From positions 8,353 through 72,352 of the forward strand of contig CALVJW010000002.1 in assembly GCA_944332435.1 (NCBI GenBank): a stretch of 64,000 bases of DNA, in the 5' to 3' direction. Source of the DNA: an uncultured Bacilli bacterium. GTDB taxonomy: Bacteria > Bacillota_I > Bacilli_A > RF39 > UBA660. The notes under the pieces are model-generated. The model ran no database searches. It was not told the origin of the DNA and was given only the letters and a program-made list of their open reading frames with translations. A program made the position numbers and the translations under genes. Numbering within the stretch: position 1 is the first letter of the stretch; the number at the start of each line of letters is the position of its first letter. Shown here piece after piece: positions 1-64,000 of this stretch.

Positions 1-1036
1 TACTTTTAATGCAGTATCTCCAATCGTAACTTCTGCCACTTTGACATTATCAAGCCCTCTAACAGGTTGATAATTTAAAAAAACATCTTTAGGATTTTCA
101 CCTGTAAGTAGATAATAACTTGTTCTTAAAGCAGCTTCCATTACTCCACCACTATTTCCAAAAATAAGTCCTGCTCCTGTACCTCTTCCAAGTAAATCAT
201 CATAAGTAGAATCTTCTAATGTAGCAAAGTCGATTTCTTCTTCTTTTAGCCATAAGGCAAGTTCTCTAGTTGTAATAACATAATCCATATCTCTAAGAGA
301 ATCTATATGATGATATTTACTACTACTATTCATTTCTTCTCTTAAAATTTCTCCTTTTTTAGCTGTACATGGAGTTACTGCTACATTTACTATTTTCGTA
401 GGATCAATTTGCATTTTTTCTGCAAAATATGTTTTAATCATAGCACCTTCCATCAAAATAGGACTTTTCGTCGTAGAAAGATTTGGGATATATTCTGGAA
501 AAAATGTTTCAATAAAATTCACCCATGCTGGACAACAACTGGTAAATTGTGGTAACTTGCTACCATTTTTTATTCGATCTACAAGTTCTTTTGCTTCTTC
601 CATGATTGTTAAATCAGCACCAAATGTCGTATCAAAAACATAAGATGCACCTAATTTTCTTAAAGCAGCAATGATTTTTCCTTCTACTAATGTTCCTGGT
701 TCCATGCCGAATAATTCACTTGCTGCAATTCGAACCGATGGCGATGTTTGAAAAATAACAATTTTATCTGGGTCTTTTACAAATTCTTTTACTTTATGAT
801 AATCCATTACTTCTGTTATCGCATTAGTTGGACATACTAACGTACATTGCCCACAATTAATACAGATTGCTTTATCGCCGGTTTTTTCTAAACTGTAATT
901 TCCAAATACACCCTGACTAAATTTACATACACTTTTACAAGCACCACATAAAATACATTTTGAATTATCTCTTACAATCGCTGGATTATCATCTTCAATG
1001 GGTACTCTTACTGTTTCATATTCATGTTTACTCATA
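1..1036 (-). CDS. hydA: [FeFe] hydrogenase catalytic subunit, N-terminal part (C-terminus lies before the window start)
   Basis: Minus-strand ORF runs off the window edge. Translation begins MSKHEYETV with a GAGG RBS. It has two CxxCxxCxxxCP ferredoxin-like motifs (CILCGACKSVC, CINCGQCTLVCP) and the H-cluster motif FTSCCPAWV. Confidence 0.8.
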
Positions 1037-1079
1037 ATTACCTCTATAAAAAGGAGCAAACGCTCCTCTCTTTCCTATT

Positions 1080-1619
1080 TTAGTAGTTTTCACATCTTTT
1101 TTCAAAATAAGCTTTTGGATGAGCGCATACTGGACAAACTTCTGGAGCTTCATTTCCATAGTGTACATGTCCACAGTTACGACAAATCCACATCGTTGGT
1201 TCTTCGCTTTCGAATACAACTCCATTTTTAACATTTTCAAGTAATCTTAAATATCTATTTTCGTGTTCTTTTTCAATTTTTGCAACACCTTCAAATAAGA
1301 ATGCAATATGATCAAATCCTTCTTCTTTCGCTTCTTTTGCAAAAGTAGCATACATATCTGTCCATTCATAGTTTTCACCAGCAGCAGCTGCTTCTAGGTT
1401 TTCCATTGTAGATTTAATTTGTCCACCTTCTAATAATTTAAACCATAATTTAGCATGTTCTTTTTCATTATTAGCAGTTTCAGTGAAAATTGCTGAAATT
1501 TGTTCATACCCTTCTTTTTTCGCTTTGCTAGCAAAATAAGTATATTTATTTCTAGCTTGACTTTCTCCTGCAAAAGCAGTCATTAAGTTTTGTTCTGTTT
1601 TACTTCCTTTTAATTCCAT
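1080..1619 (-). CDS. rbr: rubrerythrin
   Basis: 179 aa. Ferritin-like diiron domain (ExxH pairs) plus a C-terminal rubredoxin-like CxxC...CxxC (CRNCGHVH...CPVCAHP). Confidence 0.9.
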
Positions 1620-1622
1620 CCT

Positions 1623-2006
1623 TTAAACCTTCTTTCTATTACATGCTTCACAAATACCTGTGAATACTATTTCATGTGATAATATGATATAATTGGTCTC
1701 TTTTTCAATTACTTTATCAATTCCTTTTAATACATTACTTTCGATATCAAACACTTGTTTACAACAAGTACAATATAAATGTTGATGATTTTTTAAATTA
1801 AAATCAAAACGATCGGAATCATCAGGAATCAATATTTTTCTAATAAGACCATGTTCTACTAACTGATTTAAATTTCGGTATACCGTTCCTAAACTAATAT
1901 TTGGTATTTTCTCTAAAACCGAATGATAAATCATATCTGCAGTTGGATGATCATATCTAAATTTTACTTCTTCTAATATGACTTCTCGTTGTCTTGAATA
2001 TTTCAT
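1623..2006 (-). CDS. Fur-family transcriptional regulator (PerR-like, sits next to rubrerythrin)
   Basis: The track ORF is 148 aa. A start at MKYSRQREVILE (ATG 2006) is preferred because it follows a GAGGTG RBS. Fur-like winged helix (HPTADMIYHSV) and a C-terminal CxxC pair. Confidence 0.8.
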   Translation of the reverse strand: MKYSRQREVILEEVKFRYDHPTADMIYHSVLEKIPNISLGTVYRNLNQLVEHGLIRKILIPDDSDRFDFNLKNHQHLYCTCCKQVFDIESNVLKGIDKVIEKETNYIILSHEIVFTGICEACNRKKV

Positions 2007-2104
2007 ATTATCACCTCTAAAGTAGTAATTATTACTACTTACAATTTCATTATATCGTCTTTCTATCATAAAGTCAATAAAAAAAGAAAGGTAATAATCC
2101 CTTT

Positions 2105-3838
2105 CTAGTTTGAAGACTCTGTATGATATAATTTTTGATACACATCATTTGTCTTTAATAATTCCTCATGTGTTCCTAGCCCTATTTCCATTCCTTTATG
2201 AATAACATGAATTTCATCCGCATCTATGATTGTAGATAAACGATGAGCAATGATAATAACAGTATGATCTTTTACTAACCCATCAATTGTTTTCTTAATA
2301 TATTCTTGTGATTCATTATCTAAAGCACTAGTTGCTTCATCAAATAAAATGATTTTTGTATTTAAAAGCAATGTTCTAGCAATCGCAATTCTTTGCTTTT
2401 GTCCACCACTAAGATTAATTCCACCTTCACCAATCATGGTTTCATACTGATTTGGTAAACTCATGATATATTCATCGATATAAGCTTTCTTACATACCTC
2501 TCTTACTTCTTCTAATGTAATATCTGGTTTTACTAAACGAAAGTTATCCATTAAGCTCATATTAAATAAATAAGGACTTTGTCGAATAATAGAAATACTA
2601 TTTCTTAAACTATCCTCCGTTAAATCTTGAATGTTTACCCCATCAATTAAGACTTTACCTTCTGTTACATCAAAGTAACGAAGTAATAAATTAAAGATAG
2701 TACTTTTACCGTTTCCACTTCTTCCAACAATTGCAATTTTACGATTTGGTAAGAATTTCATACTAATTCCCTTTAAAACGTCATCTTCCTCTTTGGCATA
2801 ACGAAACTTAACATTGTTAAATTCAATAACTCCTTTGCATTCTTTTAAATCAATTTTACCAAACTGTTCATCTGAATATAAACGATTTGTTAAAATATCA
2901 CACATACGATTTAAAGATACTACTACTTTATTATAGTTAATACCAAACTGTCCAATATTTTCAACAACATAATCAATACGCCATAAATAAGTATTTAATG
3001 TAATGAACATGGCATAAGCAATATTTCCTTGCATAACAAAGTATCCACAGGTAATAAAAATAATTGTCTGCATGATATAATATAATGAATTATTAATAGA
3101 ATAATAATTCGTTTCGAAAATATTACTTTTCTTGGTACGATCATAAATCGTATCAATAGAAGCGAATAATTTTTTCTCAGTTTCCTTTTTAATACCTAAT
3201 GATTTAATTTCTCGAATACCAGTAAGATTCTCTGTTACAGCTTTTACATAATTATCTGATTCTTCTTTAATTTCTTTTTGTATTTTTTTAATTTTAGGGA
3301 ATACTTTATAAGCATAAATTCCCATAATAAATGCGAAAATCAAAACTTCAATTCCTAAAACAATAGATAAAGAGAATGCAAAAACTAAAGCAATGATACC
3401 AGAAATACTTCTTGATACTAAATGAACCAGTTTATCTAATAAAGAAACAATTTGTTCTGGATCATTACAAATTCGATTGATAAACTCCCCTACACCTTTT
3501 TCTTCAAAAGCCCGAGCTGGCAAATCATTAATTTTATGATATAAATCTTTCGTGGCATTACAAATAAATTCATTCTCTAATTGAATAAAAACTCTAGCTT
3601 GAATATTACTAATGATTCCTCCAAACAATACATACATTCCACCATAACTTAAAATCCATAAAAGAAATTGTTCAAAGGTTCCTTTCAGTAATGCTTCTAG
3701 TGCAAAACCCCATATTAATCCTGCACAAATGGATGGGATAATATCTAAAAATACTAAAATAATATAAGTAGTACATAACAATTTTTTATTCTTTAAATAT
3801 TTTTTGATAATTTTAAAATCTTCTAAATTCTTTTTCAT
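2105..3838 (-). CDS. ABC exporter, fused permease and ATP-binding subunit (MsbA/multidrug type)
   Basis: Six-TM N-terminal domain, then Walker A GRSGNGKST, signature LSGGQKQR, Walker B ILFDEATSALD. A start at MKKNLEDF (ATG 3838) is preferred over the longer track ORF because it has a GAGGTG RBS. Confidence 0.85.
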   Translation of the reverse strand: MKKNLEDFKIIKKYLKNKKLLCTTYIILVFLDIIPSICAGLIWGFALEALLKGTFEQFLLWILSYGGMYVLFGGIISNIQARVFIQLENEFICNATKDLYHKINDLPARAFEEKGVGEFINRICNDPEQIVSLLDKLVHLVSRSISGIIALVFAFSLSIVLGIEVLIFAFIMGIYAYKVFPKIKKIQKEIKEESDNYVKAVTENLTGIREIKSLGIKKETEKKLFASIDTIYDRTKKSNIFETNYYSINNSLYYIMQTIIFITCGYFVMQGNIAYAMFITLNTYLWRIDYVVENIGQFGINYNKVVVSLNRMCDILTNRLYSDEQFGKIDLKECKGVIEFNNVKFRYAKEEDDVLKGISMKFLPNRKIAIVGRSGNGKSTIFNLLLRYFDVTEGKVLIDGVNIQDLTEDSLRNSISIIRQSPYLFNMSLMDNFRLVKPDITLEEVREVCKKAYIDEYIMSLPNQYETMIGEGGINLSGGQKQRIAIARTLLLNTKIILFDEATSALDNESQEYIKKTIDGLVKDHTVIIIAHRLSTIIDADEIHVIHKGMEIGLGTHEELLKTNDVYQKLYHTESSN

Positions 3839-4022
3839 TATTTCACACCTCGCAAATACTATAACACTACACCTAAATGGAGAGTCAATAAAAAAGTGTT
3901 TTTCTGATTTTTTCCATGGAAACACCTGCTCTTCATCGATTACAAATTAAATCTATTCTAGCATGACATATATTTGAAGTCAATTTTATTCAACATTTAC
4001 TATTAAAAAAGAAAAACAAATT

Positions 4023-5021
4023 TTAATTGTTTTTCTGAATAAAGTGATACGAATCTCTACACATATCATCTAATGTTTTTTCTGCTTTCCATCCTAACTG
4101 TTGATAAGCATAGGATGGATCTGCATAACAAGCTGCAATATCACCAGCACGTCTTTGGGTAATTTCATATTTCACTTTAACATGATTTACCTCTTCAAAT
4201 TTTTTTACCATCTGAAGAACACTATATCCATTACCAGTTCCTAAATTATATGCATCTACTCCATGAGAGTTAAATACTTTCTTTGCTGCACATAAATGTC
4301 CTTTTGCAAGATCAACAACATGAATGTAATCTCTTACTCCCGTACCATCAATTGTATCATAATCATTTCCAAAAACATTTAAATGATCTAATTCATGAAT
4401 TGCCACTTTGACAATATATGGCATTAAGTTATTAGGGATTCCATTGGGACTTTCACCAATTAAGCCACTTTCATGAGCACCAATTGGATTAAAATATCTT
4501 AAAATAGCAATAGACCATTCTTTATCAGCATGTGCTAAATCTTTTAAAATTTTCTCAATCATCAACTTCGTCTCTCCGTAAGGATTCGTAGTGCTTAGTG
4601 GAAAATCTTCTTTAATTGGTAATGATTTAGGATTTCCATATACGGTTGCACTAGATGAGAAAACCATCTTTTTTACTTTATATTCATTCATCACTTCACA
4701 AAGACAAAGTGTTGAAATTAAGTTATTATCATAATACATTAATGGCTTAGCAACTGATTCACCAACTGCTTTATAGCCAGCAAAATGTATGACTACATCA
4801 ATTTTATGTTTTTGGAAAATAGATTGTAATAATTCTTTATTACGAACATCTCCTTCATAAAAGATAGCTTCTCTTTTTGTAATCTCTTTTATTTTATCTA
4901 CCACTTCACGTTTAGAGTTTGATAAATTATCAATAATAATTACTTCATCACCATTGTTTAAAAGTTCTACAACAGTATGACTACCAATAAATCCTGTTCC
5001 ACCTGTTACTAATAAATTCAT
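4023..5021 (-). CDS. galE: UDP-glucose 4-epimerase
   Basis: NAD-binding motif MNLLVTGGTGFIGSH, the catalytic YxxxK region and a C-terminus typical of GalE. Start at ATG 5021 after an AAGGTG RBS. Confidence 0.85.
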   Translation of the reverse strand: MNLLVTGGTGFIGSHTVVELLNNGDEVIIIDNLSNSKREVVDKIKEITKREAIFYEGDVRNKELLQSIFQKHKIDVVIHFAGYKAVGESVAKPLMYYDNNLISTLCLCEVMNEYKVKKMVFSSSATVYGNPKSLPIKEDFPLSTTNPYGETKLMIEKILKDLAHADKEWSIAILRYFNPIGAHESGLIGESPNGIPNNLMPYIVKVAIHELDHLNVFGNDYDTIDGTGVRDYIHVVDLAKGHLCAAKKVFNSHGVDAYNLGTGNGYSVLQMVKKFEEVNHVKVKYEITQRRAGDIAACYADPSYAYQQLGWKAEKTLDDMCRDSYHFIQKNN

Positions 5022-5135
5022 ATGATTCACCTTCCAATTTTGATTAATAATACCTATCATTATTCCCAACAATTTTCACCAACATTATAACATAAATAAA
5101 TTCTATTACCAACAAGCATAAATTATTTTTCTTTT

Positions 5136-6164
5136 TCATTCAAAAAACTTTTGATAACTAATATTACTTATTTTATTAAATATTTTTTTAAAAAAATGAT
5201 TTGATAAAACAAATGTTAGAAATATAGCTAATAAACTATAGATCAATGGTAAAAAATTACCAAAGAAATTCATTAAACTAAGATGAAATTTAGTATTAAC
5301 AAAAATTAGAATAAATAAATAATGTAATACATATACCTGCATTGTTCTTTCTCCATATTTAGTAAAAAATAGTTTACGCCTCGGAATAAAAGATAACACA
5401 GCAAGTGACATTACAATTTGAATAAAATACATTAACACTCTAGAAAGGGCACCAGCAAAAGGAATTGATTGTGGTAGTTTCGTATATATATATGGATTTT
5501 GTCCTGTTAAAATAGAATTTAATTTACATACTATCCAAGGAAATAATAAAGTAAGCAAAAATACTATAACTAAGATAGCACCAAAAATAATCCTATTTTT
5601 TTTATCATGTAATTTTGAAATAAATTCATCAAGTTGTCTTTCACTAACATAATACCCTATTAAAAAATATGGATAAAATACAATTACTCTGGACAAGCAT
5701 AATACATCCGAAATTTCAGTATCATAACCAGCTAAAATAGAAATAACAAAAAGTACTGGTAATAAATATTTGACTTTTATTCTTTTCAAAATAAAAGTCA
5801 TAGGTAACCATAATGATAATGCTAGTAGATACCATGGTGTATCTCTTTCTGTAACAATTGATACTTCAATATTTTGTTTAAAAACAACATTTAAAATAAA
5901 ATAAATAGCTAATTTAAATAACAAATAAATCAAAATAAAATTCAAAACTTTTTCTAAACGAAAATGATCATCTTTATCTGTTAATTTTTTAGATAAAAAG
6001 CCTGTAATAAAGATAAATAAAGGCATATGAAACATATAGATATAAGTATAGAAACTACTAGCTAAACGTAAATTCAAAATAAAATACTGAAAATGTCCAA
6101 TTACAACAAAGACAATTAAAAGAAATTTTAGATTATCATAAAAAGAAATCCTTTCTTTTAACAT
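5136..6164 (-). CDS. acyltransferase family 3 (OatA-like) membrane protein
   Basis: 342 aa with about 10 TM segments. N-terminal motif F[LY]DNLKFLLIVFVVIGHF is typical of PF01757 O-acyltransferases. Confidence 0.6.
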   Translation of the reverse strand: MLKERISFYDNLKFLLIVFVVIGHFQYFILNLRLASSFYTYIYMFHMPLFIFITGFLSKKLTDKDDHFRLEKVLNFILIYLLFKLAIYFILNVVFKQNIEVSIVTERDTPWYLLALSLWLPMTFILKRIKVKYLLPVLFVISILAGYDTEISDVLCLSRVIVFYPYFLIGYYVSERQLDEFISKLHDKKNRIIFGAILVIVFLLTLLFPWIVCKLNSILTGQNPYIYTKLPQSIPFAGALSRVLMYFIQIVMSLAVLSFIPRRKLFFTKYGERTMQVYVLHYLFILIFVNTKFHLSLMNFFGNFLPLIYSLLAIFLTFVLSNHFFKKIFNKISNISYQKFFE

Positions 6165-6584
6165 TTATCTTGTTTCACTCCTCTGAAAAATAAATAATTT
6201 ACTAAATACATAATTTAATACTACTACAATAAAATTGATAAGAACTTTAGAAATCATTTTATTCATACATAAAACACTAATACATAAATACATTCCAATC
6301 ATATCAACAACATATGAAAATACACGTGCTAGGAAAAAAGAAGATACTTCTTTTACTAACTCTTTTTTATTAGTTGTTTTACTTTCAAATACATATATTT
6401 TATTGGTAACATACGCAAAAATAACAGATAATATCCAAGCGATTGTATTATTAACGTAAGTGTTAATTCCAACTAAGTCCATAAAATAAAATGAGATAAT
6501 ATTAACAAGTGTTGTTAATACACCAAAAATAAGATATAAGATAATTTCTTTATATGTCATAAATATTTTTTCTATTTTTCTCAT
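6165..6584 (-). CDS. GtrA-family membrane protein (flippase-like partner of a polyprenyl-phosphate glycosyltransferase)
   Basis: 139 aa, four TM segments, GtrA-like layout. Directly downstream of a GtrB-like GT2 gene. Confidence 0.6.
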   Translation of the reverse strand: MRKIEKIFMTYKEIILYLIFGVLTTLVNIISFYFMDLVGINTYVNNTIAWILSVIFAYVTNKIYVFESKTTNKKELVKEVSSFFLARVFSYVVDMIGMYLCISVLCMNKMISKVLINFIVVVLNYVFSKLFIFQRSETR

Positions 6585-6626
6585 ATTTTCTCTCCTTACT
6601 AATAACTAAAATAGTATAAAATAATG

Positions 6627-7577
6627 CTATTTTGTTTTTTTTGTTTTTTCTGTTTCCTTCACAATATAAATTGGTCTTTTCTTTGTTTCTAAATAGGTTT
6701 TAGATAAATATTCTCCAATAATTCCAGTACAAAATAGTTGAGTTCCACCTACAAAAAACATAATACATGCCATACTAGGCCAACCAGCTACAGGATCTCC
6801 CCAAACAAGTGTTTTTATAATAATAACAATAATTAAAACAAATGAAATAAAACAGAAAATTACCCCTATTAAAGCTGCTACTACAAGTGGTGTCGTAGAA
6901 AATGCGACAATTCCCTCTAATGCATAAGAGAATAATTTCCAAAAATTCCATTTGGTAGTCCCCGCAACTCTTTCTTCTATTTCAAATTCAATCCATTTTG
7001 TATCAAACCCAACAAAACTAAATAGTCCTTTGGAATAACGATTATACTCTTTCATAGATAAAATAGCAGTCACCATTTGCCGAGTCATCAAACGAAAATC
7101 TCTTGCACCAGATACCATTTCTGTATCTGATATTATCCCAATAATTTTATAAAAACATTTTGTAAATATTTTTCGTAAAAAGGAATAACCTTTACGATTA
7201 GTACTTTTAGTTGCCACACAATCATATTCCCCTGATTCTAAAATAGGCACCATTTCTTTTAAAAGTGCTGGTGGATCTTGCAAATCAGCATCCACCGTCG
7301 TAATATAATCTCCACTAGCATTTTCAAGTCCCGCATAAATAGCAGCTTCTTTTCCAAAATTTCTTGAAAATGAAATATATCTTACTCTTTTATCTTCTTG
7401 ATGTAACGCCCGTAATTGATCTAATGTCTGATCTTTAGAGCCATCATTAATGAATAAAAATTCAAAATCAAAATCATGCATATTTTTTGCTACTTTTGTT
7501 ATTTCTTTATAAAATAAAGGCAGTGAATCCTCTTCGTTATAACAAGGAACAATCACACTGATTTTTGTTTTGGTCAT
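6627..7577 (-). CDS. GT2 polyprenyl-phosphate glycosyltransferase (GtrB / dolichol-P-glucose synthase-like)
   Basis: N-terminal ISVIVPCYNEE...FINDGSKDQT...DADLQD motifs and two C-terminal TM helices, as in GtrB. ATG 7577 (MTKTKISV) is preferred over the GTG at 7604. Confidence 0.75.
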   Translation of the reverse strand: MTKTKISVIVPCYNEEDSLPLFYKEITKVAKNMHDFDFEFLFINDGSKDQTLDQLRALHQEDKRVRYISFSRNFGKEAAIYAGLENASGDYITTVDADLQDPPALLKEMVPILESGEYDCVATKSTNRKGYSFLRKIFTKCFYKIIGIISDTEMVSGARDFRLMTRQMVTAILSMKEYNRYSKGLFSFVGFDTKWIEFEIEERVAGTTKWNFWKLFSYALEGIVAFSTTPLVVAALIGVIFCFISFVLIIVIIIKTLVWGDPVAGWPSMACIMFFVGGTQLFCTGIIGEYLSKTYLETKKRPIYIVKETEKTKKTK

Positions 7578-7684
7578 AATTTCTATAACTTCCTTCCTAA
7601 TCACATATTATTTTCTTTTCCTAACTCATTTTAACATATTTTTACTGTCATGATACACGAAAATTCAAAAATTATTAAATTTTC

Positions 7685-7716
7685 AAGAAAAAAGAGAACT
7701 TACCACGTTCTCTTCC
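7685..7716 (-). terminator. rho-independent terminator downstream of the 7814-9835 gene
   Basis: On the minus strand: GAGAAC-gtggtaa-GTTCTC hairpin followed by TTTTTTCTT. Confidence 0.6.
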
Positions 7717-7813
7717 ACCCTATAAAGTAACTAGCGAGTGTCACCCAAAATAGAATATAAGCAATTAAGTTTAATTTTGCCTTTATAATAAGGATCATTC
7801 TTCATTCGCTTCA

Positions 7814-9835
7814 TTATTTTTGCTTCTTATTGATCTTTTTATCATAAAAATGGTTATGATCAAAGACTACTTTAATTTCTTTATCAGCATCAATTTTATA
7901 ATATTGCTTCATTGTTTTTGCTAAATAACCATCATTATCCCATGGATTCGGATTCCATAAAAAGCGCTCAGATAATACATCAAATTCAACCACATCAACT
8001 TCCTCATTTAACTGTTTTCTGATATGTTCTTCTCTTACCTTGTTTTCTTTATATACTCTTATATAACCATTTATGAAAAAAATAGATACCCCTAATACTA
8101 TAACAAATAATATACTATTTATTACTTTCTCATATTTTACTTTATAAATGGTACTTAAAATTATCAATAAAGAAATCGTTAATAATAACGTTGTTGGCAA
8201 TGCTGTTCTACCACCCCATATTGGTGATAAAAACATTGCTCCATTAGAAAGAATTGCCCCAATAAGTAAAGTAAATGATGCATATTCCTTTTTATATTCT
8301 CGATAATAATAGAATAATAAAATTAACAACATTATAATAATACTAAAATAATAAATCATAATCCATATACTAGAACCATCTACTAAAAATAATAATTTAG
8401 AAATATTAATTCCCAATGTTTCAGCATAATTAACAATTGATGTTACTAATAAAGGGAATAAATAAATACAAGTTACTAGCATCCATGATTTCTTCTTCAC
8501 ATAACGTTTTACCAATAATAAAATTACAATAAATATTAAGATAAGTAAGAAACTATTGCGTAAAAATGTATAAGAAATAAAATTAGGTAAATTAAATACT
8601 ACTTTATCAAAAAGATTCATCGCTTTAAAAGTTGAATATTCTCCTAAGCGATTCATATTACCTGGTGCACAAATTGTAAGAATCATACCGATAAATGAAA
8701 ATATTGTACTCATAAGTAAAGACTTACTAATTTTTTTATCATGAATGGAATGAATAATAGTAAAGATTAAGAATAAAGTAACAATAACTATAGAAACATT
8801 TTCCACAAACATACTAAAAATAAAAGCGAAAATTGGTAATATATAACGTACCCATCTATGAACTTTATCAAATTTTGTACATAAATAAGTGCTTATAATT
8901 ACAAAGCAGGTTGGAAATAAATACGTAATATTCCCTGCTAGCCAAATATATCCTTGACGAAAAGCTTCTTCGTCAACAAGTAAAATTCCTAAAAGTAATA
9001 ATAATGGATACATCATATTTTTTACTTTAATCATTTTTAATCCATAATAATAAATACCTGTCATACATAATGCATTTATCATATTCCAAAGTATCTTATT
9101 ATAAGTTAAAACATTGATAAATATTCTACTAAAGAATCTTCCCTCGTAAGTTTGATAACTATTAATTGCAAAAGAAATGGAATTCCAGATTCCTGAAGAA
9201 CCATTAAAATAGTTACCAAAATCATCACCTGTTAATGGTACCATCATAAAAATGCAATAAAATAATAAGAAAATGATTGTTGTTGATAAAATTGTTTTTG
9301 TCTTATTATCAAATACCTTTTCTCTTTTCTTATTCCAAGATTCACTCCTTTTATGACTATCAGCATCAATATAATTATCGATTAATTGAATCATATTTTT
9401 TTGATTACTTTTATATTGTTTTGGTTTAAATTTTTTTGCTGCTTTTATTGCATCACTGACACTTTTATAGTCATCTAAATTTAAAATATAGCCATCTTTT
9501 GTAAACGAATCAATAATTTGTAATTGATGATCATTCGTATGCTCTTGATATTTTTTTAATCTTGCACATGCTATCACTTTTTTGTTATGGTTCAATCCTG
9601 AAATAATTGACCCTACTCCACCATGTGTTATCAAAATATCCGCTTCTTCAACTAATTTCTCAAATTCATCCATTGGAATCAATTTTTTGATTTCCATATA
9701 CTTACTATCAAAGACAGTATGTCCTGCTTGTACAACTACTCGATCTTTAATTTTTTTCTTTTTTAGTTCTTCTTCAATTTTCTCTAATAATCGTTTAAAA
9801 CTCTTATCTTGGGTTCCTAATGTAACTAAAATCAT
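7814..9835 (-). CDS. Alg13-like glycosyltransferase catalytic domain (GT28 C-terminal / Cps14G-EpsF-like) fused to a large polytopic membrane domain
   Basis: The N-terminal 150 aa (MILVTLGTQ...ITHGGVGSI...) match the Alg13/Cps14G fold. The remaining ~500 aa have at least 12 predicted TM helices. Confidence 0.6.
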   Translation of the reverse strand: MILVTLGTQDKSFKRLLEKIEEELKKKKIKDRVVVQAGHTVFDSKYMEIKKLIPMDEFEKLVEEADILITHGGVGSIISGLNHNKKVIACARLKKYQEHTNDHQLQIIDSFTKDGYILNLDDYKSVSDAIKAAKKFKPKQYKSNQKNMIQLIDNYIDADSHKRSESWNKKREKVFDNKTKTILSTTIIFLLFYCIFMMVPLTGDDFGNYFNGSSGIWNSISFAINSYQTYEGRFFSRIFINVLTYNKILWNMINALCMTGIYYYGLKMIKVKNMMYPLLLLLGILLVDEEAFRQGYIWLAGNITYLFPTCFVIISTYLCTKFDKVHRWVRYILPIFAFIFSMFVENVSIVIVTLFLIFTIIHSIHDKKISKSLLMSTIFSFIGMILTICAPGNMNRLGEYSTFKAMNLFDKVVFNLPNFISYTFLRNSFLLILIFIVILLLVKRYVKKKSWMLVTCIYLFPLLVTSIVNYAETLGINISKLLFLVDGSSIWIMIYYFSIIIMLLILLFYYYREYKKEYASFTLLIGAILSNGAMFLSPIWGGRTALPTTLLLTISLLIILSTIYKVKYEKVINSILFVIVLGVSIFFINGYIRVYKENKVREEHIRKQLNEEVDVVEFDVLSERFLWNPNPWDNDGYLAKTMKQYYKIDADKEIKVVFDHNHFYDKKINKKQK

Positions 9836-9847
9836 GACCCACCTCCA

Positions 9848-11869
9848 TTAATAAATCCATCCACCAAAAATTGCATCAGGATATAACTTGCACATATCTT
9901 CCCACTGCACAATAAAATTATCGGCAATCGGATAAACCAAACGCCCAGCCAATGTACGTGTTGTTCTATTAGCAAAAGTTTCAATAAACACTATTCTACT
10001 ACCAAAAAATTTACCAATATAACACATTGGAACTGCTGTATGTGTTCCTGTTGTAACAATATAATCTGGTTGATAAATTATAAAGTAATAAAAACTTTTT
10101 ATGATGTTTGCACTAAATTTAAACAAATAAGAAAATAAATGATCTTTTGTTCCAAAAATTAAATAATGAACTCGATTGTGATAAGTATTTTTTAAGCCAA
10201 TCGTAGAATCTGTTTTCTCAGTAATTAATTGATAATCATATTTAGAAAACATTGGCTGTAATTGTAATAGTTCTGATAAATGACCACCAGTACTAGAAAT
10301 AAACATTACCTTATCATCTAATTCTTCTTCCGTTTCTTTAATATGTAATAAATTAATCGCCATTACAAATCCCAAAATAAGAAGCGGGAAATTTCTTTCT
10401 AATACATGACCTGAGTAATATCCAATAAATAATCCTAATACAGGTGCCATCGCATACACTGCTGTTTTAATGATAAAATAACTTTTAAAATTCTTTAGTA
10501 CTTTATAAGCAAGATAACCAAGTAAAACAAAATATGGTCCAATAAATAAGATAACTCCAATAATTCCGTATAGATAATATTGATAACTATAATCAGATTC
10601 TGTATAAATAAAATTTAAAGTATTCCCCAAACCAAGATAACGATCTAGTTGGTTATGATTATTTTTATAAATATCTTTTAATACAGATTTCTTTAAAACA
10701 CGATAATCATTATTTGCGTGACTCTTTAAATATTGACACCAAAAACCACTATGATTTAAATCATTATAATTAGTAACTATGTAATCATCAATTCCAAAAT
10801 ATCCAGAATAATCTTTCATAAAATTTTTAATTACTTTATTTTCTTTGTTATTTAAACTAGAACAATTCATCTTATCAATTTCATCAACAACTTTACTTAC
10901 TTTTTCATATTCCATAGGATCTGTAAAACTATCTTTTAAGTTTCCTAACATACTACCAGATTTAGGTACTGTCACTTTTTTTGACATATACCCAATTGGA
11001 GAAAAAGGAAATAAAAAATAAAAAACTAATCCAATTACTAAAATTGGTTTTAAACTCGTTAATTTATATTTTAATAAATAAAAGAATAACCAAATGATAA
11101 TAAACGTTAAAAAAATTAACATCACACCTAGATTAGCTGTTTTTGTTCCCAACATAAACATAGAAAGTGATTGCATTACCAATAATAAATAATCAAATGG
11201 ACTACGCTTTTTATATGCAAGATAAAGGGTAATAGGTAATGTCATAAATAAAATTGCTGACATTTGATTTCCAGATAAAAACCATCCTTTTGTCGTTAAC
11301 TTATAATAACTATAAGCATCTGTGTTTTTAAAACTAAACCAATCAAAGAAAGAATATAAATTGTTAGTTACTGTTTCAGAGTAATTTACATGAGCAACTT
11401 TAAGTAAATTGGTAATAATCATAACAAAACAAACGATAAATAAAAATGTTTGAAGGATACGAACGCAAGTCTTTTGTTTTATTCCACTATAATAAACGTT
11501 AAAAATTAACATAAGTGGCAAAATAAATAATTTTCCAAGATAATATGTTTCAATAATTAAACTTGGTTTTTGTTTTGAATATGCATCTAAATTAAATAAA
11601 GTTGTATTATAGTAATGTAAAATAAAATAAATACCAAGTAATATAATATATGGAATATATTTGATGAATTTTTTCTTATCATCGTATAAATAAATAGTTA
11701 AAATAGTAGAAAAGCCAATTAAAATAACATTAATCATTTCAAACAATGAAAAGCCAAATACTTGAACATCTCTTACAATACAAGCTTGAATTATATTGAT
11801 AAATGGCTGAACTAAAATTAATAATACAATTAAGTATTTGTTTATTTCTCGTAGTTTTTCTTTTGTCAT
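9848..11869 (-). CDS. large polytopic membrane domain (Wzy/O-antigen-ligase-like?) fused to a C-terminal Alg14-like domain (Cps14F/EpsE-like)
   Basis: About 500 aa of TM helices, then a C-terminal segment MFISSTGGHLSEL...IVTTGTHTAVP...FIETFAN characteristic of Alg14/PssD. Confidence 0.6.
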   Translation of the reverse strand: MTKEKLREINKYLIVLLILVQPFINIIQACIVRDVQVFGFSLFEMINVILIGFSTILTIYLYDDKKKFIKYIPYIILLGIYFILHYYNTTLFNLDAYSKQKPSLIIETYYLGKLFILPLMLIFNVYYSGIKQKTCVRILQTFLFIVCFVMIITNLLKVAHVNYSETVTNNLYSFFDWFSFKNTDAYSYYKLTTKGWFLSGNQMSAILFMTLPITLYLAYKKRSPFDYLLLVMQSLSMFMLGTKTANLGVMLIFLTFIIIWLFFYLLKYKLTSLKPILVIGLVFYFLFPFSPIGYMSKKVTVPKSGSMLGNLKDSFTDPMEYEKVSKVVDEIDKMNCSSLNNKENKVIKNFMKDYSGYFGIDDYIVTNYNDLNHSGFWCQYLKSHANNDYRVLKKSVLKDIYKNNHNQLDRYLGLGNTLNFIYTESDYSYQYYLYGIIGVILFIGPYFVLLGYLAYKVLKNFKSYFIIKTAVYAMAPVLGLFIGYYSGHVLERNFPLLILGFVMAINLLHIKETEEELDDKVMFISSTGGHLSELLQLQPMFSKYDYQLITEKTDSTIGLKNTYHNRVHYLIFGTKDHLFSYLFKFSANIIKSFYYFIIYQPDYIVTTGTHTAVPMCYIGKFFGSRIVFIETFANRTTRTLAGRLVYPIADNFIVQWEDMCKLYPDAIFGGWIY

Positions 11870-11879
11870 AATTCACCTC

Positions 11880-12839
11880 TTACCTCTTATGAGATTTAAA
11901 ATAATATATATTAGCTATAAAAGAATTAAACATAATTAAATAAATTCCTTTAATACTTTTATAGAAATATTTATTTTTTCGATAATGTGGAAATTTTTCC
12001 TTAACATTCTTTCTTGCTTCGTTCACCGCTTTTTGAAACATTTCTTTATCATATTTTGTTGCTGTTTTAATAAACGTTGCATAGAGATATCTCACATAAC
12101 AATATTCTAATATAGACTGATATTCAAAATATAAATCTTTTTTCTTATAATCTTCAATAATTCCATTCCAATTTTCAATATAATTAAAAATTCTGTCATC
12201 TTTAGTGTTTGTAATACTACCACTTCTTTGAACATATTGATAATATGGTTCTTTTATTACTCCAATAGAATGAATATTCGGTAATAATCGATATAAAAAT
12301 TCCACATCTTCAAACCATACCTTTTTCTTAAATTCAATATTTTCAAACAATGATTTTTTGTAAATTTTATTCCATGCTGAAGGATAAATTGTAAGCATAT
12401 TTTCTTTTACTTCTTGCTTTGTAAATAAATCATGTTCAATATTAGAATATCCCCTTTTTAATTTATCTGAATATACTTCATTAAAATCACATACAACAAG
12501 ATCAAATCCTTCTTTTATTTTATTTAGCATTGAGTCATACATTTCTGGTAAAACAAAATCATCACTGTCGACAAAAGCAATATAATCCCCTTTTGCTTTT
12601 TTGATTCCATAATTACGTGCATCACTAAGTCCACCATTTTCTTTTGTAAAACTTTTTATAAAAGAATATTTTTTACTAAATTTATCAATAATTTTTTGAC
12701 TATTATCTGGGCTCCCATCATTAATTACCAATATTTCTATTTTTTTTGGATCAATCGTTTGATTTGCCAAACTAGTTAAACATTTTTCTAAATATTTTTC
12801 AACATTATAAACAGGAACGATAATACTTAATTCCGGCAT
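11880..12839 (-). CDS. GT2 family glycosyltransferase
   Basis: LSIIVPVYNVEKYL...INDGSPDNS...DSDD motifs. Confidence 0.8.
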   Translation of the reverse strand: MPELSIIVPVYNVEKYLEKCLTSLANQTIDPKKIEILVINDGSPDNSQKIIDKFSKKYSFIKSFTKENGGLSDARNYGIKKAKGDYIAFVDSDDFVLPEMYDSMLNKIKEGFDLVVCDFNEVYSDKLKRGYSNIEHDLFTKQEVKENMLTIYPSAWNKIYKKSLFENIEFKKKVWFEDVEFLYRLLPNIHSIGVIKEPYYQYVQRSGSITNTKDDRIFNYIENWNGIIEDYKKKDLYFEYQSILEYCYVRYLYATFIKTATKYDKEMFQKAVNEARKNVKEKFPHYRKNKYFYKSIKGIYLIMFNSFIANIYYFKSHKR

Positions 12840-13798
12840 TATTTACCACCTATCTTTTTCATTAATTTTAACATCATTCTAAAATCATAATAAGCACAAA
12901 AACATACTAACTTAAACTTCTTACTCTTTTTTTTGTAATATTCATTCTTCCTATAGTTTGGATACATTGCATGAAATATTTTTTTGATTTGGTTTCCCTT
13001 TTCTTTTCCCTCTGAATAATTTAAATATCGTAAAGATGCACTATAAAGTAAATGTTCAATATATAAATATTCCAATTCTTTTTGATATTTTTTTCCACTA
13101 CGATAAGTAAATTCTTCTGTTAAACTCTCCAAAACAACAAAAATATCATCTAATTTTGGGTTATATTTTACTTGTTTCATCGTAGAATTTTCATGAATCA
13201 CATAATAGTAATATGCATGTTCTAAATAAGCAATTTTAGATGCATAAATTGCTAGCAATGGAATTGTTGCTAAATCTTCATAGTAAACACCCTCCTTAAA
13301 AAAGAGATTATTTTTAGTAAACAATTCTTTTTTAAATAATCGACCTACTGGTCCAGGGTGTGATAACATAAACGAAATATTACTATTTTTTGAAAAATTA
13401 TGATACTGTTTAAAATATTCAGTATAGTTATCGTATACTTTCCATAAATCACTGATTACAATATCATAATCATCCTCTTCCAATTTATTTGCTAAATCAA
13501 TAAGAAAATCACTTGCAATATAATCATCACTATCGACAAATGTAAGATAAGATCCTTTAGCATTCTTTATACCCAGATTACGAGCATGTCCTTGTCCATG
13601 ATTGGTATCATCAATCACAATTAAATTATCATATTTTTTCTGATAATCTCTTAATATTTCTAAACTATGATCTTTAGAACCATCATTAATAGCAATCACT
13701 TCATAGTTTAAATAATTTTGATTAAAAAGGCTATCCAAACATTTTTTTAAATACGGTTCAGCATTATAAACTGGAACAATAATACTAATTTTTTTCAT
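12839..13798 (-). CDS. GT2 family glycosyltransferase
   Basis: ISIIVPVYNAEPYL...INDGSKDHS...DSDD motifs. A start at MKKISI is probable. Confidence 0.8.
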   Translation of the reverse strand: MKKISIIVPVYNAEPYLKKCLDSLFNQNYLNYEVIAINDGSKDHSLEILRDYQKKYDNLIVIDDTNHGQGHARNLGIKNAKGSYLTFVDSDDYIASDFLIDLANKLEEDDYDIVISDLWKVYDNYTEYFKQYHNFSKNSNISFMLSHPGPVGRLFKKELFTKNNLFFKEGVYYEDLATIPLLAIYASKIAYLEHAYYYYVIHENSTMKQVKYNPKLDDIFVVLESLTEEFTYRSGKKYQKELEYLYIEHLLYSASLRYLNYSEGKEKGNQIKKIFHAMYPNYRKNEYYKKKSKKFKLVCFCAYYDFRMMLKLMKKIGGK

Positions 13799-14960
13799 AA
13801 TCATCACCATCAATTTGCTCAAATAATTTATGCCAATCTTTTATAATTTCATCTATATGAAACTGTTTTGAAAATTTCTTTACATTACAAGAAAGTTCTT
13901 CTAATTTATTAGAGTCACTCATGATTTTTTCTAAAATAGAAATATATTTTTCTTTTGTATTCTCACTTACAATCATTCCTGTTTTATTATCTTTTATTTC
14001 TTCATAAACAGCTTCTCCAAAAGGAAATGTAATTGTTGGTACTCCACATTCATTCGCTTCTAATATGCTAAGAGAAAAGCCTTCATATTTTGAAGTATTT
14101 AAATGCAGAGACGATGTCAACAAAACATCCTTGGGATGATTGGTAAGGCCCATGTAATGCATTCTTTCAGGGTATTTCATCTGCTTTTTCATCTTTTCTA
14201 ATTCCTGATTATCCCCATTTCCATATACTTCAAATGTCCAATCTTTAAATTTTTCTTTTCCAAAAACTTCACTTACAATTTCAGCCATGAAAGGAATTCT
14301 TTTTTCTTCAGAAATACGAGCAATTGTCACTAATTTTTTATTTTCTACAACATCTGCTTTTTCTTTTACAGTAAAACGAACTGGATTATATATATAGGTA
14401 CTGTTTTGAAATCCATATTCTTTTGCTTCTTTCATAATTGCTTTACTTAACCATAAAAACTTAAATTGATTTCTATATTTCATCAAAGTTGTAATAGTAG
14501 GCTTATGATTTTTAGTAACAGTAAAAGAGCAATGTTGATGAAAAATTGTTCGTGAGTAAAATTCTTTTGGTATACCTTTAATAATTTGATAATGTGATAC
14601 TAAAATATAATCCGGATTTAACGCTCTTAACTCTCGTTTCAGTGCATGATAATCACGGTTTAACACGATTTTTTCATGAACCACTTTTTTTAATAGAAAA
14701 CAAGTTTTTAATAAATTTCCTTTCATAAGTGTATCTTTTACATCTTGTTTTCTTGTAAACTCCCATAACTCATTTGGATTTACAGCATGAACATGTAATC
14801 TTGGATCATATTCATCAACAAGTGGTCCTGGATTATCGCGCATAGAAATAACACGTACATCCATTCCTTCTTCTAATAATTTCATGGCAATTTGTTTATT
14901 CACTTGCCATATTCCGCCAAAAGAATTCCCTTTTAGTTGTATTATCACCAATCGTTTCAT
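13785..14960 (-). CDS. GT4 (group 1) glycosyltransferase
   Basis: C-terminal EGFSLSILEANECGVPTI...GMIV motif of the GT-B GT4 family. Confidence 0.75.
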   Translation of the reverse strand: MKRLVIIQLKGNSFGGIWQVNKQIAMKLLEEGMDVRVISMRDNPGPLVDEYDPRLHVHAVNPNELWEFTRKQDVKDTLMKGNLLKTCFLLKKVVHEKIVLNRDYHALKRELRALNPDYILVSHYQIIKGIPKEFYSRTIFHQHCSFTVTKNHKPTITTLMKYRNQFKFLWLSKAIMKEAKEYGFQNSTYIYNPVRFTVKEKADVVENKKLVTIARISEEKRIPFMAEIVSEVFGKEKFKDWTFEVYGNGDNQELEKMKKQMKYPERMHYMGLTNHPKDVLLTSSLHLNTSKYEGFSLSILEANECGVPTITFPFGEAVYEEIKDNKTGMIVSENTKEKYISILEKIMSDSNKLEELSCNVKKFSKQFHIDEIIKDWHKLFEQIDGDDYEKN

Positions 14961-14966
14961 AAAATC

Positions 14967-15773
14967 CTACTTTCTATATAAATCATAGTGGTGATGTGTT
15001 ACTTGCTTTTCCTTAGGTGGCAATTTCATATAATCACCATATAATCCAGTTAAATATTCGTCATAACCCTTTTGACAAGGAAATTTTTCATCTTCAAAAG
15101 GTAAATAAATGGTTCCTTTATAAGAATCAGTTGAAACGATTTCAGGCAATCCATATCCATGAACAACACATCCACCCAGTTTACTATCCTCATATTCATA
15201 CTTTGTAGCTAATTTTTCAATGTGTTGAATTAAATACTTATATCCTTTTTTCTGTGACCATTGAAACCACCATTTTTTTAAAAATTTAAAATATCGCATA
15301 TTGGTGTGGAATTCTGGAACTTGATACATACTAAGCGATTTACGATAAAACATAATTTTACTAAAATGCAATTTCCCAATGAATTTATTACTTGGAAAAC
15401 CATCTATTGGAAAAATATCAATATAAACACCCATTGAATATGGCTTAACATTATGCTCTATTAAAACAGTAGTTGTATCTACAATCTTCATAAATGGATA
15501 ATAATAACCTTCTGTGATGTCATATGATAATAATTGAATTCCTTTTTTCTCATGATTTTTCATATATTCTTTTAATTTTTCATAATCTCTTCTTTTCATA
15601 ATAAGATCAATATCATCATCCCATGGAATAAATCCTTGATGGCGAACTGCTCCAAGTAATGTTCCACCAGCTAAATAATACTGTACGTTTGCTTCTTTAC
15701 AAATTTTATCAATTTTTTTTAACAATTCTAATTCAATTTGTTTCATTTCCTCTAGAGAAATTTTTTGTTTCAT
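14967..15773 (-). CDS. LicD-family phosphotransferase (phosphocholine / ribitol-phosphate transferase family)
   Basis: GGTLLGAVRHQGFIPWDDDIDL motif. Confidence 0.8.
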   Translation of the reverse strand: MKQKISLEEMKQIELELLKKIDKICKEANVQYYLAGGTLLGAVRHQGFIPWDDDIDLIMKRRDYEKLKEYMKNHEKKGIQLLSYDITEGYYYPFMKIVDTTTVLIEHNVKPYSMGVYIDIFPIDGFPSNKFIGKLHFSKIMFYRKSLSMYQVPEFHTNMRYFKFLKKWWFQWSQKKGYKYLIQHIEKLATKYEYEDSKLGGCVVHGYGLPEIVSTDSYKGTIYLPFEDEKFPCQKGYDEYLTGLYGDYMKLPPKEKQVTHHHYDLYRK

Positions 15774-15776
15774 AAT

Positions 15777-17273
15777 TTACCTCCTAATTAGACCTTTCTT
15801 AACACGATTCATAAACGTAGTTTCACCTAATACATAATAAATTCCATAAATAATGGCCGTATTGATTGCGAAATATCCACCATATACTAAAAACCACATA
15901 AAAATATTCGTTATAGTTGTAAATGAAACTAAAAAATATCCAATTACTAAATCAACTATATAAATTAAAATAAATCTCATATTACCAATAAAATATGGCC
16001 ATGGAGAACGTTCAAAAATATTACGGTAAACAATAATTGTTTTCATAATATATTCTGAAATAAAGACAGACATCACAGTTGCTATTAATACACCAGGAAT
16101 TCCAATAAAATGAACTAACAATAAAGATAAAGTTAAATTGGTAATCGTATCAACTAGTGCACATATTTTCGTTTCTTTAAATAATCCTCTTGCAGTCACA
16201 AATGTCGTAGTTGCCGTTTTTACAATGAACAGACATAAAATCCCAACAAAAGAAAGTGCAATCCAATGATTAGTAGAAATATTTCCTTCATACCAAATAT
16301 CAATAAAAGAATCGATTGCTAAAGTAAGCGGAACACAAATAACTGTCATAAGTAAAAATAGCATTGAATTCAATTCTTTAAAAACTTGATAAGCTTCCTT
16401 GCTTCCCTTTGCGAGTAAATTACCGATAATTGCTAGCATAGAACTAGAGATTTTTCCTAAAATAGTTTTTAGCATATTAATAATATAATTATAGGTAGAA
16501 TAAATAGATACTGAAATTAATCCTAAAAATTTAGAAATGATTAATACGTCAATATTAGAGCCAATTAATCCATTAATCTTATGAAAAATCAAATGTTTTA
16601 CTTGAGAAGTAAATACATAACTTTTCTCTTTTCCACGATATTTATAATCAGGATATAATTTCTTACAAGCAATTACAATTACAATATTTGATAACAATTT
16701 GATAACACTATGCATAAATAAAATAATAAAGAAATCTACTCTACATAGCAATAAAATAATTTCTAAAATAGTTTGAACAATTTGCCCAATTTGCAATGCC
16801 AAATTGCAAATATATTTTTTCTCTTTTACTTCTAATAAACACTGATATGGTACAAAAAAGTATGTAACAACATTACTAAGTGAAAATAACATAAAAGTCA
16901 TAATAATATAAAAATAAGAAAATGTTGTCTCTTTTATAAAAAATGGTACAATAAATGATACTAAGAACGCAATTGCAAATACCGCAATTCCTATTAAAGA
17001 GAAAATCCTTAAAGCTCCAGCTAAAATATGATTCATTTCTTCTTCATCGTGATCTGTATTTGGTTTATATAATGCATATAAAACAGCACTACTTAGTCCA
17101 CCATCAACCAAAGCAACATAAACCATAATTTGGGTAAATAATTGATATAAACCTAATGTTTCATTTCCTAATATTTGAATAAATAATTTTAATTTAAATA
17201 TTCCTAGCACAGAAATAATTATTAATGGAATTACATCAGTTAGTAAATTCCACATAATCTTTTTTATTTTCAT
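15777..17273 (-). CDS. polysaccharide flippase (Wzx / MOP superfamily)
   Basis: 498 aa, about 12-14 TM segments, architecture typical of Wzx/PST exporters. Confidence 0.6.
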   Translation of the reverse strand: MKIKKIMWNLLTDVIPLIIISVLGIFKLKLFIQILGNETLGLYQLFTQIMVYVALVDGGLSSAVLYALYKPNTDHDEEEMNHILAGALRIFSLIGIAVFAIAFLVSFIVPFFIKETTFSYFYIIMTFMLFSLSNVVTYFFVPYQCLLEVKEKKYICNLALQIGQIVQTILEIILLLCRVDFFIILFMHSVIKLLSNIVIVIACKKLYPDYKYRGKEKSYVFTSQVKHLIFHKINGLIGSNIDVLIISKFLGLISVSIYSTYNYIINMLKTILGKISSSMLAIIGNLLAKGSKEAYQVFKELNSMLFLLMTVICVPLTLAIDSFIDIWYEGNISTNHWIALSFVGILCLFIVKTATTTFVTARGLFKETKICALVDTITNLTLSLLLVHFIGIPGVLIATVMSVFISEYIMKTIIVYRNIFERSPWPYFIGNMRFILIYIVDLVIGYFLVSFTTITNIFMWFLVYGGYFAINTAIIYGIYYVLGETTFMNRVKKGLIRR

Positions 17274-17282
17274 AACACCATC

Positions 17283-18116
17283 CTATCTATTTTTTTGAGT
17301 ATCGAATACAATTTCCAATGTCTGATGATTGATACGATCTTCTTCCTTAGGTAGTTTCATATAATCACCATATAACTGTTTTAAATACTTATCGTAATTA
17401 TTTGGACACTTATAAAGCTTATCAGCAAATTTCATCTCTACAAGTGGAAAAAAATCACTTCTTAAATGATTATCATCTGGATAAATTGCTCTTGTAGCAA
17501 ACGTATTAATATAACTACTATTATCATCATGATTAAGACTCATTAAATATTTTTTCAAAGAATGTAATCTTTTATAAGATAAAAAATGAAAACAATATAC
17601 TAAATATTTATGATGGCATTTATTTAATGTATAAATTTTTTTCTTATATAAAAGTGCTTCTGCTATAATTTTAAGAAGACTAGCTCTTACTCTTTCACTT
17701 TTTGATTCTTTTGCATGCATATTATCAAATGGAAAAATATCAACAAAAATTCCCCTATGTATCACATCAATTCCATCTAATGTTTTTTCTAAAAATAAGG
17801 TATTATTTTTTCTGACTTTAGAAAATGGTAACCAATATTTAGAATCAGTAGTATCTGTATGAAGAAAATATTTTTCACCTAACTCTTTTGGTGCTACTTC
17901 TAAAAATTTATTATAGTCTTTCCTAAGCATTCCAATATCTAAATCATCATCCCATGGAATAAAACCTTGGTGACGAACAGCACCAAGCAAAGTTCCACCT
18001 ATCAAAAAATAATTCAGTCCGTATTTATCACAAATACGAATAATTTCATCTAAAATTTCTATTTGAACTGTTTGTAATTTCTTTAACGTTTTATTATCAA
18101 TTTCTGTATACATCAT
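17283..18116 (-). CDS. LicD-family phosphotransferase, paralog 2
   Basis: GGTLLGAVRHQGFIPWDDDLDI motif. Confidence 0.8.
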   Translation of the reverse strand: MMYTEIDNKTLKKLQTVQIEILDEIIRICDKYGLNYFLIGGTLLGAVRHQGFIPWDDDLDIGMLRKDYNKFLEVAPKELGEKYFLHTDTTDSKYWLPFSKVRKNNTLFLEKTLDGIDVIHRGIFVDIFPFDNMHAKESKSERVRASLLKIIAEALLYKKKIYTLNKCHHKYLVYCFHFLSYKRLHSLKKYLMSLNHDDNSSYINTFATRAIYPDDNHLRSDFFPLVEMKFADKLYKCPNNYDKYLKQLYGDYMKLPKEEDRINHQTLEIVFDTQKNR

Positions 18117-18180
18117 TCTATTCCTCCTTTTATATTATAACAATTTTTTATTTGTTTTCAAAGTATATTCGTAATTTATC

Positions 18181-18216
18181 AAATATAAAAAGGAAGATTT
18201 TTATACTCTTCCTTTC
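18181..18216 (-). terminator. rho-independent terminator after the acyltransferase gene
   Basis: AAAGGAAGA...TCTTCCTTT hairpin followed by a T-run on the minus strand. Confidence 0.55.
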
Positions 18217-18242
18217 AAGGCAAAAACTCATGTTAATCATAA

Positions 18243-19391
18243 CTATTTTAAAAAGAGAAAATGAAAACTACTTTTCCAAGCTTTACTAACATCATAATCC
18301 AATATTTTTAACACTTTATCTTCTAGTTTATTATAAATTTTTTGGATAATTTTTCTATTCATCAACCATACTCTAGTCCACTCTATGATAATACCAGTAA
18401 TAAAGATAGCTAAAATTATTAAAATACTATAAATAATAAATAAACGGCTATAGAATAAAGCATAAGTATTCACTAAGTTCTTCCATAAATAATATCGAAC
18501 AAATGGGTTATCATGAAATAAATAAACACCTAGAGTCATACCCGCTATTTTATTCAGTAATGGATATTGTTTTGTCTTTAATGTTTTAAAGTATAAAAAT
18601 AAATATACTCCTGCTAAAAAAGCTGGGATACGATTTAATGCAATATATGTTTTTACCCATTCGTTTGAAGCATGAAAAATTTCAAATCCAAACATTGAAA
18701 AAAGGATAAATATGTAACAACAAATAAAGCCATAAAAATAGTGTTTATTCACTCCCGATGATATAGACTTTTCATAATATTTTTTTATATAAGCACCAAT
18801 TAAATAAATATATATTAAATAAGTAAAATGTTCATGTTGGTTTCCCAAAGAAGAAAAGAAAAAAGTATTGATTCCAATAAATAGAATAAAAAAAGTCATA
18901 AGTAACGTTTCTAAATCTTTTCGCTTCATTTTATGTACCATCATATTTAAATATGGTGACAATACATAGACAATTACATAACCAGTTATAAACCAATATT
19001 CTCTAAAAATAATTGGAAACAAGGAATGTACTACTTCACTTAAACTAAACGTTCTTCCAATGAAAGTAAAAACAATTAATATTCCAACTGAATAAGTCCA
19101 TGTTTGAATAATTAATGACAATAATTTTTTAGTTTTATACTTAGACTCGAGCATAAAATAGCCCGTAATCATCATGAAGCAAACTACACCAATTTTTCCA
19201 CCTATTGCCAAAAAATCAACAAATAACCGAGGAAATAATGGTGTTTTTGGAAAAACTCCGTAAATTGCAAAATGATGGCCAATAATAAGAAGCATGCTGA
19301 TAATTCTAAGAATTTCTAAATTACTATCTCTTGTTTTCTTTTTTATCTGTTGCATATTATACTTCCCACTTAATAATTGTTTTAAATTCAT
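18243..19391 (-). CDS. acyltransferase family 3 membrane protein, paralog 2
   Basis: 382 aa polytopic protein with the N-terminal LRIISMLLIIGHH motif of PF01757. Confidence 0.6.
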   Translation of the reverse strand: MNLKQLLSGKYNMQQIKKKTRDSNLEILRIISMLLIIGHHFAIYGVFPKTPLFPRLFVDFLAIGGKIGVVCFMMITGYFMLESKYKTKKLLSLIIQTWTYSVGILIVFTFIGRTFSLSEVVHSLFPIIFREYWFITGYVIVYVLSPYLNMMVHKMKRKDLETLLMTFFILFIGINTFFFSSLGNQHEHFTYLIYIYLIGAYIKKYYEKSISSGVNKHYFYGFICCYIFILFSMFGFEIFHASNEWVKTYIALNRIPAFLAGVYLFLYFKTLKTKQYPLLNKIAGMTLGVYLFHDNPFVRYYLWKNLVNTYALFYSRLFIIYSILIILAIFITGIIIEWTRVWLMNRKIIQKIYNKLEDKVLKILDYDVSKAWKSSFHFLFLK

Positions 19392-20373
19392 TATTTATAT
19401 CGATATCAAAAGCTTCTGACAATTCCTTTTCATTGGTAACAGAAATCACATCAGAACATAAAATTTTAATACGTGAACATACAATTTCATCTGTTTCTAA
19501 TATTTTTTTTGCTTCTAAGAAATCATTTCGATCTGCTCGATTATTCCCAATGATAACAATCCCTTTTTCTAAAATCTTTCTAGTATTAATAGGAATCTTC
19601 TCTTCTGCAAGACCAATTAATGATATAAACCCTTGTGGTTCTATATGTTCCAAAATACCTTCAATAGAATTTACACTTTGTGTTCCACCAACACATTCAA
19701 AAGCACAATCAAATTTCATGTTTTTTGGCAACTCTTCCGTTGTATAAGTTTGATCAGCAAATGTAAAAAAAGGTAATTTTGTGCCACTTTTTCCAATCAC
19801 TGTTAAACGACAATCAGGAAAATAATATTTAATTAAAACGGCTATTGCATAACCTATATTTCCATCTCCCCAAATTGCAATATCAGAAAAAGAGTCTTTA
19901 TATTTTCTTAAGGTTTGAATAGCATTAATTCCAATTGTCATAATTTCACTAAATACAGCTACTTTTTCGTCAATATGTTCAAATGGTACCAATCGTTCTC
20001 GATCAATAAAAACATAATCTCTTGTAAATCCTTCTGCCGTACTGGAACTAAATCGATTTTGCGGTAAGTAATTTGCTTTTATACAAGATTTTTTTCCTTT
20101 TTCAATTAACGGAATCAATACTACTTGCGTTCCCTTTTTTAGTTTTCCCATAGGATCATAAACAACACTACCAATTGCTTCATGAATTAAACATAGTGGC
20201 AATCGTTCTTTTAACACTTTTTCTTCTTTTTTTCCATAAAAATATTTTAAATCTGAATTACAAATAGATAAAAAAGTTGGTCTTACAATAACTTGGTTTT
20301 CCTCTAGTTCTTCTGATACAAAGTCAATATCAAATGTTCTAGGACTTTTTAAGCGATAAAATTGATTAATCAT
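19357..20373 (-). CDS. tarJ: ribitol-5-phosphate 2-dehydrogenase (TarJ-like, zinc-dependent MDR family)
   Basis: Zn-ADH fold (CNSDLKYF, GDGNIGY NAD motif). A start at MINQFYRLKSPRTF resembles TarJ and overlaps the tarI stop. Confidence 0.65.
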   Translation of the reverse strand: MINQFYRLKSPRTFDIDFVSEELEENQVIVRPTFLSICNSDLKYFYGKKEEKVLKERLPLCLIHEAIGSVVYDPMGKLKKGTQVVLIPLIEKGKKSCIKANYLPQNRFSSSTAEGFTRDYVFIDRERLVPFEHIDEKVAVFSEIMTIGINAIQTLRKYKDSFSDIAIWGDGNIGYAIAVLIKYYFPDCRLTVIGKSGTKLPFFTFADQTYTTEELPKNMKFDCAFECVGGTQSVNSIEGILEHIEPQGFISLIGLAEEKIPINTRKILEKGIVIIGNNRADRNDFLEAKKILETDEIVCSRIKILCSDVISVTNEKELSEAFDIDINNEFKTIIKWEV

Positions 20374-21082
20374 GGTTAACACCAGTTTCTAAAATTGCAT
20401 TAGCAACTTTCAAATTATATAAAGTTGTAATTTTAATATTATAATCTTTTCCATTTACAAGAGCCACTTTCTCACCTTTTGTTGTAAAAATTTTGCAACC
20501 ATCAGTTAAAGTTTGCTTTTCTTTTTCCGTTAAAGATTCAAATAATTTGATTAACTTCTGAATATTAAATGCTTGTGGATTTTGTCCGTAATACATTTCT
20601 TTTCTTATTGGTATCTCCGTAATGAATTTTCCATCTTTTGATTGTACGATTGTTTCTACTGCTGGATAAACGGTATCTGTTGCCCCATATTTCAAACATA
20701 ATTCAATATTATCTGTAATCATTTTTTGAGTTAAAAATGGTGTTACAGCATCATGTGATACAATAATATCATCTTTTTTTAATCCATATTTTTCTTTAAT
20801 ATGATAACAACCATTCATAAGGGAATCTGCTCTTGTTTCTCCACCTTCAACAATATCAATATTTTCAGTATTTGGAAGATATTTAGAAATTAAATCTTCG
20901 GCATAATGAAGCCATTCAGGATTTATACAAATAACAATTTTGTCAATTTCAGGATGTACATAAAATTGTTCTAATGTATGAATTAAAATAGGTTTATCAC
21001 CTAACATTAAAAATTGTTTTGGTCGCTCCGTATTTCCCATTCTACTTCCGGAACCACCAGCTAATATAACTGCATATTTCAT
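20366..21082 (-). CDS. tarI: ribitol-5-phosphate cytidylyltransferase (IspD/TarI family)
   Basis: MKYAVILAGGSGSRMG...KQF N-terminal nucleotidyltransferase motif. Lies next to the TarJ-like gene. GAGGTGG RBS before ATG 21082. Confidence 0.7.
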   Translation of the reverse strand: MKYAVILAGGSGSRMGNTERPKQFLMLGDKPILIHTLEQFYVHPEIDKIVICINPEWLHYAEDLISKYLPNTENIDIVEGGETRADSLMNGCYHIKEKYGLKKDDIIVSHDAVTPFLTQKMITDNIELCLKYGATDTVYPAVETIVQSKDGKFITEIPIRKEMYYGQNPQAFNIQKLIKLFESLTEKEKQTLTDGCKIFTTKGEKVALVNGKDYNIKITTLYNLKVANAILETGVNHD

Positions 21083-21129
21083 TTTTCCACCTCTCATTGT
21101 CTAACTATTATTATACACGAAATTATATG

Positions 21130-22416
21130 TTAATCACAATCTTTTTCCATTTTCCCAATTATATATGGATATTTTACTTCTTCTAATAATACTGACACTG
21201 TTTGATTTAAAGAAAAGATATCTCCTTTTACTTTTACTAATAAATAATTTCCAGTGTGTCCAATCAAATAACCATCTTTTTCTACTTCTGGTATCAATGT
21301 AATCGTTTTCCCTATAAATTGGTACATATATTTCTGTTCTAATTCTTTACTTATTTCTAATACCTTACGTACTCGATCTTTCTTAATCTTACCATTCATA
21401 TCCTTCATCTCTGATGCTTTCGTACCTCTTCTTTCAGAATATGGGAATACATGAATTTTAGAAAATTGTAATCGTTTTAATGAATCACAAGTTTCTTTAA
21501 AATCTTCGTCTGTTTCCCCTGGAAATCCAACAATTAAATCAGTACTAATCGAAATATTTGGTCGAATGTTACGAATCATATTTAATTTTTCTTCAAATTC
21601 TTTCATGTTATATTTTCGGTTCATTGCTTTTAATGTATTATCACATCCACTTTGTAATGGAATATGCATATGATCTACTAAAATATTTGATTTTTTCATA
21701 AGTTCTAATACTTCGGCTGTAATCTCATTCATTTCAATTGACGAAATACGTAACCGTTCCAATCCAGGTATTTTAATTAAGGCACCTAATAAATCTGAAA
21801 AATGATAATCTTCAAATTCAGCCCCATAGTGCCCTGTATGAATTCCTGTTAAGACAATTTCATGATGACCCATTTTAACTAATGTTTTTACTTCATCAAT
21901 GACATCTAATGGATCTTTACTTCTAACATTTCCTCTACTATAAGGAATAATACAATAAGAACAGAAATTATCACACCCATCTTGAATTTTAACAAATGCT
22001 CTTGTACGATTAAAATTATTTAATTTCATCGTTTCAAAAGACGTATTCATAATATCTTCTACTTTTACAATTTGTTTTTTTGTTTTTTGATACAGTTCTA
22101 TCAACTCTACAATTTGACTTTTATATTTATTTCCTAAAATAATATGGATATTAGGATTTTCTTTTAGTTCTTCATAACGAATTTGTGACATACAACCTAC
22201 TACAACAACAATTCTATGAGAATCTTCTTTTATAATATGATGAATCGTTTTCATACTTTTACTATCGGCTGTATTAGTTACAGTACAAGTATTGACAATA
22301 CTAATTTCTTCTCCACTTTTTACTTCTTCATAACCTGCTTCTTTCATTCTTTCACTCATTACATTCGATTCATAAGTATTCACTTTACATCCTAATGTAT
22401 AAATTTTAAATTTCAT
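21130..22416 (-). CDS. mtaB: tRNA methylthiotransferase, MiaB/MtaB family (YqeV-like)
   Basis: UPF0004 N-terminal domain (YTLGCKVN), radical-SAM CSYCIIPYSRG, and a C-terminal TRAM domain. Confidence 0.8.
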   Translation of the reverse strand: MKFKIYTLGCKVNTYESNVMSERMKEAGYEEVKSGEEISIVNTCTVTNTADSKSMKTIHHIIKEDSHRIVVVVGCMSQIRYEELKENPNIHIILGNKYKSQIVELIELYQKTKKQIVKVEDIMNTSFETMKLNNFNRTRAFVKIQDGCDNFCSYCIIPYSRGNVRSKDPLDVIDEVKTLVKMGHHEIVLTGIHTGHYGAEFEDYHFSDLLGALIKIPGLERLRISSIEMNEITAEVLELMKKSNILVDHMHIPLQSGCDNTLKAMNRKYNMKEFEEKLNMIRNIRPNISISTDLIVGFPGETDEDFKETCDSLKRLQFSKIHVFPYSERRGTKASEMKDMNGKIKKDRVRKVLEISKELEQKYMYQFIGKTITLIPEVEKDGYLIGHTGNYLLVKVKGDIFSLNQTVSVLLEEVKYPYIIGKMEKDCD

Positions 22417-22451
22417 AAATGCCTCACTCTCAAAAAATAGGTCATTATGAC

Positions 22452-23309
22452 CTATTCTAAATTATTTCTAAATTCTTTTAATGCTTTTAAAAATTCATCA
22501 TTCTTTTTTGTTTCATCTGATAATGGTCCTAAGTCAAAAGTATGTTCTAAATCTGGAATTTCATTTGTCTTTAAATTTACTTTTACATCATCAAACTGTA
22601 ATTCTTTATTATCATGATGAATCTGAAATTCCTCCTTAAAATTAGGAATTTTAGGATAATCTAGTTCTCCACTTTCTACTTTTCCATAAACAGGAGAAAT
22701 AAATTCTGTTCTCGAATACGTATTTTTATCTTTTGTAACTTCACTTGGTTTTACTACTTCTTTTTCTATAGTAGGCTCTAATCTATCTTCTGCTATTCGA
22801 GGTGGTATTACTTTATCAATTTCAGGTCGTTTGGTAACAGAATATGCTTCCTGTTCTTTTTCATAATGTTCAATTTCTTTCGTATGATCTTGCTTTTCTT
22901 TCATCGCTTTTAATTCTTGATAACTAATAATTGATTTTTCTTCTTGCTCTTCTTCAAAAGTATGAATTGGATCTTTTTCATGTTTCTTTAAGTCAGACTG
23001 CATTTGTTCTAATAATAATTCAATTTCAGAAATAGATTCTTTTGTCTTATTATCTTCTACTTTTTCCACTGCTGAATTTTCTACTAAATGTTCAATCTCT
23101 GGAATAGAATCTACTTCTTCTACCTCTTGTATTAAAGGTGTTATTTTTTCTTCTTTTGTTTCTGATTCAATTTCATCGATTTCAGCTTCTACTTTCTTTT
23201 TCGCATAATGTAGAAAACCCATTCCAGCTAATGTTACTAATACAAGCCCAATTAAAATAATGAAAATTAATTCTGTATCAGATATTGCAAATAAAACCAT
23301 ATATATCAC
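22452..23309 (-). CDS. hypothetical N-terminally anchored Glu/Lys-rich low-complexity protein
   Basis: One N-terminal TM helix, then about 250 aa that are highly acidic and repetitive in E/K. Confidence 0.4.
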   Translation of the reverse strand: MIYMVLFAISDTELIFIILIGLVLVTLAGMGFLHYAKKKVEAEIDEIESETKEEKITPLIQEVEEVDSIPEIEHLVENSAVEKVEDNKTKESISEIELLLEQMQSDLKKHEKDPIHTFEEEQEEKSIISYQELKAMKEKQDHTKEIEHYEKEQEAYSVTKRPEIDKVIPPRIAEDRLEPTIEKEVVKPSEVTKDKNTYSRTEFISPVYGKVESGELDYPKIPNFKEEFQIHHDNKELQFDDVKVNLKTNEIPDLEHTFDLGPLSDETKKNDEFLKALKEFRNNLE

Positions 23310-24019
23310 TCCATATATTCATAATTAATAATACTCATGAAAAAAATTGGCACAGTTTCCACTCGCATAATATTATTCCCTAAACGTACAGGAAGAAAGC
23401 CAATTTTCATGAGTGTGTTCTCTTCTACCGTTGTTAGTCCTCCCTCAGGACCAATCACTACTATTATTCTATCACAGTTTACATGGTTTTGCAAAAGAAT
23501 ATGTAAATTATTATTATGACTTACTGTACTACAAACAAGTTTCAAACCTTCCATTTTTTCTAAGTCTTTTATCTCTAATACACTAGTTACTTCTGGTATC
23601 GTAATACGTTTTGATTGTTCACTCGCTTCTTTGGCAATTTTGTTCCATCTTTCCACACGCTTCATCTTTTTATTTTGCTCAAGTTTTACAACACTTCGCG
23701 TTAATTTTAATGGAATAATTTTATGTACTCCAAGTTCCGTTGCTTTTTGAATAATAAAGTCCATTTTTTGTTCTTTTAAAAGTGGAATACAAAGTACTAC
23801 TTCTGGTATTTTTTGAACTTCATTTTCCACGATTTCCAGCGCTTTTATTCTATACATTTCATTGACAATTTCTATACACGATAAATACATTTTTTCTTGA
23901 TAAACAACTTCGACTTTATCTTGTTCCTTCATCCGCATCACAACACGAATATGATATAAATCATTTTCATCTAATATAAAATAACCATCTTTTAATTCTT
24001 TACTAAAATATCGTTGCAT
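23306..24019 (-). CDS. rsmE: 16S rRNA (uracil1498-N3)-methyltransferase
   Basis: PUA-like N-terminus and the C-terminal SPOUT motif VIGPEGGLT. Confidence 0.8.
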   Translation of the reverse strand: MQRYFSKELKDGYFILDENDLYHIRVVMRMKEQDKVEVVYQEKMYLSCIEIVNEMYRIKALEIVENEVQKIPEVVLCIPLLKEQKMDFIIQKATELGVHKIIPLKLTRSVVKLEQNKKMKRVERWNKIAKEASEQSKRITIPEVTSVLEIKDLEKMEGLKLVCSTVSHNNNLHILLQNHVNCDRIIVVIGPEGGLTTVEENTLMKIGFLPVRLGNNIMRVETVPIFFMSIINYEYME

Positions 24020-24070
24020 CTAATCACCAATCATATTATACCGAAAAATGAAAAAAAGTAAAACAACTTT

Positions 24071-24676
24071 TTATTTTACTTTTTTGGGTTTATATACATA
24101 TGAGATTACTTTCGCAAATTCATATAAAATCATATTACTTTGATTAATTGCAAAACTTTTTCCAAGTGCTTTACCACCAATCGTAAGTGCTGCAATAACT
24201 GCTGTAATTACTAATGTTGTAAAAAGCGGATCAGTATGACAAGTCTCAACAATATTATTTGCAACAATTACTCCCGCAGACCCTGAAATAATACCACAAA
24301 TATCCCCTATTACATCATTACAGAAAGAAGAAACTTTATTCGCATTATGAATAAATTTAATTGCTACTTTTGAACCCTTAACTTTTTGCGCACTCATCGA
24401 ATGAAATGGTTTTTCATTCGCCGCTGTTACTGAGACACCAATCATATCAAAAATAATACCAATTGCAATAAAAACAATGACCAAAATAATACTAATAAAC
24501 ATACCAACATTTGGTAAAATGGTCTCTGATCCTAATGAAAAGAAAAAAGAAATAAATAACGCAATCAATGTAATTTTTACTACCCACACATAATTCGATT
24601 TTTCTTTTTTCTTGTTTGCCTTTTTTAATTTTCGAATTACTTCTTGTTCTTTTTTTTCCATGATTAACTCCTTCAT
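24071..24676 (-). CDS. oapA: small four-TM membrane protein with a Lys-rich N-terminus; candidate OLE-associated protein OapA
   Basis: 201 aa (about 22 kDa). N-terminal KKEQEVIRKLKKANKKKEK stretch, then four predicted TM helices. Lies directly downstream of, and co-oriented with, the GC-rich ncRNA. Confidence 0.45.
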   Translation of the reverse strand: MKELIMEKKEQEVIRKLKKANKKKEKSNYVWVVKITLIALFISFFFSLGSETILPNVGMFISIILVIVFIAIGIIFDMIGVSVTAANEKPFHSMSAQKVKGSKVAIKFIHNANKVSSFCNDVIGDICGIISGSAGVIVANNIVETCHTDPLFTTLVITAVIAALTIGGKALGKSFAINQSNMILYEFAKVISYVYKPKKVK

Positions 24677-24689
24677 GATTATAAAAAAA

Positions 24690-25266
24690 ATGAATGGCTA
24701 TCCATATAGTAAACTTTGCGCCTTCAGGTCAAGTAGGTTTTCCCTTATCCTTACTCTCCGTTACCAGAAAAGCGGTTCCCCATTAAAAGGATAAATGTAG
24801 CGTCACCGCATACATGACTTGATTACCACTTAGTACACACTGCAATCCTACATGGAGCTACATTCTAGGAGTTTTCCTCAACAATCCTTTATTATTAATT
24901 CTCTTTTGCAGTAACAATTTCAACTTGCAATAACAAACGAATTGTGGCCACAATCAGTTTGCTTGATCAAATATTCCAAGCTACCACTCAAGACAAGCTA
25001 CACTACTCGTAAGTTACCTCACATAGTAGGTTCAAGCCTAAGTCGTCATAGCTAAAACTATAACAAGATTAGGTCTCCGCGAAAAATTGGGTCGTGATCG
25101 TATGCCATTACGGTCGCCCAATTTCTCTTCCTTTCAGCACCCACCCCAAACTGGGCGTATGAAGCAAGCACCAAAAGTTTCATAGATATGCTCTTTAACG
25201 GATTTTTAGCCCCGTCTTCATAATAAATAAAATTGACTAGAATAATGTGCCATTCATTTATTTATA
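24690..25266 (-). ncRNA. large structured ncRNA, candidate OLE (ornate, large, extremophilic) RNA
   Basis: About 570 nt non-coding island at roughly 45% GC in a 28% GC genome, with many local hairpins. It is bounded by a consensus sigma-A promoter on the minus strand and a T8 run at 24693-24700. No ORF. The next gene encodes an OapA-like membrane protein. Confidence 0.5.
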
Positions 25267-25272
25267 TGAGTA

Positions 25273-25300
25273 ATTATATCAAATTTATGTCATTTGTCAA
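25273..25300 (-). promoter_or_regulatory. sigma-A promoter for the ncRNA
   Basis: Minus strand: TTGACA, 16-nt spacer, TGATATAAT (extended -10). Confidence 0.6.
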
Positions 25301-25332
25301 ATTTTATTATATTATTTAATTTATTTCTATAA

Positions 25333-25363
25333 ATGAAAAACAGAGAACATTTTCTTCTCTGTC
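25333..25363 (-). terminator. rho-independent terminator of rnr
   Basis: ACAGAGAA...TTCTCTGT hairpin followed by a T-run on the minus strand. Confidence 0.6.
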
Positions 25364-25389
25364 TTTACTTATTAATAATTTAATCAATC

Positions 25390-27477
25390 TTATTTTTTTA
25401 CTTTTACTTTTGTAGTTGGTAAAATATCAAATTCAATTACTTGCTGCTCTTTATCAGAACGAATTAATCGTAATGTTACCTTATTACCAATTTTGTAAAC
25501 CTTACTATGATTTGGATTTTCATAAGTAAGTTTCTCTTCATGATAACAAACATCCTCTAATGTTTCGGCATTCACTTGTCCCGCAATTAAATTTTTTAAT
25601 GTAACATAAATTCCTTTTTTATCTAACCATGTTATTTTACCTTCAAACAATTCTCCAATATGAGATTCTAAGTATTCAGCACATTTCATTTTTTCTACGG
25701 TTCGTTCACATTCCTCAGCTCTTCTTTCACAATAAGACGCTTGTTCTGTCATTCTTTCATATTTCTTTTCCATCGCATTAAATTTAGAACGATTGATATT
25801 ACCTTTTAACATTTCTTTTAAAGCTCGATGAACCATTAAATCTGGATAACGACGAATCGGCGATGTAAAATGTGTATAATTACGACTTGCTAGTGCATAA
25901 TGATGTTGATTGGAATTAGAATAACAAGCTTTTTTCATACTACGAAGAAGTAAGTTGGCAAGAATATCAAATTTTTCTGTTTCTCGAAAACGTTCCAACT
26001 CTTTTTGTAAAGATTTTGCTGAAACAGGTCCATGACTAGTATCAATACGTACTGGTAATTCTAATTTATTTGCTGTTTCAACAAACATATTTAACTTTTC
26101 TTCATCTGGTTCTTCATGTACTCGATAAATAAATGGTAAGCCTAATTCTACCATACGAGTTGTTACCGCTTCATTCGCAGCAATCATAAAGTCTTCGATG
26201 ATTCGTTCTCCTTCACCACGCTGATAACTTTTAATAGCCGTTGGCTCTCCTAATTCATTTGTATCAATGATTCGTTCTTCCGTATCAAAATTAATACTAC
26301 CACGTTTCTTTTTGGCTTTTCTTAAAATATGTGATAATTCTAACATAGTCTGTAACAATTCAGTAAATTCTTGATAATCTTCTTTAGGATTACCTTTTAA
26401 TGCTTCATTCACATTATGATATGTCATTCTCTTTTTAGAATGAATAACACTTTCAAAAATATCGGTATGAACAATTTGACCTCTAGTATTAATTTCCATC
26501 TTACATGTCATAGTAAGCCGATCAACACCTGGATTTAATGAACAAATACCATTTGATAATTTACTTGCAAGCATTGGTGTTACATATCCTGGTGTATAAA
26601 GACTAGTACCTCGTTTATATGCTTCTTTATCAATTTCCTTTCCCTCTATTACATAATGAGAAACATCAGCAATATGTACTCCTAATTCATAATTTCCATT
26701 TTCTAATCTCTTAATCGATATTGCATCATCAAAATCTTTTGCCGTATCCCCATCAATAGTAACAATCATTTCATCTCTTAAATCAACTCGATTTTCAAGT
26801 TCTTCTTCTGTTACTTGTGTTGGTATTTCTTCTACTTGATCCATTACTTTTTTAGAAAATTGATCAGGAATACCAAGTTCTTTCATAACTGACAGTACAT
26901 CGACTCTTGGATCATTTTTATGACCTAATACTCTAGTAACTGATCCAATATAATAGTCTTTTTTATACTTTTTTCCAATTTTAACTAATACTTTATTATC
27001 AATATATGCTCCACCCATATTTTCTAATAATACGGGAAATGGATATTTAGGATTATCTAATTTAGCAAAAAATTTGCCATCTTGTTCATATACCATTCCA
27101 ACATGTTCTTGCTCTTTTATCACTCTATCTACTACTTTACCACGTAATTTTTGTTGATTACTAGATTGTAATTCAACTAAAATGGTATCACCATCTAAAG
27201 CTCCATGCAAATCAGATTGCCTCACAAGAACTTTCTTTTCACCATTTACTAAAAATCCAAATCCTCTTTTTGTCATATATAACTTTCCAACTACATGATT
27301 TTTATCGGTAGTCTTTACATAATGTTTTGGTGTAATTTCTTTTACCTGTAATGTCTTTTGTAATTCTTGTAGTGCTAACGTAACTTCTTCTTCTGTTACT
27401 TCTAATTTCTTACTTAATTCTGCAATGGATATTCCATGTTTTGCTTTTAACAATTGTAATACTTGTTCTAAATTCAT
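25390..27477 (-). CDS. rnr: ribonuclease R
   Basis: N-terminal HTH/CSD, RNB domain with TIDGDTAKDFDDAIS and HFTSPIRRYPDL, and a C-terminal S1 domain. Confidence 0.9.
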   Translation of the reverse strand: MNLEQVLQLLKAKHGISIAELSKKLEVTEEEVTLALQELQKTLQVKEITPKHYVKTTDKNHVVGKLYMTKRGFGFLVNGEKKVLVRQSDLHGALDGDTILVELQSSNQQKLRGKVVDRVIKEQEHVGMVYEQDGKFFAKLDNPKYPFPVLLENMGGAYIDNKVLVKIGKKYKKDYYIGSVTRVLGHKNDPRVDVLSVMKELGIPDQFSKKVMDQVEEIPTQVTEEELENRVDLRDEMIVTIDGDTAKDFDDAISIKRLENGNYELGVHIADVSHYVIEGKEIDKEAYKRGTSLYTPGYVTPMLASKLSNGICSLNPGVDRLTMTCKMEINTRGQIVHTDIFESVIHSKKRMTYHNVNEALKGNPKEDYQEFTELLQTMLELSHILRKAKKKRGSINFDTEERIIDTNELGEPTAIKSYQRGEGERIIEDFMIAANEAVTTRMVELGLPFIYRVHEEPDEEKLNMFVETANKLELPVRIDTSHGPVSAKSLQKELERFRETEKFDILANLLLRSMKKACYSNSNQHHYALASRNYTHFTSPIRRYPDLMVHRALKEMLKGNINRSKFNAMEKKYERMTEQASYCERRAEECERTVEKMKCAEYLESHIGELFEGKITWLDKKGIYVTLKNLIAGQVNAETLEDVCYHEEKLTYENPNHSKVYKIGNKVTLRLIRSDKEQQVIEFDILPTTKVKVKK

Positions 27478-27479
27478 TT

Positions 27480-29204
27480 CTATTCCCCCTGACAACTTTG
27501 TTTTATATTGTGTAATTTTAAAACTTTCTGTTTATCTTGCTGTTTTCCATATTGTATTTCAATTAATTTTTCAACTAATTCTTGATAAGTAGAAATTTCC
27601 TCTTTTTTATCATAAATTAACAACTCTTTTAAAATTATCATATTAATTAATGCAAAATAATTTCTAAGTGGTGTTGTAATATGAGTATATTGATTCACTC
27701 CTAATCCTCGGTGACCAACATTTTCATAACTATAATATGAACGTAAATTCAAGTTTTCAATTTTTCTTCTAATCGAAGATTCTTCATTTTCTTGATTACA
27801 TTTCTCTTCAATTTGTTCTACTGCCTGTTTTGTTACTTCTGATTCATTATTTCGATAAATAAGTGGTAAATCTCTTTCTAAAAAGGCTTTTGCTAAAATT
27901 GTACCTAATAAAATTTTGAATTCACTTACTACCATATATTTTGACTCTGGTTCATATTTCCTACTGTACTCTAAATAATATTTTAACTCTTTTACTTTAT
28001 GATATCTTTTTTTTGAATAATTTGATTCATGCAATACTTTTGCAATCTCATAAATCCTTATTTTTTCACTATTTTTCCCTTTTCTCGCTCGTCTAACTTT
28101 ATCTTTTATGCAATCATAACTATAATTTTTAGAAACAGAAATATTTGCCGGATATACAAGTACTTCAGTTAATTGATTTTCATAATTAAATATCATCTCA
28201 TAAGCAATGACTGCTCTTTCTTTCCCTGAATCTAATGAAAAATTTTGTTTTGCATATTCATAGTCAAATACATAATCTTTTCGATAAACAAACCAATTTA
28301 AAAATGCTTCCTCTATCAATTCTTCCGATTCCATAAATTGTTCTGTAGGATCTGTAATATACATCGTAATATGTGTTAAACCATCTTCTTCATAAATAGA
28401 AAGTGCATCTTCTCTAAGACCTGTACTTTCTTCATCAATCGTAAAAATTTCTAATGAGGAAGGTATTTTTTTAGATGACAAAAATTGCATTGAATAGCGA
28501 TTAAATTGTGGTAATTCACGATATTTCATCTGAATGCAAATATGCATCAATTCATTTAATCGATAACGATACTTTAATGGAATTTCTGTTAAATGATTGC
28601 GAATATAGTAATCAAGTTTTTGAGCAAACTCATTTGACCATGACTCAATATGTTCTGTTTCTAATAATAAGTAGCGAAGCAAAGACTTCCAATAACTATA
28701 TTCTGCATAATCATCCGTAAATAATTGTTCTAAATAAGTTTGAAAAAAATCATCTAATATTATTTTATCTTGAATAAATAATGCTAAAAAATCAGGTTGG
28801 TTCATGAGATGTCTTACAAGACTTTCTTGATGGTAATAATAAACGCTTAAATACCACTCATCTTTGCGTTTAAAATCATCATTTGAAATAATTTTCTTCG
28901 TTTTCGACAGAGAAAATATTCGATCTTGTATTTCCTGATATAAGCGATAATTTGGTAAATGACAATTTTTTCCATCATCAATATAGAATCCATATAAGTA
29001 ATCTACTTTTTGTAAAACACGAAATAAATATTTTGGAAATTCTAACTGATTATTTTGTTCTATTTCATCTAACATGCTATTTAAATAATTCAAAAGAAGT
29101 TCAATTGTTTGTTCAATATTTATACCAAAAAAATCTTTTATCTCTTCAACTGTAACTTCTTTTTTTCTTAACATAGCTGTTAATACTCTTTGATTCATAA
29201 CCAA
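27480..29204 (-). CDS. divergent RNB-domain (RNase II/R family) paralog, probably catalytically degenerate
   Basis: 574 aa. RNB motif I reads TIDEESTGLREDALS where rnr has TIDGDTAKDFDDAIS. Motif IV reads YTHITTPLRNY where rnr has HFTSPIRRY. No CSD or S1 domains. Overlaps the rnr start by 16 nt. Confidence 0.5.
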   Translation of the reverse strand: MVMNQRVLTAMLRKKEVTVEEIKDFFGINIEQTIELLLNYLNSMLDEIEQNNQLEFPKYLFRVLQKVDYLYGFYIDDGKNCHLPNYRLYQEIQDRIFSLSKTKKIISNDDFKRKDEWYLSVYYYHQESLVRHLMNQPDFLALFIQDKIILDDFFQTYLEQLFTDDYAEYSYWKSLLRYLLLETEHIESWSNEFAQKLDYYIRNHLTEIPLKYRYRLNELMHICIQMKYRELPQFNRYSMQFLSSKKIPSSLEIFTIDEESTGLREDALSIYEEDGLTHITMYITDPTEQFMESEELIEEAFLNWFVYRKDYVFDYEYAKQNFSLDSGKERAVIAYEMIFNYENQLTEVLVYPANISVSKNYSYDCIKDKVRRARKGKNSEKIRIYEIAKVLHESNYSKKRYHKVKELKYYLEYSRKYEPESKYMVVSEFKILLGTILAKAFLERDLPLIYRNNESEVTKQAVEQIEEKCNQENEESSIRRKIENLNLRSYYSYENVGHRGLGVNQYTHITTPLRNYFALINMIILKELLIYDKKEEISTYQELVEKLIEIQYGKQQDKQKVLKLHNIKQSCQGE

Positions 29205-29216
29205 GCCTCCCAGAGT

Positions 29217-30155
29217 TTATCGCAAATTTTTACTAATCATTTCTACTTCTTCTGTTAATTGTTTTACACGTTCAATAATTCTTCTTGCTTTTACTTGATC
29301 TACATTTCCTTTAGTAATACTAAGATGTTCTTCTAATTCTTTGATTGATAAATTAGAAGTAAAAAAGGTTGGTAATTTTTGTTGCATACGATACTGTAAT
29401 AAAGGCCCAAGTATTTCATCTCGACTCCACTCTGTTACAACTTCAGCACCAATATCATCAATTAATAATAATGGAGCTTTTTTGATAGTATCAAATTTTT
29501 CTTGATATCCAAATTGAAAGGATGCTTTTAATTCTCTTAAAAATTCTGGCCAAAAAACAAGGGCGCTTTTCACGTTATCTTTTGCAAGTTCATTAAATAA
29601 AGCAGCAATGAAATATGTTTTTCCACTTCCAAAACTACCATATAAATAAAGTCCTTTTACAGCTTGTTTTTTACGGTAGTTTGATAAGAATTCATTGATT
29701 TTTTTGATTGCAGCAAATCGTTTTTTATCATCGACATAAATTTGTTTTAAACGTGCCTCTTTTATTTCTTTTGGAACTGCAAATAAAGAAATATTATTTA
29801 AATATTGATGTTCTTTTAAGAATTTTTTTTGATACTTACACGCAACATAGTTAAATTCTAAATTGCCTTCAATATTCTGTGGTAAATAAACATAACCTGT
29901 GATTTTATTTTTACAACAAAGTAAATTTTTACAATCTTTACAATGTTTATACTCTATAACACAATCTTCGATTCTCGACGTGTAATGAATCAATTTTTTT
30001 TCATCTAGTTGTAAAGAATCAATAAGCAAACGAAATACCGGATCTTTTTTTGCTTGTTCATAATTGTTTTGTAAATTTTCTCTAATACGCTCTTTGGGAT
30101 ATATCGATTTTAATACTTCTTTCATTTCTTCCATATTATCCTTCTTTCTTACCAT
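29217..30155 (-). CDS. dnaI: primosomal protein DnaI (helicase loader)
   Basis: N-terminal Zn-binding CKDCKNLLCC and a C-terminal AAA+ domain with Walker A GSFGSGKTY and Walker B LLLIDDIG. Confidence 0.85.
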   Translation of the reverse strand: MVRKKDNMEEMKEVLKSIYPKERIRENLQNNYEQAKKDPVFRLLIDSLQLDEKKLIHYTSRIEDCVIEYKHCKDCKNLLCCKNKITGYVYLPQNIEGNLEFNYVACKYQKKFLKEHQYLNNISLFAVPKEIKEARLKQIYVDDKKRFAAIKKINEFLSNYRKKQAVKGLYLYGSFGSGKTYFIAALFNELAKDNVKSALVFWPEFLRELKASFQFGYQEKFDTIKKAPLLLIDDIGAEVVTEWSRDEILGPLLQYRMQQKLPTFFTSNLSIKELEEHLSITKGNVDQVKARRIIERVKQLTEEVEMISKNLR

Positions 30156-31435
30156 TGTCCAAGTAAATGTTTCATTTCACTCATTTCTTCTTCACTTGCT
30201 TTTTCTTCTTGGATATTTTGATCAAACCATTCTGGTTTTGTAATGCTCGTACGTACTTCTTTTTTTATCGTACTCTTTTTTCTACCTGTTATTTCTTTTT
30301 GTGCTAACCTCATTGCCTCTTCCACAGTTTTTACATTGCTTCTTACCCATTGTGATGCAATTGCCTCTACAAAACTTTTTGTCAACTTATTATTATTGAT
30401 ACGTAATACAAAATCAATTAATACATTTACAACACCTGGCATAAGTCCCAAGTCAATTAGTAAATATTCTAATACTAATTTTTCATTCTTTGATGGTTCC
30501 TTTCCATGATTCTTACCACATAAAAAGTCATATGGTGATGTTGTTTCAAATTGATAAATGATTTTTGCTCGTGGAGAACTATCTCCCGTTGGTTTACGTA
30601 AGTATTCTGGTTGATTTTTATAAGCTAAACTTGGAAGTTTTCCATCTCTTTCAAAGGTATAATAATTTCTCGCATTCTTTCGTAATAATTGTTTATCAAT
30701 CGTTTTCTTTTCAGTAATCGAATTACGAATCAGTTCTAATACCGCATCATTATCAAAATCATAAATAAATCCTAAACGATAAATTAATTCTTTTGTTTCT
30801 TTTGTAATACTTCTAAAATTTAATATTTCTTCTGGAATAAAAGAAAATACCGTATCTAATTCAATCTTAGAAATTAACTCTAACTTTCTTTTTGTACGTT
30901 TTCTAATATCTGTTCCTAAATGACTTGATAAATCCGTTGCTACAGAATCAAATACATCTGTTAATTTTTTAGTAATATCAGTATAATCTTTTAAATTAAT
31001 TTTAGGCATTTTAAAATAATCAACAATTTTTTCGTATTCTAATTCACCAACGTTGTTATAAAGTGTTGTTGATAAAATAGGGTTTTGAAAAAATTCATAA
31101 GCACTAAGTGGAGAATATAATTGATATACATAATGATTAACATGGTCATATTTTACAAATGTTTTCAATAATCCAATCGCTTCTAACTTTTCTCTTGCAA
31201 TTGCTATTTCATTTAAACTGATTCCCATATTGCTCATTAAATGATGATGTGTCCAAGAACTAGAACATAATTCCATCTTATCTAAATAAGACCATAACGA
31301 AAAATAAAGACTAATGGCGAGTGTTCCAATAATAGGTTGGTACAAACTAATTAATAACTTTCTATCTTGATCACTTAATATTGTTTTATTAATCACAACA
31401 TAAGTATCTGCTGGCAACAAAATAGTTGTATTCAT
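30149..31435 (-). CDS. dnaB: replication initiation / membrane attachment protein DnaB (Firmicute DnaB/DnaD-like)
   Basis: 428 aa with DnaB_2/DnaD-like repeats. Sits immediately upstream of dnaI, as in B. subtilis. Confidence 0.7.
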   Translation of the reverse strand: MNTTILLPADTYVVINKTILSDQDRKLLISLYQPIIGTLAISLYFSLWSYLDKMELCSSSWTHHHLMSNMGISLNEIAIAREKLEAIGLLKTFVKYDHVNHYVYQLYSPLSAYEFFQNPILSTTLYNNVGELEYEKIVDYFKMPKINLKDYTDITKKLTDVFDSVATDLSSHLGTDIRKRTKRKLELISKIELDTVFSFIPEEILNFRSITKETKELIYRLGFIYDFDNDAVLELIRNSITEKKTIDKQLLRKNARNYYTFERDGKLPSLAYKNQPEYLRKPTGDSSPRAKIIYQFETTSPYDFLCGKNHGKEPSKNEKLVLEYLLIDLGLMPGVVNVLIDFVLRINNNKLTKSFVEAIASQWVRSNVKTVEEAMRLAQKEITGRKKSTIKKEVRTSITKPEWFDQNIQEEKASEEEMSEMKHLLGQW

Positions 31436-31527
31436 ACACTCACCCCACTAATGTTAGTTTATCACATTTAAATCTATTAAAAAAGATGAAATGCAAAATT
31501 TCATACTTTAGTTTTATCTTTTCAGAC

Positions 31528-31755
31528 TTATTTATCTTGATTTGTTTTATTACGATGTATCATATAATCATCATAAAACAATTTATCAGGTTTTTTTCCA
31601 AAGATCTCTGCAATTCGAACAGCCATATCATAAGACAATCTACGGCTACCATTTTCTATTTGACAATAAAATGGTTTACTAATTCCTAATCGTTCTGCCA
31701 TATCTTTATTTGTTAATTTCTTTTTATAACGCAATTCTTTCAATGCATAATACAT
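31528..31755 (-). CDS. XRE-family HTH transcriptional regulator
   Basis: 75 aa with an HTH_3 motif (LTNKDMAERLGISKPFYCQIENG). Confidence 0.75.
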   Translation of the reverse strand: MYYALKELRYKKKLTNKDMAERLGISKPFYCQIENGSRRLSYDMAVRIAEIFGKKPDKLFYDDYMIHRNKTNQDK

Positions 31756-31887
31756 ATTGTGACCTCCACTTCTTCACACCGTTATTATAACATAAAAGTA
31801 CTTTTTTAGTCTACTGTCAGTGTACTGTTTTTGTGGTCGTTTTATGAGAAAATGAGATTGGAAATATTTACCAACTATGGAGGGGTT

Positions 31888-32127
31888 ATGGTTACAAATA
31901 AAGATATTAGCAAACAATATAGTATTTTTAGTTCAAATATTAAATATTATCGAAAACAATTACATTATACACAAGAAATATTAGCAGAAAAAACCGATTT
32001 GAGTATTTCTTATATCAAACAAATTGAGTCTCGTGCAGAATATACAAACGTTACTTTTACTACATTATCTAAATTAGCAATGGCATTAAACGTAACCATC
32101 AAAGATTTATTCATTGAAAGAAAATAA
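31888..32127 (+). CDS. XRE-family HTH transcriptional regulator, divergent from the previous one
   Basis: HTH_3 motif (YTQEILAEKTDLSISYIKQIES). GGAGGGG RBS before ATG 31888. Confidence 0.7.
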   Translation: MVTNKDISKQYSIFSSNIKYYRKQLHYTQEILAEKTDLSISYIKQIESRAEYTNVTFTTLSKLAMALNVTIKDLFIERK

Positions 32128-32157
32128 TACCTAGCGCATGCAGGTATTATTTTTTTC
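32126..32157 (+). terminator. rho-independent terminator after the plus-strand XRE gene
   Basis: AATACCT-agcgcatgc-AGGTATT hairpin followed by a T7 run. Confidence 0.6.
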
Positions 32158-33090
32158 ATACATCATACATTGTTTTAAAAAACTAAGTTTTTCAAAATCA
32201 TTACTAAAAATCAAATTCGATAATTCTAATGCTTTTTCACAACAATCAGAACATTCTTCATATAATCTTTTTTCAATATAAAAATCTAATTCTTTTTCTG
32301 TTAATTTTACTGCTTCTAACATTTTTGCAAACAATCGAACAATATTTTGAATTAAAATAGGATTTAATGTACCATTACAACTTCTAATTTCAATCGTAGG
32401 AAGCGTACTACTAACACCAGATAAAAAATGATATAAATTTTTCATATTTAAACAACAACTTTTATCTAGATTACAAACTAATCCTGTAATCGCATCACTT
32501 GCTTTTCCCTTACTCATTACATTTAAAATATAATCTCTAATTGGAATCGCATATTCAAGATAATAATCTCTTATCTTTTCTTTTCCTACTCGACTAAATT
32601 CATAAATAACATCTTCGTAAGCACACCACAACATTAAAAATCGATTCCAATCTTCTAATTTAAAATCTAGGCGATGAAAATCAACATGCAAATGTATCGA
32701 ACACTTCTCATTAGTTGTTCCTTCTAATGACTGTACGATTTCACACAACTGTTTTAATTCATACCAATCATTTTCATCATTATAAAAGATTGGCGATTTC
32801 AGTTCTCCACCATAATGATAATCTGTAACAGATTCATCTACATCTACGTACCAATCTTGACCATATACTAACTCACTTACTTGATAAAATTCTTTTATTT
32901 TTCCTTCTACCTCTTCAAGAGAAGCTTCCGTAAATTCTATTTCGATTCCATATTGAAACGGAATTGTTAAATCTAATTTTGGTTGATACATAAATTGAAA
33001 TTCTCCTATAGATTTTTTTAAATAAGGATTTTTGTTTGTAAGAATAAAAGAGTTCTTTCCTAATTTACTAATATTATAATTCCAAGACAT
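32131..33090 (-). CDS. putative amidoligase (GS-like carboxylate-amine ligase fold, PF12224-like), paralog B
   Basis: 319 aa. Motifs FQYGIEIEF (ExE), YGGELKSP and CSIHLHVDF (HxH). About 55% identical to the upstream paralog. Confidence 0.4.
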   Translation of the reverse strand: MSWNYNISKLGKNSFILTNKNPYLKKSIGEFQFMYQPKLDLTIPFQYGIEIEFTEASLEEVEGKIKEFYQVSELVYGQDWYVDVDESVTDYHYGGELKSPIFYNDENDWYELKQLCEIVQSLEGTTNEKCSIHLHVDFHRLDFKLEDWNRFLMLWCAYEDVIYEFSRVGKEKIRDYYLEYAIPIRDYILNVMSKGKASDAITGLVCNLDKSCCLNMKNLYHFLSGVSSTLPTIEIRSCNGTLNPILIQNIVRLFAKMLEAVKLTEKELDFYIEKRLYEECSDCCEKALELSNLIFSNDFEKLSFLKQCMMYEKNNTCMR

Positions 33091-33102
33091 AATATCCCCC
33101 CC

Positions 33103-34062
33103 TTAATCTTTTCTTTTTACTTTCATATTACACTGCTTTAAAAAACTATATTTTTCAAAATCATTTGTAAAAATTAAATTCGATAATTCTAATTCTTTTT
33201 CCCTGTAATTAGGATGTTTTTCATATAATCTTGTTTCTATATAAGGATCTAATGCTTCTTTTTTTAAATTCACGGTTTCTAACAATCTACTAAATACTCG
33301 AACAATATTTTGAATAAAAATAGGATTTAATGTACCATTACAACTTCTAATTTCAATTGTTGAAATAGATGTTTTCATGCCAGATAAAGAGCGATATAAG
33401 TTTCTCATATTAAGACAACTCTGTTTATTTAATTTACCGATTGGATCAGTAATCGCATCACTTGCTTCTCCCTTGCTCATTACTTTTAAAATATAACCTT
33501 TAATAGGACGAGCAAACGTAAAATAGCAATTTCTCATGTTCTTTTGTCCTACACGACTAAATTTAAAAATAACATCTTCATAAGCACACCATAGTTTTAA
33601 AAACCGATTCCAATCTTCCATAGAAAAATTTAAACGCCTAAAATCAACATGAATATGCACAGAACACTTATCGTTTGAAAAACCACCTAACTGTTGAACC
33701 AACTTGCATATTTGTGCTAATAAAGTCCAATCTTTTTCTTCATTATAAGAAATTGGCGATTGTAACTCACCACCATAAATTCCTTCTGTTACTGATACAT
33801 CTTTATCCACAAACCAAGTTTTTCCATAAATTAATTCTTTTGTTTGATAAAATTGTTTCAATTTATTTTCAACTTCTATCCGAGAAACACCAACAAACTC
33901 TAATTCAATTCCATATTGAAAGGGAATTTTTAAATCAATTACTGGTTCATACACAAATTTAAATTTTTTTATTTTGCTTTTTATAATAACATTTTCTTTA
34001 ATAAGACGAAAAGAACTATGATTTAATATTTGCAATCCTTTTTTACCATTAAACTCCTTCAC
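33103..34062 (-). CDS. putative amidoligase (GS-like carboxylate-amine ligase fold, PF12224-like), paralog A
   Basis: 319 aa. Motifs FQYGIELEF, YGGELQSP, CSVHIHVDF. GTG start at 34062 after an AAGGGGGA RBS. Confidence 0.4.
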   Translation of the reverse strand: MKEFNGKKGLQILNHSSFRLIKENVIIKSKIKKFKFVYEPVIDLKIPFQYGIELEFVGVSRIEVENKLKQFYQTKELIYGKTWFVDKDVSVTEGIYGGELQSPISYNEEKDWTLLAQICKLVQQLGGFSNDKCSVHIHVDFRRLNFSMEDWNRFLKLWCAYEDVIFKFSRVGQKNMRNCYFTFARPIKGYILKVMSKGEASDAITDPIGKLNKQSCLNMRNLYRSLSGMKTSISTIEIRSCNGTLNPIFIQNIVRVFSRLLETVNLKKEALDPYIETRLYEKHPNYREKELELSNLIFTNDFEKYSFLKQCNMKVKRKD

Positions 34063-34090
34063 TGTTAATCCCCCTTTTTTTATAGGTGTT

Positions 34091-34118
34091 ATTGTAACAC
34101 AAATTTAAAAAAATGCAA
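34091..34118 (-). promoter_or_regulatory. sigma-A promoter of the amidoligase pair
   Basis: Minus strand: TTGCAT, 16-nt spacer, TGTTACAAT (extended -10), about 25 nt before the RBS. Confidence 0.5.
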
Positions 34119-34147
34119 GAAAAAAAGAATCATACTATCTATGATTC
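34117..34147 (-). terminator. rho-independent terminator of yebC
   Basis: GAATCATA-gatag-TATGATTC hairpin followed by a T7 run on the minus strand. Confidence 0.6.
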
Positions 34148-34863
34148 TATAATTCTACGTTATGATATACATGTTGAACATCTTCTACATCATCTAACAT
34201 AGTAAGTAATTTTTTAAAAGTATCCAATTCTTCTCCTGCTAATGTTATTTTTTCTTTTGGAAGCATTACAATTTCATCCATTTCAAATTCAACATTAGGA
34301 ATTTTATTATTAATTGCTTCTTTAATTTCAAACAAATTAGTTGGATCTGCATAAATCACTGTTAATCCATTATTTTCTTCAATATCATCTACATCTACAC
34401 CAGCATCAATCATTACTTCTAATGCTTGTTCTGCATCCATTCCTTTAAATCCTACAATACATAAATGTTCATACATATAAGCAACACTTCCAATTGCTCC
34501 CATTTTTACATGACATTTATTTAATACTGCACGAATACTACTTACAGAACGATTGACATTATCTGTTAAACAATCAACGATAACCGTTGAACCACTTGGT
34601 CCAAATAGTTCATATCTAGCACTTGTATAACTCTCATCAGCACCACTATTTACTTTATCAATTGCACGTTTAATAATGTCTGATGGTACTTGTTCTTTTT
34701 TTGCACGTTCTACTAAACGTTTTAAAGAAGCATTACTTTCTAATTCTGTACCACCTGTTTTTGCAGCTTGGTAAATTTCTCTTGCATACATTGAATATAA
34801 TTTAGACTTTGCTGCTCCTGTTTTTTGAATACTTGCTTTTCTTACTTCATACGCTCTTCCCAT
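34147..34863 (-). CDS. yebC: YebC/PmpR-family probable transcriptional regulator
   Basis: 238 aa. Conserved N-terminus MGRAYEVRKASIQKTGAAKSK and the DUF28 architecture. Confidence 0.85.
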   Translation of the reverse strand: MGRAYEVRKASIQKTGAAKSKLYSMYAREIYQAAKTGGTELESNASLKRLVERAKKEQVPSDIIKRAIDKVNSGADESYTSARYELFGPSGSTVIVDCLTDNVNRSVSSIRAVLNKCHVKMGAIGSVAYMYEHLCIVGFKGMDAEQALEVMIDAGVDVDDIEENNGLTVIYADPTNLFEIKEAINNKIPNVEFEMDEIVMLPKEKITLAGEELDTFKKLLTMLDDVEDVQHVYHNVEL

Positions 34864-34979
34864 ACTATCACTCTTTCTACGTGTTATATTTTACGCGATT
34901 TTCTTTTTTTTGACAACTATTTCTTATATAGTCTGTTAGAATTTTTCTATTTTTTGACAATCCATTTATTTAATCACTA

Positions 34980-36077
34980 TCATAATACCTTTTTTGCTGA
35001 CATTTCTTTTTCTAATAATTCTTCTAATATTGATGATGAAGCTTTTGTAAATGGGTGTAATATAATATGCATCATGTCATCATATTCTAAAGGTTGTAAC
35101 GTAACTTCTATCATATCAGTCATTACTTCTAATCGTTCAAATAAGCGTAAAAATTTATTCGTAATATTCTCCTGAATTCTTTTTTGTTTTTCCTCTAATT
35201 GTTGTAAAAGTTCTAATTCTTCTTCCTTCGTATTTGCTTTTTGTTTAGCAATTACTTGGTGTGCTTCTTTTTTAGCTTGATAACGAATTGGTAAATATGG
35301 AACAACCATTACTGTTTCAATCTCATGGTCATAAATATATTTTAAGAAAAAAGCCATGGTCATAAGAAACGATGGTGTTACATTTCTCAACTTATTTCGA
35401 TAATAACTATGATACATTTCTTCATCCACTGGCACTTTATTAAAATTCATTTTAATAATCTGTTCAATCTCTTCTGGTTTTTTGAAATGTTTTCCTTCCT
35501 GAATATTATAAATATAGCAAGTTTGATTTTGAATTCCAAATGATATATTTGGTAATTCATATTCTAAATCATCCTTTTTTATGATAGAAGAAAATCGATA
35601 TGGCGTTTCTAACATAATTCCTTGTTTTTCAATTTTTGCAGAACAAGAAAGTTTATTATTTTCTAAAAAGTAAGAAGTACTTGGTTCCTGCAGTAATTTC
35701 TTTCCACTTTCTAAAAAATCAATTCTCCTTTTCAAATATTGTTCTGGATTTAAAAAATCATCGTATGTTGCATTATTAAATGCAAGTGCAATTATTTTTT
35801 TTACATATTCTTTCTTGCTAATAATTTCCTCATCAATGGGATAAGTATTCATCATTTCCATTACATACTCTTCTAATAATTGATAAAATTGATTTTCCCG
35901 ATGAATTATTAATACCGGCATCATAAGATTACTTGTTACTCCTACATCATATCGAATATTATATGTAAATGTTATTTCTTCTTTTGTATAAGGATCATAT
36001 TCTTTAATATAGACTTTTCCTTCTTTTACGCTAGGTATGATTTCTTCTTCAAATATTTTTTTAATGATTAATTCCAT
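34980..36077 (-). CDS. hypothetical protein, translationally coupled to rnc
   Basis: 365 aa soluble protein with no recognisable motif. Its start overlaps the rnc stop by 17 nt. Confidence 0.4.
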   Translation of the reverse strand: MELIIKKIFEEEIIPSVKEGKVYIKEYDPYTKEEITFTYNIRYDVGVTSNLMMPVLIIHRENQFYQLLEEYVMEMMNTYPIDEEIISKKEYVKKIIALAFNNATYDDFLNPEQYLKRRIDFLESGKKLLQEPSTSYFLENNKLSCSAKIEKQGIMLETPYRFSSIIKKDDLEYELPNISFGIQNQTCYIYNIQEGKHFKKPEEIEQIIKMNFNKVPVDEEMYHSYYRNKLRNVTPSFLMTMAFFLKYIYDHEIETVMVVPYLPIRYQAKKEAHQVIAKQKANTKEEELELLQQLEEKQKRIQENITNKFLRLFERLEVMTDMIEVTLQPLEYDDMMHIILHPFTKASSSILEELLEKEMSAKKVL

Positions 36078-36729
36078 TCACACTTTTCCTTAATGCATCT
36101 TTTGCAGCTTCTTGTTCTGCTTCTTTTTTACTATGAGCAGTTCCCCTACCATATACAATATCATCAATTTTCACTTCTACAGTAAATACTTTATTATGAG
36201 CAGGTCCTTCTTCATCAATTACAATATATTGTAAACTACGTTTATCAGTTTGTACTTTTTCTTGTAAAATAGATTTATAATCATCAAAAAAGTCTATTGT
36301 TTCATTTTCAATAATCGGTATAACATGAGTATGAATAAATTCTTTAACATAAGGAAATCCTTGATCTAAATACATCGCTCCGATAAAAGATTCAAAAATA
36401 TCCGCAACAATCGTTTTGCGATATTTTCCACCATTCTCTTCTTCTCCATGTCCTAAACGTAATGCTTCATTTAATCCTAGTCGTAATGAATATTCATAAA
36501 GAGCATTTTCACATACATATTGACTACGTAATTTAGTCATAGTCCCCTCTTCTTCGTGACTACTACGATATAAATAATCACTCATAATTAATTCTAATAC
36601 AGCATCTCCCAAATATTCTAATCTCTCATAACTTTCTACATGATGCTCGTTTGCATAAGAAGTATGAGTAAGTGCTGTTTCATATAAAGAAAGATTCGTT
36701 GTTTCAATCTTTAATGTTTCTAATAACTT
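36061..36729 (-). CDS. rnc: ribonuclease III
   Basis: RNase III signature ERLEYLGDAVLE, the catalytic Glu/Asp residues and a C-terminal dsRBD (GPAHNKVFTVEV...AHSKKEAEQEAAK). Confidence 0.9.
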   Translation of the reverse strand, partial: KLLETLKIETTNLSLYETALTHTSYANEHHVESYERLEYLGDAVLELIMSDYLYRSSHEEEGTMTKLRSQYVCENALYEYSLRLGLNEALRLGHGEEENGGKYRKTIVADIFESFIGAMYLDQGFPYVKEFIHTHVIPIIENETIDFFDDYKSILQEKVQTDKRSLQYIVIDEEGPAHNKVFTVEVKIDDIVYGRGTAHSKKEAEQEAAKDALRKSVNGINH

Positions 36730-36766
36730 CATCAGTATCACCTTTTTCATTTTAGCACATTTCCTA

Positions 36767-37264
36767 TTATTTATCTAGTTTCCTTGGAAATGGTTTCCTT
36801 GTTTTTCGATACGTTTTCACAAAATCACATATCCCACCAACTGAGTTAGTACCACTTGTTTTAATTGAATGACATTCTTCCTTTTCATCATTAGCACATA
36901 AAAGTAATTTCTCTATTAATTGTTGTTGTGTAATATCTTTTTTTGTCACCAAAATTTTATTTTTATCTAACGCATATTCTTCAAGTAATAATTCTACCTC
37001 TTGTTTTAATTGTTGCTCTTCCTTTTCATCTTTGGTATCAAGATAAATTAAAAATGGACAATCAGGAAATTGCGTCGCACATAAGACAGTTTCTCTAAGG
37101 GTAATATTTATTTCACTTACGAAAAGTAAGATACCCACATCTTGCTTTAGCAATTGCTTAAAGTATTGGCTACAAGAGGAACATGAAATCAATTGAACAC
37201 CAAATTCTGCTCCTTCCAGTTCCATTGATGATGAATCTCCAATCATTAATATTTTTTTTATCAT
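36767..37264 (-). CDS. hypothetical protein (possible receiver-like pseudo-domain)
   Basis: 165 aa. N-terminal KILMIGDSS resembles a CheY-like beta-alpha start, but no phospho-acceptor Asp motif is evident. Confidence 0.3.
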   Translation of the reverse strand: MIKKILMIGDSSSMELEGAEFGVQLISCSSCSQYFKQLLKQDVGILLFVSEINITLRETVLCATQFPDCPFLIYLDTKDEKEEQQLKQEVELLLEEYALDKNKILVTKKDITQQQLIEKLLLCANDEKEECHSIKTSGTNSVGGICDFVKTYRKTRKPFPRKLDK

Positions 37265-37453
37265 TTTAACACCTTCCTCCATAATAATATTATTTTTAAT
37301 ATTCTATTTTTATTTTCCATAAAACTCATAATGAATAAAAAGGTTTATTAAATTACGTACTCTTTTATTACATGATAAGTTTTCTTGTAATCGGTCTTTT
37401 GTTACTATACCACATTTTTAAAAAAAAGGCTACCATTAGAAATAAGACTTGTG

Positions 37454-37482
37454 TTTACAATCACTATGATTTTTAGTATAAT
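37454..37482 (+). promoter_or_regulatory. sigma-A promoter of the yidD operon
   Basis: TTTACA, 17-nt spacer, TATAAT, about 15 nt before the yidD ATG. Confidence 0.5.
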
Positions 37483-37497
37483 AAGTTTGTGATTAAT

Positions 37498-37722
37498 ATG
37501 AAACATATTTTAATAAAATTAATACGAGGATATCAAAAAATTCCTGGTTCCTTTCATAATTCTTGTAGACACATTCCTACTTGCTCTAATTATGCAATTG
37601 AAGCAATTGATTATTATGGTTCATGGAAAGGAAGTATCCTTGCAATTAAGAGGATTTTAAAATGCAATCCATGGGGAACTTATGGATATGATCCGGTCAT
37701 AAAAAAGGAGAAGAAAAAATGA
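37498..37722 (+). CDS. yidD: membrane protein insertion efficiency factor YidD
   Basis: Conserved [15 protein letters not shown]...[10 protein letters not shown]...YDPV. Confidence 0.85.
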
Positions 37723-38591
37723 AAAAAGTATTGAAAATTGGACTTTTACTAGGAATGATTGTTCTTAGTACAACAGGATGTTTTAAACGAGATAATTTTG
37801 AAGATATTGAAATTTATACAACTGCTTATCCGATAACATATATTACAGAGTATTTATACGGAGAGCATAGTACGATTCATAGTATTTATCCAACGGGGAT
37901 TAATATCAAAAACTTTGAACTTTCAAAAAAACAAATGAATCATTATAGTAATAAAGGGGATTTATTTATCTTTAATGGACTTAGTAAAGAAAAGGACTAT
38001 GTCATTCCGATGATTACGAATAATCCTGATTTAAAAATTATTGATACATCTCTTAGTATGGAATATACAAATGAAGTTGAAGAACTTTGGTTAGATCCTT
38101 CTAACTTCTTAATGTTAACACAAAATATTCGCGATGGACTTAGGGAGTATATAAATAATCATTATTTAAAAGAAGAAATTAATGAAAAATATGAAGATCT
38201 ACGTGTGAAAGTATCTGAAATTGACGCAAAATTAAAATTGCTTGCAGAAAGTAGTACTGATAAAACAATTGTAGTATCATCTGATTTATTTAAATTCTTA
38301 GAAAAATATAATTTAACCGTTATCTCTTTAGAAGAAAATAATAATTTAACAGATAAGACCGTTGAGGACGTAAAAAATATGATATACCAAGGAGAAATTG
38401 ATTATATATATATTCCAGAAAATGGAAAAGTTACAAATACAATCAAAGAAATTCAAAAGGAAACAAATGTTGAATTATTAAAAATTCATTCTATTTCTAA
38501 TATTAGTGAAGAAGATGAAACAGCAAACAAAGATTATATTACATTAATGAATGAAAATATTGATTTACTCAAGAATGAATTATATGACTAA
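37719..38591 (+). CDS. lipoprotein, possibly a degenerate ZnuA/TroA-like solute-binding fold
   Basis: Signal peptide plus lipobox (LSTTGC). Weak resemblance to metal-ABC SBPs but no metal-binding His residues. The ATG overlaps the yidD stop (ATGA). Confidence 0.35.
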
Positions 38592-38670
38592 ATAGTTGAC
38601 TTATCACCAATATTATGATAAAGTTATAAGGCATAGGACAAAAACCAACAAAATAAAGGAGGAATTCAAA

Positions 38671-38856
38671 ATGGCTAGAAAAGTAAGTGCTAAAAAACCA
38701 TTAGCAGGAAATAGAAGATCTCACGCATTAAATGCTACTAAACATTTCCAAAAAACAAACTTACAAAAAGTAACAATTAATGGAAAATCAGTTAGACTAA
38801 GTGCTAGAGAAATCAGAACTTTAAATAAAGCAAATAAAACTGGAGAAATCGCTTAA
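38671..38856 (+). CDS. rpmB: 50S ribosomal protein L28
   Basis: MARKVSAKKPLAGNRRSHALNATK...; AAGGAGG RBS. Confidence 0.85.
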   Translation: MARKVSAKKPLAGNRRSHALNATKHFQKTNLQKVTINGKSVRLSAREIRTLNKANKTGEIA

Positions 38857-38887
38857 AAAGATAGGAATTATTTCCTATCTTTTTTGT
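38857..38887 (+). terminator. bidirectional rho-independent terminator (rpmB and the RnfD-like gene)
   Basis: AAAGATAGGAA-ttat-TTCCTATCTTT hairpin followed by a T-run. Confidence 0.7.
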
Positions 38888-40017
38888 TACATTAAATCAA
38901 TTTGCTCTACTCTTGTTTCTATCATTTTTTCTTGTTTCATATTTTGAATTCCAATAAAACAAGCAAACAATAAAATTAAGAACCAAGCAATGATAAATGC
39001 GATAACTGATTTTGTAAAATGAAATCTTGCAATGGCCCCGATATAATCAAATACAGAATTAAAAACTGGAATAATAAGCATGGCAGCTAATGCTCCATCT
39101 GTAAGTGGAGTCATATATCGTAAAATTACAATTAATACTCCTAAAAATAATCCATATAATACTTGACCAATTGGTGTGACTGGACTTGTTTCATCATAAG
39201 CAGCAATAAAAATACTACCAAAAACTAAAGATCCTGAACAAATTTGAAATAACGGATACCATAACGATAAATGACTAAACTCTCCAATCATAAACGTCAT
39301 ACCAAATACCGTTGCAATTGTAACTAACGGAATACGCCATTTCAATTCTTTTTTTATTGTTAAATAAATCGCAAGCATCATACATAGTAAAATACTTGTT
39401 GTACCTACTCCCCCAGGTACAAATCCTAAAATGAAATCTAATAATGAACCATATGGTTCTACAATCGTTTGATAATTACCTAAATCAGAAATCGTACTAG
39501 CCATTCCAAGGGGAGTACCCAATTCAACTTCTAATGGATTCAAATAATCTAAAGTGGGAATAAAAGATAATAAATGTAATCCCATAATGAAAATCCAACC
39601 AACTAAAACTGGAGATAAATAAATTTTACCGAATAATTTACGCATGAAATATTCAAAAATAATGACTACAGCAGCACCAAGTACTACAAATAAAAGTGGT
39701 GTATATAATGGTAATATTAATGTATAAATAATACCTAAATTTAAACTATGAAAATAGTTAATCTTTTTATTTGGTTCTAATAATTGATGACAAATTAAAT
39801 CCACTAATAATGTCATAATCATTCCTGATAATACAAATAGAATTGGAAAAAATAACCCAGATAGTCCTACTTGTTTTGATAAATATGGTAATAAACCATT
39901 TTTAATCACAGAAAATAAAATTAAAATGCAGAGTAAGCAAAATAATTGAATGGAACGTTTTTGATTATTCTTTTCAGTAATTACATAAGTACCTGTCCCT
40001 ACTTGAAAATCCTTCAT
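38887..40017 (-). CDS. rnfD: RnfD/NqrB-family membrane subunit
   Basis: 376 aa polytopic protein with RnfD-like segments GGVGTTSILLCMMLAIYLTIKKELKWRIPL and AAYDETSPVTPIGQVLYG. Confidence 0.6.
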   Translation of the reverse strand: MKDFQVGTGTYVITEKNNQKRSIQLFCLLCILILFSVIKNGLLPYLSKQVGLSGLFFPILFVLSGMIMTLLVDLICHQLLEPNKKINYFHSLNLGIIYTLILPLYTPLLFVVLGAAVVIIFEYFMRKLFGKIYLSPVLVGWIFIMGLHLLSFIPTLDYLNPLEVELGTPLGMASTISDLGNYQTIVEPYGSLLDFILGFVPGGVGTTSILLCMMLAIYLTIKKELKWRIPLVTIATVFGMTFMIGEFSHLSLWYPLFQICSGSLVFGSIFIAAYDETSPVTPIGQVLYGLFLGVLIVILRYMTPLTDGALAAMLIIPVFNSVFDYIGAIARFHFTKSVIAFIIAWFLILLFACFIGIQNMKQEKMIETRVEQIDLM

Positions 40018-41291
40018 TTGCTACCCCCTACCTTTTGCTTTGCTTCTTGTACCATATCCCTTACTTTAATTCTCGAAGGACATAAATAAGTACATAAACC
40101 ACATTCAATACAACGTTGTGGCTCTAATTGTTTTAATATTTTAGGATGATTTAAGTGTTCCTTAATTAAAACTGGTGATAATCTAGTTGGACAATATTCA
40201 ACACATTTACCACAATGAACACATACTTCACTTACCTCTTTCCCAGTATTTGGTTTTAAAACTAACACACAATTTAAATTTGATGTTACTACCAAATCAG
40301 AACTTGGAATTGCTCTTCCCATCATTGGTCCACCAGCAATTAATTGAATCTTCTTATCTCTTTTATATCCCCCAATATGTTCAATTACTTCTTCTACAAG
40401 CACACCATTTTTTACAATTACATTTTGTGGCTTTTTTAATGCATCACCTGTAAATGTTATCATACGTTCTGTTAAGGGATGTTGATACTTTAATGCTTGA
40501 TAAATAGCATAAATCGTAGAAATATTATTTACAACGATACCAACATCCATAGAATACTTTTGATAACTAACATGTTTTAAATATTGTACTAATTTTTTTT
40601 CATATCCTAATGTATAAATATCGGGAACTAATACTAATTTGATTCTTAAATAAGTACCAATAAAATTATTAATCGTATGAATTAATTCCGTATTTGTTTT
40701 TTTAACAGCAATGATAGCCTCTGGTATTTGATTAATTTCCATAATTGCATCAATTGCCTCTAATATTTCTTCACACTTTGAAGCAGCTAAAACAGAATCA
40801 CAAGTAATATATGGTTCTGCTTCAATCGCATTAATAATCAAAGTATTAATCTTTCTTTTACTACTATATTTAACATAAGTAGGAAAACCAGTTCCACCAA
40901 GTCCCACTACTCCACACTCTTTTAATAATTCAATAAATTCTTCTTTACTATACTTAGTAAGATTTCTTTTTACACCTTTGTTTACTTGATACTTTTCTTT
41001 ATAATCATTTTCTATTACAATACATTTTTCCAATTTTCCATTTTGATAATATTTTTCTTCAAAACCAACTACTGTTCCACTAATACTAGAATGAATGGGA
41101 ATTCTAAGATTTCCTTTTCTTCTAGCAATAATACTTCCCTTATATACATAATCACCTTTTTTTACTAACAAAGTGATATTATCATCGTCTTGACTAATAA
41201 GAGGAATATAAACATAAGCAGGTTTATTATAAATACTAGCTTGCGTTTTACTAGATATTTTTTTCCACTTATGTAATTTTACACTCAACAT
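40014..41291 (-). CDS. rnfC: RnfC-family subunit (NADH-binding, 2x[4Fe-4S])
   Basis: GLGGTGFPT...LIINAIEAEPYITCD motif, plus two C-terminal CxxCxxCxxxCP clusters. Confidence 0.75.
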   Translation of the reverse strand: MLSVKLHKWKKISSKTQASIYNKPAYVYIPLISQDDDNITLLVKKGDYVYKGSIIARRKGNLRIPIHSSISGTVVGFEEKYYQNGKLEKCIVIENDYKEKYQVNKGVKRNLTKYSKEEFIELLKECGVVGLGGTGFPTYVKYSSKRKINTLIINAIEAEPYITCDSVLAASKCEEILEAIDAIMEINQIPEAIIAVKKTNTELIHTINNFIGTYLRIKLVLVPDIYTLGYEKKLVQYLKHVSYQKYSMDVGIVVNNISTIYAIYQALKYQHPLTERMITFTGDALKKPQNVIVKNGVLVEEVIEHIGGYKRDKKIQLIAGGPMMGRAIPSSDLVVTSNLNCVLVLKPNTGKEVSEVCVHCGKCVEYCPTRLSPVLIKEHLNHPKILKQLEPQRCIECGLCTYLCPSRIKVRDMVQEAKQKVGGSK

Positions 41292-41414
41292 ATTTTCACC
41301 TCTTCTTGTTAATATTATACCGATTTTAGAATAAAAAAAAAAGTATTTTTATTCATTTACTACAATCAATTGATATATTTTTGGTATACTAGCAACCTAT
41401 CTTTTTTATTTTAA

Positions 41415-41454
41415 GATTAAATAAAAATAGGAAAAGAAATTTCTTCCCCTATTT
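41415..41454 (-). terminator. rho-independent terminator of proS
   Basis: Imperfect AAATAGGGGAAG...CTTTTCCTATTT hairpin followed by TTTTTATTT on the minus strand. Confidence 0.45.
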
Positions 41455-43149
41455 CATATCTTGCTTTAAAAAATCTTTAATTTTATCTAATACATCTTCT
41501 ACTTTTATTTCTTCTATTTCTTGATTACGTATTTTAAATTCTACAATATTATCTTTTGCCTTTTTTCCAACTGTAATACGAACTGGTACACCAATTAATT
41601 CGATGTCATTAAATTTAACACCTGCTCGCTCATCACGATTATCTAAAACAACAGAGATTCCCTTTTCATTACATAATTCATATAATTGATTAGCAAGTGT
41701 TACTTGAGTATCATCTTTTTCATTAATTAAGACAATTCCCACTTGGAATGGTGCAATATTACTAGGCCATAAAATTCCTTTTTCCGTACAATTTTGTTCT
41801 GCTATAGCCGCCATAATTCGACCAATACCAATTCCATAACATCCCATAACTACAGAATGTAATTGATTATTTTGATCTAAATATTGTAATCCTAAAGAAT
41901 CAGAATACTTTGTTCCAAGTTTAAATGTATTTCCAACTTCAATTCCTTTTTTAAATACTAATGAATGACCACAATTTGGACAAGTATCTCCTTCTATAAC
42001 ATTCTTAATGTCCCCCTCATAATCAACAGTAAAATCACTAATATTTACATTTTTATAATGATAATCCGTACGATTTGCTCCCACAATAAAATTTTTCATA
42101 TAACGAATATCTTGATCCATAACAATCTTACAATCTAACCCAATTGGTCCGGCAAATCCAACTTTCGCATTTGTAATACGTTCTACATCATCTAAAGCAG
42201 CTAGTTCTACTTCATTTACTCCTAATAATTTCGAAAGTTTTAATTCATTTACATCACGATTTCCTGGTACCATAACCGCAGCAAAGTCATCACCAGCTTT
42301 ATAAATTAATGTTTTGACAAATTTTTCTTTTCCTTCTCCTAAGTAATTAGAAATTTCCTCTATCGTACCAGCATTTGGTGTAAATACTAATTCTTTTGGT
42401 AGTTCTGCTACTTTTTCTTCTTTCTTATCACAAATACATTTACTTACCTCTAAATTAGATGCATAATCACAATTATCACATAATACTAATACATCTTCAC
42501 CTATTTCAGTTACAGCTTGGAATTCTTCTGATAATAATCCTCCCATTGCTCCTGTATCAGCAGTTACAATTTTATAGTCTAATTTTACACGATCAAAAAT
42601 TCTTTTATAAGCATCAAACATTAATTGATAACTATGATCTAATCCTTCTAACGAAGTATCAAAACTATATGCATCTTTCATTAAAAACTCTCTTACACGT
42701 ATTAACCCAAATCTTGGTCTAGCTTCATCACGAAATTTAGTACCAATTTGATAAATATTAAATGGCATATCTTTATAAGAACGAATTTTTTCTTTCGCCG
42801 CTTGTACAAATAATTCTTCATGTGTTGGTCCTAAAGAAAAACTACGATTATTTCTATCTTTTAAAGTAAACATACTATTACCAAAATTATCTCTTCTACC
42901 ACTTTTGATATATACTTCTTCAGGAATTAAACATGGCATTAAAAGTTCATTCGCACCAGCAAGATTCATTTCTTCTCGGACAATTTGTTCAATATTTTTC
43001 ATAACTCGTAACCCAAGTGGCATGATCATATACACTCCAGCACTTGTTTTTTTTATAAATCCCCCTCGAACTAATAAATTACCACTTTTTGAATCTTCAT
43101 CTTTTACATCCTCACGTAAGGTATAAAAGAAGCTATTTTTTAATTTCAT
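41449..43149 (-). CDS. proS: prolyl-tRNA synthetase (bacterial type with editing insertion)
   Basis: 566 aa. Class II motifs, an INS editing domain, and a C-terminal anticodon-binding domain. Confidence 0.85.
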   Translation of the reverse strand: MKLKNSFFYTLREDVKDEDSKSGNLLVRGGFIKKTSAGVYMIMPLGLRVMKNIEQIVREEMNLAGANELLMPCLIPEEVYIKSGRRDNFGNSMFTLKDRNNRSFSLGPTHEELFVQAAKEKIRSYKDMPFNIYQIGTKFRDEARPRFGLIRVREFLMKDAYSFDTSLEGLDHSYQLMFDAYKRIFDRVKLDYKIVTADTGAMGGLLSEEFQAVTEIGEDVLVLCDNCDYASNLEVSKCICDKKEEKVAELPKELVFTPNAGTIEEISNYLGEGKEKFVKTLIYKAGDDFAAVMVPGNRDVNELKLSKLLGVNEVELAALDDVERITNAKVGFAGPIGLDCKIVMDQDIRYMKNFIVGANRTDYHYKNVNISDFTVDYEGDIKNVIEGDTCPNCGHSLVFKKGIEVGNTFKLGTKYSDSLGLQYLDQNNQLHSVVMGCYGIGIGRIMAAIAEQNCTEKGILWPSNIAPFQVGIVLINEKDDTQVTLANQLYELCNEKGISVVLDNRDERAGVKFNDIELIGVPVRITVGKKAKDNIVEFKIRNQEIEEIKVEDVLDKIKDFLKQDMK

Positions 43150-43229
43150 AAACTTCCTCCTTCATGTTATTTCATGCTTATATACTTTGTATTATACCAT
43201 AAAAAAAGATTACAACCAAATAACCTTTT

Positions 43230-45035
43230 TTAAAAACCACTTCGCTTAAACAATTTTTCTATATCATAATTAGAATAAAAAATGGTAGTTGGTCTTCCAT
43301 GTGGGCAATGGAATGGATTATCACAATTTTTTAAATCCTCTAATAAAGCACTAGCCTCTTCCATTGTAATAAATTGGTTTGCTTTGATTGCCATCTTACA
43401 ACTTAATGTTGTAGCTACTTTTTCGTTAAATTTTTCTATTGAAAAATTCTTTTCACAAGTAACAATTAATTCCATAATTTTACGAATTGCTTGTTCTTCA
43501 TGATCTTTTGGTAACCACACTGGATGAGCTTTAACGATAATTGAATTTACTCCAAATTCCTCTACATCAAATTTCATCTTTTTTAATAAGTCAAAATGCT
43601 CTTTTAACACAATAAATTCATTTGCTGGTAGTTCAATCGTAATTGGGAACATTAAAGGAATAGAATTCGTACTAGGATTTCCCATTTCTTTTTTATACCG
43701 TTCATAATTACAACGTTCTTTTGCTGCGTGTTGATCAATCATATACATTCCCAATTCATTTTGACAAATAATATAAGTTCCATGAACAATCCCAACCGGA
43801 TACATAAGCGGAAATCTTTCCTTTTTATTGGAAACATCTTCGGAAAATAATAATTCATTCGCTTGTTCTTCTTTTTTTTCTGTAACAATTAATGCTTCAT
43901 TTACTGAAATATCATCTTCTTCTGTTTCATAAATATTGGTATCAAAATTAATTGTGATTTCTTCGTATTTTGGTTTTGTAATACTTTCTTTTATCTTCAA
44001 AGACTCCATCTTCTGCTCTTCTTTTTTTTCTTCTATCATATGAGGAATTAATGTTTTACGAGAAAGTTTATTTTGAATCATATGTTGTATTAACGTCATA
44101 AGTTCTTCTAATTTACTAAATTTAATATCCATTTTCGTAGGGTGAATATTAACATCAACTAAACTAGGATCAACTGTAATATTAAATACAACAATGGGAT
44201 ATCTCGTATCTGGTTTATAAGAATGATAAGCATCATTAATTACGCGATTTAATTCGGTATTTCTAACAACTCTTCCATTGACTAAAGTAATCATTCCATT
44301 ACGATTAGAACGATGCACTTCCGGTAAAGACATATACCCCGTAATTTCATAATCGCTATCCTCGCCTTTTACTTCTACCATCTTCTTTGCAACTTGAATT
44401 CCATATACATCTTTAATCGTTTTTAGCAAATTTCCAGTACCATCCGTATTTAATATAACATTTCCATTATTAATTAAAGTAAACTTAATATTGGTATGTG
44501 ATAATGCGATTTTATTAACATAATCTGTGATATTAGCAAGTTCCGTATAAAGACTTTTTAAATGTTTTAAACGAGCTGGAGTATTATAAAATAAGTTTTT
44601 AATGGACATAATGGTTCCTTTTCTCGCATCCCCATTGCGAACTTCTTTTAACACGCCACCATTCATTTCTACAATGGTACCTACTTCTCCAGTTGAAGTC
44701 CGAAGTTCAACTTGACTAACACTGGCAATACTAGCAAGCGCTTCACCACGAAAACCTAATGTCTCAATATGATATAAATCTTCTTCATCATGTATTTTAC
44801 TAGTCGCATGCCGTCCAAAGCAATTAATCGCATCTTCTTTTTCCATTCCAATTCCGTTATCCGTTACTTTTACTTCTTTCGTTCCCGCATCAACAAGTTC
44901 AATTTTGATTTCTGTACTTTCTGCATCAATACTATTTTCTACCAATTCTTTTACAACGGAACTACAGCGTTCTACTACTTCTCCAGCGGCTATTTTATTT
45001 GCTAAAATTTCATCCATTACTTTTATCTTTGGCAT
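43230..45035 (-). CDS. mutL: DNA mismatch repair protein MutL
   Basis: GHKL ATPase N-terminus (ILANKIAAGEVVERCSSVVKELVENSIDA) and a C-terminal dimerization domain with a metal-binding motif. Confidence 0.9.
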   Translation of the reverse strand: MPKIKVMDEILANKIAAGEVVERCSSVVKELVENSIDAESTEIKIELVDAGTKEVKVTDNGIGMEKEDAINCFGRHATSKIHDEEDLYHIETLGFRGEALASIASVSQVELRTSTGEVGTIVEMNGGVLKEVRNGDARKGTIMSIKNLFYNTPARLKHLKSLYTELANITDYVNKIALSHTNIKFTLINNGNVILNTDGTGNLLKTIKDVYGIQVAKKMVEVKGEDSDYEITGYMSLPEVHRSNRNGMITLVNGRVVRNTELNRVINDAYHSYKPDTRYPIVVFNITVDPSLVDVNIHPTKMDIKFSKLEELMTLIQHMIQNKLSRKTLIPHMIEEKKEEQKMESLKIKESITKPKYEEITINFDTNIYETEEDDISVNEALIVTEKKEEQANELLFSEDVSNKKERFPLMYPVGIVHGTYIICQNELGMYMIDQHAAKERCNYERYKKEMGNPSTNSIPLMFPITIELPANEFIVLKEHFDLLKKMKFDVEEFGVNSIIVKAHPVWLPKDHEEQAIRKIMELIVTCEKNFSIEKFNEKVATTLSCKMAIKANQFITMEEASALLEDLKNCDNPFHCPHGRPTTIFYSNYDIEKLFKRSGF

Positions 45036-45070
45036 ACATCCACCTCTAATCATTTCTATTACTTATTATA

Positions 45071-45970
45071 TCATATTTTCTTTTTTTCTTTTTGATAACA
45101 TCCGCTCTTTTCGAAACTCTTTTGATAACAATGAAATAAAAGATTAAGACTATCCTTAGTAAATACTAATACACCATTCTTTTCTTGCATCATAAGTCCC
45201 AAGGACTCCATAAATTCATAAGTAAATTGATATGAACTATCTTCGTTCCACTCTAATAAATTTTCATATAATATTTCTTTCTCTTTTGTTTCTAATAAAT
45301 AAGATGATACAACTAAAGCAAGCGTATGAGAAATCAGTCGAATGGTTGCTTCACTATCACAATAGGCACTATCTTCTCTAATTAACATATCATTTAAATA
45401 AAAACTATTGTAATGATTTTCTAATGAAAGTAATTCTCTTTCCTCTTTTGTTCCAATTTGGTGTTTAGCTAAAAAGTCTTGAAACAATTGATCCATTAAA
45501 AATGGAATAATTTCATGAATATAATAAAATTCTTCTGTTTCTCCTTCTAAATTCGTCAAATGCATGAACTCATGAATAAAATTACTACCATCAATAATGG
45601 TATTCGTAAGAGGTAAATAAACACAATACTGATTATTTTCATAAACGCATGCGGCTAAATTTTCTTCGTTAAAAGAACTTGGTAATTCTGTTTCATTTGG
45701 TTGATAAAAATGAATCATGTCCTTTTGAAAAACTTCTTCTAATACACTTAACAAAGATGGAAAATATTGGGTAAGAAAAGAAGTAACAAGCATCAATGTT
45801 TCTTCTTTCGAAAAGATAGTTTGACAACAGTCTTTAAACTGACTAAATCGTAAAATATCATCTCGTTTTTTTGTTTGTATTTCATAAATTTGAAGTAAAA
45901 ATTGAATAAATTCTAATTTTCCTTTTTGATTCGAAAATTCAATATTATGTTTAATTTTATTTTCTTTCAT
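45071..45970 (-). CDS. hypothetical protein with an HExxH metallopeptidase-like motif
   Basis: 299 aa. HEFMH motif at about residue 134. No signal peptide. Confidence 0.3.
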   Translation of the reverse strand: MKENKIKHNIEFSNQKGKLEFIQFLLQIYEIQTKKRDDILRFSQFKDCCQTIFSKEETLMLVTSFLTQYFPSLLSVLEEVFQKDMIHFYQPNETELPSSFNEENLAACVYENNQYCVYLPLTNTIIDGSNFIHEFMHLTNLEGETEEFYYIHEIIPFLMDQLFQDFLAKHQIGTKEERELLSLENHYNSFYLNDMLIREDSAYCDSEATIRLISHTLALVVSSYLLETKEKEILYENLLEWNEDSSYQFTYEFMESLGLMMQEKNGVLVFTKDSLNLLFHCYQKSFEKSGCYQKEKKKI

Positions 45971-46036
45971 ACACTCACCTGCTTAAGTAGTTATTATAAA
46001 ATAAACCAAGAAAAAAAGAAAGTATTTTTTCCTTTC

Positions 46037-47830
46037 TTACTCTACTTCGTATTGTTTTAAAAATTGATATAAATTTTCTGCTGTCTTACTTGGCAATATT
46101 TTGCTTAACTCTTCTTTTGATAGTGATTTTAACTTTGTAATCGTATGATATTTCTTAAGTAGTTCTTTCTTTCTTTTTTCGCCAATTCCTTCAATACTAT
46201 CTAAAATACTTTCTAATGAACCTTTACTACGGATTTGTTTATGGTAGTGAATAGTAAAGTTATGAACTTCATCTTGCATTCTTTCTAAATAGTAAAATAA
46301 ATTACTACGTTTATTAATATCAATCTCGACAATCGGATCAAAGGCTAATAACTTACTTGTCGCATGATGATCATCTTTCTTTAGTCCTACTACTGGAATA
46401 TTCATTCCTAAACTTGCTAGTACTTCTCTTGCAACATGCATCTGTCCAATTCCCCCATCGACAATAATTAAATCTGGACGTTCTGAATCATCTTTTAATA
46501 CACGGAAATATCTACGATAAATGACTTCTTTCATCGTACCATAATCATCATTATGATCTAATGTAATCTTAAATTTACGATAATCATTTTTACTAGGAAC
46601 ACCATTTTTAAATACCACCATACCAGATACATTGTAGGTACCAAATAAGTTAGAGTTATCAAATAATTCAATACGATCTAATGTTGCTAAATGTAATACT
46701 TCTTTTAATTCTTCGTTAGCTCCACTTGTTTTTTCTTCATCTTTTTGAATCAATTCAAACTTATTATCTAAAGAAATTTTTGCATTTTCTTTCGCCATAG
46801 TAATTAATCGATATTTCACACCACGTACTGGCTTTTTAACAGTTACACCTAAAAATGATTCTAGTAATTTCTCATCTACTTCTTCTGGTACTAAAATTTC
46901 TTTTGGAAGTAATACTGATTTTTCATAGAATTTTGCAATATATCTTGTAAGTTCTTCTTCTAATTCATCGACAATTGGATAAATATGAGAATGTCTTTCA
47001 ACAATTTTTCCACCACGAATAAAAAACACTTGAATTGATAGATAACCCTTTTCTAAATAATAGCCAAAAATATCTCGATCAACCAAATCACCAATTTCTA
47101 CTTTTTGCTTTGTTAAAGTAATATTAATATAATCTAATAACTCTTTTAATTCTTTTGCTTTTTCAAAATTAAGTCGTTCACTTTCTTTAAGCATTTCATC
47201 GGTAATCTTCTTCGTAATTAAAGAATGATCTCCTTTTAAAAAACGAATAATATCTTGTTCCATATCATGAATTACTTTTTTATCAATCTCGTAACTGCAA
47301 TATCCTAAGCACTGTCCAATATGATAATATAAACATGGTTTCTTATTAAAAGTTCGACACTTTCTTAAAGGATACATTCGGTTTAATAAATTTACAGTTT
47401 CTCTTGCAGCTGAAACATTAGGATATGGTCCATATAATCGATTATGCTTATTCTTTTTACGATTAATATTACGAACAACTGTTAGTCTAGGAACAGCTTC
47501 TTTTGTAAGTTCAATGTAAGGATAACTTTTATCATCGCGTAATAGAATATTATACTTTGGATCATATTTTTTAATTAAATTTAACTCTAAAATCAACGAT
47601 TCTGTTTCACTTGTTACAACAACATATTCAAAATCCACAATTTCACTGACTAAACGAGCAGTTTTCCCGGTATGAGTGCCACGGAAATAAGAACTAAGTC
47701 GATTCTTTAATTTTTTCGCTTTTCCCACATAAATAACAACACCAGCTTGATTTTTCATTAAATAACAACCAGGCTGTTGTGGAACTAATGATAATTTTTG
47801 TTTAATGTGTTCCTTTACTTTGTCATTCAT
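46037..47830 (-). CDS. uvrC: excinuclease ABC subunit C
   Basis: GIY-YIG N-terminus (GCYLMKNQAGVVIYVGKAKKLKNRLSSYF), UvrBC-interaction region and a C-terminal HhH. Confidence 0.9.
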   Translation of the reverse strand: MNDKVKEHIKQKLSLVPQQPGCYLMKNQAGVVIYVGKAKKLKNRLSSYFRGTHTGKTARLVSEIVDFEYVVVTSETESLILELNLIKKYDPKYNILLRDDKSYPYIELTKEAVPRLTVVRNINRKKNKHNRLYGPYPNVSAARETVNLLNRMYPLRKCRTFNKKPCLYYHIGQCLGYCSYEIDKKVIHDMEQDIIRFLKGDHSLITKKITDEMLKESERLNFEKAKELKELLDYINITLTKQKVEIGDLVDRDIFGYYLEKGYLSIQVFFIRGGKIVERHSHIYPIVDELEEELTRYIAKFYEKSVLLPKEILVPEEVDEKLLESFLGVTVKKPVRGVKYRLITMAKENAKISLDNKFELIQKDEEKTSGANEELKEVLHLATLDRIELFDNSNLFGTYNVSGMVVFKNGVPSKNDYRKFKITLDHNDDYGTMKEVIYRRYFRVLKDDSERPDLIIVDGGIGQMHVAREVLASLGMNIPVVGLKKDDHHATSKLLAFDPIVEIDINKRSNLFYYLERMQDEVHNFTIHYHKQIRSKGSLESILDSIEGIGEKRKKELLKKYHTITKLKSLSKEELSKILPSKTAENLYQFLKQYEVE

Positions 47831-47894
47831 CTTATCACCGCATTTCTTTTTTTATTATACCATATCTAAAAAAACTCAGTAAGAAATACTGAAT

Positions 47895-48443
47895 TTAATT
47901 TTGTAAAAATTGATCTTCATTAATTTTATTAGCTACATCAACCCAACTAATTTTATAAAATTTATAACGATCATTAAACTGTTCTTGTGTTGTAATTGGA
48001 ATTTGTAATTGTTGAAATAATCGTTCTAATTCCTGGTAAGCACCTCGTTGTTCTTCTATACTAGAAATTTCTTTAGCAATACTAACAACATAGCCATAAT
48101 GATAAGTTTCGTCTAACGTAACTGTATAATTTTGATATTGATAAATTGCTCTATGACGAAACCATTTTATATCAATATGCATTCCCAAATTTTTCAACAT
48201 CAATTTCATTGTTTTAATATCTTTTAATGCCACTGGTACAATTAAGTCTTCCTTTGTATAAAATCCTCCTCTAAGTCTTAAGAATGCTAACTCATGGTCA
48301 AATACAAAACGAAAATCAACATCACTTTTATATTTATAAATAATTTGATTAAAATCTTTTCGTTCCTTGCTATTCGTCTCAAAATAAGATTTCAATTCTT
48401 GATACTTTAATTGATTAATAAACGTTCTTTTTTCAGCTACCAC
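47895..48443 (-). CDS. hypothetical protein
   Basis: 182 aa, no confident motif. Confidence 0.3.
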   Translation of the reverse strand: MVAEKRTFINQLKYQELKSYFETNSKERKDFNQIIYKYKSDVDFRFVFDHELAFLRLRGGFYTKEDLIVPVALKDIKTMKLMLKNLGMHIDIKWFRHRAIYQYQNYTVTLDETYHYGYVVSIAKEISSIEEQRGAYQELERLFQQLQIPITTQEQFNDRYKFYKISWVDVANKINEDQFLQN

Positions 48444-48525
48444 ATTCTCACCTACTATCTTATTTTATTGTAACACTATTTTGTTATTTGTCAAAATCAT
48501 GTATAATAACATTGGTGATATTGTT

Positions 48526-49125
48526 ATGAAAACAATAAAAAATAATAAAACAACAGAGTATACGATTCAAAAATCTCAGTTTATTACAGATTTTTCCATT
48601 GTTCATACCAAAGAGGAAGTCATTGCAAAATTACAACAAGTGAAAATAACTTACCCTGGTGCAACTCATTATTGTTATGCCTATATCATTGACCAGGAGA
48701 AACGTTGTAGTGACGATGGCGAACCAAGTAAAACTGCTGGTATGCCCATGTTAAATGTATTAGAATCAAACAATTTAAATCATATTTTATGTATTGTAAT
48801 TCGATATTTTGGGGGAATTAAATTAGGTGCTGGTGGCCTAGTTCGAGCATATACTAAAGCAGTTACTTCAGCACTTGAACAGAATAGTCTAGTAGAAATG
48901 ATAAAAGGTTATGAAATAAAACTAAAATTTTCATATGACGCATTAAAGCAAATAGATTATTTATTAAAAACCATACAAATAATAAAGAAAGAATTTCAAG
49001 AAACGATTACATATATAATTCACATCGAAAAGGAAGAAAAAGAGACAATTTTAAAAGAGTTAAATTCTTATCTATTAGATAGTAATTTAGAACAAGAAAT
49101 TTATATGACCAAAGAAATGGACTAA
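48526..49125 (+). CDS. yigZ: IMPACT/YigZ-family protein (UPF0029)
   Basis: HYCYAY...DDGEP...RYFGGIKLGAGGLVRAY motif. Confidence 0.8.
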   Translation: MKTIKNNKTTEYTIQKSQFITDFSIVHTKEEVIAKLQQVKITYPGATHYCYAYIIDQEKRCSDDGEPSKTAGMPMLNVLESNNLNHILCIVIRYFGGIKLGAGGLVRAYTKAVTSALEQNSLVEMIKGYEIKLKFSYDALKQIDYLLKTIQIIKKEFQETITYIIHIEKEEKETILKELNSYLLDSNLEQEIYMTKEMD

Positions 49126-49218
49126 GCATTTCTTTTTTATTATCATTTTATATCTACTTATCATTGTAATCATTACAATATAATATAACAATAACTATTT
49201 CGCATTAATTAAATTAAA

Positions 49219-49250
49219 AAAAAGAGTAATCATTTGATTACCCTTATGCA
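49219..49250 (-). terminator. rho-independent terminator of tsf
   Basis: GTAATCA-aa-TGATTAC hairpin followed by a T8 run on the minus strand. Confidence 0.55.
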
Positions 49251-50119
49251 TTTTTTATTTGGTTCATTACTTCATCAGCAAAGTTTTCTTCTCTTTTTTC
49301 CATTCCTTCACCAACTTCGTAACGTTTCATAAGTACGATTGTACCACCGTTATTTTTAACATATGTAGCAACATTAATATCACCATCTTTAACAAATGGT
49401 TGTTCTTCTAAACAAATTTCTTTATAGAATTTGTTAATTCTTCCTTGTACCATTTTTTCAGCAATATCAGCAGGTTTTCCTTCATTAATTGCTTGTTCTT
49501 TTAAGACAGTTCTTTCTCTTTCTACATCTTCTTGTGGAACTTCATCTCTTCTTACACAAGTAGGTCTCATAGCTGCAGCATGCATTGCTACATCTCTTGC
49601 TACTTCTTCACTTGCTCCATCAACTAATGTTAATACAGCAATTTTTCCACCCATGTGAATATAAGAACCAAATGATTGCCCATCTTCTTTTGTGACTTTT
49701 TCAAATCTTCTAAAACTTAATTTTTCTCCAATTGTTGCAGTCTTATCAACGATCATTGCTTCAATTGTTTTTCCATTTGCTTCTAATGCTAAAACATCTT
49801 CATTTGTTTTAGGATCGTTTGCTAAAATTGTATTTAAAATTACATCAACTAATCCTGTAAATTCTTCATTTTTAGCAACGAAATCAGTTTCAGAATTCAT
49901 TTCTACAATAACAGCATTATTACCATCAATTTTGATAGCAGCAATACCTTCAGCAGCAATACGATCTGCTTTTTTTGCAGCTTTTGAAATTCCTTTTTCA
50001 CGTAACCAATCAACTGCAGCTTCTAAATTTGCATCACATGCTTCTAATGCTTTCTTACAATCAAGCATTCCAGCTCCAGTTTTTTCTCTTAGTTCTTTTA
50101 CTAAACTAGCAGTTATCAT
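49244..50119 (-). CDS. tsf: elongation factor Ts
   Basis: N-terminal UBA-like ITASLVKELREKTGAGMLDCKKAL and a full EF-Ts dimerization domain. Confidence 0.9.
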   Translation of the reverse strand: MITASLVKELREKTGAGMLDCKKALEACDANLEAAVDWLREKGISKAAKKADRIAAEGIAAIKIDGNNAVIVEMNSETDFVAKNEEFTGLVDVILNTILANDPKTNEDVLALEANGKTIEAMIVDKTATIGEKLSFRRFEKVTKEDGQSFGSYIHMGGKIAVLTLVDGASEEVARDVAMHAAAMRPTCVRRDEVPQEDVERERTVLKEQAINEGKPADIAEKMVQGRINKFYKEICLEEQPFVKDGDINVATYVKNNGGTIVLMKRYEVGEGMEKREENFADEVMNQIKNA

Positions 50120-50169
50120 ATATTTTCCTCCTCTAAAATGAAAGATGACTGTAAGTCATCTCATTACCT

Positions 50170-51207
50170 TTATTTTAAAGCATCGATTAATTCTGCTTTT
50201 TTCATAGTTGAGTAACCTTTAATTTCTTTTGCTTTTGCAAGTTCACGAAGTTCTCCAACTGTTTTTTTAGAATAATCTACTACTTCAGCTTTTTCATTTT
50301 TTTCAGTAGCTTCTACAGTTTTTACTTCTTCTTTTGCAACTTCTTTTGTATCATTTTTTACTTCTTTTTTATTATCAACTTTTTTATCTTTGTTAAATGG
50401 TTTCTTTTCAAAACGTTTATTACGATCAAATCTTCTTCTATCTTCTTTTTTATGAACTGAATCTACAGCTTTTTGCATAATTTCTGATGCATTCTTGTCA
50501 TCATCATTTACATAGCTGTTCATTTTTAATCCATTTGCTTCGCAAATTGCATTTGCCATAACACCTGTAATTAATCTTACAGCACGAATTGCATCATCAT
50601 TAGCAGGAATTACATAATCTACCATATCTGGATCACAGTTAGTATCTACAATACCAAATACTGGAATATTTAATTTTCTTGCTTCACGAATTGCAATATC
50701 TTCTTTTGATGGATCTACAATAAACATTGCATCTGGTAATTTGTGCATATCACGAATACCACATAATAATTTATCTAATTTTGCGTATTCTTTTTTAAGT
50801 CCAATTACTTCTTTTTTAGGTAATACATCAAATGTACCATCTTTTTCCATATTTTCAATTTGTTCTAAACGTTTTACTCTTCTTCTGATTGTTTTAAAGT
50901 TTGTTAAAGTTCCACCTAACCATCTTTCTGTTACATAAAAAGATTCACTACGAATTGCTTCTTCTCTAATTGCTTCTTGTGCTTGTTTTCTAGTTCCAAC
51001 AAATAACACTTTTCCACCATTATCAGCAATTTTCTTTAATGCAGCATAAGCTTCTTCAATTTTCTTAGCTGTTTTTTGTAAATCGATAATATAAATTTCA
51101 TCTCTTGAAGTATAAATGTACTCTTTCATTTTTGGGTTCCATCTTTTTGTTTGGTGTCCAAAATGTACCCCAGCTTCTAATAATAAATTCATTGACACAA
51201 CGGCCAT
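50170..51207 (-). CDS. rpsB: 30S ribosomal protein S2 with a roughly 90-aa Lys/Glu-rich C-terminal extension ending in a Rho_N/SAP-like helix motif
   Basis: [27 protein letters not shown]... core of about 250 aa, then a KKEVK-rich tail ending [30 protein letters not shown]. Confidence 0.9.
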
Positions 51208-51365
51208 ATTCTCTTCCTCCTTTTGTTAGTCCTCTGTTACTTCTGCTTTTTACACCACCACAAATGGCACTCGGCATAAAAATCCATAACATGTGTATTT
51301 GAAAAAGCCACTAATAATATATCATAATTTATAGAAAGTCGCAAGAAAAAAACAAGTAATTCTAC

Positions 51366-51758
51366 TTATTTTCTATATCTTTTTACTTTATTTTTTGTCA
51401 AAGTAAGTTTTTCTACTTGTTCTTGTATTTCTGACATAGTTGGACAAATTCCCAATTCTTTGTTCTGTTGATAAAAATTAAATAGTGTAACAAATTCACC
51501 AAGTGAAAATACCTGATTTAATGGATGAACAAATATTGTTTTAGCTTGATCTTCTATTACTTCTTTAATTTCATTCTTTCCATTTTTATTTTTTAAAAAG
51601 ATAATAATATCTCCAGTTTCAATATCACGACATAACATGTAATAAATATTCTCATACATATCATCAGAAATATGATTTAAGTCAACTTCTACACCTTTTT
51701 CCTCATAATCATAAATACCAAGAAAAGCTAGAAATTTAGTTTCTTCTTTTTGTTGCAT
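51366..51758 (-). CDS. hypothetical protein
   Basis: 130 aa, no motif. Confidence 0.3.
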   Translation of the reverse strand: MQQKEETKFLAFLGIYDYEEKGVEVDLNHISDDMYENIYYMLCRDIETGDIIIFLKNKNGKNEIKEVIEDQAKTIFVHPLNQVFSLGEFVTLFNFYQQNKELGICPTMSEIQEQVEKLTLTKNKVKRYRK

Positions 51759-51814
51759 TATATCACCTCACGTATTATTCAATATAGCATTTTTATAATA
51801 AATTGTCTTGTAAA

Positions 51815-52123
51815 TCATGATTTTTTCATATTTTTACATAATTTCTTACAAGATATATCCGTTAAACGATTTTCTTCTTTTTTATAAATATGAAAAATAT
51901 GCTCTGAATTTCTCGCTTGAAATTGATAACTCATTTTATCAAGATTCATAGTAGTGGTAGAGTTTACTAAATAGGTTTCATTCCCTACCCCAATTGCATA
52001 TAATCCTTCTTTTAAATATATAATAGGAATTTTAATTCCACAATCATCGCATATTCCTTTTTTATCAAAAGCAGTTTCTTCTATTACTCTAATATTATGA
52101 TGTTGACAATTATTTTTTTTCAT
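51815..52123 (-). CDS. hypothetical protein (possible Zn-ribbon, CDDCG...CKKLC)
   Basis: 102 aa with two Cys pairs. Confidence 0.3.
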   Translation of the reverse strand: MKKNNCQHHNIRVIEETAFDKKGICDDCGIKIPIIYLKEGLYAIGVGNETYLVNSTTTMNLDKMSYQFQARNSEHIFHIYKKEENRLTDISCKKLCKNMKKS

Positions 52124-52206
52124 GGTATTTTACCCTCCCTTATATAATATACAACAAAATAATTTTATGCAGAAAAAAAGAAATTGTTCCTATTAACAAT
52201 ATCTTT

Positions 52207-52650
52207 TTATAAATTATTTAATTTTTCACGAATTATTTTATTTACAAATCCTAAATCAGCTTTTCCCTTCACTTTTGGAGTGATGGCTCCCATTAATTTT
52301 CCCATATCCTTTACACTAGTTGGTTTTACTTCATCAAATACAGAATCGATAATAGCAATTACTTCTTCTTCACTCATTTGTTCTGGCATATAAACATTTA
52401 ATAAATCAATTTCACTTTGTGTTTGACTAATTAAATCTTCTCTTCCACCCTTTTCGAATTCAACAATCGATTCTTTTCTTGTTTTTATTTGTTTGGCAAT
52501 AATTGTAATAATTTCATCATCCGTTAAATCTCTTTTTTTATTAATTTCTTCTAATTGGATTGCCCCTTTTACCATACGAATAACTGATAATTTTTCTTTT
52601 TCTTTATTTTTCATTGCTTCTTTTAAATCATTTAATAATCTTTCTTTCAT
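52207..52650 (-). CDS. yqeY: GatB/YqeY domain protein
   Basis: 147 aa, YqeY-like throughout (LNDLKEAMK...RRESI..Y...GR.DL). Confidence 0.8.
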   Translation of the reverse strand: MKERLLNDLKEAMKNKEKEKLSVIRMVKGAIQLEEINKKRDLTDDEIITIIAKQIKTRKESIVEFEKGGREDLISQTQSEIDLLNVYMPEQMSEEEVIAIIDSVFDEVKPTSVKDMGKLMGAITPKVKGKADLGFVNKIIREKLNNL

Positions 52651-52703
52651 ATGCTCCTCCTTAAGACAAAAAGAGACTAACTATTAGCCTCTTCCTCTTG
52701 TCA

Positions 52704-52907
52704 TTAATTATAACGATTTTCCTTACGCGCTCTTTTACGACTATTTCTGATTGCTTCTTTTTTCGCTTTTCTTCTTTTTACTCCAGGTTTCATATAACCA
52801 TCTAATCTATCGCGTACTTGTTTTTGGAGGCCATCTTTAGCGTTTCTTTGTTTCAACGTACGAAGTGCACCGTCAACGTTACCGTTTCTTACAACAACTG
52901 TAGCCAT
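52704..52907 (-). CDS. rpsU: 30S ribosomal protein S21
   Basis: Begins MATVVVRNGNVDGALRTLKQRNAKDGLQKQVRDR and has a basic C-terminus. GGGAGGG RBS before ATG 52907. Confidence 0.8.
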   Translation of the reverse strand: MATVVVRNGNVDGALRTLKQRNAKDGLQKQVRDRLDGYMKPGVKRRKAKKEAIRNSRKRARKENRYN

Positions 52908-53120
52908 TAGATAATCCCTCCCTTCTAAAACTATCGATATTATAACACGGATAATAAGGGATTTCAACCAAAAATTACGATATTAAAAATATTTTACATC
53001 GAAAAAGAAAAGGAAAACACAAATTGTCGTAATAAAATTCCAAATTCCAACCCAATTCGATATATAAAATAAAAGAAAATTAGTGAAAAACAAAATAGAA
53101 CTAAATACAACATTGCTTTT

Positions 53121-53285
53121 TTAATAAGGACAAGCATTATGATCCTTTATTCTACGAATTGCACTTCCAAAACTTCGACCAACATCTAAAAAAATATCTA
53201 ATATTCTAACAAAAGAAGATACCATGGTTCCTGTTATATTAATGCCACCTCGTATATTTTGTAATTGTTCTTTGTCTAATTTCAT
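53121..53285 (-). CDS. double-glycine-leader peptide B (54 aa; cationic amphipathic core of 40 aa). Not in the supplied ORF track
   Basis: MKLDKEQLQNIRGG|INITGTMVSSFVRILDIFLDVGRSFGSAIRRIKDHNACPY. The ATG overlaps the TGA stop of peptide A (ATGA). The leader fits the LxxELxxIxGG consensus. Confidence 0.6.
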   Translation of the reverse strand: MKLDKEQLQNIRGGINITGTMVSSFVRILDIFLDVGRSFGSAIRRIKDHNACPY

Positions 53286-53425
53286 TCTCGGCACTGATAT
53301 GGTCTTAAAAAACCATCAATAACACCGATGATAAAAACAATTCCTGCAACAATGATAGAAGCAGCACCAATGGATACCCCTCCTCCATAAATTGTCTTTA
53401 ACTCACAGTTTTCTATCTGTTTCAT
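53282..53425 (-). CDS. double-glycine-leader peptide A (47 aa; hydrophobic GxxxG-rich core of 32 aa). Not in the supplied ORF track
   Basis: MKQIENCELKTIYGG|GVSIGAASIIVAGIVFIIGVIDGFLRPYQCRE. The ATG overlaps the TGA stop of the 142-aa accessory gene. AAAGGA RBS. Confidence 0.6.
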   Translation of the reverse strand: MKQIENCELKTIYGGGVSIGAASIIVAGIVFIIGVIDGFLRPYQCRE

Positions 53426-53850
53426 AAAAACCATCCTTTCATTTTTTTTATTCCCTCTTTCATCATTGTCGTTTTTCCAAGAGAAAAGCGTAAGGATACA
53501 AATTCATTTTCTGTTTGAAATATTTTAGACTTTAATTGTAAAGAAAGTTCGATTTCATTATTTTCTAAAAATCTAGTATGACGTATTTGATAGCGATATT
53601 GCTTTTTCCCAATCCATAATTTTTTCGAATTCACTTGAGAAATAGTAGTAGGACTCATATGAACAACTATAATTACTTCATTTTCTATTTTCTTAGTAAT
53701 ACCAATTAGATGCTCTTGTTTTTGATATGGTATCATAAGAATAACATATATAAATAATAATAAAATAAGTAAAAGAAGCAAATAATAAGTTGCTAATTTT
53801 TCTTCTTTTTGATAGAAATAAAATTCGTATTTTTCTTCTAGCTGAAACAT
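53422..53850 (-). CDS. small single-TM accessory (or immunity?) protein of the peptide export locus
   Basis: 142 aa with one TM helix (YYLLLLLILLLFIYVILMI). Overlaps the PCAT gene's 3' end and peptide A's start. Confidence 0.4.
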   Translation of the reverse strand: MFQLEEKYEFYFYQKEEKLATYYLLLLLILLLFIYVILMIPYQKQEHLIGITKKIENEVIIVVHMSPTTISQVNSKKLWIGKKQYRYQIRHTRFLENNEIELSLQLKSKIFQTENEFVSLRFSLGKTTMMKEGIKKMKGWFL

Positions 53851-55898
53851 ATCTCTTTTAATACTCCATCTTTTAATTCTAAAATACGATTATATAAATA
53901 ATGATTTTCCATACGATTGCGATGAGAAATTACGATTACTGTTTTATTTGGATACTTCCAAAATAACAATCGTAGCATTTGATATTCTGACTGCTCATCT
54001 AATTGATTCGTTGCTTCATCTAATAATAAAATTTGATAAGAGTTTAATAAAGCTCTAGCTAATATAATTCGTTGTCTTTCACCACCAGAAAAATGATTAC
54101 TATTATCATCCAACATTGTATGCATTCCCAACTGGTATTTTTTTAAAATTGAATTGATATCACAAAGTTTTAATACCTCTGAAAAAGTTTGTGGGGAAAT
54201 CACTCGATTCATTAAAATATTTTGATAAAGTGTACCAGAAAATAACACTCCTTTCTGTGGTACATAGGTAATGGCTCGTTTCAAATCTTCTTTTCTTATG
54301 TCACAAATATCTACACCATCAAAATAAATCATATCTCTCTTAACTTTTTCATACTTCATTAACAATTTTAATAATGTTGATTTCCCACTACCGCTTACTC
54401 CTAATAATAAAATTTTTTCTCCTTTCCGAATTGATAAAGAAATACCATTTAGTAAGTTTTGGTCTTCTTGGTAAGAAAAAATCAATTGATGAAATGTAAT
54501 ATTTCCTTGGATCATATAAGGTAATAAAGAATTCTCCTCTTCTTCGAGTAATAAATAAGAAATTCGATCATAAGCATTCTTGGCTTCACCATAATAAATA
54601 TATAACATATGAAACTTTGAAATTGCCGCGACTAAATAACCACTTAATAATTCAAATAATAATAAATTGCCTATGGATAATCTATCTTCCATAATCAAAA
54701 TACCACCAATTAATAATTGTAATAAAACAACAATATCACAAACAGAAGATTGTAATAATTGATACTTCGCAGTAAATATTTGATAACTTCTATCTTTTTT
54801 AAAATAAGAAAATAAATTTTCTAAATACATAGAATGTATCTTTTTTTCTATATGAATTCCTTGAATCGTATTAAGTCCTAATAATAAATCAGATAAAACA
54901 GTAGTAACACTGGCTTTTTTCACTTTTACTTTATAATTTTTGTTTTGATAGTTTTGATAAGTAAAACGAAATAATAACAAATAAAATACTAGCAACATCA
55001 TTTCAATTTGAAATAACTGAATATTTAATCGATATAGTAGAATAAGAGAAAGAATAAACATAACAAGATCAAAAGAAAAAAATTGATAACAAATTCCTAA
55101 AAAATTTTGAATGATTGGTAAATCTTCTATTCTAGAAAGTAATTCACCAACCGTTCGATGTTGATAATATTGTTGAGGTTGAGAAAGAAGACGTTTTAAG
55201 ACATTGGATGTTAAAAACAATTGTAGTTTATGATTAAAATTTAAATATAATCTTGTTTTGACATACGTTGTGACATGAAGTAACAAATAAATACAAGCAC
55301 CCGAAAAAAATAATACGTAAAAATATTGATACTCCATACGAAATTCTACTGCATCAAACATCCATTTTGTAAAAAAACTCGTGCAAAAAGAATAGAAACC
55401 AATCATGATAGAAAAACAACATAAACGGATTGATTCTTTTTTAAAGCGTTGAACAATAAAATACAAAAATGTGAAAAAAGACGTATTTACATCTAATCGT
55501 TCAATTGGATGGATAGGGTAAAATAAAATCGCTATATTAGTCCACTTCTTTTGAAATTCTCGAAATGATATTGTTTGAACTCCAAAAGCAGGATCAGCAA
55601 TTGTTAATGTTTCACGCAATGAATTGATTTGATAAACAACGACATAATGATAACTTTCAACTTTTAAATGAGCAATAAAAGGAACCTGTAATCTTTTTTT
55701 CTCATTTAGTGTAGTTTTTATCCCCCAAGCATGAAAACCAAACTGTTTCGCTGCTTCTATTAAATCATATGCACTCGTCCCTTTATTTGTCGTATGTGTT
55801 AATTGCCGAATCCTTTCCATATTAGCATAGCCACCATAATATTTTAAAATCATTGAAAGACAAGCAACTCCACAGTCTGTTTCATCTTGCTGTTTCAC
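53838..55898 (-). CDS. peptidase-C39-containing ABC transporter (bacteriocin/peptide processing and export; ComA/LagD/SunT family)
   Basis: N-terminal C39 domain (QDETDCGVACLSM catalytic Cys, HYVVVYQI His), six-TM domain, then an NBD with Walker A GVSGSGKST, signature FSGGERQR, Walker B ILLLDEAT. Apparent GTG start with no SD. Confidence 0.85.
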   Translation of the reverse strand: MKQQDETDCGVACLSMILKYYGGYANMERIRQLTHTTNKGTSAYDLIEAAKQFGFHAWGIKTTLNEKKRLQVPFIAHLKVESYHYVVVYQINSLRETLTIADPAFGVQTISFREFQKKWTNIAILFYPIHPIERLDVNTSFFTFLYFIVQRFKKESIRLCCFSIMIGFYSFCTSFFTKWMFDAVEFRMEYQYFYVLFFSGACIYLLLHVTTYVKTRLYLNFNHKLQLFLTSNVLKRLLSQPQQYYQHRTVGELLSRIEDLPIIQNFLGICYQFFSFDLVMFILSLILLYRLNIQLFQIEMMLLVFYLLLFRFTYQNYQNKNYKVKVKKASVTTVLSDLLLGLNTIQGIHIEKKIHSMYLENLFSYFKKDRSYQIFTAKYQLLQSSVCDIVVLLQLLIGGILIMEDRLSIGNLLLFELLSGYLVAAISKFHMLYIYYGEAKNAYDRISYLLLEEEENSLLPYMIQGNITFHQLIFSYQEDQNLLNGISLSIRKGEKILLLGVSGSGKSTLLKLLMKYEKVKRDMIYFDGVDICDIRKEDLKRAITYVPQKGVLFSGTLYQNILMNRVISPQTFSEVLKLCDINSILKKYQLGMHTMLDDNSNHFSGGERQRIILARALLNSYQILLLDEATNQLDEQSEYQMLRLLFWKYPNKTVIVISHRNRMENHYLYNRILELKDGVLKEICFS

Positions 55899-55950
55899 AA
55901 ATGGATATTTTTTAAAAACCGTACTTCTTCACCCCCTCATTTATATCATT

Positions 55951-55985
55951 CGATAAAACTTTTAAAAATCCTTCAAAAAAAAGAA
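55951..55985 (-). terminator. rho-independent terminator of rsmD
   Basis: AGAAATAAG-gaaac-CTTATTTCT hairpin followed by a T8 run on the minus strand. Confidence 0.6.
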
Positions 55986-55995
55986 ATAAGTTTCC

Positions 55996-56538
55996 TTATT
56001 TCTTCTGATACACCTTTACATACTTATTACCATATTTTTTTTCTTTTATACAAGCAAGAATTTCTGATGCTATTTCTTCTTCATCAAACTCACATACTAC
56101 AATCGCATCATCTTTTAACAAATTATAATTTACTAATATTTCTAATATGTTATTGATAAAATGTTTTTTATAAGGTGGATCTAATAATACAAGATTAAAT
56201 TGAATATGTTGATGTTTCAATTCTTGTAATGCTTTATGATAATCCATATGCATTAAGTGATACGTTTCTGTAGCATGAAGTTTCTTTAAATTATTTTGAA
56301 TTGTTGTAATCGCAATCTTATTATAATCTACAAAATAAACTTCTTTACTTCCATTACTCATTGTTTCAATTCCTAAATTGCCACTACCGGCAAATAAATC
56401 TAATGCAATTGCATCTTTTACATAAGACTGAATCATTGCAAACATCGATTCTTTTACTCGATCCATTGTCGGTCTTGTCCCATCAATATCATGCCCATCT
56501 AATTTTATTCCTCGATATTTTCCACTAATTACTCGCAA
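55996..56538 (-). CDS. rsmD: 16S rRNA (guanine966-N2)-methyltransferase
   Basis: MRVISGKYRGIKL...TRPTMDRVKESMF...LDLFAGSGNLGIE...LDPPY motifs. Probable TTG start after a GGGAGG RBS. Confidence 0.8.
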   Translation of the reverse strand: MRVISGKYRGIKLDGHDIDGTRPTMDRVKESMFAMIQSYVKDAIALDLFAGSGNLGIETMSNGSKEVYFVDYNKIAITTIQNNLKKLHATETYHLMHMDYHKALQELKHQHIQFNLVLLDPPYKKHFINNILEILVNYNLLKDDAIVVCEFDEEEIASEILACIKEKKYGNKYVKVYQKK

Positions 56539-56670
56539 AAAAAACAACCTCCCATGTATAATTTTCTTCATTATGTTCAATATAGTAATGTAACAAATAA
56601 GTTACAAAATATACTCCCCTTCAAATCCTATTTAAAAAATAGGATTTTTTATATGTTTATTGTAACATAA

Positions 56671-56892
56671 TTATTTTAAATTAGACATTAAAGATTGCAT
56701 AATTTCAAATGTTTCCAACATTTTTGTAAAACGATCACTTGGTCTAAGTTGATAAGTATCCTTTACTTCTTCTATAAATGTTTGAAAAGTACTTGGATCT
56801 CGATTTAGCATTTTATACCAATAAGAATGTTCTTTTAGGTATCTTTGGTAATAAGGATTATTCTTTATCTTAAATTGTAAGTCAATTGTCAT
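56671..56892 (-). CDS. small hypothetical protein
   Basis: 73 aa. Confidence 0.3.
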   Translation of the reverse strand: MTIDLQFKIKNNPYYQRYLKEHSYWYKMLNRDPSTFQTFIEEVKDTYQLRPSDRFTKMLETFEIMQSLMSNLK

Positions 56893-57263
56893 TAATCTTC
56901 AAAATGTTTATAAATTGGTCTTGGCTTATAAGTTTCTTTTTTCGGTTCATCTTTATTACCAAAATCTTGTAATACGCCTAATACTCTTTGAATACTATTG
57001 ACCCCATTTTGAATACTATCTAAATCAATTTGTTTAACAAAATTAACAATTTCTGGGAAACCAATTCCCGCCGTAGTACTAGCCACTGTTTGTTCTGCTC
57101 TTTCTTCTTTCTTATTTAAATAATCTTTCCAAACAGTATCATCATCGCCATATAAATCATACATTTCATAAAACTTTTGCCAGTCCATTTCTCCTGTTCG
57201 TACATACTTTACCAATTGTGGATTTTCTTTTACAAACTTTTTAAATGCTTCCTTATTTGCCAT
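56892..57263 (-). CDS. hypothetical protein
   Basis: 123 aa. AGGTGG RBS before MANKEAF. Confidence 0.35.
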   Translation of the reverse strand: MANKEAFKKFVKENPQLVKYVRTGEMDWQKFYEMYDLYGDDDTVWKDYLNKKEERAEQTVASTTAGIGFPEIVNFVKQIDLDSIQNGVNSIQRVLGVLQDFGNKDEPKKETYKPRPIYKHFED

Positions 57264-57452
57264 TATAACCACCTAATACAGTATATGCGCAAATTAATAT
57301 TTATACACAAAAAGAAAGTAGCAATTACTTTCTTTTCCACTAATGATTATTTTTTTCTAGTTCATATTAATCATAAATTAAATATTAAATTTTTTACTAT
57401 TTCCTTCATCATTATATTTTTAATACCAATATAAATGTTTCCTTACTCTTTC

Positions 57453-59252
57453 TTATTCTTCTTCCATACTAAGTACTGCTAAAAAGGCTTCTTGTGGTAC
57501 TTCGACACTTCCTACCATCTTCATTCGTTTCTTACCTTCTTTTTGTTTTTCTAATAATTTACGTTTACGAGTAATATCTCCACCATAACATTTTGCTAAA
57601 ACGTTTTTACGTAATGCTTTAATATCTGTTCTAGCAACAACTTTATTTCCAATACTTGCTTGAATTGGCACTTCAAATTGTTGTCTTGGAATTAATTTTT
57701 TTAAACTTTCAACGATTGCTTTTCCTCGTTTATAAGCAAAATCTTTATGAACAATAATACTGAATGCATCTACTACTTCCCCATTTAGTAAAATATCCAT
57801 TTTTACTAAATTACTACTTTTATAGCCAATTAATTCATAGTCAAAAGAAGCATATCCTTTGGTTGAAGATTTTAACTTATCAAAAAAATCATATACAATT
57901 TCTGAAAGAGGAATTTCATAGTGAATATTAACTCTTGTTTCATCAAGATATTCCATTGATACATAGTTTCCACGTTTATTTTGACATAATTCCATAACGG
58001 GTCCAATATAACTGCTTGGTACAAAAATATTCGTACGAATATATGGTTCTTTAATATCCGCTATTTTTTGACGATCTGGCATTTTAACCGGACTATCTAC
58101 TAAGATAACACTTTTATCTGTTAGTGTTACTTCATATACTACTGATGGACTTGTTGCAATTAAACCAATCCCAAATTCTCTTTCAATTCGTTCTTCGATA
58201 ATTTCCATATGTAGTAACCCTAGGAATCCAGAACGAAATCCAAATCCTAAAGCATTCGATGTCTCTGGTGTAAATTCTAACGAAGCATCATTTAATTGTA
58301 ATTTTTCTAATGCTTCCCTTAATTCAGGATAACGACTCGTTTCAATTGGATAAAGTCCACAGAAAACCATTGGTTTCATTGGTTTATAACCTGGTAAGGC
58401 TTCCTTAGCTTCTTCTTTTACTAATGTAATCGTATCTCCTACTTTTACATCCGTAATACTTTTAATACTAGCAGATAAAAAACCTACTTCTCCCGTTACC
58501 AATTCTTTTTTTAACATCTCTTTTGGATTATGAATACCTAGTTCTACCACATCATAAGTTGCTCCTGTAGCCATCATTTTAATCTTATCACCAACATGAA
58601 GTGTTCCATTTACTAAACGAATTAAAGCCACAACACCTCGATATGGATCATAGTAACTATCAAAGATTAAAGCTTGCAATGCATCTTCTCTATTCCCTTT
58701 TGGTGCTGGAACTTTTTCAATTACTGCTTCTACTAATTCCTTAACACCAATTCCATTTTTCGCACTCGTTAAAATGATCTCATCTTCCTCAAATCCTAAT
58801 GTATCCATTAATTCTTTTTTTACTTTTTCTGGATCAGCATTTGGTAAATCAATTTTATTAATAACTGGAATAATCTTTAAATCATGTTCTAGCGCTAAAT
58901 AAAGGTTTGCTAGCGTTTGTGCCTCAATTCCTTGTGCTGCATCTACTACTAAAATAGCTCCCTCACAAGCAGCTAAACTTCTACTTACTTCATATGTAAA
59001 ATCAACATGTCCTGGAGTATCAATTAAATGTAATATATAATCTTCATTTTTATAATGATATTTTAATTGTACTGCATTTAATTTAATTGTAATTCCACGT
59101 TCTCTTTCAATATCCATATTATCAAGTAATTGATCTTGTTTCTCTCGCTCTGTAATTGCCCCCGTTACTTCTAAAATACGATCAGCAAGCGTACTTTTTC
59201 CATGATCAATATGTGCAATAATAGAAAAATTTCTAATATTTTCTTGTTTCAT
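57453..59252 (-). CDS. lepA: elongation factor 4 (LepA)
   Basis: [21 protein letters not shown]-domain, EF-G-like domains and the LepA-specific C-terminus. Confidence 0.9.
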
Positions 59253-59395
59253 CCACATCACCTACTTCACTATTATAACAAACTTATTTCTATTTACCTA
59301 TATTTTCAAAGTAAAAAAAACAAACTAGTTGTTTTTCATAATAACGATTACTAAAATTTTTCTTTTTATAATAATTTGTAATGGAATATTCCAAT

Positions 59396-59740
59396 TTATT
59401 CTGCTACTAACTTATTTAAAGCACCAAAAGTTTCCTCTATTCCCATCGTTACATACTTTCCAATTGCTTCCGACATCGAATAACCAAAATCAGATATTTT
59501 ATTACTATAATCTTTATTAGAATTTTCTAAATAATCATTAATGTCAACTTTTTTTCCAGCCGCTACATCTGCTTCAAATTTTTTTATTTGTTCACTCGTA
59601 AAAGTTGCTTTTTTCTGTTGTTCATATTCATAATAACCCGTTGCCTGTGATGTATAAAGGGTTAAAAAGGTAATTAATAAAACAGTAAAACAAAAACGAA
59701 AAATTCTTTTATAAATTTTTACTTTATCTTCTCGTTTCAA
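59396..59740 (-). CDS. YqxA-like small membrane-anchored protein (by position between spoIIP and lepA)
   Basis: 114 aa with an N-terminal TM helix. The synteny matches B. subtilis gpr-spoIIP-yqxA-lepA. Confidence 0.4.
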   Translation of the reverse strand: MKREDKVKIYKRIFRFCFTVLLITFLTLYTSQATGYYEYEQQKKATFTSEQIKKFEADVAAGKKVDINDYLENSNKDYSNKISDFGYSMSEAIGKYVTMGIEETFGALNKLVAE

Positions 59741-60774
59741 TCTATCTCCTCCAAATATTCTGTAATAACAGTGGATAACACTTCAATCGTATTACTTACT
59801 TCATCAATCGTATTTTCATAACCACCACATTCTATTAAAATAACATTTCCATTTACATCTTGGTTATAAACCCCATTCACACCAGCACCTTTTTTTTGCA
59901 TAATACCACGACTTAACTTTGGATATTTAGTATTAATTAAATCACTAATTTTTTTAGAAACTGTCATATTTTTCTGATAATTAGGATTATTTAATCCAAT
60001 TACAAATAATACTTTTGCATAATTTTTACCTTGAATTTGAATGGTAGAAGCTGATTTAGGAATTGCATCTCTGTGAATATCAATAAGTAAATCTATTTCT
60101 GGATATTTTGTAAGTGTTTGGTTCATAAATTGTTTACTCGCTTTATAGGTATCTTTTACCGTCCAATGATTTAAATTCATAAACTCATTAATATTCGTCT
60201 CTTCAACAATCGTTCCAATCCCATTCTTATTTAACTTTTCTTTTAATAAATAAGAAGCCATCATAACATTAGGTGTAATATTATACGGTTCTAAATTTTT
60301 CATACTATAATTCTCTGTTTGATGTGTATTGTAAAGATATACTCTAACATCTTTTACTTTTTCTGAATTTGGATCTTTAATATATTCTGTTTCTTTACTA
60401 ACCATTTCTTCTTGTTCTTCCATTAAATTATTATTTTCATTTTGAACAAAGACACTTTCTTTCTTAAATGGTTCTTGTTTATAATGAAATACAGTTTCTA
60501 AGGTTTGTTCAGGATTTTGCATATCAATTCCCGTCAATAATTTTGTTACTTTTGTAAGAAGACTATTTTGATCTTTTTCGTATAAAATATGATGATTACT
60601 ATCTTTCATCATTGCTCTTAAAAAATCTTCGTTATTATTAGTAAGTTGTACTTTAATCAGTAATCCACTTCCGATTTGATAAATAAAATATATTCCCAAA
60701 ATTAAAATTATATATTTCATTTTTTTTAAAGACTTTTTCTTTCTTCTTTTTGCGACAAATCTTCTTCTCATCAT
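59737..60774 (-). CDS. spoIIP: stage II sporulation protein P
   Basis: N-terminal TM helix, then SpoIIP motifs VYLYNTHQTENYS and VILIECGGYENT. Confidence 0.75.
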   Translation of the reverse strand: MMRRRFVAKRRKKKSLKKMKYIILILGIYFIYQIGSGLLIKVQLTNNNEDFLRAMMKDSNHHILYEKDQNSLLTKVTKLLTGIDMQNPEQTLETVFHYKQEPFKKESVFVQNENNNLMEEQEEMVSKETEYIKDPNSEKVKDVRVYLYNTHQTENYSMKNLEPYNITPNVMMASYLLKEKLNKNGIGTIVEETNINEFMNLNHWTVKDTYKASKQFMNQTLTKYPEIDLLIDIHRDAIPKSASTIQIQGKNYAKVLFVIGLNNPNYQKNMTVSKKISDLINTKYPKLSRGIMQKKGAGVNGVYNQDVNGNVILIECGGYENTIDEVSNTIEVLSTVITEYLEEID

Positions 60775-60893
60775 ATCACCTTCACCATTATATATGTTAG
60801 AATACGAAAAACATGTCACTTTTTCTTTCAAAAAAAAGTAGTCTTGCTACTTTTTTAACGGGATTTTTCTTAATCTAAACATTCAACAAAAAA

Positions 60894-61904
60894 TTATAAC
60901 TGGTGTAAGACCTGATTTAGACTACTTGCAAGCATTTGACTTTGCTTTTTTATTAAAAAATCAATTTCTTTTGGTGTTACAATTAAATTATATCCAACAG
61001 GTGTTAATACTTCAATAAATAATTGTTTTAATTCTTCTTCTGTTAAATAGCCAAGTAATCCGAGTAATTCCACTTTATCTTCTGGGGAAGCGGTTACTTC
61101 TTTTTCTAAATAGTTGACAGTTCCGCTCACCACTAGTTTGGAAGATGGTTTTTTATGATTCGATTTTGTATATGAGAAATGTTGATGCATAAATTTGACG
61201 GTATCACTTACCACGGTTACTAAATCTACAACGGTTGGAATTCCAATCGCAATAACAGGGACTCCAATCGTTTCTTTACTAATTTCTTTTCGTTTATTTC
61301 CAACTCCACTTCCAGGATGAATTCCAGTATCTGTAATTTGGATTGTTTTATTTACTCGAGAAATAGAGCTACTTTTTAAAGCATCTATTACAAGAATGAA
61401 ATCTGGCTTTACTTCGTCTACCACCCCTTTAATAACTGCAATCGTTTCTATTCCCGTTTCTCCCATTACCCCAGGTGAAATTGCCGCAACATTACGGAAA
61501 CGTGGATCTACATCACCAATTTCATATAAATGTCTCGTTACAATCACTTCTTCTATTGCAAGTGGTCCTAATGCATCAGGGGTTGATTTATCATTTCCTA
61601 ATCCTACAACTAAAATAACACTATTTTTTGTCATTCCCATTTCTTCTAATAATTGTCTCAATTGTTTTACAACCGCTGCTTCCACTTTTTGCCGATTTTG
61701 TGTATATTTAATATCTAGAAACTTAATCGTTACATAACTACCTTTCTTTTTATCAATAACATTCGCTTCTTCTTTTGATAAAATCATTTTAGTAACCGTA
61801 ATATTATCTTCCAAAATCCGCTCTTGTTTACTTTGATTTCCTGCTTCATCGATTGCAAGATCCGTACGAATTTCATAATTTGATAAATCAATTTCATGTT
61901 TCAT
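60894..61904 (-). CDS. gpr: germination protease (GPR endopeptidase)
   Basis: DLSNYEIRTDLAIDEA N-terminus and A25 peptidase core. GGTGAT RBS before ATG 61904. Confidence 0.8.
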   Translation of the reverse strand: MKHEIDLSNYEIRTDLAIDEAGNQSKQERILEDNITVTKMILSKEEANVIDKKKGSYVTIKFLDIKYTQNRQKVEAAVVKQLRQLLEEMGMTKNSVILVVGLGNDKSTPDALGPLAIEEVIVTRHLYEIGDVDPRFRNVAAISPGVMGETGIETIAVIKGVVDEVKPDFILVIDALKSSSISRVNKTIQITDTGIHPGSGVGNKRKEISKETIGVPVIAIGIPTVVDLVTVVSDTVKFMHQHFSYTKSNHKKPSSKLVVSGTVNYLEKEVTASPEDKVELLGLLGYLTEEELKQLFIEVLTPVGYNLIVTPKEIDFLIKKQSQMLASSLNQVLHQL

Positions 61905-62010
61905 TATAATCACCACTATTATTTTTACCAAAAATCCCCGTTTTTATTTGCAATTTCTTATAATTATGATAAAATAGATGTGTGCTTAAGAACTGGGAGG
62001 TGAAAGAACT

Positions 62011-62274
62011 ATGGCAAATATGAAAAATGCTAAAAAAGCAATCAAAACAATTAAAAAGAAAAAAGAAAGTAATAATGTATTTAAAGCAAGTATGAGAACT
62101 GCAATTAAAAATGTAGAAAAAGCAGTGATTGCAAAAGATATTGACGGAGCAAAAGAAGCTTTAAATATTGCAATTAAGAGAATTGATAAAGCTTGTAGCA
62201 AAGGTGTTGTTACTAGTAACTTCGCAGCTCGTAATAAATCTAGATTGACAAAAAAAGTAAATGAAATGAAGTAA
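62011..62274 (+). CDS. rpsT: 30S ribosomal protein S20
   Basis: MANMKNAKKAIKTIKKKKESN...AARNKSRLTKKV; GGGAGGTGA RBS. Confidence 0.9.
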   Translation: MANMKNAKKAIKTIKKKKESNNVFKASMRTAIKNVEKAVIAKDIDGAKEALNIAIKRIDKACSKGVVTSNFAARNKSRLTKKVNEMK

Positions 62275-62298
62275 TAAAGATTACTTCTTTTTATTTTC
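62269..62298 (+). terminator. rho-independent terminator of rpsT
   Basis: GAAGTAAT-aaag-ATTACTTC hairpin followed by TTTTTATTTT. Confidence 0.65.
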
Positions 62299-62332
62299 CT
62301 AAAAGTTTGTTATAATAAGACAAGGTGATGCT

Positions 62333-63256
62333 ATGAAAAAGATATTAGCGTATATTACTTTGAGTATTGTTCTACTGGCGCTCGTTTTTTATAATGATAC
62401 TATTACAAATTTCATTATGGTAAACTTTATTTATAAACGAGATATTGTAATAGAAGAACCAAATCCATATAAAAAGAATACAAAATATCAATATGTTACA
62501 GAAGTATCTGACTTTGAGCCAAATAATAAAAAAGATCTAATGAATATTATCTATACCATTTTAAATAATGGATGGGATTCTTTTACCTTTTTCTGTGATA
62601 CTGAATATAAAGATTGTACCAAAGATGTCAATGAATTAATTGATAATAAAGATTTACTTTCTAATTTAAATAATTTTGTAAGTCCATATAATTCTTATAA
62701 TCGATTATTTGTAAATTATAATAATTTTGGCAAAGTAACAATTGATGTAGAAAAAATATATAGTGAAGAACAAATCAAACAAGTGGATAACAAAATTGAT
62801 GAAATTATGAAAACGCTTATTAAACCAACAATGACAACAGAAGAAAAAATTAAAGCATATCATGACTATATAATCAATACGACTGTATACGATAGTGTGA
62901 ACGCAGAAAAATTAAAAAATAATCAAGAAATTAATCGTGCTGAAAATGCACATAATGCTTATGGACTACTTTTTAATCACAAAAGTTTATGTGGTGGCTA
63001 CAGTGATGCAATCGCAATTTTCTTAGATAAATTAAATATTCCAAACATGAAAGTGTCAACTTATTCTCATGTATGGAATTTAGTCTATATCAATAATCAA
63101 TGGTATCATTTAGATGCAACATGGGATGATCCGGTTGTTGATACAAATGAAAATTTATTACTTCATAATTACTTTTTAATTTCTAATCAGCAATTACAAC
63201 AAAGAGACCCTCTTTATCATAAATTTGATTCTTCTATTTATGTAGAGGCACAATAA
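62333..63256 (+). CDS. membrane-anchored transglutaminase-like (Cys-His-Asp) domain protein
   Basis: N-terminal TM helix. C-terminal CGGYSDAIAIF...HVWNLVYI...D arrangement typical of the transglutaminase-like cysteine peptidase superfamily. Confidence 0.5.
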   Translation: MKKILAYITLSIVLLALVFYNDTITNFIMVNFIYKRDIVIEEPNPYKKNTKYQYVTEVSDFEPNNKKDLMNIIYTILNNGWDSFTFFCDTEYKDCTKDVNELIDNKDLLSNLNNFVSPYNSYNRLFVNYNNFGKVTIDVEKIYSEEQIKQVDNKIDEIMKTLIKPTMTTEEKIKAYHDYIINTTVYDSVNAEKLKNNQEINRAENAHNAYGLLFNHKSLCGGYSDAIAIFLDKLNIPNMKVSTYSHVWNLVYINNQWYHLDATWDDPVVDTNENLLLHNYFLISNQQLQQRDPLYHKFDSSIYVEAQ

Positions 63257-63284
63257 AAGAGTTCTTTATAGAACTCTTTTTACA
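63255..63284 (+). terminator. bidirectional rho-independent terminator (62333 gene and miaA)
   Basis: AAAGAGTTC-ttta-TAGAACTCTTT hairpin flanked by A/T runs. Confidence 0.6.
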
Positions 63285-64000
63285 TTGTTGTTTTCAAATA
63301 TTGATATACTTCTTCTACAGTTTCTTGAAAGTTTTGAAAATTAACATCAAACCACGTTACTTTCATTTGATTACGAAACCACGTATACTGTCTCTTCGCA
63401 TATTTTCTACTATTCTGTTTTATTTTATCTAAACAATGTTCTAATGTATCATTTCCTTCAAAATAAGGAAATAACTCTTTATAGCCAATTGGTGTCATAA
63501 CTGCTTTTGAGCGAATATTGGAATCATAAATCTTCTTTGCTTCTTTCAATAAGCCTTGTTTTACCATATCATCAACTCGATTATTAATTTTTTGGTAAAG
63601 CATTTCACGGTCTGTAGTAAGTCCAATTGTAATAACTGGATAAATTAATTTTTCTGTGATTTCTTTTGTACTAAACGATTTTCCAGTTTCCAAATAATAA
63701 TTGTAGGCGCGAATTACACGTTTTCGATTATTTTGATGAATTGTCGTATTTGGGTCAACAGCTAATAACATTTGATAAAGTTCCGCATCAGATAAAGACT
63801 CATATTGACTGTTAAATTTTCCTTCCGTAAACTGATAATCATAGACTGCTGCTTTTATATATAATCCCGTACCACCTACTAAAATAGGCACAATATTTTG
63901 ATGTAGTAATGTATCAATTTCTTTTCTACAATCTTTTTGATAATCATAAACAGTATACTCTTCTTTTATTCCTTTTATATCAAATAAATGATGAGGAATT
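63280..64000 (-). CDS. miaA: tRNA dimethylallyltransferase, C-terminal 240 codons (N-terminus beyond the window end)
   Basis: The in-frame translation continues past the track's GTG as ...IPHHLFDIKGIKEEYTVYDYQKDCRKEIDTLLHQNIVPILVGGTGLY..., which is typical of MiaA. The ORF is open to the window edge. Confidence 0.8.
   Translation of the reverse strand, partial: IPHHLFDIKGIKEEYTVYDYQKDCRKEIDTLLHQNIVPILVGGTGLYIKAAVYDYQFTEGKFNSQYESLSDAELYQMLLAVDPNTTIHQNNRKRVIRAYNYYLETGKSFSTKEITEKLIYPVITIGLTTDREMLYQKINNRVDDMVKQGLLKEAKKIYDSNIRSKAVMTPIGYKELFPYFEGNDTLEHCLDKIKQNSRKYAKRQYTWFRNQMKVTWFDVNFQNFQETVEEVYQYLKTTM

Follow-up and report, generated by a model that had tools for sequence, protein, structure and literature searches.

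Two adjacent genes on the minus strand of the window (the whole 64,000-nucleotide stretch analysed, from a gut-type Firmicute), here called geneA (9848-11869) and geneB (7814-9835), each carry one half of an Alg14/Alg13-type glycosyltransferase joined to a polytopic membrane module. GeneA couples an N-terminal Wzy-like module to an Alg14-like half, and geneB an Alg13-like half to a C-terminal GtrC-like module. We consider it likely that these proteins constitute a membrane-anchored split GT-B enzyme within a Wzx/Wzy operon and that dimerisation of the halves ties the Wzy-like and GtrC-like enzymes together.

Table 1 Features of the geneA/geneB locus (window positions)
Feature	Position	Strand	Basis
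GalE UDP-glucose 4-epimerase, downstream of GtrA	4023-5072	-	TIGR01179, 452.6 bits (cut-off 262)
Second acyltransferase_3, downstream of GtrA	5136-6164	-	Pfam
GtrA-family small membrane protein, putative Und-P-sugar flippase	6165..6584	-	PF04138, E 2e-22
GtrB-like GT2 polyprenyl-phosphate glycosyltransferase, C-terminal TM hairpin	6627..7604	-	Glycos_transf_2; alignments
Hairpin + U-run ~95 nt past geneB stop, candidate intrinsic terminator	7685..7721	-	RNA fold
GeneB aa 176-673, DUF6056/GT_STM0557_N (GtrC-type) polytopic membrane module	7817..9310	-	PF19528, AF2
GeneB Asp204-Asp205, motif TGDDFG, first outer loop just past TM1	9221..9226	-	Alignment A1
GeneB aa 157-175, Lys/Arg-rich cytoplasmic linker DSHKRSESWNKKREKVFDNKTK	9311..9367	-	Disordered, AF2 pLDDT <50
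GeneB aa 1-156, Alg13-like/PssE/Cps14G half	9368..9835	-	NF041548, Glyco_tran_28_C, Foldseek
Intergenic spacer TGGAGGTGGGTC, 12 nt, GGAGG RBS 5 nt before geneB ATG	9836..9847	-	Direct reading
GeneA aa 522-673, Alg14-like/PssD/Cps14F half	9851..10306	-	NF041549, PF08660, Foldseek
GeneA aa 1-518, Wzy-type/O-antigen-ligase-like membrane module	10316..11869	-	PF13425, AF2, hydropathy, alignment
GT2 glycosyltransferase, cytoplasmic, directly upstream of geneA	11880-12839	-	Pfam
GT2 glycosyltransferase, cytoplasmic	12839-13822	-	Pfam
GT4 glycosyltransferase, cytoplasmic	13785-14960	-	Pfam
LicD phosphotransferase	14967-15773	-	Pfam
Wzx-type (MOP/Polysacc_synt) repeat-unit flippase, separate gene	15777..17273	-	Identity to L002 homolog, synteny
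LicD phosphotransferase	17283-18116	-	Pfam
Best promoter-like site	18161-18134	-	Consensus match 11/12 with TG
Acyltransferase_3, upstream part of locus	18243-19391	-	Pfam
TarJ-like dehydrogenase	19357-20382	-	Pfam
TarI ribitol-5-P cytidylyltransferase	20366-21097	-	Pfam

Direct reading of the sequence bore out the two ORFs of 673 aa, 12 nt apart, described in the earlier note. Both are intact and start with ATG, and 673-codon ORFs at 27% GC are not chance occurrences. The ribosome-binding site within the spacer indicates that translation of the two genes is tightly coupled. The earlier note had named assembly fusions with frameshifts as one finding that would refute this architecture, but the chance that four original genes became geneA and geneB through chimeric assembly, or as pseudogenes restored by frameshifts, is vanishingly small. 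Identical proteins were present on at least five contigs that had been assembled independently and came from different samples and sources. In a related locus, L006, the counterparts of geneA and geneB are 63% and 57% identical, and both fusions, all motifs and the flanking genes are preserved. AF2 models were confident through both junctions (pLDDT 87 for geneA, 89 for geneB), and catalytic motifs were conserved in all four modules. Nothing was found in favour of a chimeric origin, which is effectively refuted.

The membrane module of geneA matched PF13425 (O-antigen_lig) in a Pfam profile search over aa 11-511 (E 1.1e-31). Hydropathy combined with the positive-inside rule gave a complete module that spans the membrane 12 times, has its N- and C-termini inside and has Lys/Arg-rich inner loops throughout. 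R390, E424 and D426 in the 128-aa outer loop (aa 299-426) were invariant, and H488 in the last outer loop was nearly so (alignment A2). The 12 TM helices, large outer loop and conserved Arg/Glu/Asp/His are shared with Wzy polymerases and O-antigen-ligase-like proteins (PF13425, Wzy_C clan), to which geneA adds a C-terminal cytoplasmic Alg14-like domain. The closest relatives of the module (45-50% identity) were stand-alone proteins of ~530 aa or LicD fusions. Because the stand-alone Wzy-like relatives end at about position 519 of geneA and the PssD profile begins at aa 522, the fusion is a clean, end-to-start joining of two complete modules; an acidic linker of ~10 aa (KETEEELDDK) connects TM12 to the Alg14-like half. 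This half spanned the entire NCBIfam PssD/Cps14F model NF041549 (aa 522-672 on profile positions 1-151 of 151; 164.7 bits, cut-off 110), matched Alg14 PF08660 (E 7e-14) and contained a G-loop, STGGH, at aa 526-530. Foldseek matched it to the MurG N-domain and CapG, and it is the N-domain equivalent of a MurG-like GT-B enzyme.

The N-terminal half of geneB likewise covered the PssE/Cps14G model NF041548 (aa 2-156 on profile positions 1-146 of 146; 129.1 bits, cut-off 120), and matched Glyco_tran_28_C (E 5e-10) and, in Foldseek, GT-B C-domains. It represents the nucleotide-sugar-binding C-domain of a GT-B enzyme and contains THGGVGS at aa 70-76 and NDHQLQ at aa 101-106; between them, the two halves keep the G-loop and the UDP-binding motifs. 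Together, the two soluble halves tiled the 319-position WelK single-chain profile at 4-149 and 169-318. Profile searches thus placed both halves inside the Alg14 and Alg13 families, above cut-offs and in the orientation proposed earlier, with Alg14 C-terminal in geneA and Alg13 N-terminal in geneB.

A linker of ~20 aa separates the Alg13-like domain from the first TM helix of geneB. The membrane module that follows matched PF19528 (DUF6056, E 3e-41), named GT_STM0557_N in newer Pfam, and has a small beta-containing domain at its C-terminus (aa ~611-660). STM0557 is the GtrC of STM0557-0559, the gtr operon responsible for glucosylation of O-antigen in Salmonella (PMC3688519). D204 and D205 were invariant in 34/34 family members (alignment A1), and the order of basic cytoplasmic linker, TM1 and DD motif places this pair outside. 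Extracellular loops of GT-C enzymes typically carry a DxD-like motif (PMC8035078), and the pair is a candidate catalytic acidic motif of such an enzyme. The same fold as the DUF6056 module was seen in a protein of a temperate Oenococcus phage. The earlier guess that the membrane modules were Wzy/ligase- or GtrC-like proved apt, with one of each; a profile-profile comparison of the two found no homology, and they belong to different, unrelated families.

Cps14F/Cps14G of S. pneumoniae, EpsE/EpsF and PssD/PssE of Rhizobium share with geneA and geneB the Alg14-like then Alg13-like order, location in a repeat-unit locus and motifs, in addition to the end-to-end matches to the PssD/PssE equivalog models. 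pssD and pssE encode halves of one glycosyltransferase (PMC9961541), Alg13/14 and EpsE/F correspond to MurG halves, and fused as well as split states are known for the Alg13/14 family (PMC4973528). These counterparts are, however, free-standing proteins of ~150-160 aa, whereas the halves studied here are joined to 500-aa polytopic enzymes of two families. They would reconstitute the same enzyme as WelK/SpsK-type proteins and the Alg14-Alg13 fusions of some protists, but in all of those the halves are fused to each other, while geneA and geneB keep them on two polypeptides, each half facing outward to a membrane enzyme as its fusion partner. Yeast Alg14 is anchored via a single TM helix, whereas the anchor in geneA would be a whole polymerase and the catalytic half in geneB has an anchor of its own. 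The eukaryotic Alg7-Alg13-Alg14 complex also uses one half as membrane anchor of the catalytic half (PMC4973528), and loci related to ours likewise open with a gene of the PF00953 (Alg7/WecA) type, after which the Alg14/13-like halves come.

Unlike that arrangement, no PF00953 or other priming phosphotransferase gene, and no stand-alone Wzy gene, was present among the scanned ORFs of the window (all of at least 250 aa, and all but five, of 171-229 aa, in the 150-250 aa range), in agreement with the earlier note. The primer for this locus is probably encoded elsewhere in the genome, by analogy with Rhizobium PssA, a priming gene located outside its polysaccharide cluster (PMC9961541); related loci carry a PF00953 (WecA/TagO/Alg7-type) primer gene at their head. 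The polymerase is not missing if, as we propose, it is the geneA module, the sole Wzy-type gene in this Wzx-containing locus. The earlier suggestion of export by the fusion proteins does not hold: a separate Wzx flippase gene and a GtrA flippase gene are present. The Wzx gene had no Pfam match of its own; it was 58% identical over its full length to an L002 gene with PF01943 (Polysacc_synt) and occupied the same syntenic position in L001, L002, L006 and L008. The GT4-GT2-GT2 order (11880..14960) was conserved by Pfam in L001, L002, L006, L007 and L008, and in L018 by ORF sizes and order only. In the upstream part of the locus (14967..21097), the NF001183 score was 336 bits against a cut-off of 166.

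Downstream, the GtrB-like protein gave full-length alignments with PgfS (303 bits) and ArnC and probably provides the GtrC-like module with Und-P-sugar. Given the GtrB-like and GtrA genes downstream and the separate Wzx upstream, the locus looks like a conventional Wzx/Wzy pathway accompanied by a three-component system for side-chain glycosylation (such systems are reviewed in PMC8035078). GeneB shares the PF19528 module, DD motif and adjacent GtrB-like and GtrA genes with GtrA/GtrB/GtrC systems of GtrC family III (STM0557); Gram-positive three-component analogues are CsbB/GtcA/YfhO, the Csd systems and Pgf, and the likeness to pgf extends to a nearby GalE. In contrast to GtrABC systems, the GtrC-like module of geneB bears an N-terminal cytoplasmic Alg13-like domain, is cotranscribed with backbone glycosyltransferase and polymerase genes, and is followed by a terminator-like hairpin before gtrB/gtrA. 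RNA folding of the 66-nt stretch 7685-7750 gave -18.7 kcal/mol (z -2.24); the hairpin was absent from the output of a consensus scanner. It is a candidate for the end of the LicD...geneB transcription unit, setting geneB apart from gtrB/gtrA, and regulation may therefore differ between the two units.

Fusions of this kind recurred in other genomes. At a 50% identity threshold, no fewer than 15 clusters with Wzy-like::Alg14 were verified, and the 'very unusual architecture' of the earlier note overstates the case for geneA; Alg13::GtrC (about 8 clusters at 90% identity) and the double fusion (only two lineages observed) are indeed rare. The cassette is unfused in Dielma and Traorella. In related loci, Wzy::Alg14 occurred alongside free Alg13, free Alg14 alongside Alg13::GtrC, and a direct Wzy::GtrC fusion together with GtrA::Alg14; Alg13::GtrA and Wzy::LicD were also found. 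Other partners of the Alg14-like and Alg13-like halves included GT4, GT2, LicD-bearing Wzy, polysaccharide deacetylase, GtrA, VanZ and Big_2. The fused state was scattered over the tree of the Wzy-like module, flipping at least five times, and in all related loci the slot of the geneA module was that of the single Wzy-like gene. In L006, a second, stand-alone DUF6056 gene adjoins the fused one. In general, the cassette is conserved and its fusion breakpoints shift between related loci.

We propose that geneA and geneB close an operon for a cell-wall polysaccharide of the Wzx/Wzy type, probably a ribitol-phosphate-containing polymer. The cytoplasmic Alg14-like C-terminus of geneA and Alg13-like N-terminus of geneB would associate into one MurG-like GT-B glycosyltransferase that, by analogy with Cps14F/G, PssD/E, WelK and Alg13/14, adds the second sugar to a lipid-diphosphate-linked primer. 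Each half would be anchored covalently to a complete polytopic enzyme acting at the outer face: the Wzy-like module would polymerise repeat units after flipping, and the GtrC-like module, probably a GT-C enzyme, would decorate the polymer with sugar from an Und-P-sugar made by the adjacent GtrB-like enzyme and flipped by GtrA. The fusions would have arisen by loss of a stop codon and intergenic region between neighbours in the conserved cassette, their primary effect being membrane anchoring and a fixed 1:1 supply of the two halves.

The many alternative partners may mean that fusion reflects mere adjacency rather than selected coupling. The fused genes would then be neutral by-products of stop-codon loss where genes overlap or abut, providing membrane tethering at most, with no Wzy-GtrC cooperation and a functionless four-module complex. 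We regard this as rather unlikely: the halves have a wide range of unrelated fusion partners, the fusion state has flipped repeatedly and cultured relatives such as Dielma have a working cassette without fusions, but nearly all partners are membrane proteins or same-pathway enzymes, suggesting selection for anchoring. Moreover, the double fusion has been kept with intact motifs through divergence to 57-63% identity, and the independent direct Wzy::GtrC fusion points to a real relationship between these enzymes. It is very unlikely that the PF13425 module is a WaaL-like ligase moving finished glycan to an acceptor, with polymerisation performed by something else or absent. The family is named 'O-antigen ligase like', and Wzy and WaaL share a clan and are inseparable here by sequence; however, the locus has a Wzx without another Wzy candidate, and the module sits in the conserved Wzy-like slot. 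Glycan attachment in Gram-positive bacteria is also normally the task of LCP enzymes.

An unlikely alternative for the GtrC-like module follows the lactococcal PSP, whose polymerisation and ligation to rhamnan on an Und-P carrier are the proposed tasks of GT-C enzymes (PMC10821137). Here the GtrB-like GT2 would prime the repeat unit on undecaprenyl monophosphate, with no PF00953 enzyme needed, the Alg13/14-like enzyme would extend the Und-P-sugar, and DUF6056, rather than decorating, would polymerise the glycan or, once an oligo- or polysaccharide is complete, transfer it from Und-P to the final acceptor; one protein would then combine the two ends of one pathway. Besides this precedent, the scanned ORFs included a polyprenyl-phosphate GT2 adjacent to the fusions yet no priming phosphotransferase, and the second DUF6056 gene of L006 would allow GT-C enzymes to play two distinct roles. 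On the other side, loci with the same cassette begin with a PF00953 gene, the classical partner type of Alg13/14-type enzymes, and primer genes outside the cluster have precedent in PssA (PMC9961541). GtrA would also be redundant if Wzx flipped the sole lipid-linked intermediate, and PF19528 is named after a GtrC that adds a single glucose.

Under the preferred reading of a membrane-anchored split GT-B enzyme, each half is fused to a membrane enzyme, and dimerisation would necessarily gather the polymerase and the GtrC-like enzyme in one four-module complex. The arrangement of well-known parts in geneA and geneB is genuinely new, if only modestly so; the type of system itself is not new.

GeneA and geneB are intact, co-oriented open reading frames of 673 aa each on the minus strand, lying in DNA of uniform base composition (~27% GC) in the order Alg14-like, then Alg13-like. 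As the earlier note had claimed, the two are adjacent and each joins one of these glycosyltransferase halves to a polytopic membrane module, which both the reading frames and the profile matches bear out. A 12-nt spacer, TGGAGGTGGGTC, separates them, a GGAGG ribosome-binding site stands immediately 5' of the geneB ATG, and translation of the pair is tightly coupled. The soluble domains fell inside the Alg13 and Alg14 families, where that note had placed them, with full-length matches above cut-off to the PssD and PssE equivalogs. Residues 522-672 of geneA covered the whole NCBIfam PssD/Cps14F profile NF041549 (positions 1-151 of 151; 164.7 bits, cut-off 110) and also matched Pfam Alg14, PF08660 (52.6 bits, threshold 27). 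Residues 2-156 of geneB covered the PssE/Cps14G profile NF041548 (1-146 of 146; 129.1 bits, cut-off 120) and matched PF04101, Glyco_tran_28_C (40 bits, threshold 22). The 319-position profile of WelK, a single-chain glucuronosyltransferase, was tiled by both halves (4-149 and 169-318), so that together they make one complete MurG-like GT-B enzyme; by Foldseek the halves aligned with the MurG N-domain and with GT-B C-domains. The G-loop STGGH of geneA (aa 526-530, the GGH motif of the N-half) and the nucleotide-sugar motifs of geneB, THGGVGS (aa 70-76, HxGxG) and NDHQLQ (aa 101-106, N-x-HQ), were all retained in the orthologs encoded by L006, a related locus that keeps both fusions. Genes pssD and pssE have been described as "halves of one GT" (PMC9961541), and Alg13/14 and EpsE/F as MurG halves (PMC4973528). 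Most members of the PssD/PssE family are small free-standing proteins of ~150-160 aa, whereas here the halves are domains of 673-aa proteins.

The membrane modules belong to known families. Residues 11-511 of geneA matched Pfam PF13425, "O-antigen ligase like membrane protein", at 110.7 bits (gathering score 31; E 1e-31), and close relatives gave weak matches to Wzy_C. The module has 12 TM helices, Lys/Arg-rich segments in every predicted cytoplasmic loop, an outward 128-aa loop (aa 299-426) bearing the family-invariant residues R390, E424 and D426, and a nearly invariant H488 in the last outer loop, a layout typical of Wzy/WaaL-type proteins. With this topology the Alg14-like domain is cytoplasmic and separated from the membrane by ~10 residues. 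In geneB the cytoplasmic Alg13-like domain is followed by a basic linker, TM1 and, directly after it, the motif TGDDFG, whose D204 and D205 showed no variation across the 34 family members aligned. From residue 177 on, geneB matched PF19528/DUF6056 at 142 bits (threshold 27; E 3e-41), which newer Pfam releases name GT_STM0557_N; in Salmonella, the gtr operon STM0557-0559 (GtrC family III) glucosylates the galactose of the O-antigen (PMC3688519). The GT-C enzymes of multi-component glycosylation systems characteristically have a conserved DxD-like motif on an extracellular loop (PMC8035078). The topology leaves both GT-B halves in the cytoplasm, with the conserved residues of each membrane module outside. 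The earlier note had suggested Wzy-, ligase- or GtrC-like modules, and the Wzy/ligase-like (PF13425) and GtrC-like (PF19528) assignments stood, with the correction that these are two different, unrelated families: hhalign gave 54% probability for homology between them, out of register and of a kind that fits hydrophobic-composition noise.

AlphaFold2 models built from family alignments were confident (mean pLDDT 87 for geneA and 89 for geneB), the sole disordered stretch being the 19-residue basic linker of geneB (aa 157-175). Against the PDB, Foldseek matched only the soluble GT-B halves, and sequence-profile searches returned no meaningful match for the membrane modules. Comparison of the DUF6056 profile with a PTPS_related protein of the related locus L004 by hhalign gave 31% probability. 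A tblastn search of 50,697 phage genomes with the DUF6056 module found no match. In BFVD, an uncharacterised 445-aa protein of the temperate Oenococcus phage phiS13, V5UQY6, was the one strong match to this module, sharing the fold of geneB residues ~176-620 (Foldseek E 1.5e-10, TM 0.72 on target, 19% identity); its modelled fold suggests that it may serve a Gram-positive phage as a glycosyltransferase for lysogenic conversion.

We considered whether the fusions could be an assembly artefact or pseudogenes and rejected both explanations. The exact protein sequences of geneA and geneB were present on at least five contigs of up to 130 kb in NCBI, ENA and Logan assemblies. In L006, where the double fusion that the earlier note had proposed to look for in other genomes was found, the two fused genes are adjacent within the same housekeeping neighbourhood as in the window (MiaB-like, RsmE), and their products are 63% (geneA) and 57% (geneB) identical to ours over the full length with all motifs retained. 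The junction is also clean: stand-alone relatives of the geneA module stop ~10 residues past the last TM helix, equivalent to residue ~519, and the PssD profile begins with its position 1 at residue 522, so geneA is an end-to-start join of two complete genes. Together with the confident models, these observations rule out an artefact.

The four complete, motif-bearing modules are encoded alongside Wzx, GtrB and GtrA. On our reading, the locus encodes an ordinary Wzx/Wzy-dependent pathway that makes a wall polysaccharide containing ribitol phosphate, with three-component side-chain glycosylation in addition. Judged from sequence, it reads as drawing its Wzy function from the N-terminal module of geneA and its GtrC function from the C-terminal module of geneB. 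The earlier note had seen no separate Wzy in the locus; on this assignment the polymerase would be the N-terminal module of geneA. Its suggestion that the fusions may serve export did not survive, a separate Wzx and GtrA being encoded as well. The same GtrC/GtrB/GtrA trio occurs in L004 and in another related locus, L002. Just 5' of the first LicD gene is the strongest promoter-like site, an 11/12 match with TG. The 66-nt stretch 7685-7750, which contains the hairpin after geneB, folds at -18.7 kcal/mol (z -2.2); the hairpin is absent from the output of a consensus terminator scan. The fused ABC exporter at the downstream edge of the locus is a candidate pathway member, for example as a lipid-linked glycan flippase.

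Features of the polysaccharide locus (all genes from ~21.1 kb to 2.1 kb, in order of transcription), followed by other features of the window
Feature	Position	Strand	Remark
TarI, ribitol-5-P cytidylyltransferase	20366-21097	-	above cut-off
TarJ-like dehydrogenase	19357-20382	-	
Acyltransferase_3	18243-19391	-	
LicD	17283-18116	-	
Wzx flippase, 498 aa	15777-17273	-	58% identity to PF01943-bearing homolog
LicD	14967-15773	-	
GT4	13785-14960	-	
GT2	12839-13822	-	
GT2	11880-12839	-	
geneA	9848-11869	-	
geneB	7814-9835	-	
Hairpin + U-run	7685-7721	-	found by eye, then folded
GtrB-like polyprenyl-phosphate GT2	6627-7604	-	aligns full length to PgfS and ArnC
GtrA	6165-6584	-	PF04138
Acyltransferase_3	5136-6164	-	
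GalE	4023-5072	-	
MsbA/PglK-like ABC exporter	2105-3925	-	
OLE (Ornate Large Extremophilic) RNA, RF01071	24678-25269	-	full length; 435.6 bits, model 1-616/616
ORF, 201 aa	24071-24676	-	directly 3' of OLE RNA; no Pfam match
RNB-domain genes, overlapping tandem pair	25390-27495, 27480-29204	-	
"Putative amidoligase enzyme" (Amidoligase_2), tandem paralogs, 319 aa each	32131-33090, 33103-34062	-	
Ribosomal protein S2, 345 aa	50170-51207	-	C-terminal extension matches Rho_N, aa 313-344, E 9e-9
Stretch of ~2.6 kb	51207-53838		no ORF >=150 aa
C39-peptidase ABC exporter (bacteriocin-type)	53838-55898	-	

Elsewhere in the window, the ORF next to the OLE RNA is a candidate OLE-associated protein (OapA). 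One of the RNB-domain genes encodes a full RNase R-like protein (OB, CSD2, RNB, S1), and the second, of 574 aa, has a weaker RNB match only. The stretch adjoining the C39-peptidase exporter could hold small precursor-peptide genes.

The cassette Wzx, GT4, GT2, GT2, Wzy-like, Alg14, Alg13, GtrC, GtrB, GtrA recurs in gut-metagenome Firmicutes, and its fusion breakpoints vary. The source of the window is a low-GC spore-former, and the best matches were in MAGs of Erysipelotrichaceae and Lachnospiraceae. By ORF sizes and order, Dielma fastidiosa and Traorella have unfused Alg14 (~157 aa) and Alg13. Related loci L001, L007 and L008 combine Wzy::Alg14 (fused in one protein) with free Alg13, and L004 combines free Alg14 with Alg13::GtrC and also encodes Wzy::GT4. 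L002 is a different wiring of the same six modules as in the window: a direct 1144-aa Wzy-like::DUF6056 fusion (P0040, 10001-13435) is followed by a GtrB-like GT2, then GtrA::Alg14 (294 aa) and free Alg13, the last two at 14534-15418 and 15430-15909. Wzy::LicD occurred in several cases, Alg13::polysaccharide deacetylase in several, and GT4::Alg14, GT2::Alg14 or Big_2-containing::Alg14 likewise in several. Among the last are P0160 (786 aa) and P0249 (845 aa), in which Big_2 Ig-like repeats come first, then a small number of TM helices and an Alg14-like domain at the C-terminus; it is odd to see a region resembling an extracellular adhesin in one protein with half of a cytoplasmic glycosyltransferase.

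With HMMER, 1.84 billion representatives were searched exhaustively and gave 2,226 relatives of geneA; in the 150 highest-ranking, Wzy-like::Alg14 was verified in at least 15 clusters at 50% identity. This fusion is an established architecture and, to our knowledge, an undescribed one: the literature searched held no description of an Alg14 or Alg13 half joined to a Wzy-like or GtrC-like protein. Alg13::GtrC is rarer (~8 clusters at 90% identity in one search); a junction-only query returned mostly stand-alone PssE proteins, without the fused ones. Shorter forms appear far commoner than this fusion, among them P0360 (Alg13::GtrA; 303 aa, 48 member sequences), in which a PssE/Alg13-like domain is joined to a GtrA-type membrane domain, and the ~280-aa PssE-like proteins P0304, P0326, P0344 and P0367 with an uncharacterised C-terminal extension of ~120 aa. 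Only two lineages showed the double fusion. Among the GTDB species representatives reached with a single peptide pattern, neither a full-length fused homolog nor the genome of the window itself was found.

A neighbour-joining tree of the Wzy-like module, computed with no support values, implied at least five changes of fused state and placed unfused or LicD-fused proteins nearest to geneA after its ortholog. The GtrC module of the window was 42-47% identical to unfused DUF6056 proteins versus 33-37% to most Alg13::GtrC fusions. The scattered fused state on the Wzy-like tree, with the same pattern in the GtrC module, indicates that fusion and fission are recurrent in this cassette. L006 carries an extra stand-alone DUF6056 gene (14033-15496, 487 aa) directly after Alg13::DUF6056, which suggests two distinct GtrC-like activities. 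In the Wzy::Alg14 loci L001 (12635-17528), L007 (6999-11912) and L008 (14103-19030) there is no DUF6056 gene; after Alg13 they share a GT2 (~240 aa), DUF2304, a small EamA-like protein, a ~590-aa protein without Pfam match and DUF6020, a set that resembles an alternative multi-component system for glycosylation outside the cytoplasm.

By analogy with characterised family members, the soluble halves of geneA and geneB would dimerise, as expected from pssD/pssE, Alg13/14 and EpsE/F, and add the second sugar to a lipid-linked primer, the Wzy-like module would polymerise flipped units, and the GtrC-like module would add a branch sugar from an undecaprenyl phosphate (Und-P)-linked donor. If the halves must dimerise for activity, polymerase and GtrC-like enzyme would necessarily be held together. 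We tentatively propose, as a possibility that we still hold to be rather doubtful, that the pair forms an obligate heterodimeric, four-module glycan assembly machine with functional coupling, in which the reconstituted Alg14/Alg13 GT-B enzyme would be an inner-face physical bridge between a Wzy-type polymerase and a GtrC-type GT-C enzyme. In that case polymerisation and extracytoplasmic branching would be tied in space and stoichiometry to the first committed step in the cytoplasm, possibly through local Und-P recycling or through branching concurrent with polymerisation, and the Wzy::GtrC protein P0040 would have reached the same coupling by a second evolutionary path. A rival reading is that the fusions are neutral products of gene adjacency without coupling. 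The independent direct Wzy::GtrC fusion suggests that closeness of Wzy and GtrC is of use rather than accidental; the variety of other partners shows that the main driver may be simple anchoring to whichever pathway protein is adjacent.

The module assigned as the polymerase could instead be a ligase, the function for which PF13425 is named; its layout is that of Wzy/WaaL-type proteins, and the Wzy_C matches come from its close relatives. An attractive alternative for the pathway as a whole follows the lactococcal pattern (PMC10821137): priming on Und-P would fall to the GtrB-like enzyme, and transfer or polymerisation of the entire glycan to the DUF6056 module. This route accords with the lack of a priming phosphotransferase, which the earlier note had pointed out for the locus: none was found among the window ORFs of at least 250 aa and all but five, of 171-229 aa, of those of 150-250 aa. 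Against this route, however, a PF00953 (WecA/TagO/Alg7-type) gene stands at the head of related loci, and GtrA is present in the window. In Rhizobium the primer PssA is encoded outside the pssD/pssE cluster (PMC9961541).

Every module here comes from a known family and the logic of the locus is conventional. What is new is a split GT-B enzyme with each half joined to a different outer-face membrane enzyme, and, across the cassette, fusions that shift from locus to locus. For annotation, each 673-aa protein has two functions and its name should not reflect one domain alone, and a "missing Wzy" in such loci can hide in a gene annotated as a glycosyltransferase. The shifting fusions (Wzy::Alg14, Alg13::GtrC, Wzy::GtrC, GtrA::Alg14, Alg13::GtrA, Wzy::LicD) are Rosetta-stone-type evidence on which components interact. 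How Wzx/Wzy enzymes are organised in the membrane, and when three-component branching occurs relative to polymerisation, is still largely inferred; a split glycosyltransferase that must dimerise, and in doing so joins a polymerase to a GtrC-like enzyme, would be a ready-made handle on whether they form one complex. With this gene pair, the physical organisation of the Wzx/Wzy and three-component machinery, long assumed but poorly documented, can be probed in a natural system.

Follow-up and report, generated by a model that had tools for sequence, protein, structure and literature searches.

OLE RNAs, described in 2006 and modelled in Rfam, occur in Bacillota that are typically anaerobic or extremophilic, and about 25% of their nucleotides are >97% conserved. 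To our knowledge, few bacterial non-coding RNAs are as large or as well conserved, and we know of no organism in which the biochemical activity of OLE RNA has been established. The ole gene of Halalkalibacterium halodurans lies in a neighbourhood of what are presumably isoprenoid, DNA-repair and translation genes. It is part of an operon but also has a promoter of its own, and its RNA accumulates at a length of ~630 nt (PMC9723947). The RNA is abundant, is tethered at the membrane by OapA, needs OapB and OapC and contacts bS21, and the resulting particle protects the cell against ethanol and other short-chain alcohols, against cold and excess Mg2+, and against poor carbon sources (PMC12265935, PMC12286853, PMC9723947, PMC12054373). 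Recent cryo-EM studies describe an OLE RNA dimer, for which a membrane-spanning arrangement is proposed (PMC12265935, PMC12286853), and OapA is proposed to be an MpfA-related divalent-cation transporter (PMC11332333). A published survey of GTDB includes 2,822 OLE genes across Bacillota, uncultured gut clades among them, and describes variant 1 RNAs (TANB77) with short P7-P9 helices that often lack the P13 site for OapB, and variant 2 RNAs (RF39) in which P7 and P8 are wholly missing (PMC11332333).

Here we describe an ole locus in a 64,000-nucleotide stretch of DNA (the window) from an uncultured gut bacterium. We consider it nearly certain that the locus is the ole-oapA module of an uncultured, low-GC gut member of the Bacilli. 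The interval 24678-25269 (minus strand, 592 nt) gives the sole above-gathering match in a cmscan of the 64-kb window against Rfam 15, aligning untruncated to the OLE model RF01071 over model positions 1-616 of 616, with 435.6 bits (gathering score, 50 bits) and an E-value of 1.3e-124 (4e-126 when the match is repeated on a 2-kb slice). The sequence-only reading of this DNA had named the region as a candidate OLE RNA and had proposed a search with the OLE, tmRNA, RNase P and SRP models; OLE alone was returned, at full length and with the hallmarks of OapA encoded downstream, and the computational results that it had listed as grounds against OLE (such as a significant match to a different RNA family, or no match at all) were not encountered.

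A large housekeeping RNA, for instance tmRNA, RNase P RNA or SRP RNA, would also suit the adjacency to rnr, the size and the GC enrichment of the region, which are all that point to such an RNA. Against this, tmRNA, RNase P and SRP RNAs give no Rfam match at the gathering threshold across the 64 kb, nor at E<=1 within 24000-26000, where the only match besides OLE is a chance-level one inside oapA. ARAGORN finds no tmRNA and no tRNA in the whole 64-kb window, in agreement with the earlier failure to recognize a tmRNA here. With the OLE model explaining the interval from end to end, a housekeeping RNA is left with practically no probability.

The stretch had been singled out for its GC enrichment and repeats, and both are found at the place indicated, with small numerical corrections. 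Its GC content had been put at ~45% in a 28% GC genome; the genome value stands (27.8% for the 64 kb), but the interval measures 38-40%, with 38.2% for 24678-25269, 38.0% for 24690-25300, 38.0-39.1% over the two spans originally delimited, and a maximum of 43.5% in any 200-nt window of the interval. No 592-nt stretch of the 64 kb is richer in GC than those centred on OLE, which lie about 3.9 sd above the mean. A second GC-rich spot near 61,000 was considered as an RNA and rejected, since it lies inside a germination-protease gene. The statement that the interval holds no ORF is borne out for the minus strand, where none of at least 50 aa occurs and each frame contains 8-18 stops; the sole ORF of at least 50 aa is a spurious plus-strand TTG ORF (24612-24794, 60 aa) overlapping the OLE 3' end. 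Hidden coding potential was likewise rejected, given the stops in all frames. The inverted repeats previously noted, AAATTGGGTCG at 25084-25094 with CGGTCGCCCAATTT at 25111-25124, and TTGTGGCCACAA at 24942-24953, are present, and all of them fall within helices of the OLE model.

In the cmscan alignment, the parsed form of which reproduces the window sequence exactly, canonical pairs are formed by 142 of the 153 scored pairs (93%), i.e. those of the 159 model pairs for which both nucleotides are present, and the remaining 11/153 are non-canonical. The strongly conserved (upper-case) consensus positions are identical in 216 of 249 cases (87%). As judged from sequence, the interval is a full-length-type member of the known OLE RNA family. 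It resembles the full-length OLE RNAs of H. halodurans and Clostridium acetobutylicum (PMC11332333) in its size (~590 nt), in having all model helices but one hairpin, in its conserved single-stranded motifs and P13 GNRA tetraloop with bulge, and in having oapA directly downstream in a Bacillota host. It differs from them in belonging to a 28% GC uncultured gut Bacilli bacterium and not an extremophile, in its flanking genes (rnr upstream; rsmE, a gene of unassigned family and mtaB downstream), and in having no terminator between ole and oapA. In addition, it lacks a small hairpin (model positions 424-435), as does the whole clade, and its hairpin at model positions 198-241 has an apical loop 7 nt shorter than that of the consensus and a tip shorter than in most relatives. 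The locus is of an already-known type and adds little new beyond annotation: a 0.6-kb 'intergenic' gap becomes a real RNA gene, the adjoining hypothetical membrane protein receives the name OapA, and a compact full-length-type OLE is added from an uncultured 28% GC gut lineage, with knowledge of the OLE family left unchanged.

Helix names were assigned through the nucleotide numbers that appear in the text of PMC9723947 and PMC12054373. As far as these numbers go, P4a would correspond to model positions 54-73, P5 to 93-139, P6 to 144-192, P7 to 198-241, P8 to 249-277 and P9 to 286-383, and P4a-P9 as mapped are all present in the window RNA. Variants 1 and 2 come from uncultured gut Bacillota known from metagenome bins, the same setting as that of the window. 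Unlike them, the window RNA keeps P7, P8 and P9, under the names so assigned, and the P13 GUGA loop, and would therefore be of the full-length type and neither variant 1 nor variant 2.

The elements that contact protein partners in H. halodurans can be placed on this map. The first model hairpin (GACGGG-GCUAAAAAU-CCGUU; 25197-25216, minus strand, model positions 54-73), in which 5 of 6 pairs covary among relatives (helix 1), is the putative P4a, a partial OapA contact site (PMC12265935). The long hairpin with a GCCCA loop (25131-25177, minus strand, model positions 93-139), comprising 20 pairs that are 91.9% paired, nine of them with double changes (helix 2), would correspond to P5/P5.1, the flanks of which, in H. 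halodurans, form a k-turn to which OapC and bS21 bind (PMC9723947, PMC12054373). The P13 hairpin (24795-24815, minus strand), located by projection of the cmscan alignment, is built from a 5-bp and a 3-bp stem with a bulged U (24810) between them, is capped by a GUGA tetraloop (24803-24806), and is 96.7% paired with six covarying pairs (helix 16). Binding of OapB in H. halodurans requires a GNRA loop and a single-nucleotide bulge (PMC7936274), and this published determinant is kept in the window RNA. In three relatives (L009, L011 and L013), the tip of P13 is missing together with its GNRA loop (alignment A2, columns 506-515), a loss similar to that published for variant 1; the window RNA retains the P13 tip. 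Small L7Ae- or KOW-type proteins resembling OapB or OapC are absent from the 30 window ORFs scanned, a 64-kb scope that is uninformative for the whole genome. From the published pattern, a genome with full-length OLE would be expected to have oapB and oapC but no mpfA (PMC11332333). The gene for bS21, a reported component of the OLE RNP in H. halodurans (PMC12054373), is found ~27 kb from ole as rpsU (PF01165; 52704-52967, minus strand), adjoining yqeY (52207-52650, minus strand); in the TTG ORF as listed, the S21 domain begins at residue 23, and the true start is probably further downstream.

Public data contain >6,000 OapA homologues. When 19 of these were aligned and used to scan genomes, 80 loci were returned, almost all in metagenome bins of uncultured gut Bacilli, Bacillota, Erysipelotrichaceae or Mollicutes, the closest being CALVRW01 (93% protein identity). 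In 15 of the 17 loci scanned for the RNA, a full-length OLE match (360-433 bits) lies upstream of the oapA homologue, at a distance within ~340 nt in 14 of these 15 and directly adjacent in most; in the remaining one, L013, the distance is ~1 kb. The other two loci (L008 and L018) give no OLE match at E<=0.01 within 4 kb of the oapA homologue (7-8 kb examined each), showing that the pairing of ole with oapA is not absolute. In both, the OapA homologue (L008 3992-4594 and L018 4046-4579; 56-64% identity) is directly preceded by protein-coding genes, and either ole is located elsewhere in the genome or OapA occurs without OLE.

For covariation, 16 RNAs were aligned with MAFFT and the Rfam structure was projected onto them, so that the values refer to the Rfam fold and not to one derived independently. 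Among the 16 sequences, 86.9% of cells form a standard pair in the projected structure, compared with 38.6-46.9% in controls with slid partners; 92 of the 153 pairs are changed on both sides (32-50 in the controls), and the covariation score is 0.419 (0.083-0.144 in the controls). None of 500 column shuffles reaches any of the observed covariation measures. This excess over slid controls and shuffles demonstrates that the OLE fold is under selection in this clade of gut Bacilli, and many alignment columns are in addition invariant across the 16 members. A covariation check on homologous regions had been suggested by the sequence-only reading, and it reveals compensatory changes in homologous loci where the RNA is kept beside oapA. 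One hairpin varies within the clade: in 11 of the 16 members, the hairpin at model positions 198-241 carries a 20-25-nt extension (alignment A2, columns 219-245) with a conserved CCUAUAC...UGAnGGA motif; the extension is missing in the window, L007, L015, L027 and L030, and has no counterpart in the Rfam consensus.

These data also bear on whether the locus might be a decaying, non-functional OLE remnant in a gut symbiont with a reduced genome. In favour of decay, truncated OLE variants are known in the reduced-genome clades RF39 and TANB77 (PMC11332333), the RNA lacks one small hairpin, and its hosts belong to the uncultured gut Bacilli. However, the bit score of the window RNA equals or exceeds those of its relatives, it retains 87% of the strongly conserved positions and 93% of the pairs, and the compensatory changes across the clade indicate purifying selection on the fold. 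The promoter is moreover a perfect consensus, and the intact oapA encodes a protein whose motif residues are invariant, making decay very improbable.

The upstream limit of the ole unit is marked by the intrinsic terminator of rnr (25335-25362, minus strand), which follows the end of rnr at 25390 and consists of the hairpin ACAGAGAAgaaaatgTTCTCTGT and then UUUUUCAUUU. It folds with -14.5 kcal/mol (z -4.6), none of 200 shuffles being as stable, and its stem is the same palindrome that is reported by the terminator/promoter scan. The sigma-A type promoter of ole (25273-25300, minus strand) is exactly as the sequence-only reading had given it and is the best site in the region, matching 12 of 12 consensus positions with an extended -10 TG: TTGACA (25300-25295), a 16-nt spacer and TGaTATAAT, i.e. 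TGATATAAT (25281-25273). The -10 element ends 4 nt ahead of model position 1, and the start site is predicted at ~25265-25267 from the usual distance of 6-8 nt. In 15 of 15 relatives, a promoter matching 9-12 of 12 positions has its -10 end within 5 nt of model position 1; the same register in all 15 indicates that a dedicated promoter is a clade-wide feature. In H. halodurans, ole likewise has its own promoter inside a co-directional gene array (PMC9723947).

At the OLE 3' end, a U8 tract is read from the sequence at 24683-24690 (minus strand); the T8 run had been correctly noticed earlier, with a position (24693-24700) that was 10 nt off. The primary transcript up to the end of this U-run would be ~584-585 nt. 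The segment around the tract (24662-24735) folds with -7.9 kcal/mol and a z of +0.7, no better than shuffles; no stable hairpin directly precedes the tract, and the scan calls no minus-strand terminator at it. A canonical intrinsic terminator is thus not supported, and the tract would be at most a weak or partial terminator. The RBS of oapA, GAAGGAG (24668-24674, minus strand, read from the sequence), begins 8 nt after the U8 tract and is separated by 6 nt from the ATG at 24661, leaving no room for a promoter, and oapA has none of its own. The lack of a terminator hairpin, the 8-nt gap and the lack of an oapA promoter together suggest that ole and oapA are probably co-transcribed.

Expression of the module would then proceed as follows. 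Transcription of ole would start at ~25266 from the sigma-A promoter, just past the rnr terminator, and the first ~585 nt would fold into the conserved OLE architecture. With no effective terminator after the U8 tract and no promoter for oapA, the polymerase probably reads into oapA, and perhaps on into rsmE (23306-24019) and beyond. OLE would be released from this co-transcript by processing or by partial termination. A promoter-like sequence (TTTACT-16-TATAAT, 10 of 12; 24035-24062, minus strand) is present in the 52-nt gap between oapA and rsmE, and rsmE may have its own start besides any read-through from ole-oapA.

The arrangement differs among relatives. A clear hairpin and U-run terminator follows OLE in 8 of 15 (L010, L012, L013, L020, L022, L023, L025 and L026), and L013 and L020 additionally have a small ORF between OLE and oapA; a U-run without a hairpin is found in the window, L007, L009 and L011. 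Thus the transcriptional coupling of ole and oapA varies within the clade, and the absence of a terminator is confined to the window's genus and a few further ones. The layout of the window, shared by L007, L009 and L011, with no terminator hairpin, a gap of 8 nt between the U8 tract and the RBS and no separate promoter for oapA, would also suit an RNA that acts mainly in cis, as a structured 5' leader controlling oapA translation or stability with no separate stable RNA. The terminators between OLE and oapA in 8 of 15 relatives, accompanied by an extra ORF in two of them, and the ~1 kb between ole and oapA in L013 argue instead that an RNA with the same fold is made as a separate unit in close relatives, and OLE of H. 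halodurans is an abundant ~630-nt RNA acting in trans (PMC9723947). We regard a mainly cis-acting leader as quite unlikely; cis and trans roles of OLE are in any case mutually compatible.

A further reading, rather doubtful at present, is that ole and oapA form a self-contained two-gene cassette whose internal terminator, retained by most relatives, was lost in the window's genus, making OLE an obligatory 5' leader of oapA that needs 3' processing. Such a cassette would carry its own consensus promoter and stand in a different neighbourhood in almost every species, with the output of RNA and protein fixed to one transcript, and the 3' processing could conceivably be performed by the RNase R encoded immediately upstream. 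If this were true, the locus would offer a natural case of coupled RNA-protein expression for the study of OLE RNP assembly, and a compact, culture-independent OLE system.

The gene downstream of ole (24071-24661, minus strand) encodes a 196-aa membrane protein. Its ORF is listed from 24676, and the likely start is the ATG at 24661 with its RBS, 16 nt after the end of the OLE model match; gene calls in public assemblies also begin at this ATG and give 196 aa. The earlier description of a 22-kDa, Lys-rich protein with four transmembrane segments fits well: the protein has 21.4 kDa, a pI of 9.7, 11.7% Lys and a strongly basic N-terminus, with hydrophobic segments at residues ~22-50, 43-82, 116-135 and 143-167. 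An AF2 model (pLDDT 85, pTM 0.75) has helices at 24-51, 54-80, 107-141 and 145-173. The DxxxD motif, which sets OapA apart from CNNM domains (PMC11332333), occurs here as DVIGD (residues 116-120), with both of its Asp invariant among the 19 homologues. The CNNM domain (PF01595) scores 16.4 bits, under its cut-off of 28.4, and no other Pfam domain, no NCBIfam family and, in a sequence search, no PDB chain at E<=1 is matched. Foldseek places transmembrane CNNM domains of CorB/CorC (7M1T, 7M1U, 7CFF, 7CFG) at ranks 1-5 for the model (probability 0.98-1.00, TM 0.46-0.48), so that kinship with CorB/CorC is visible at the fold level alone.

For H. halodurans OapA, a CNNM match below threshold and CorB as the top structural match are likewise published (Fernando & Breaker 2024, PMC11332333). 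With OapA the window protein has in common a length of ~200 aa, four transmembrane segments, DxxxD and an N-terminus that is basic and rich in Lys; it too matches CNNM below threshold and has its best structural match in CorB (7M1T/7M1U). In the MpfA/CorB/CorC Mg2+ transporters, a CBS pair and a CorC/HlyC domain are present, both of which are missing from the window protein. By the criteria of PMC11332333, the DxxxD motif, four helices, sub-threshold CNNM match and CorB-like fold identify the 196-aa protein as OapA, at the level of sequence and predicted structure. By homology with the distant H. halodurans, the single model organism for this mechanism, OLE would be bound by OapA, a CNNM-like four-helix putative divalent-cation transporter, and this binding would tether the RNA to the membrane as an RNP; most likely, the same OLE RNP forms in the window organism.

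The gene order around the module is rnr, ole, oapA, rsmE, a 285-aa gene without assigned family, and mtaB. The upstream neighbour had been named as rnr, and this assignment is secure (TIGR02063, 688 bits). By tblastn, recurrence of the rnr, rsmE and mtaB neighbours is limited to same-strain contigs and a single congeneric genome (L007), and they are absent within 4 kb in the other 79 loci; rnr, rsmE, mtaB and ispD are also not mentioned in the text of PMC11332333. A functional link of ole to rnr, rsmE or mtaB through synteny is therefore not supported, the order not being conserved. Since the neighbours differ outside ole-oapA, the context is no evidence of function, and the conserved unit is ole with oapA.

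Several genes near the module are of interest in their own right. Directly upstream of rnr, and overlapping its start by 16 nt, a divergent RNB-domain protein of 574 aa is encoded (27480-29204, minus strand; PF00773, 96 bits), without CSD or S1 domains and far under every NCBIfam cut-off for RNase II/R. Together with rnr it forms a tandem RNase II/R-like pair, an arrangement kept in L007 (82% identity). The 285-aa protein between rsmE and mtaB (22452-23309, minus strand), the start of which overlaps the rsmE stop, combines a hydrophobic segment at the N-terminus with a long tail rich in Glu and Lys; it is conserved (92%) in L007 and gives no match to Pfam or NCBIfam. Downstream of mtaB, at 19357-21097 (minus strand), a gene for a TarI-like D-ribitol-5-phosphate cytidylyltransferase (NF001183, 336 bits) overlaps a zinc-type alcohol dehydrogenase gene that may be TarJ-like. 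This pair suggests CDP-ribitol synthesis for teichoic acid or capsule, which, if so, would point to a walled Gram-positive host.

The nearest genomes are gut MAGs of uncultured Bacilli, Bacillota or Erysipelotrichaceae, and the host is presumably anaerobic. The window also encodes DnaB/DnaI helicase loaders, YlbD and rubrerythrin. The germination protease Gpr (60894-61931, minus strand; PF03418, 366 bits), encoded where the GC content of the window is second highest, and the YlbD/YlbE-like proteins encoded at 56671-57272 (minus strand) suggest a spore-forming host. The occurrence of OLE correlates with sporulation genes (PMC11332333), and the presence of Gpr and YlbD in the window fits this correlation.

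Follow-up and report, generated by a model that had tools for sequence, protein, structure and literature searches.

A tandem pair of predicted GS-fold amidoligases of family PF12224 at a variable chromosomal slot in an uncultured Bacilli bacterium

The 64,000-nucleotide stretch of DNA analysed here (the window), from contig CALVJW010000002.1 of an uncultured gut Bacilli bacterium, encodes on its minus strand two adjacent paralogs of 319 aa each. The upstream gene, A1 (33103-34062), begins with a GTG that is an ATG in relatives and is the faster-evolving copy, and the downstream gene, A2 (32131-33090), begins with ATG. A first-pass annotation had placed both ORFs correctly and recognised them as paralogs, although its estimate of about 55% identity was slightly low, as BLASTP gives 61% over 301 aa (E=3e-134). 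The motifs that it quoted (YGIELEF/YGIEIEF, GGELQSP/GGELKSP, and CSVHIHVDF/CSIHLHVDF) are all found in the two proteins, and so are, in the DNA, the strong poly-G ribosome-binding sites: GGGGG at 34074-34070 of the minus strand, 7 nt 5' of the GTG of A1, and GGGGGGG at 33102-33096 of the same strand, inside the 12-nt gap between A1 and A2.

The 5' boundary of this unit is the intrinsic terminator of yebC (34119-34148, minus strand), composed of the stem GAAUCAUAG/UAUGAUUC and a U-run, with a folding energy of -11 kcal/mol (z -2.9 against shuffled sequence); it is conserved in the alignment, with compensatory changes in locus L011. Next to it, a promoter-like element (34086-34118, minus strand) holds a -35 box TTGCAT (34118-34113), a 16-nt spacer, and the extended -10 element TGTTACAAT (34099-34091), in which the -10 hexamer is TACAAT (34096-34091) and is preceded by TG at 34099-34098. 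The dedicated promoter that had been proposed can be read from the sequence, while the notation given for it, 'TTGCAT-16-TGTTACAAT', miscounts by 3 nt. This element is near-invariant in four lineages despite a coding dS of 0.3-0.8, and its -10 falls within the palindrome GTGTTAcaaTAACAC (34100-34086), which is the sole perfect match in the window. At the 3' end, a hairpin predicted to terminate transcription in both directions (32124-32150, both strands) covers the final codons and stop of A2 together with the 3 nt that separate A2 from the convergent gene XRE79; its folding energy is -13.3 kcal/mol (z -3.0) for the minus strand and -17.4 kcal/mol (z -6.0) for the plus strand. The presence of a terminator and a promoter upstream and of a hairpin downstream, better folded than shuffled sequence, supports A1-A2 being a two-gene operon with its own transcription unit.

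XRE79 (31888-32127, plus strand) encodes an HTH_3 regulator whose association with A2 is positional. The ORF list runs it from a TTG (31831-32127, 98 aa); its start is most likely the ATG at 31888, which yields 79 aa, carries the ribosome-binding site GGAGGGG, and is the one called in relatives. XRE75 (31528-31755, minus strand), upstream of dnaB and divergent from XRE79, encodes an HTH_19/HTH_3 regulator, and the divergent XRE pair noticed beside the amidoligases consists of genuine proteins of these families. The flanks of the locus include yebC, RNase III, dnaB, dnaI, and RNB; GC content is flat at ~27%, with no island signature in base composition, and no integrase, att-like repeat, or tRNA was found in the window.

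The assignment to a PF12224-like family, made at first from motifs, has been borne out by the Pfam HMM. The profile Amidoligase_2 (PF12224) matches A2 with 62 bits and A1 with 58.1 bits, both far above the gathering cut-off of 22; of its 245 positions, 4-242 are aligned in A2 and 4-237 in A1, and the domain spans residues 46-255 and 49-253, respectively. PHROG families annotated as 'amidoligase enzyme' give matches too. The proposed GS-like fold has likewise been confirmed with two independent structure models (pLDDT 74.6 and 93.4), for which every Foldseek match against the PDB with a probability of at least 0.98 belongs to the GS/GCS/YbdK/PafA superfamily of carboxylate-amine ligases. Probability reaches 1.00 for YbdK, GCS, GshAB, PafA, and GS, and Dop is also among the PDB neighbours, with TM-scores to the solved GS-fold enzymes of just ~0.45. 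The nearest structural neighbours are models of phage amidoligases in BFVD, with E-values down to 2e-10. At the sequence level, PDB entries gave no match to the amidoligase even with a deep profile, and no solved PF12224 structure was found.

The residues that had been singled out as hallmarks (ExE, GGE, HxH, and ExR) are conserved across the family. Among 152 representatives with at most 50% mutual identity, E53, E55, E99, and E162 are invariant, and H136, H138, R177, E237, R239, N242, and Q251 are conserved at 97-99%; both paralogs retain all of them. In the structure model, these residues sit on strands predicted at 50-60, 96-101, 134-140, and 235-242. Beyond the Pfam model, A1 holds a conserved C-terminal helical module of ~65 aa (~247-311), with F298, D/E303, K304, F307, and L308 as conserved positions. 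Neither a signal peptide or TM segment nor a Mur-ligase-like or glycan-binding domain was recognisable in the amidoligase protein.

The family is far from rare: a word-indexed search had returned only nine homologs, a picture overturned by an exhaustive HMMER search, in which ~6,500 clusters at 50% identity match the amidoligase profile. Members of PF12224 are frequent in phages, on plasmids, and among gut bacteria. A1 and A2 belong to a standalone subfamily of at least 478 such clusters (E<=1e-30), with proteins of ~300-355 aa (median 336 aa for the best 150 of the 478) that carry the C-terminal helical module as an extra and are found chiefly on chromosomes of uncultured gut Bacilli. Typical neighbours of PF12224 genes are a GATase-like thiol peptidase or an AIG2/GGCT cyclotransferase, which are not strictly defining. 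As had been observed for the window, these usual partners are missing: GGCT, GATase, and peptidase genes are not recurrent in the window or in ~30 related loci, and neither AIG2/GGCT nor a GATase-like thiol peptidase recurs among the 79 neighbours of 20 distant subfamily loci. The search for some other conserved partner yielded RNase J, SDR, MurG/MurB, and unannotated membrane proteins (C16, C18) as recurrent neighbours, none of them present in the window. A RiPP-like cluster suspected in L013, where the amidoligase accompanies two radical-SAM genes and three ORFs of ~99 aa, was discarded when the small ORFs turned out to be L21, Prp, and L27. Other uses of 'amidoligase' in the literature (K. 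pneumoniae CfmP, argolaphos, CTP synthase) refer to different folds.

Close relatives carry a single-copy ortholog at the same site, to which A2 is 66% and A1 55% identical. The tandem pair had been regarded as a functional unit, a view not sustained by this comparison: given the single copies at the same site and a dS between A1 and A2 of 0.62, lower than the 0.80 that separates them from the single-copy lineage, the duplication is recent and restricted to this lineage. Amidoligase genes have also been duplicated independently in L015 and L024. The close relative L034 has a clean empty site, with both XRE genes kept, and in L035 the slot between yebC and dnaB is occupied by a different gene, a polysaccharide deacetylase; by these two comparisons, the amidoligase is an accessory gene of a variable yebC/dnaB slot. 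Its dN/dS is about 0.27 (0.24-0.31) and remains below 1 in every comparison, which points to a purifying selection that is relaxed yet real. Positive selection was considered and rejected, as pN/pS never exceeds 0.71 in any 20-codon window. By dN/dS, the protein evolves 5-10 times faster than the housekeeping flanks, with its catalytic residues kept, and in lineages L038 and L040 it is only 33-38% identical, whereas the flanks at the slot are 72-84% identical. Nevertheless, equally fast divergence is seen in the neighbouring RNB protein and in hyp365, so that rapid change is not specific to the amidoligase.

What was observed directly, namely how the genes are arranged, which family and fold they belong to, which residues are conserved, the synteny, the pattern of presence and absence, and the selection regime, is probably best explained by a recently duplicated two-gene operon at an accessory locus, encoding GS-fold PF12224 enzymes that are both predicted to be catalytically intact and to use acyl-phosphate chemistry. 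On the core beta-strands of each enzyme, E53/E55, E99, H136/H138, and E237 would hold ATP along with two divalent metal ions. The carboxylate of the substrate would then be phosphorylated to an acyl-phosphate, stabilised by R177 and R239, and the attack of an amine on this intermediate would yield an amide of the gamma-glutamyl or isopeptide type, together with ADP and Pi. Members of the standalone subfamily would carry out this reaction in the absence of the GGCT, GATase, or SWIM/DUF4417 partners of the phage and plasmid versions examined. This chemistry is proposed by analogy with the superfamily, because the literature searched contains no report of experimental activity for any PF12224 member. 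As for the substrate, a small molecule of the cytoplasm or a precursor of the cell envelope is tentatively preferred over a phage-directed target.

A more ambitious proposal would make the standalone subfamily an undescribed, strain-variable modification enzyme, controlled by the tightly convergent XRE79, which joins groups through amide bonds to a protein or envelope target and whose rapid sequence turnover and repeated duplication are driven by conflict with phages or the host. It is considered possible, although rather improbable. Its narrower counterpart, in which XRE79 (perhaps XRE75) represses the operon until phage or stress induces an enzyme that blocks infection by modifying a protein, of the phage or of the host, or a surface receptor, with an arms race behind the fast evolution and the duplication, is regarded as unlikely. 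PF12224 genes abound in phages and on pCW3-type plasmids, and in one paper a phage amidoligase is credited, with reference to Iyer 2009, with a predicted role in superinfection exclusion. The independent duplications and a protein divergence far above that of the flanks also fit a conflict, but no region shows dN/dS above 1, and the equally fast change of the RNB protein and hyp365 weakens the argument. The defence role suggested by the first-pass annotation is not supported: PADLOC-DB 2.0 gave no match for A1 or A2 and only generic HTH models for the XRE proteins, the flanks are housekeeping genes, and base composition is flat. The locus does not lie in a defence or mobile island; the slot is nonetheless variable between lineages.

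The link to the XRE genes deserves separate consideration. XRE79 is found beside the amidoligase in L001-L011, L038, and L040, convergent and 3-21 nt from the amidoligase stop in every lineage whose slot contains the gene, including those with amidoligases only 33-38% identical; L038 and L040 overturned the initial impression that the arrangement was limited to very close relatives, and an adjacency maintained at such divergence could reflect a functional link. In favour of regulation by an XRE protein are also the near-invariant promoter with its -10 inside a palindrome and the 12-mer TGTTAYAATAAC, which within the window occurs only at the amidoligase and XRE75 promoters (0.07 expected). On inspection, a shared XRE operator was rejected: the 12-mer is mostly the extended -10 box, its final bases vary at the XRE promoter in L005, L011, and L034, and the outer arms of the palindrome have lost their conservation in L038 and L040. 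Moreover, the amidoligase promoter lacks the conserved XRE-intergenic element ACAGTACACTGACAGTAGAC. Membership of the XRE pair in the module fares no better as an idea, since both genes survive at the empty site of L034 (XRE79 there without amidoligase, and XRE75 also without XRE79 in L036) and 20 other subfamily loci lack XRE neighbours, with no recurrent XRE family in their 79 neighbouring genes. The adjacency is confined to the yebC/dnaB slot. A type II toxin-antitoxin pair with an XRE antitoxin was not found either, as XRE79 is not co-directional with the operon, but convergent and with a shared bidirectional terminator, a layout atypical of regulator-effector and toxin-antitoxin pairs alike.

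Tailoring of the cell envelope, by amidation of, or addition of an amino acid to, a carboxylate of a cytoplasmic precursor (a peptidoglycan stem peptide or a uronic-acid glycopolymer) to give a strain-variable surface chemistry, is judged quite unlikely as a specific account. Since neither a signal peptide nor a TM segment can be recognised in the protein, any action on the envelope would have to be on cytoplasmic precursors, as this account supposes. Several loci have envelope genes within two genes of distant homologs, among them murG-murB (L020 and L027), a Bac_transf sugar transferase gene that comes directly after the homolog (L014), GT2 glycosyltransferase genes, and BacA; the gene is flanked in L013, L015, L024, L029, and L030 by membrane proteins, two-TM or polytopic; and the gene that fills the slot in L035 is the polysaccharide deacetylase. 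However, each association is seen in only one or two loci, and in small genomes, where envelope genes abound, such adjacency is likely to arise by chance. There is, in addition, no adjacent envelope gene in the window or in close relatives, and no Mur-ligase-like or glycan-binding domain in the protein.

A role in core nitrogen or thiol metabolism, as a minimal substitute for glutamine synthetase or gamma-glutamylcysteine ligase in a reduced genome, is very unlikely. The nearest solved folds are indeed YbdK, GCS, and GS, and A2 has a weak match to the YbdK-family model TIGR02050 (E 0.006), but its score of 16 bits lies far below the cut-off of 176.4, and A1 has no match. A core enzyme would also be difficult to reconcile with the absence of the gene from the close relatives L034 and L035, with its elevated dN/dS and low identity relative to the flanks of the slot, and with a size far smaller than that of GS, whose N-terminal domain is lacking. 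Least credible of all is a decaying prophage or ICE remnant with a cI/cro-like XRE pair and a now functionless moron gene: the pair does resemble phage repressor families, and the family is frequent in phages and plasmids and the slot variable, but this reading is largely refuted by the selection data (dN/dS well below 1 in every comparison), both ORFs being intact with every conserved catalytic residue, promoter and ribosome-binding sites conserved, mobility genes and sites missing from the window, and the locus stable across lineages with DnaB down to 72% identical.

The favoured interpretation is a modest one, in which the window adds a further member and a recent duplication to a known and biochemically uncharacterised family, and no new system is revealed. 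The standalone subfamily does offer a simple entry point for finding what such enzymes ligate, owing to the lack of partner proteins, the clear candidate catalytic residues, and the high-confidence model.

Among known systems, the closest is the predicted GS-like amidoligase family reportedly defined by Iyer, Abhiman, Burroughs & Aravind in 2009, which corresponds to PF12224 (Amidoligase_2). A1 and A2 share its GIExE, GGE, HxH, and ExR signature, but they are chromosomal, lie in a housekeeping neighbourhood, bear the extra C-terminal helical module, and lack a recurrent AIG2/GGCT or GATase-like neighbour, whereas phage PBC5 has a GGCT gene ~800 bp downstream. The SWIM-amidoligase of pCW3-type plasmids of Clostridium perfringens (WP_003479695, 468 aa) has the same PF12224 core, with 26% identity over residues 50-285 (E ~1e-17); in contrast, its N-terminus bears a SWIM zinc finger, and its gene comes after one for DUF4417 and near an orphan dcm methyltransferase, none of which occurs in the window. 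The best matches of solved structure are YbdK/GCS2 (PDB 1R8G, 1TT4) and glutamate-cysteine ligases (E 1e-5 to 1e-4, probability 1.00), which have the same fold and, presumably, the same acyl-phosphate chemistry, although with a TM-score of ~0.45, an identity of 11-14%, and both proteins failing the TIGR02050 cut-off (16 versus 176 bits). Finally, A1 and A2 are much smaller than the Pup ligase PafA and the depupylase Dop, have no match to PF03136, and lie near no Pup-like ORF or proteasome genes, but these enzymes show the same superfamily fold and set a precedent for the ligation of a protein carboxylate to lysine by a GS-fold enzyme.

A1 (33103-34062, minus strand, 319 aa, GTG start) and A2 (32131-33090, minus strand, 319 aa, ATG start) lie in tandem with a spacing of 12 nt, and their products are 61% identical over 301 residues (BLASTP, E=3e-134). 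All the motifs quoted in the first-pass annotation are found in these sequences, and its assignment to a PF12224-like family was correct: both proteins match Pfam family PF12224 (Amidoligase_2) with 62 and 58 bits versus a cut-off of 22, as well as PHROG families named "amidoligase enzyme". They are new members, and recent duplicates, of an established enzyme family whose biochemistry is uncharacterised.

The glutamine synthetase (GS)-like fold, also proposed earlier, is borne out by structure prediction. An AlphaFold model from 8 sequences reached a pLDDT of 74.6, and a second one, built with 135 diverse relatives, reached a pLDDT of 93.4 and a pTM of 0.92. The sole significant PDB neighbours of both models are YbdK (1R8G, 1TT4), glutamate-cysteine ligases, GshAB, PafA/Dop, and glutamine synthetases (probability 1.00, E 1e-5 to 4e-3, TM ~0.45), and the top 50 matches in a viral structure library are phage amidoligases (best E 2e-10). 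No PDB chain matches the family by sequence, even with a deep profile, so that this is a family without a solved structure detectable by sequence comparison. Over 152 representatives sharing at most 50% pairwise identity, E53, E55, E99, and E162 are 100% conserved, and H136, H138, R177, E237, R239, N242, and Q251 are 97-99% conserved; all 11 residues are kept in both A1 and A2. They fall on predicted strands 50-60, 96-101, 134-140, and 235-242, and in GS-fold ligases such an alternating-residue pattern builds the metal, ATP, and phosphate site, a role that these residues may also play in A1 and A2.

The most likely activity of each protein, as predicted from the superfamily, is that of an ATP-dependent carboxylate-amine ligase, in which metal-bound ATP would phosphorylate the carboxylate of the substrate and an amine would displace the phosphate to yield an amide. 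No experimental function for PF12224 was found in the literature searched. Phage amidoligase genes have been noted next to DNA-hypermodification genes, with functions unknown (PMC8989533), and another article (PMC11318856) cites Iyer 2009 for the prediction that a phage amidoligase modifies receptors.

The two genes are well supported as a separate two-gene transcription unit, predicted from the terminators, promoter, and ribosome-binding sites that bracket or serve them. Upstream, a hairpin enclosing the yebC stop codon and followed by a U-run (34148-34119, minus strand; -11 kcal/mol, z -2.9) would terminate yebC. A1 is preceded on the minus strand by a -35 element TTGCAT (34118-34113), a 16-nt spacer, an extended -10 TG-n-TACAAT (34099-34091), and the ribosome-binding site GGGGG (34074-34070), while A2 has its own, GGGGGGG (33102-33096, minus strand). 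The hairpin over the A2 stop codon (32124-32150) would act on both strands (z -3.0 on the minus and z -6.0 on the plus strand), also terminating the convergent XRE gene located 3 nt away.

The pair is present in relatives L001-L004 and L011, and L005-L009 hold one 322-aa gene at the identical site. The paralogs differ by a dS of 0.62, below the 0.80 separating them from the single-copy lineage and above the ~0.5 to L011. This order, together with the single copy at a shared site, indicates that the duplication is recent and that the ancestral functional unit was one standalone enzyme. The single-copy protein is 66% identical to A2 versus 55% to A1, with A1 changing faster than A2 (83% versus 91% identity to L001). 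Residues ~258-282 of the L011 A2 ortholog (5801-6760 in that locus) resemble L011 A1 (KLKKEELDSYI.TRLYEENP.CYEK), as if the tandem paralogs had undergone gene conversion. The dN/dS values of A1 and A2 are 0.24-0.31 versus 0.02-0.09 for YebC, DnaB, RNase III, ZnuA, and XRE75 (the divergent XRE gene upstream of dnaB), at comparable synonymous divergence between amidoligases and housekeeping flanks. No 20-codon window of A1 or A2 exceeds 0.71, and the most variable stretches (residues 180-209 and 260-289) lie outside the catalytic strands. As judged from these rates, both genes are functional under relaxed purifying selection, with no positive selection demonstrated. The 574-aa RNB neighbour, hyp171, and hyp365 change at similar rates, and rapid change is thus not specific to the amidoligases.

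The closest genomes are MAGs of uncultured gut Bacilli. The surroundings are housekeeping genes: one flank encodes ZnuA, YidD, RNase III, and YebC, and the other a DnaB-like protein, DnaI, and two RNB proteins. GC is flat at ~27%. Comparison of relatives indicates that the amidoligase is accessory and the slot between yebC and dnaB variable. L034 (DnaB 88% identical) reads yebC-XRE-XRE-dnaB without amidoligase, with a clean 39-bp junction of two terminator hairpins; L035 (72%) has a polysaccharide deacetylase without XRE genes, L036 (66%) a single HTH gene, and L037 (61%) pheST immediately upstream of dnaB. The order amidoligase-XRE-XRE-dnaB occurs in L038 (DnaB 72%; amidoligase 36-38% identical to A1/A2), and yebC-amidoligase-XRE in L040 (amidoligase 32-33%). 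These arrangements imply that the amidoligase-XRE association is old and repeatedly lost, and that the amidoligase changes much more quickly than the genes around it. The gap (31436-34146 in the window, 6269-7000 in L034, 5092-7000 in L035, and 1233-1620 in L036) is a gene-content hotspot of the clade, holding amidoligase gene(s) together with the XRE pair, the XRE pair alone, one HTH gene, or the 576-aa polysaccharide deacetylase.

Other features of the window were also recorded. A full-length OLE (Ornate Large Extremophilic) RNA at 24678-25269 (minus strand; Rfam RF01071, 435.6 bits, E 1e-124) appears to be hosted here by an uncultured gut Bacilli genome. The 365-aa ORF hyp365 (34980-36077, minus strand) starts inside the RNase III gene, sharing the last 17 nt of that gene, and has no Pfam, PHROG, or PADLOC match and a dN/dS of ~0.22; it is carried by the window, L011, and L035 (371 aa, 48% identical) but not by L003, L006, or L034, and is thus variably present across lineages. 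Downstream of dnaI lie tandem RNB-domain (RNase II/R-like) genes, at 27480-29204 (minus strand) and as a ~700-aa ORF at about 25390-27495. The shorter protein has no detectable OB, CSD, or S1 domain and diverges very fast across lineages (from 86% to 26% identity while DnaB goes from 98% to 72%).

The first-pass annotation had also proposed a module with XRE repressors, perhaps for defence. The amidoligase promoter is nearly invariant in four lineages; its -10 lies inside the perfect palindrome GTGTTAcaaTAACAC, found once in the window, and the 12-mer TGTTAYAATAAC occurs in the window at this promoter and that of XRE75 only (0.07 expected). As XRE operators these candidates are weakened: the pattern was picked post hoc, TGTTAYAATAAC is mostly an extended -10 box whose final bases vary at the XRE promoter in L005, L011, and L034, and neither L038 nor L040 conserves the arms of the palindrome. 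In L034, which has no amidoligase, the conserved XRE-intergenic element ACAGTACACTGACAGTAGAC is kept, and the amidoligase promoter lacks it. The XRE proteins may control the operon, but these comparisons lend that reading no support. Between XRE75 and dnaB, a hairpin followed by a T-run (31481-31522; the hairpin is also in L034) appears to give XRE75 its own terminator, and this gene is probably not co-transcribed with dnaB-dnaI. That the pair serves defence would agree with the conservation of XRE79, the HTH_3 regulator gene convergent with A2, and with the rapid turnover of the amidoligase; however, PADLOC gives no match, the locus lacks an island setting, and the XRE pair can be separated from the amidoligase, which leaves both the defence role and the XRE module unsupported.

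The standalone subfamily of gut Bacilli that includes A1 and A2 is sizeable. A word-indexed search returned 9 homologs only; an exhaustive HMMER search returned 6,479 representatives with E<=1e-3, of which 478 reach E<=1e-30. The 150 top matches are mostly 300-355 aa, cover the query end to end, and share a C-terminal helical module (conserved F298, D/E303, K304, F307, and L308) not covered by the Pfam model, which stops near residue 255. The neighbourhoods of 20 distant homologs, taken out to two positions (79 genes in all), show no recurrent GGCT, GATase, or peptidase family, in agreement with the GGCT and peptidase partners previously reported as missing beside A1/A2. Seen most often near these homologs are RNase J, SDR, MurG/MurB, and, for the Clostridia versions only, DUF4417. 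HTH_3 does not recur either, making XRE adjacency a trait of the yebC-dnaB slot and not of the subfamily. Weak hints, each from one or two loci only, point to cell-envelope precursors as targets: murG/murB adjoin two distant homologs and a sugar-transferase cluster one further homolog, membrane proteins are neighbours at several loci, and the L035 deacetylase occupies the slot used by the amidoligase.

Mobile elements carry related genes. In ~100 C. perfringens pCW3-type plasmids, a 468-aa amidoligase with a SWIM zinc finger comes after a DUF4417 gene, with an orphan dcm methyltransferase in the vicinity (5374-7858 of pCW3, NC_010937.1), and the order DUF4417-amidoligase-HTH is also seen in Clostridia loci L016, L017, L019, and L021. 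With its SWIM domain and this setting, the plasmid enzyme looks different from A1/A2, as does the amidoligase of phage PBC5, which has a GGCT gene ~800 bp downstream.

What the first reader, a model, noticed from the sequence alone, without database searches (positions are those of the whole stretch)
53121..55898. Unannotated pair of overlapping GG-leader peptide genes coupled to a C39-ABC exporter: a compact two-peptide bacteriocin-like locus
Two small minus-strand ORFs sit downstream of the PCAT gene (53838-55898) and a 142-aa single-TM gene. Both were below the ORF-track size cutoff. Peptide A (53425-53282, 47 aa) and peptide B (53285-53121, 54 aa) each begin with a textbook double-glycine leader: MKQIENCELKTIYGG and MKLDKEQLQNIRGG. 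All four genes are chained by overlaps: PCAT and the 142-aa gene share 13 nt, and two ATGA stop/start overlaps follow. This points to one tightly coupled transcript. The A core (GVSIGAASIIVAGIVFIIGVIDGFLRPYQCRE) is hydrophobic with GxxxG motifs. The B core is a cationic amphipathic 40-mer ending in ...NACPY. This composition is what class IIb two-peptide bacteriocins look like. No histidine kinase or response regulator is nearby, which argues against a pheromone circuit. No obvious immunity gene is present either, unless the 142-aa protein serves.
Basis: partly seen in the sequence, partly recalled or inferred. Interest (0 to 1): 0.8.

Follow-up and report, generated by a model that had tools for sequence, protein, structure and literature searches.

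The report
Conserved two-peptide exporter operon, bacteriocin-like
The two small genes are real and form, with a cleaving ABC exporter, a helper protein and a previously unseen fifth small gene, a two-peptide bacteriocin-like operon that has been inherited at the same chromosomal spot in about a hundred uncultured anaerobic gut and digester bacteria, which is unusual for a bacteriocin.

Summary
On the minus strand, a peptidase-containing ABC exporter (PCAT), a 142-aa gene, peptide A (47 aa) and peptide B (54 aa) are chained by 13-nt and two ATGA overlaps. Both peptides have textbook double-glycine leaders.

New findings:
- A fifth overlapping ORF, "C" (52994-53137, 47 aa), has one membrane-spanning segment. 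Its C-terminal half is a paralogue of mature B. It is the better immunity candidate.
- The 142-aa protein folds like the beta-barrel of membrane-fusion (HlyD/MFP-type) adaptors, so it is probably the transport accessory.
- The PCAT-A-B core occurs in 60 species-level MAGs and 52 metagenome contigs, mostly between rsmD and rpsU. dN/dS is 0.05-0.23, and the peptides are more conserved than their own transporter.
- Each core has an invariant GxxxG and one Cys at a fixed distance from it. The single pair lacking Cys lacks it in both peptides.
- The cores match no Pfam, NCBIfam or PDB family.

Best reading: a class IIb-type two-peptide membrane-active bacteriocin, possibly a disulfide-linked heterodimer, with a B-mimic immunity protein.

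Caveat: vertical inheritance, slow peptide evolution and 12 species with no linked immunity gene fit a non-antagonistic conserved function almost as well.

Verdict: new variant of a known kind, moderate interest.

The parts
55975..56006 (-). Intrinsic terminator of the upstream rsmD gene (12-bp stem followed by a U run). It marks the 5' boundary of the operon.
   Evidence: minimum free energy -11.5 kcal/mol, z-score -3.2. The element is conserved in relatives.
55931..55948 (-). Conserved intergenic element: an extended -10-like TGaTATAAA followed by a GAGGGGG ribosome-binding site. Candidate promoter and translation start region of the operon (inferred).
   Evidence: a nearly invariant block in five relatives that have diverged to dS of about 1. 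The simple promoter scan did not list it.
53838..55898 (-). Peptidase-containing ABC transporter (PCAT): C39 protease domain, six-helix membrane domain and ATPase domain. The true start probably lies upstream, near 55922, at a non-canonical codon.
   Evidence: Pfam Peptidase_C39 8.8e-37, ABC_membrane, ABC_tran. PCAT1 (4ry2) at E 7e-81 over the full length, with catalytic Cys, His and Asp aligned; the GTG at 55898 is not conserved.
53422..53850 (-). 142-aa accessory protein: an N-terminal membrane helix plus a beta-barrel domain like that of membrane-fusion (HlyD/MFP-type) adaptors. It overlaps the PCAT gene by 13 nt.
53282..53425 (-). Peptide A precursor (47 aa). Leader 53425-53381, ending in GG. 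32-aa hydrophobic core 53380-53285, carrying GVIDG and one Cys.
53121..53285 (-). Peptide B precursor (54 aa). Leader 53285-53244, ending in GG. 40-aa amphipathic cationic core 53243-53124, carrying GRSFG and one Cys.
52994..53137 (-). ORF C (47 aa), overlapping the 3' end of the B gene by 17 nt. It has a basic N-terminus, one membrane helix and a B-like C-terminal segment (RIGLEFGILLRQF), and no GG leader. Candidate immunity protein.
   Evidence: hhalign against mature B gives probability 95.8%, E 7e-9; dN/dS 0.3-0.5; present in 41 of 58 species-level loci.
52939..52967 (-). Promoter-like site of the downstream rpsU gene (TTGAAA, 17-nt spacer, TATAAT, with TG). It marks the 3' boundary. No terminator is predicted between B/C and rpsU.

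Best explanation
The locus is a self-contained five-gene operon for a class IIb-type two-peptide bacteriocin.

Proposed mechanism:
1. Precursors A and B are recognised through their double-glycine leaders by the C39 domain of the PCAT. They are cut after GG and pumped out. The 142-aa membrane-anchored mini membrane-fusion-like protein assists.
2. Mature A is a 32-aa membrane-spanning helix. Mature B is a 40-aa amphipathic cationic helix.
3. A and B pair side by side in a target membrane through their invariant GxxxG motifs (GVIDG in A, GRSxG in B). The pair is probably locked by a disulfide between their single C-terminal cysteines.
4. The pair then permeabilises or jams a membrane component of related bacteria.
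5. ORF C protects the producer. It is a non-exported, membrane-anchored copy of B's pairing segment. It could act by occupying B's place beside A, in a decoy or antiholin-like manner.

Shown: the gene set, the domains, the catalytic residues, the conservation and the motif geometry.

Inferred: cleavage, export, pairing, the disulfide, killing and immunity.
For: Transporter and accessory:
- The PCAT has all three domains and the catalytic triad aligned to PCAT1 and ComA.
- The accessory protein has a membrane-fusion-like fold.

Peptides:
- Both peptides have consensus GG leaders. GG is present in 59/60 A and 60/61 B sequences. The one exception uses AG in both peptides.
- Strong purifying selection acts on A and B.
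- A is found directly upstream of B in 44 of 45 loci that were found through B alone.
- GxxxG is present in both cores. Gly36 and Gly40 are invariant in B. The motif is present in 41 of 42 A sequences from the B-ascertained set.
- The Cys sits exactly 7 residues after the motif in A in 99 of 101 pairs, and 12 residues after it in B in 100 of 101 pairs. The only pair without Cys lacks it in both peptides.

ORF C:
- It overlaps the end of B in 45 of 62 loci. It is homologous to B's C-terminal 25 residues and not to A.

Literature:
- GG leaders, adjacent genes, an immunity gene in the same operon, an accessory protein and GxxxG motifs are the stated hallmarks of class IIb (PMC2850506).
- Single-membrane-span immunity proteins of 42-55 aa directly downstream of the peptide genes are documented (CbnZ, BrcI, EnkIaz, AbpIM; PMC6957408).
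Against: - No activity data exist.
- The locus behaves unlike typical bacteriocin islands. At least one flank (rsmD or rpsU) is conserved in 47 of 57 species. Its GC content equals that of the flanks.
- The peptides are about as conserved as housekeeping proteins and more so than their exporter. Median identity to the window is 62% for mature A and 46% for mature B, against 34% for the PCAT and 26% for the accessory.
- 12 of 52 scorable species-level loci carry only PCAT-A-B. In five of them that I read off (L042, L045, L046, L068, L077) rpsU starts 51-92 nt after B, which leaves no room for a linked immunity gene.
- The window's own ORF C lacks the C-terminal Cys.
- The cores have no sequence similarity to any characterised bacteriocin.
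- The producers are anaerobes, where disulfide formation outside the cell is less assured.
Confidence: 0.55

Rival explanations
1. The operon makes a conserved, non-antagonistic exported peptide pair. A and B, with membrane-anchored C, would serve the producer itself or its kin. Possible roles are a small membrane complex, an envelope or sporulation-related factor, or a host- or community-directed effector. In this reading the PCAT is simply their dedicated maturation and export route.
For: - The locus is vertically inherited and syntenic, sitting between rsmD and rpsU-yqeY, in most of 57 species.
- Its base composition is native.
- The peptides are more conserved than the transporter.
- dN/dS is as low as for the PCAT or lower.
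- The Cys spacing has no insertions or deletions across 101 pairs.
- 12 species have no linked immunity or accessory gene.
- The locus is retained in small genomes. L062 is a 1.49-Mb chromosome.
Against: - No receptor, sensor or partner gene is linked.
- The architecture, leaders, GxxxG motifs and small downstream membrane protein are exactly those of class IIb bacteriocin operons.
- A B-like membrane decoy is most simply explained as self-protection against a toxic pair.
Confidence: 0.3
2. The peptides are quorum-sensing or competence-type pheromones, like ComC or BlpC, processed by the PCAT.
For: - GG-leader peptides exported by PCATs include pheromones. ComA is the second-best structural homologue by sequence.
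- The locus is conserved, as signalling systems often are.
Against: - No histidine kinase, response regulator or Rgg-type receptor appears in the window flanks or in any of the inspected relatives.
- The A core is a 23-residue membrane helix with GRAVY 1.24, unlike soluble pheromones.
- Two obligatorily paired peptides plus a B-like membrane protein do not fit a ligand.
Confidence: 0.05
3. The small ORFs are chance ORFs in AT-rich DNA, and only the PCAT and the 142-aa gene are real.
For: - The window has about 27% GC, where short ORFs are common.
- ORF C is never called by gene predictors.
Against: - A and B are retained at constant length. dN/dS is 0.05-0.23 at dS up to 1.8.
- They are recovered in over 100 loci by two independent searches.
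- C is retained in 41 of 58 species with a conserved motif.
Confidence: 0.01

Closest known systems
Class IIb two-peptide bacteriocin operons (lactococcin G, plantaricin EF/JK, carnobacteriocin XY, brochocin C)
   Same: - Two adjacent genes with 14-15-residue double-glycine leaders.
- A dedicated C39-ABC exporter and an accessory protein in the same operon, as for lactococcin G.
- Cores of 32 and 40 residues, one hydrophobic and one cationic and amphipathic.
- A GxxxG motif in both cores.
- A small membrane protein gene directly downstream (PMC2850506; PMC6957408).
   Different: - No sequence similarity of the cores to any Pfam, NCBIfam or PDB entry.
- One conserved Cys per peptide at a fixed distance from GxxxG, which suggests a covalent heterodimer. 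No precedent was seen in the searched literature.
- The immunity candidate is a paralogue of peptide B.
- The locus is chromosomal, syntenic and slowly evolving across more than 100 lineages rather than strain-variable.
- There is no linked regulatory system.
Short single-membrane-span class IIb immunity proteins (CbnZ 42 aa, BrcI 53 aa, EnkIaz 52 aa, AbpIM 55 aa)
   Same: - Similar size (47-58 aa).
- One membrane helix.
- Position immediately after the two peptide genes (PMC6957408).
   Different: - ORF C shares its C-terminal 25 residues with peptide B (hhalign probability 95.8%). I know of no report of such mimicry for those proteins.
- C is absent from 17 of 58 species-level loci.
- Its function is untested.
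PCAT1 of Clostridium thermocellum (PDB 4ry2) and ComA of Streptococcus (PDB 8hf4)
   Same: Full-length alignment (E 7e-81 and about 1e-73) with the same three-domain order, the catalytic Cys, His and Asp, and the Walker, signature and H-loop motifs.
   Different: - Scores fall below the NCBIfam cut-off for TIGR01193 (344 against 524 bits).
- Identity to the nearest PCATs outside this clade is only about 30%.
- The start codon is apparently non-canonical.
NCBIfam NF045999 'MAG1140 family protein' and NF045998 'Mbov_0121 family peptidase domain-containing ABC transporter' (Mycoplasmopsis)
   Same: - NF045999 is the only curated family that the 142-aa protein touches. The match is full-length (residues 14-131 against profile 4-122 of 126, E 1e-5). 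7 of 18 family members hit it.
- The PCAT matches NF045998 over its full length.
   Different: - Both matches are below the curated cut-offs (25.5 against 35 bits; 279 against 500 bits).
- I could not fetch a Mycoplasmopsis locus, so I could not see whether those two genes are adjacent or whether A/B-like peptides accompany them (one search found none).
HlyD/membrane-fusion-protein accessories of peptide exporters (LcnD, ComB type) and MFP adaptors (MexA, MacA, EmrA, AcrA)
   Different: - Only 142 aa, with no alpha-hairpin or lipoyl domain.
- No Pfam HlyD hit.

Membership tests
Class IIb (two-peptide) bacteriocins | Two different peptide genes lie next to each other in one operon. | tested here: met
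   A and B share an ATGA overlap. The adjacency holds in 44 of 45 loci found through B alone.
Class IIb (two-peptide) bacteriocins | [quoted passage not shown] | tested here: met
   The leaders are 15 and 14 residues and end in GG, with hydrophobic residues at -4, -7 and -12. GG is present in 59/60 A and 60/61 B sequences. Peptide A passes the TIGR01847 cut-off.
Class IIb (two-peptide) bacteriocins | A dedicated ABC transporter with an active C39 leader peptidase. | tested here: met
   Pfam Peptidase_C39 at 8.8e-37. The catalytic Cys, His and Asp align with PCAT1. Actual cleavage was not tested.
Class IIb (two-peptide) bacteriocins | GxxxG (or AxxxA/SxxxS) helix-packing motifs in both mature peptides. 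| tested here: met
   A has G-[VLIF]-[ILVF]-D-G in 99 of 101 pairs. B has G-[RKQ]-x-x-G in 100 of 101 pairs.
Class IIb (two-peptide) bacteriocins | An immunity gene in the same operon. | tested here: inconclusive
   ORF C is in the right place, has the right size and has one membrane helix. It is absent from 17 of 58 species-level loci, and its function is untested.
Class IIb (two-peptide) bacteriocins | [quoted passage not shown] | not testable with these tools
   This needs synthetic or expressed peptides and indicator strains.
Peptidase-containing ABC transporters (NCBIfam TIGR01193, bacteriocin_ABC) | The whole-protein score reaches the curated cut-off. | tested here: not met
   344 bits against a cut-off of 523.85. 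The domain order and catalytic residues are nonetheless met, so the protein works like a PCAT but is a divergent member.
NCBIfam NF045999 MAG1140 family | The whole-protein score reaches the curated cut-off of 35 bits. | tested here: not met
   25.5 bits, E 1.1e-5, full-length alignment. 7 of 18 relatives hit at E<0.01. This is distant homology at most.
HlyD / membrane-fusion protein family | A membrane anchor plus beta-barrel, lipoyl and alpha-hairpin domains, with a Pfam HlyD signature. | tested here: not met
Pfam PF10439 Bacteriocin_IIc; NCBIfam TIGR03949 (lactobin A/cerein 7B); NCBIfam NF038034 (lactococcin G-beta) | The score reaches the curated cut-off. | tested here: not met
   Peptide A scores 15.6 against 27.1, 14.3 against 21.5 and 17.2 against 37 bits. 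Peptide B scores lower. With the leaders removed, none of 85 core pairs hits any of these families.

The most novel reading that the evidence does not exclude
The A/B pair would be a previously undescribed kind of covalent, disulfide-linked heterodimeric membrane peptide, and its producer would be protected by a membrane-tethered decoy copy of one subunit (ORF C). This is an antiholin-like logic applied to a bacteriocin.

Alternatively, and more radically, the operon would not be a weapon at all. It would be an anciently fixed, lineage-wide exported membrane-peptide system with a housekeeping-like role in small-genome anaerobic Bacilli, related at a distance to the unexplained PCAT/MAG1140 genes of Mycoplasmopsis.
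Probability: 0.3. Interest if true: 0.75.

Novelty: new variant of a known kind. Interest (0 to 1): 0.55.

Why it matters
- It defines an unnamed peptide family with clear, testable sequence rules: a GG leader, a GxxDG or GRSxG motif, and a Cys at +7 in A or +12 in B. The family is spread through about a hundred uncultured gut and anaerobic-digester Bacilli, none of which has been cultured.
- The peptides are only 32 and 40 residues long and unmodified, so they can be synthesised and tested without growing the organisms.
- If they kill, they are a conserved narrow-spectrum weapon, with a possible new immunity principle in which a tethered mimic of one subunit protects the producer.
- If they do not kill, the locus is a counter-example to the habit of calling every PCAT plus GG-peptide cluster a bacteriocin. 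It may also explain why reduced genomes, perhaps including mycoplasmas, keep such exporters.

Tried and rejected
- **Chance ORFs.** Rejected on conservation and dN/dS.
- **The 142-aa protein as immunity.** Judged unlikely, because the fold search returns membrane-fusion adaptors. However, its presence correlates with that of ORF C (32/3/5/12, Fisher 9e-6; confounded by phylogeny), so a role in immunity is not excluded.
- **Pheromone circuit.** No sensor gene appears in any inspected locus.
- **Horizontal island.** Rejected. The GC content equals that of the flanks, the flanks are conserved and no mobile-element genes are present.
- **Similarity of the cores to known bacteriocins.** Pfam and NCBIfam on the precursors gave only sub-threshold matches that mostly cover the leader. 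The same libraries on 85 leaderless core pairs gave nothing except artefacts of the linker. PDB profile searches gave nothing.
- **Literature.**
  - The motifs IGVIDG, GVIDGY and LGRSLGT occur in no held paper.
  - The supplements of the IIBacFinder paper are not held.
  - No paper in the top results linked two-peptide bacteriocins with an interchain disulfide.
- **Structure of the A-B pair.** I built 85 paired A-linker-B sequences (A8) for AlphaFold.
- **Mycoplasma link.** A profile search with the accessory family returned only loci of this same clade. I could not inspect a Mycoplasmopsis locus.
- **Metagenome scan.** The first attempt, with a 55-sequence alignment, failed for lack of a conserved stretch. 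It was repeated with 15 sequences.
- **Naming the clade.** The Pelethosoma text was not within the held part of the paper.
Full report
**1. Observation**

- A 686-aa ORF at 55898-53838.
- A 142-aa ORF at 53850-53422, sharing 13 nt with the first.
- Peptide A at 53425-53282 (47 aa).
- Peptide B at 53285-53121 (54 aa).

The last two junctions are ATGA stop/start overlaps.

Pfam finds Peptidase_C39 (8.8e-37), ABC_membrane and ABC_tran in the large protein. Its best solved relative is PCAT1 of Clostridium thermocellum (4ry2, E 7e-81, full length), followed by ComA. The catalytic Cys (QQDETDC), the His (HYVVVY) and the Asp (IADP) are aligned. The Walker A, signature, Walker B and H-loop motifs are also aligned.

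Both leaders follow the double-glycine consensus. Peptide A just reaches NCBIfam's leader-domain cut-off (TIGR01847, 15.9 against 15.7 bits).

The A core is membrane-helix-like. The B core is amphipathic (hydrophobic moment 0.74; 3 of 1000 shuffles reach it) with net charge +2.

**2.

A fifth ORF, here called C, runs from 53137 to 52994 (47 aa, MLVLIKKAMLYLVLFCFSLIFFYFIYRIGLEFGILLRQFVFSFSFSM). It starts inside the last codons of B, with a 17-nt overlap.

The operon is bounded upstream by the rsmD terminator at 55975-56006. It is bounded downstream by a strong promoter-like site for rpsU at 52967-52939. No terminator is predicted between them.

The GC content of the locus (26-28%) equals that of the flanks.

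**3. Relatives**

Close relatives were found through the 142-aa protein and the PCAT. They carry the same genes in the same place: ylbD-ylbE-rsmD | PCAT-acc-A-B | rpsU-yqeY. In those contigs A and B are called as genes.

The exact window peptides exist as unnamed predicted proteins in NCBI, ENA and Logan. C is not in the collection.

dN/dS against relatives with dS of 0.3-1.8:

| Gene | dN/dS |
|---|---|
| A | 0.05-0.18 |
| B | 0.06-0.23 |
| PCAT | 0.14 |
| Accessory | 0.28-0.29 |
| C | 0.3-0.5 |

The small ORFs are therefore genes.

A scan of one genome per GTDB species with an alignment of A found 60 loci. All are MAGs labelled uncultured Bacilli, Bacillota, Tenericutes or Mollicutes, or Candidatus Pelethosoma (Mycoplasmatota incertae sedis). 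One is a 1.49-Mb chromosome. Profile searches of their ORFs show PCAT-(acc)-A-B in essentially all of them.
- rsmD is adjacent upstream in 25 of 50 scorable loci and farther upstream in 4 more.
- rpsU lies within 900 nt downstream in 34 of 53 scorable loci and farther in 5 more.
- At least one of these flanks is kept in 47 of 57 loci.

The search with A fixes A's central motif by construction. I therefore repeated the search in JGI metagenomes with B's motif only, which gave 52 loci.
- 44 of 45 with enough upstream sequence have an A gene directly upstream.
- 41 of 42 distinct A sequences keep G-x3-G...(R/N)P...C.
- Every A and every B keeps the Cys.

Median identity to the window proteins across the 60 genomes:

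| Protein | Median identity |
|---|---|
| RsmD | 50% |
| YlbE | 55% |
| YqeY | 62% |
| PCAT | 34% |
| Accessory | 26% |
| Mature A | 62% (upward-biased by the search) |
| Mature B | 46% (unbiased) |

The cargo peptides are thus about as conserved as housekeeping proteins and clearly more conserved than their exporter.

**4. Anatomy of the peptides**

These figures come from 101 distinct A/B pairs.
- The leader ends in GG in all but one locus. That locus uses AG in both peptides.
- A has its Cys exactly 7 residues after the second Gly of G-x-x-D-G in 99 pairs.
- B has its Cys exactly 12 residues after the second Gly of G-(R/K/Q)-x-x-G in 100 pairs.
- Most cores contain exactly one Cys (53 of 60 A and 57 of 61 B).
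- One intact pair lacks the Cys (L046). It lacks it in both peptides and also has no ORF C.
- L076 is a second case of a missing Cys in A. There the gene is truncated by an insertion.

A single unpaired Cys in each of two exported partner peptides, held at a fixed distance from the helix-packing motif and lost together, is what an interchain disulfide would predict. This is one co-loss event and an inference, not a demonstration.

**5. ORF C**

An ORF of 40-65 aa that overlaps the end of B, most often by 13 nt, is present in 45 of 62 loci. With a family profile it is found in 41 of 58 species-level loci.

It has a Lys-rich N-terminus and one hydrophobic helix. Its tail has the form ...G-x-x-x-G-(T/S)-x-(I/L)-R-...-C.

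Profile-profile comparison aligns its last 25 residues with the last 25 of mature B (probability 95.8%, E 7e-9). The same test against A gives 0.2%.

C is therefore a paralogue of B. The GG leader and the amphipathic N-terminal half of B are replaced by a membrane anchor.

By the positive-inside rule, the B-like tail would face outward, where exported A and B arrive. This point is inferred.

Short single-span immunity proteins encoded directly after the peptide genes are documented for class IIb: CbnZ (42 aa), BrcI (53 aa), EnkIaz (52 aa) and AbpIM (55 aa) (PMC6957408).

**6. The 142-aa protein**

It belongs to a very small family: 19 cluster representatives among 1.8 billion proteins. The two members I looked up sit in this same operon.

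The only curated family it touches is NCBIfam NF045999, the 'MAG1140 family' of Mycoplasmopsis. The match is below the cut-off.

I read it as a minimal transport accessory, not as the immunity protein. Its presence does correlate with that of C (32 both, 12 neither, 5 and 3 mixed). The classic review leaves open that accessory proteins contribute to immunity (PMC2850506).

**7. Mechanism proposed, and how far it is shown**

Shown:
- the gene set
- the domains
- the catalytic residues
- translational coupling by overlaps
- purifying selection
- the motif geometry
- the paralogy of B and C

Inferred from the established behaviour of PCATs and class IIb peptides (PMC2850506):
- cleavage after GG and export
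- side-by-side helix pairing through GxxxG
- membrane permeabilisation of related cells

Inferred from the patterns found here:
- an A-B disulfide
- protection by C acting as a tethered mimic of B

**8. Why I do not simply file it as a bacteriocin**

Four observations fit a weapon poorly.
- The chromosomal position is fixed across deep divergence.
- The base composition is native.
- The peptides evolve more slowly than their exporter.
- 12 of 52 scorable species-level loci have only PCAT-A-B. In five of them that I read off (L042, L045, L046, L068, L077) rpsU starts 51-92 nt after B, so no linked immunity gene can exist there.

A conserved, non-antagonistic role for the exported pair is a real rival (about 0.3). 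A pheromone role is unlikely: no sensor gene appears in any locus, and A is a membrane helix.

**9. Comparison with what is known**

The locus meets the sequence-level hallmarks of class IIb: adjacent genes, GG leaders, a dedicated C39-ABC exporter, an accessory protein, GxxxG in both peptides and a small membrane protein downstream.

The cores match nothing.
- With their leaders, A and B give only sub-threshold hits to Bacteriocin_IIc, the lactobin A/cerein 7B family and the lactococcin G-beta family. These hits mostly cover the leader.
- Without leaders, none of 85 core pairs hits any Pfam or NCBIfam family.
- PDB profile searches are empty.
- The motifs occur in no held paper.

The PCAT is divergent. 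Identity drops to about 30% outside the clade, and it scores below the curated NCBIfam cut-offs.

**10. Verdict**

It needs three corrections:
- a fifth gene exists
- the 142-aa protein has a different role
- the evolutionary behaviour is strikingly conservative

It is a new variant of a known kind. It consists of a new peptide family with a probable covalent heterodimer, a possible mimicry-based immunity protein and a mini membrane-fusion-like accessory.

Interest is moderate (0.55). The system is easy to test with synthetic peptides. It is informative either way about how far 'PCAT plus GG peptides' can be equated with 'bacteriocin'.

Noticed in passing
window 24678-25269 (-): A full-length OLE (ornate large extremophilic) RNA, 435.6 bits, E 1e-124. 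It is the only Rfam match in the window that reaches a gathering score.
   Followed up: no
window 55898-55937 (-); L001, L005, L013, L014 equivalents: The GTG taken as the PCAT start is not conserved. It is GTA or GTC in three of four relatives. The upstream in-frame codons encode a conserved KKYPF stretch, typical of C39 N-termini. A conserved GAGGGGG ribosome-binding site sits 8 codons upstream. The codon at the expected start is ATG in one relative and ACG in the window and three others, followed by ATT in two of them. Public gene calls vary (671, 686 and 694 aa), and the 671-aa calls cut off the catalytic Cys. This suggests non-canonical initiation.
   Followed up: partly
L076 6001-6700: In one MAG the A gene is cut right after the GVIDG codons by unrelated inserted DNA, and no B gene follows. 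This is a decayed copy of the locus.
   Followed up: partly
L092 4289-4657 (also L091, L093, L096): In one metagenomic lineage a 122-aa ORF follows ORF C. It matches only the C-terminal part of the ABC ATPase domain (PCAT residues 580-663, E 1e-7). It is a fragment or a remnant of a second transporter.
   Followed up: partly
L089 3880-4032; L014 6149-6676: L089 has a second C-like ORF about 2.5 kb downstream of the first. L014 has an extra 175-aa gene of unknown function between ORF C and rpsU.
   Followed up: no
L022, L025, L034, L035, L037, L039, L040, L051, L056, L071, L074 (record titles) and L066: Several MAG records titled 'uncultured Muribaculaceae' and one titled 'Ignavibacteriales' carry this Bacilli-type locus. 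In several of them (L034, L035, L066, L074) the full ylbD-ylbE-rsmD context is present, and L025 and L039 have rsmD. The taxon labels or the binning of those records look wrong.
   Followed up: no
L047 5998-6323: This locus uses Ala-Gly instead of Gly-Gly at the end of both leaders (…KAGAG and …RAGAG). The change is matched in the two substrates of one protease.
   Followed up: no
L061 and L068 (A and B genes): The two loci in which B has GQxxG instead of GRxxG are among the four in which A has NP instead of RP after its GxxDG motif. This could be a correlated change or shared ancestry.
   Followed up: no
window 51366-52123 (-): Two conserved hypothetical genes (130 aa and 102 aa, the latter Cys-rich) lie between rpsB and yqeY. 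Both are syntenic in relatives and have no Pfam hit on record.
   Followed up: no
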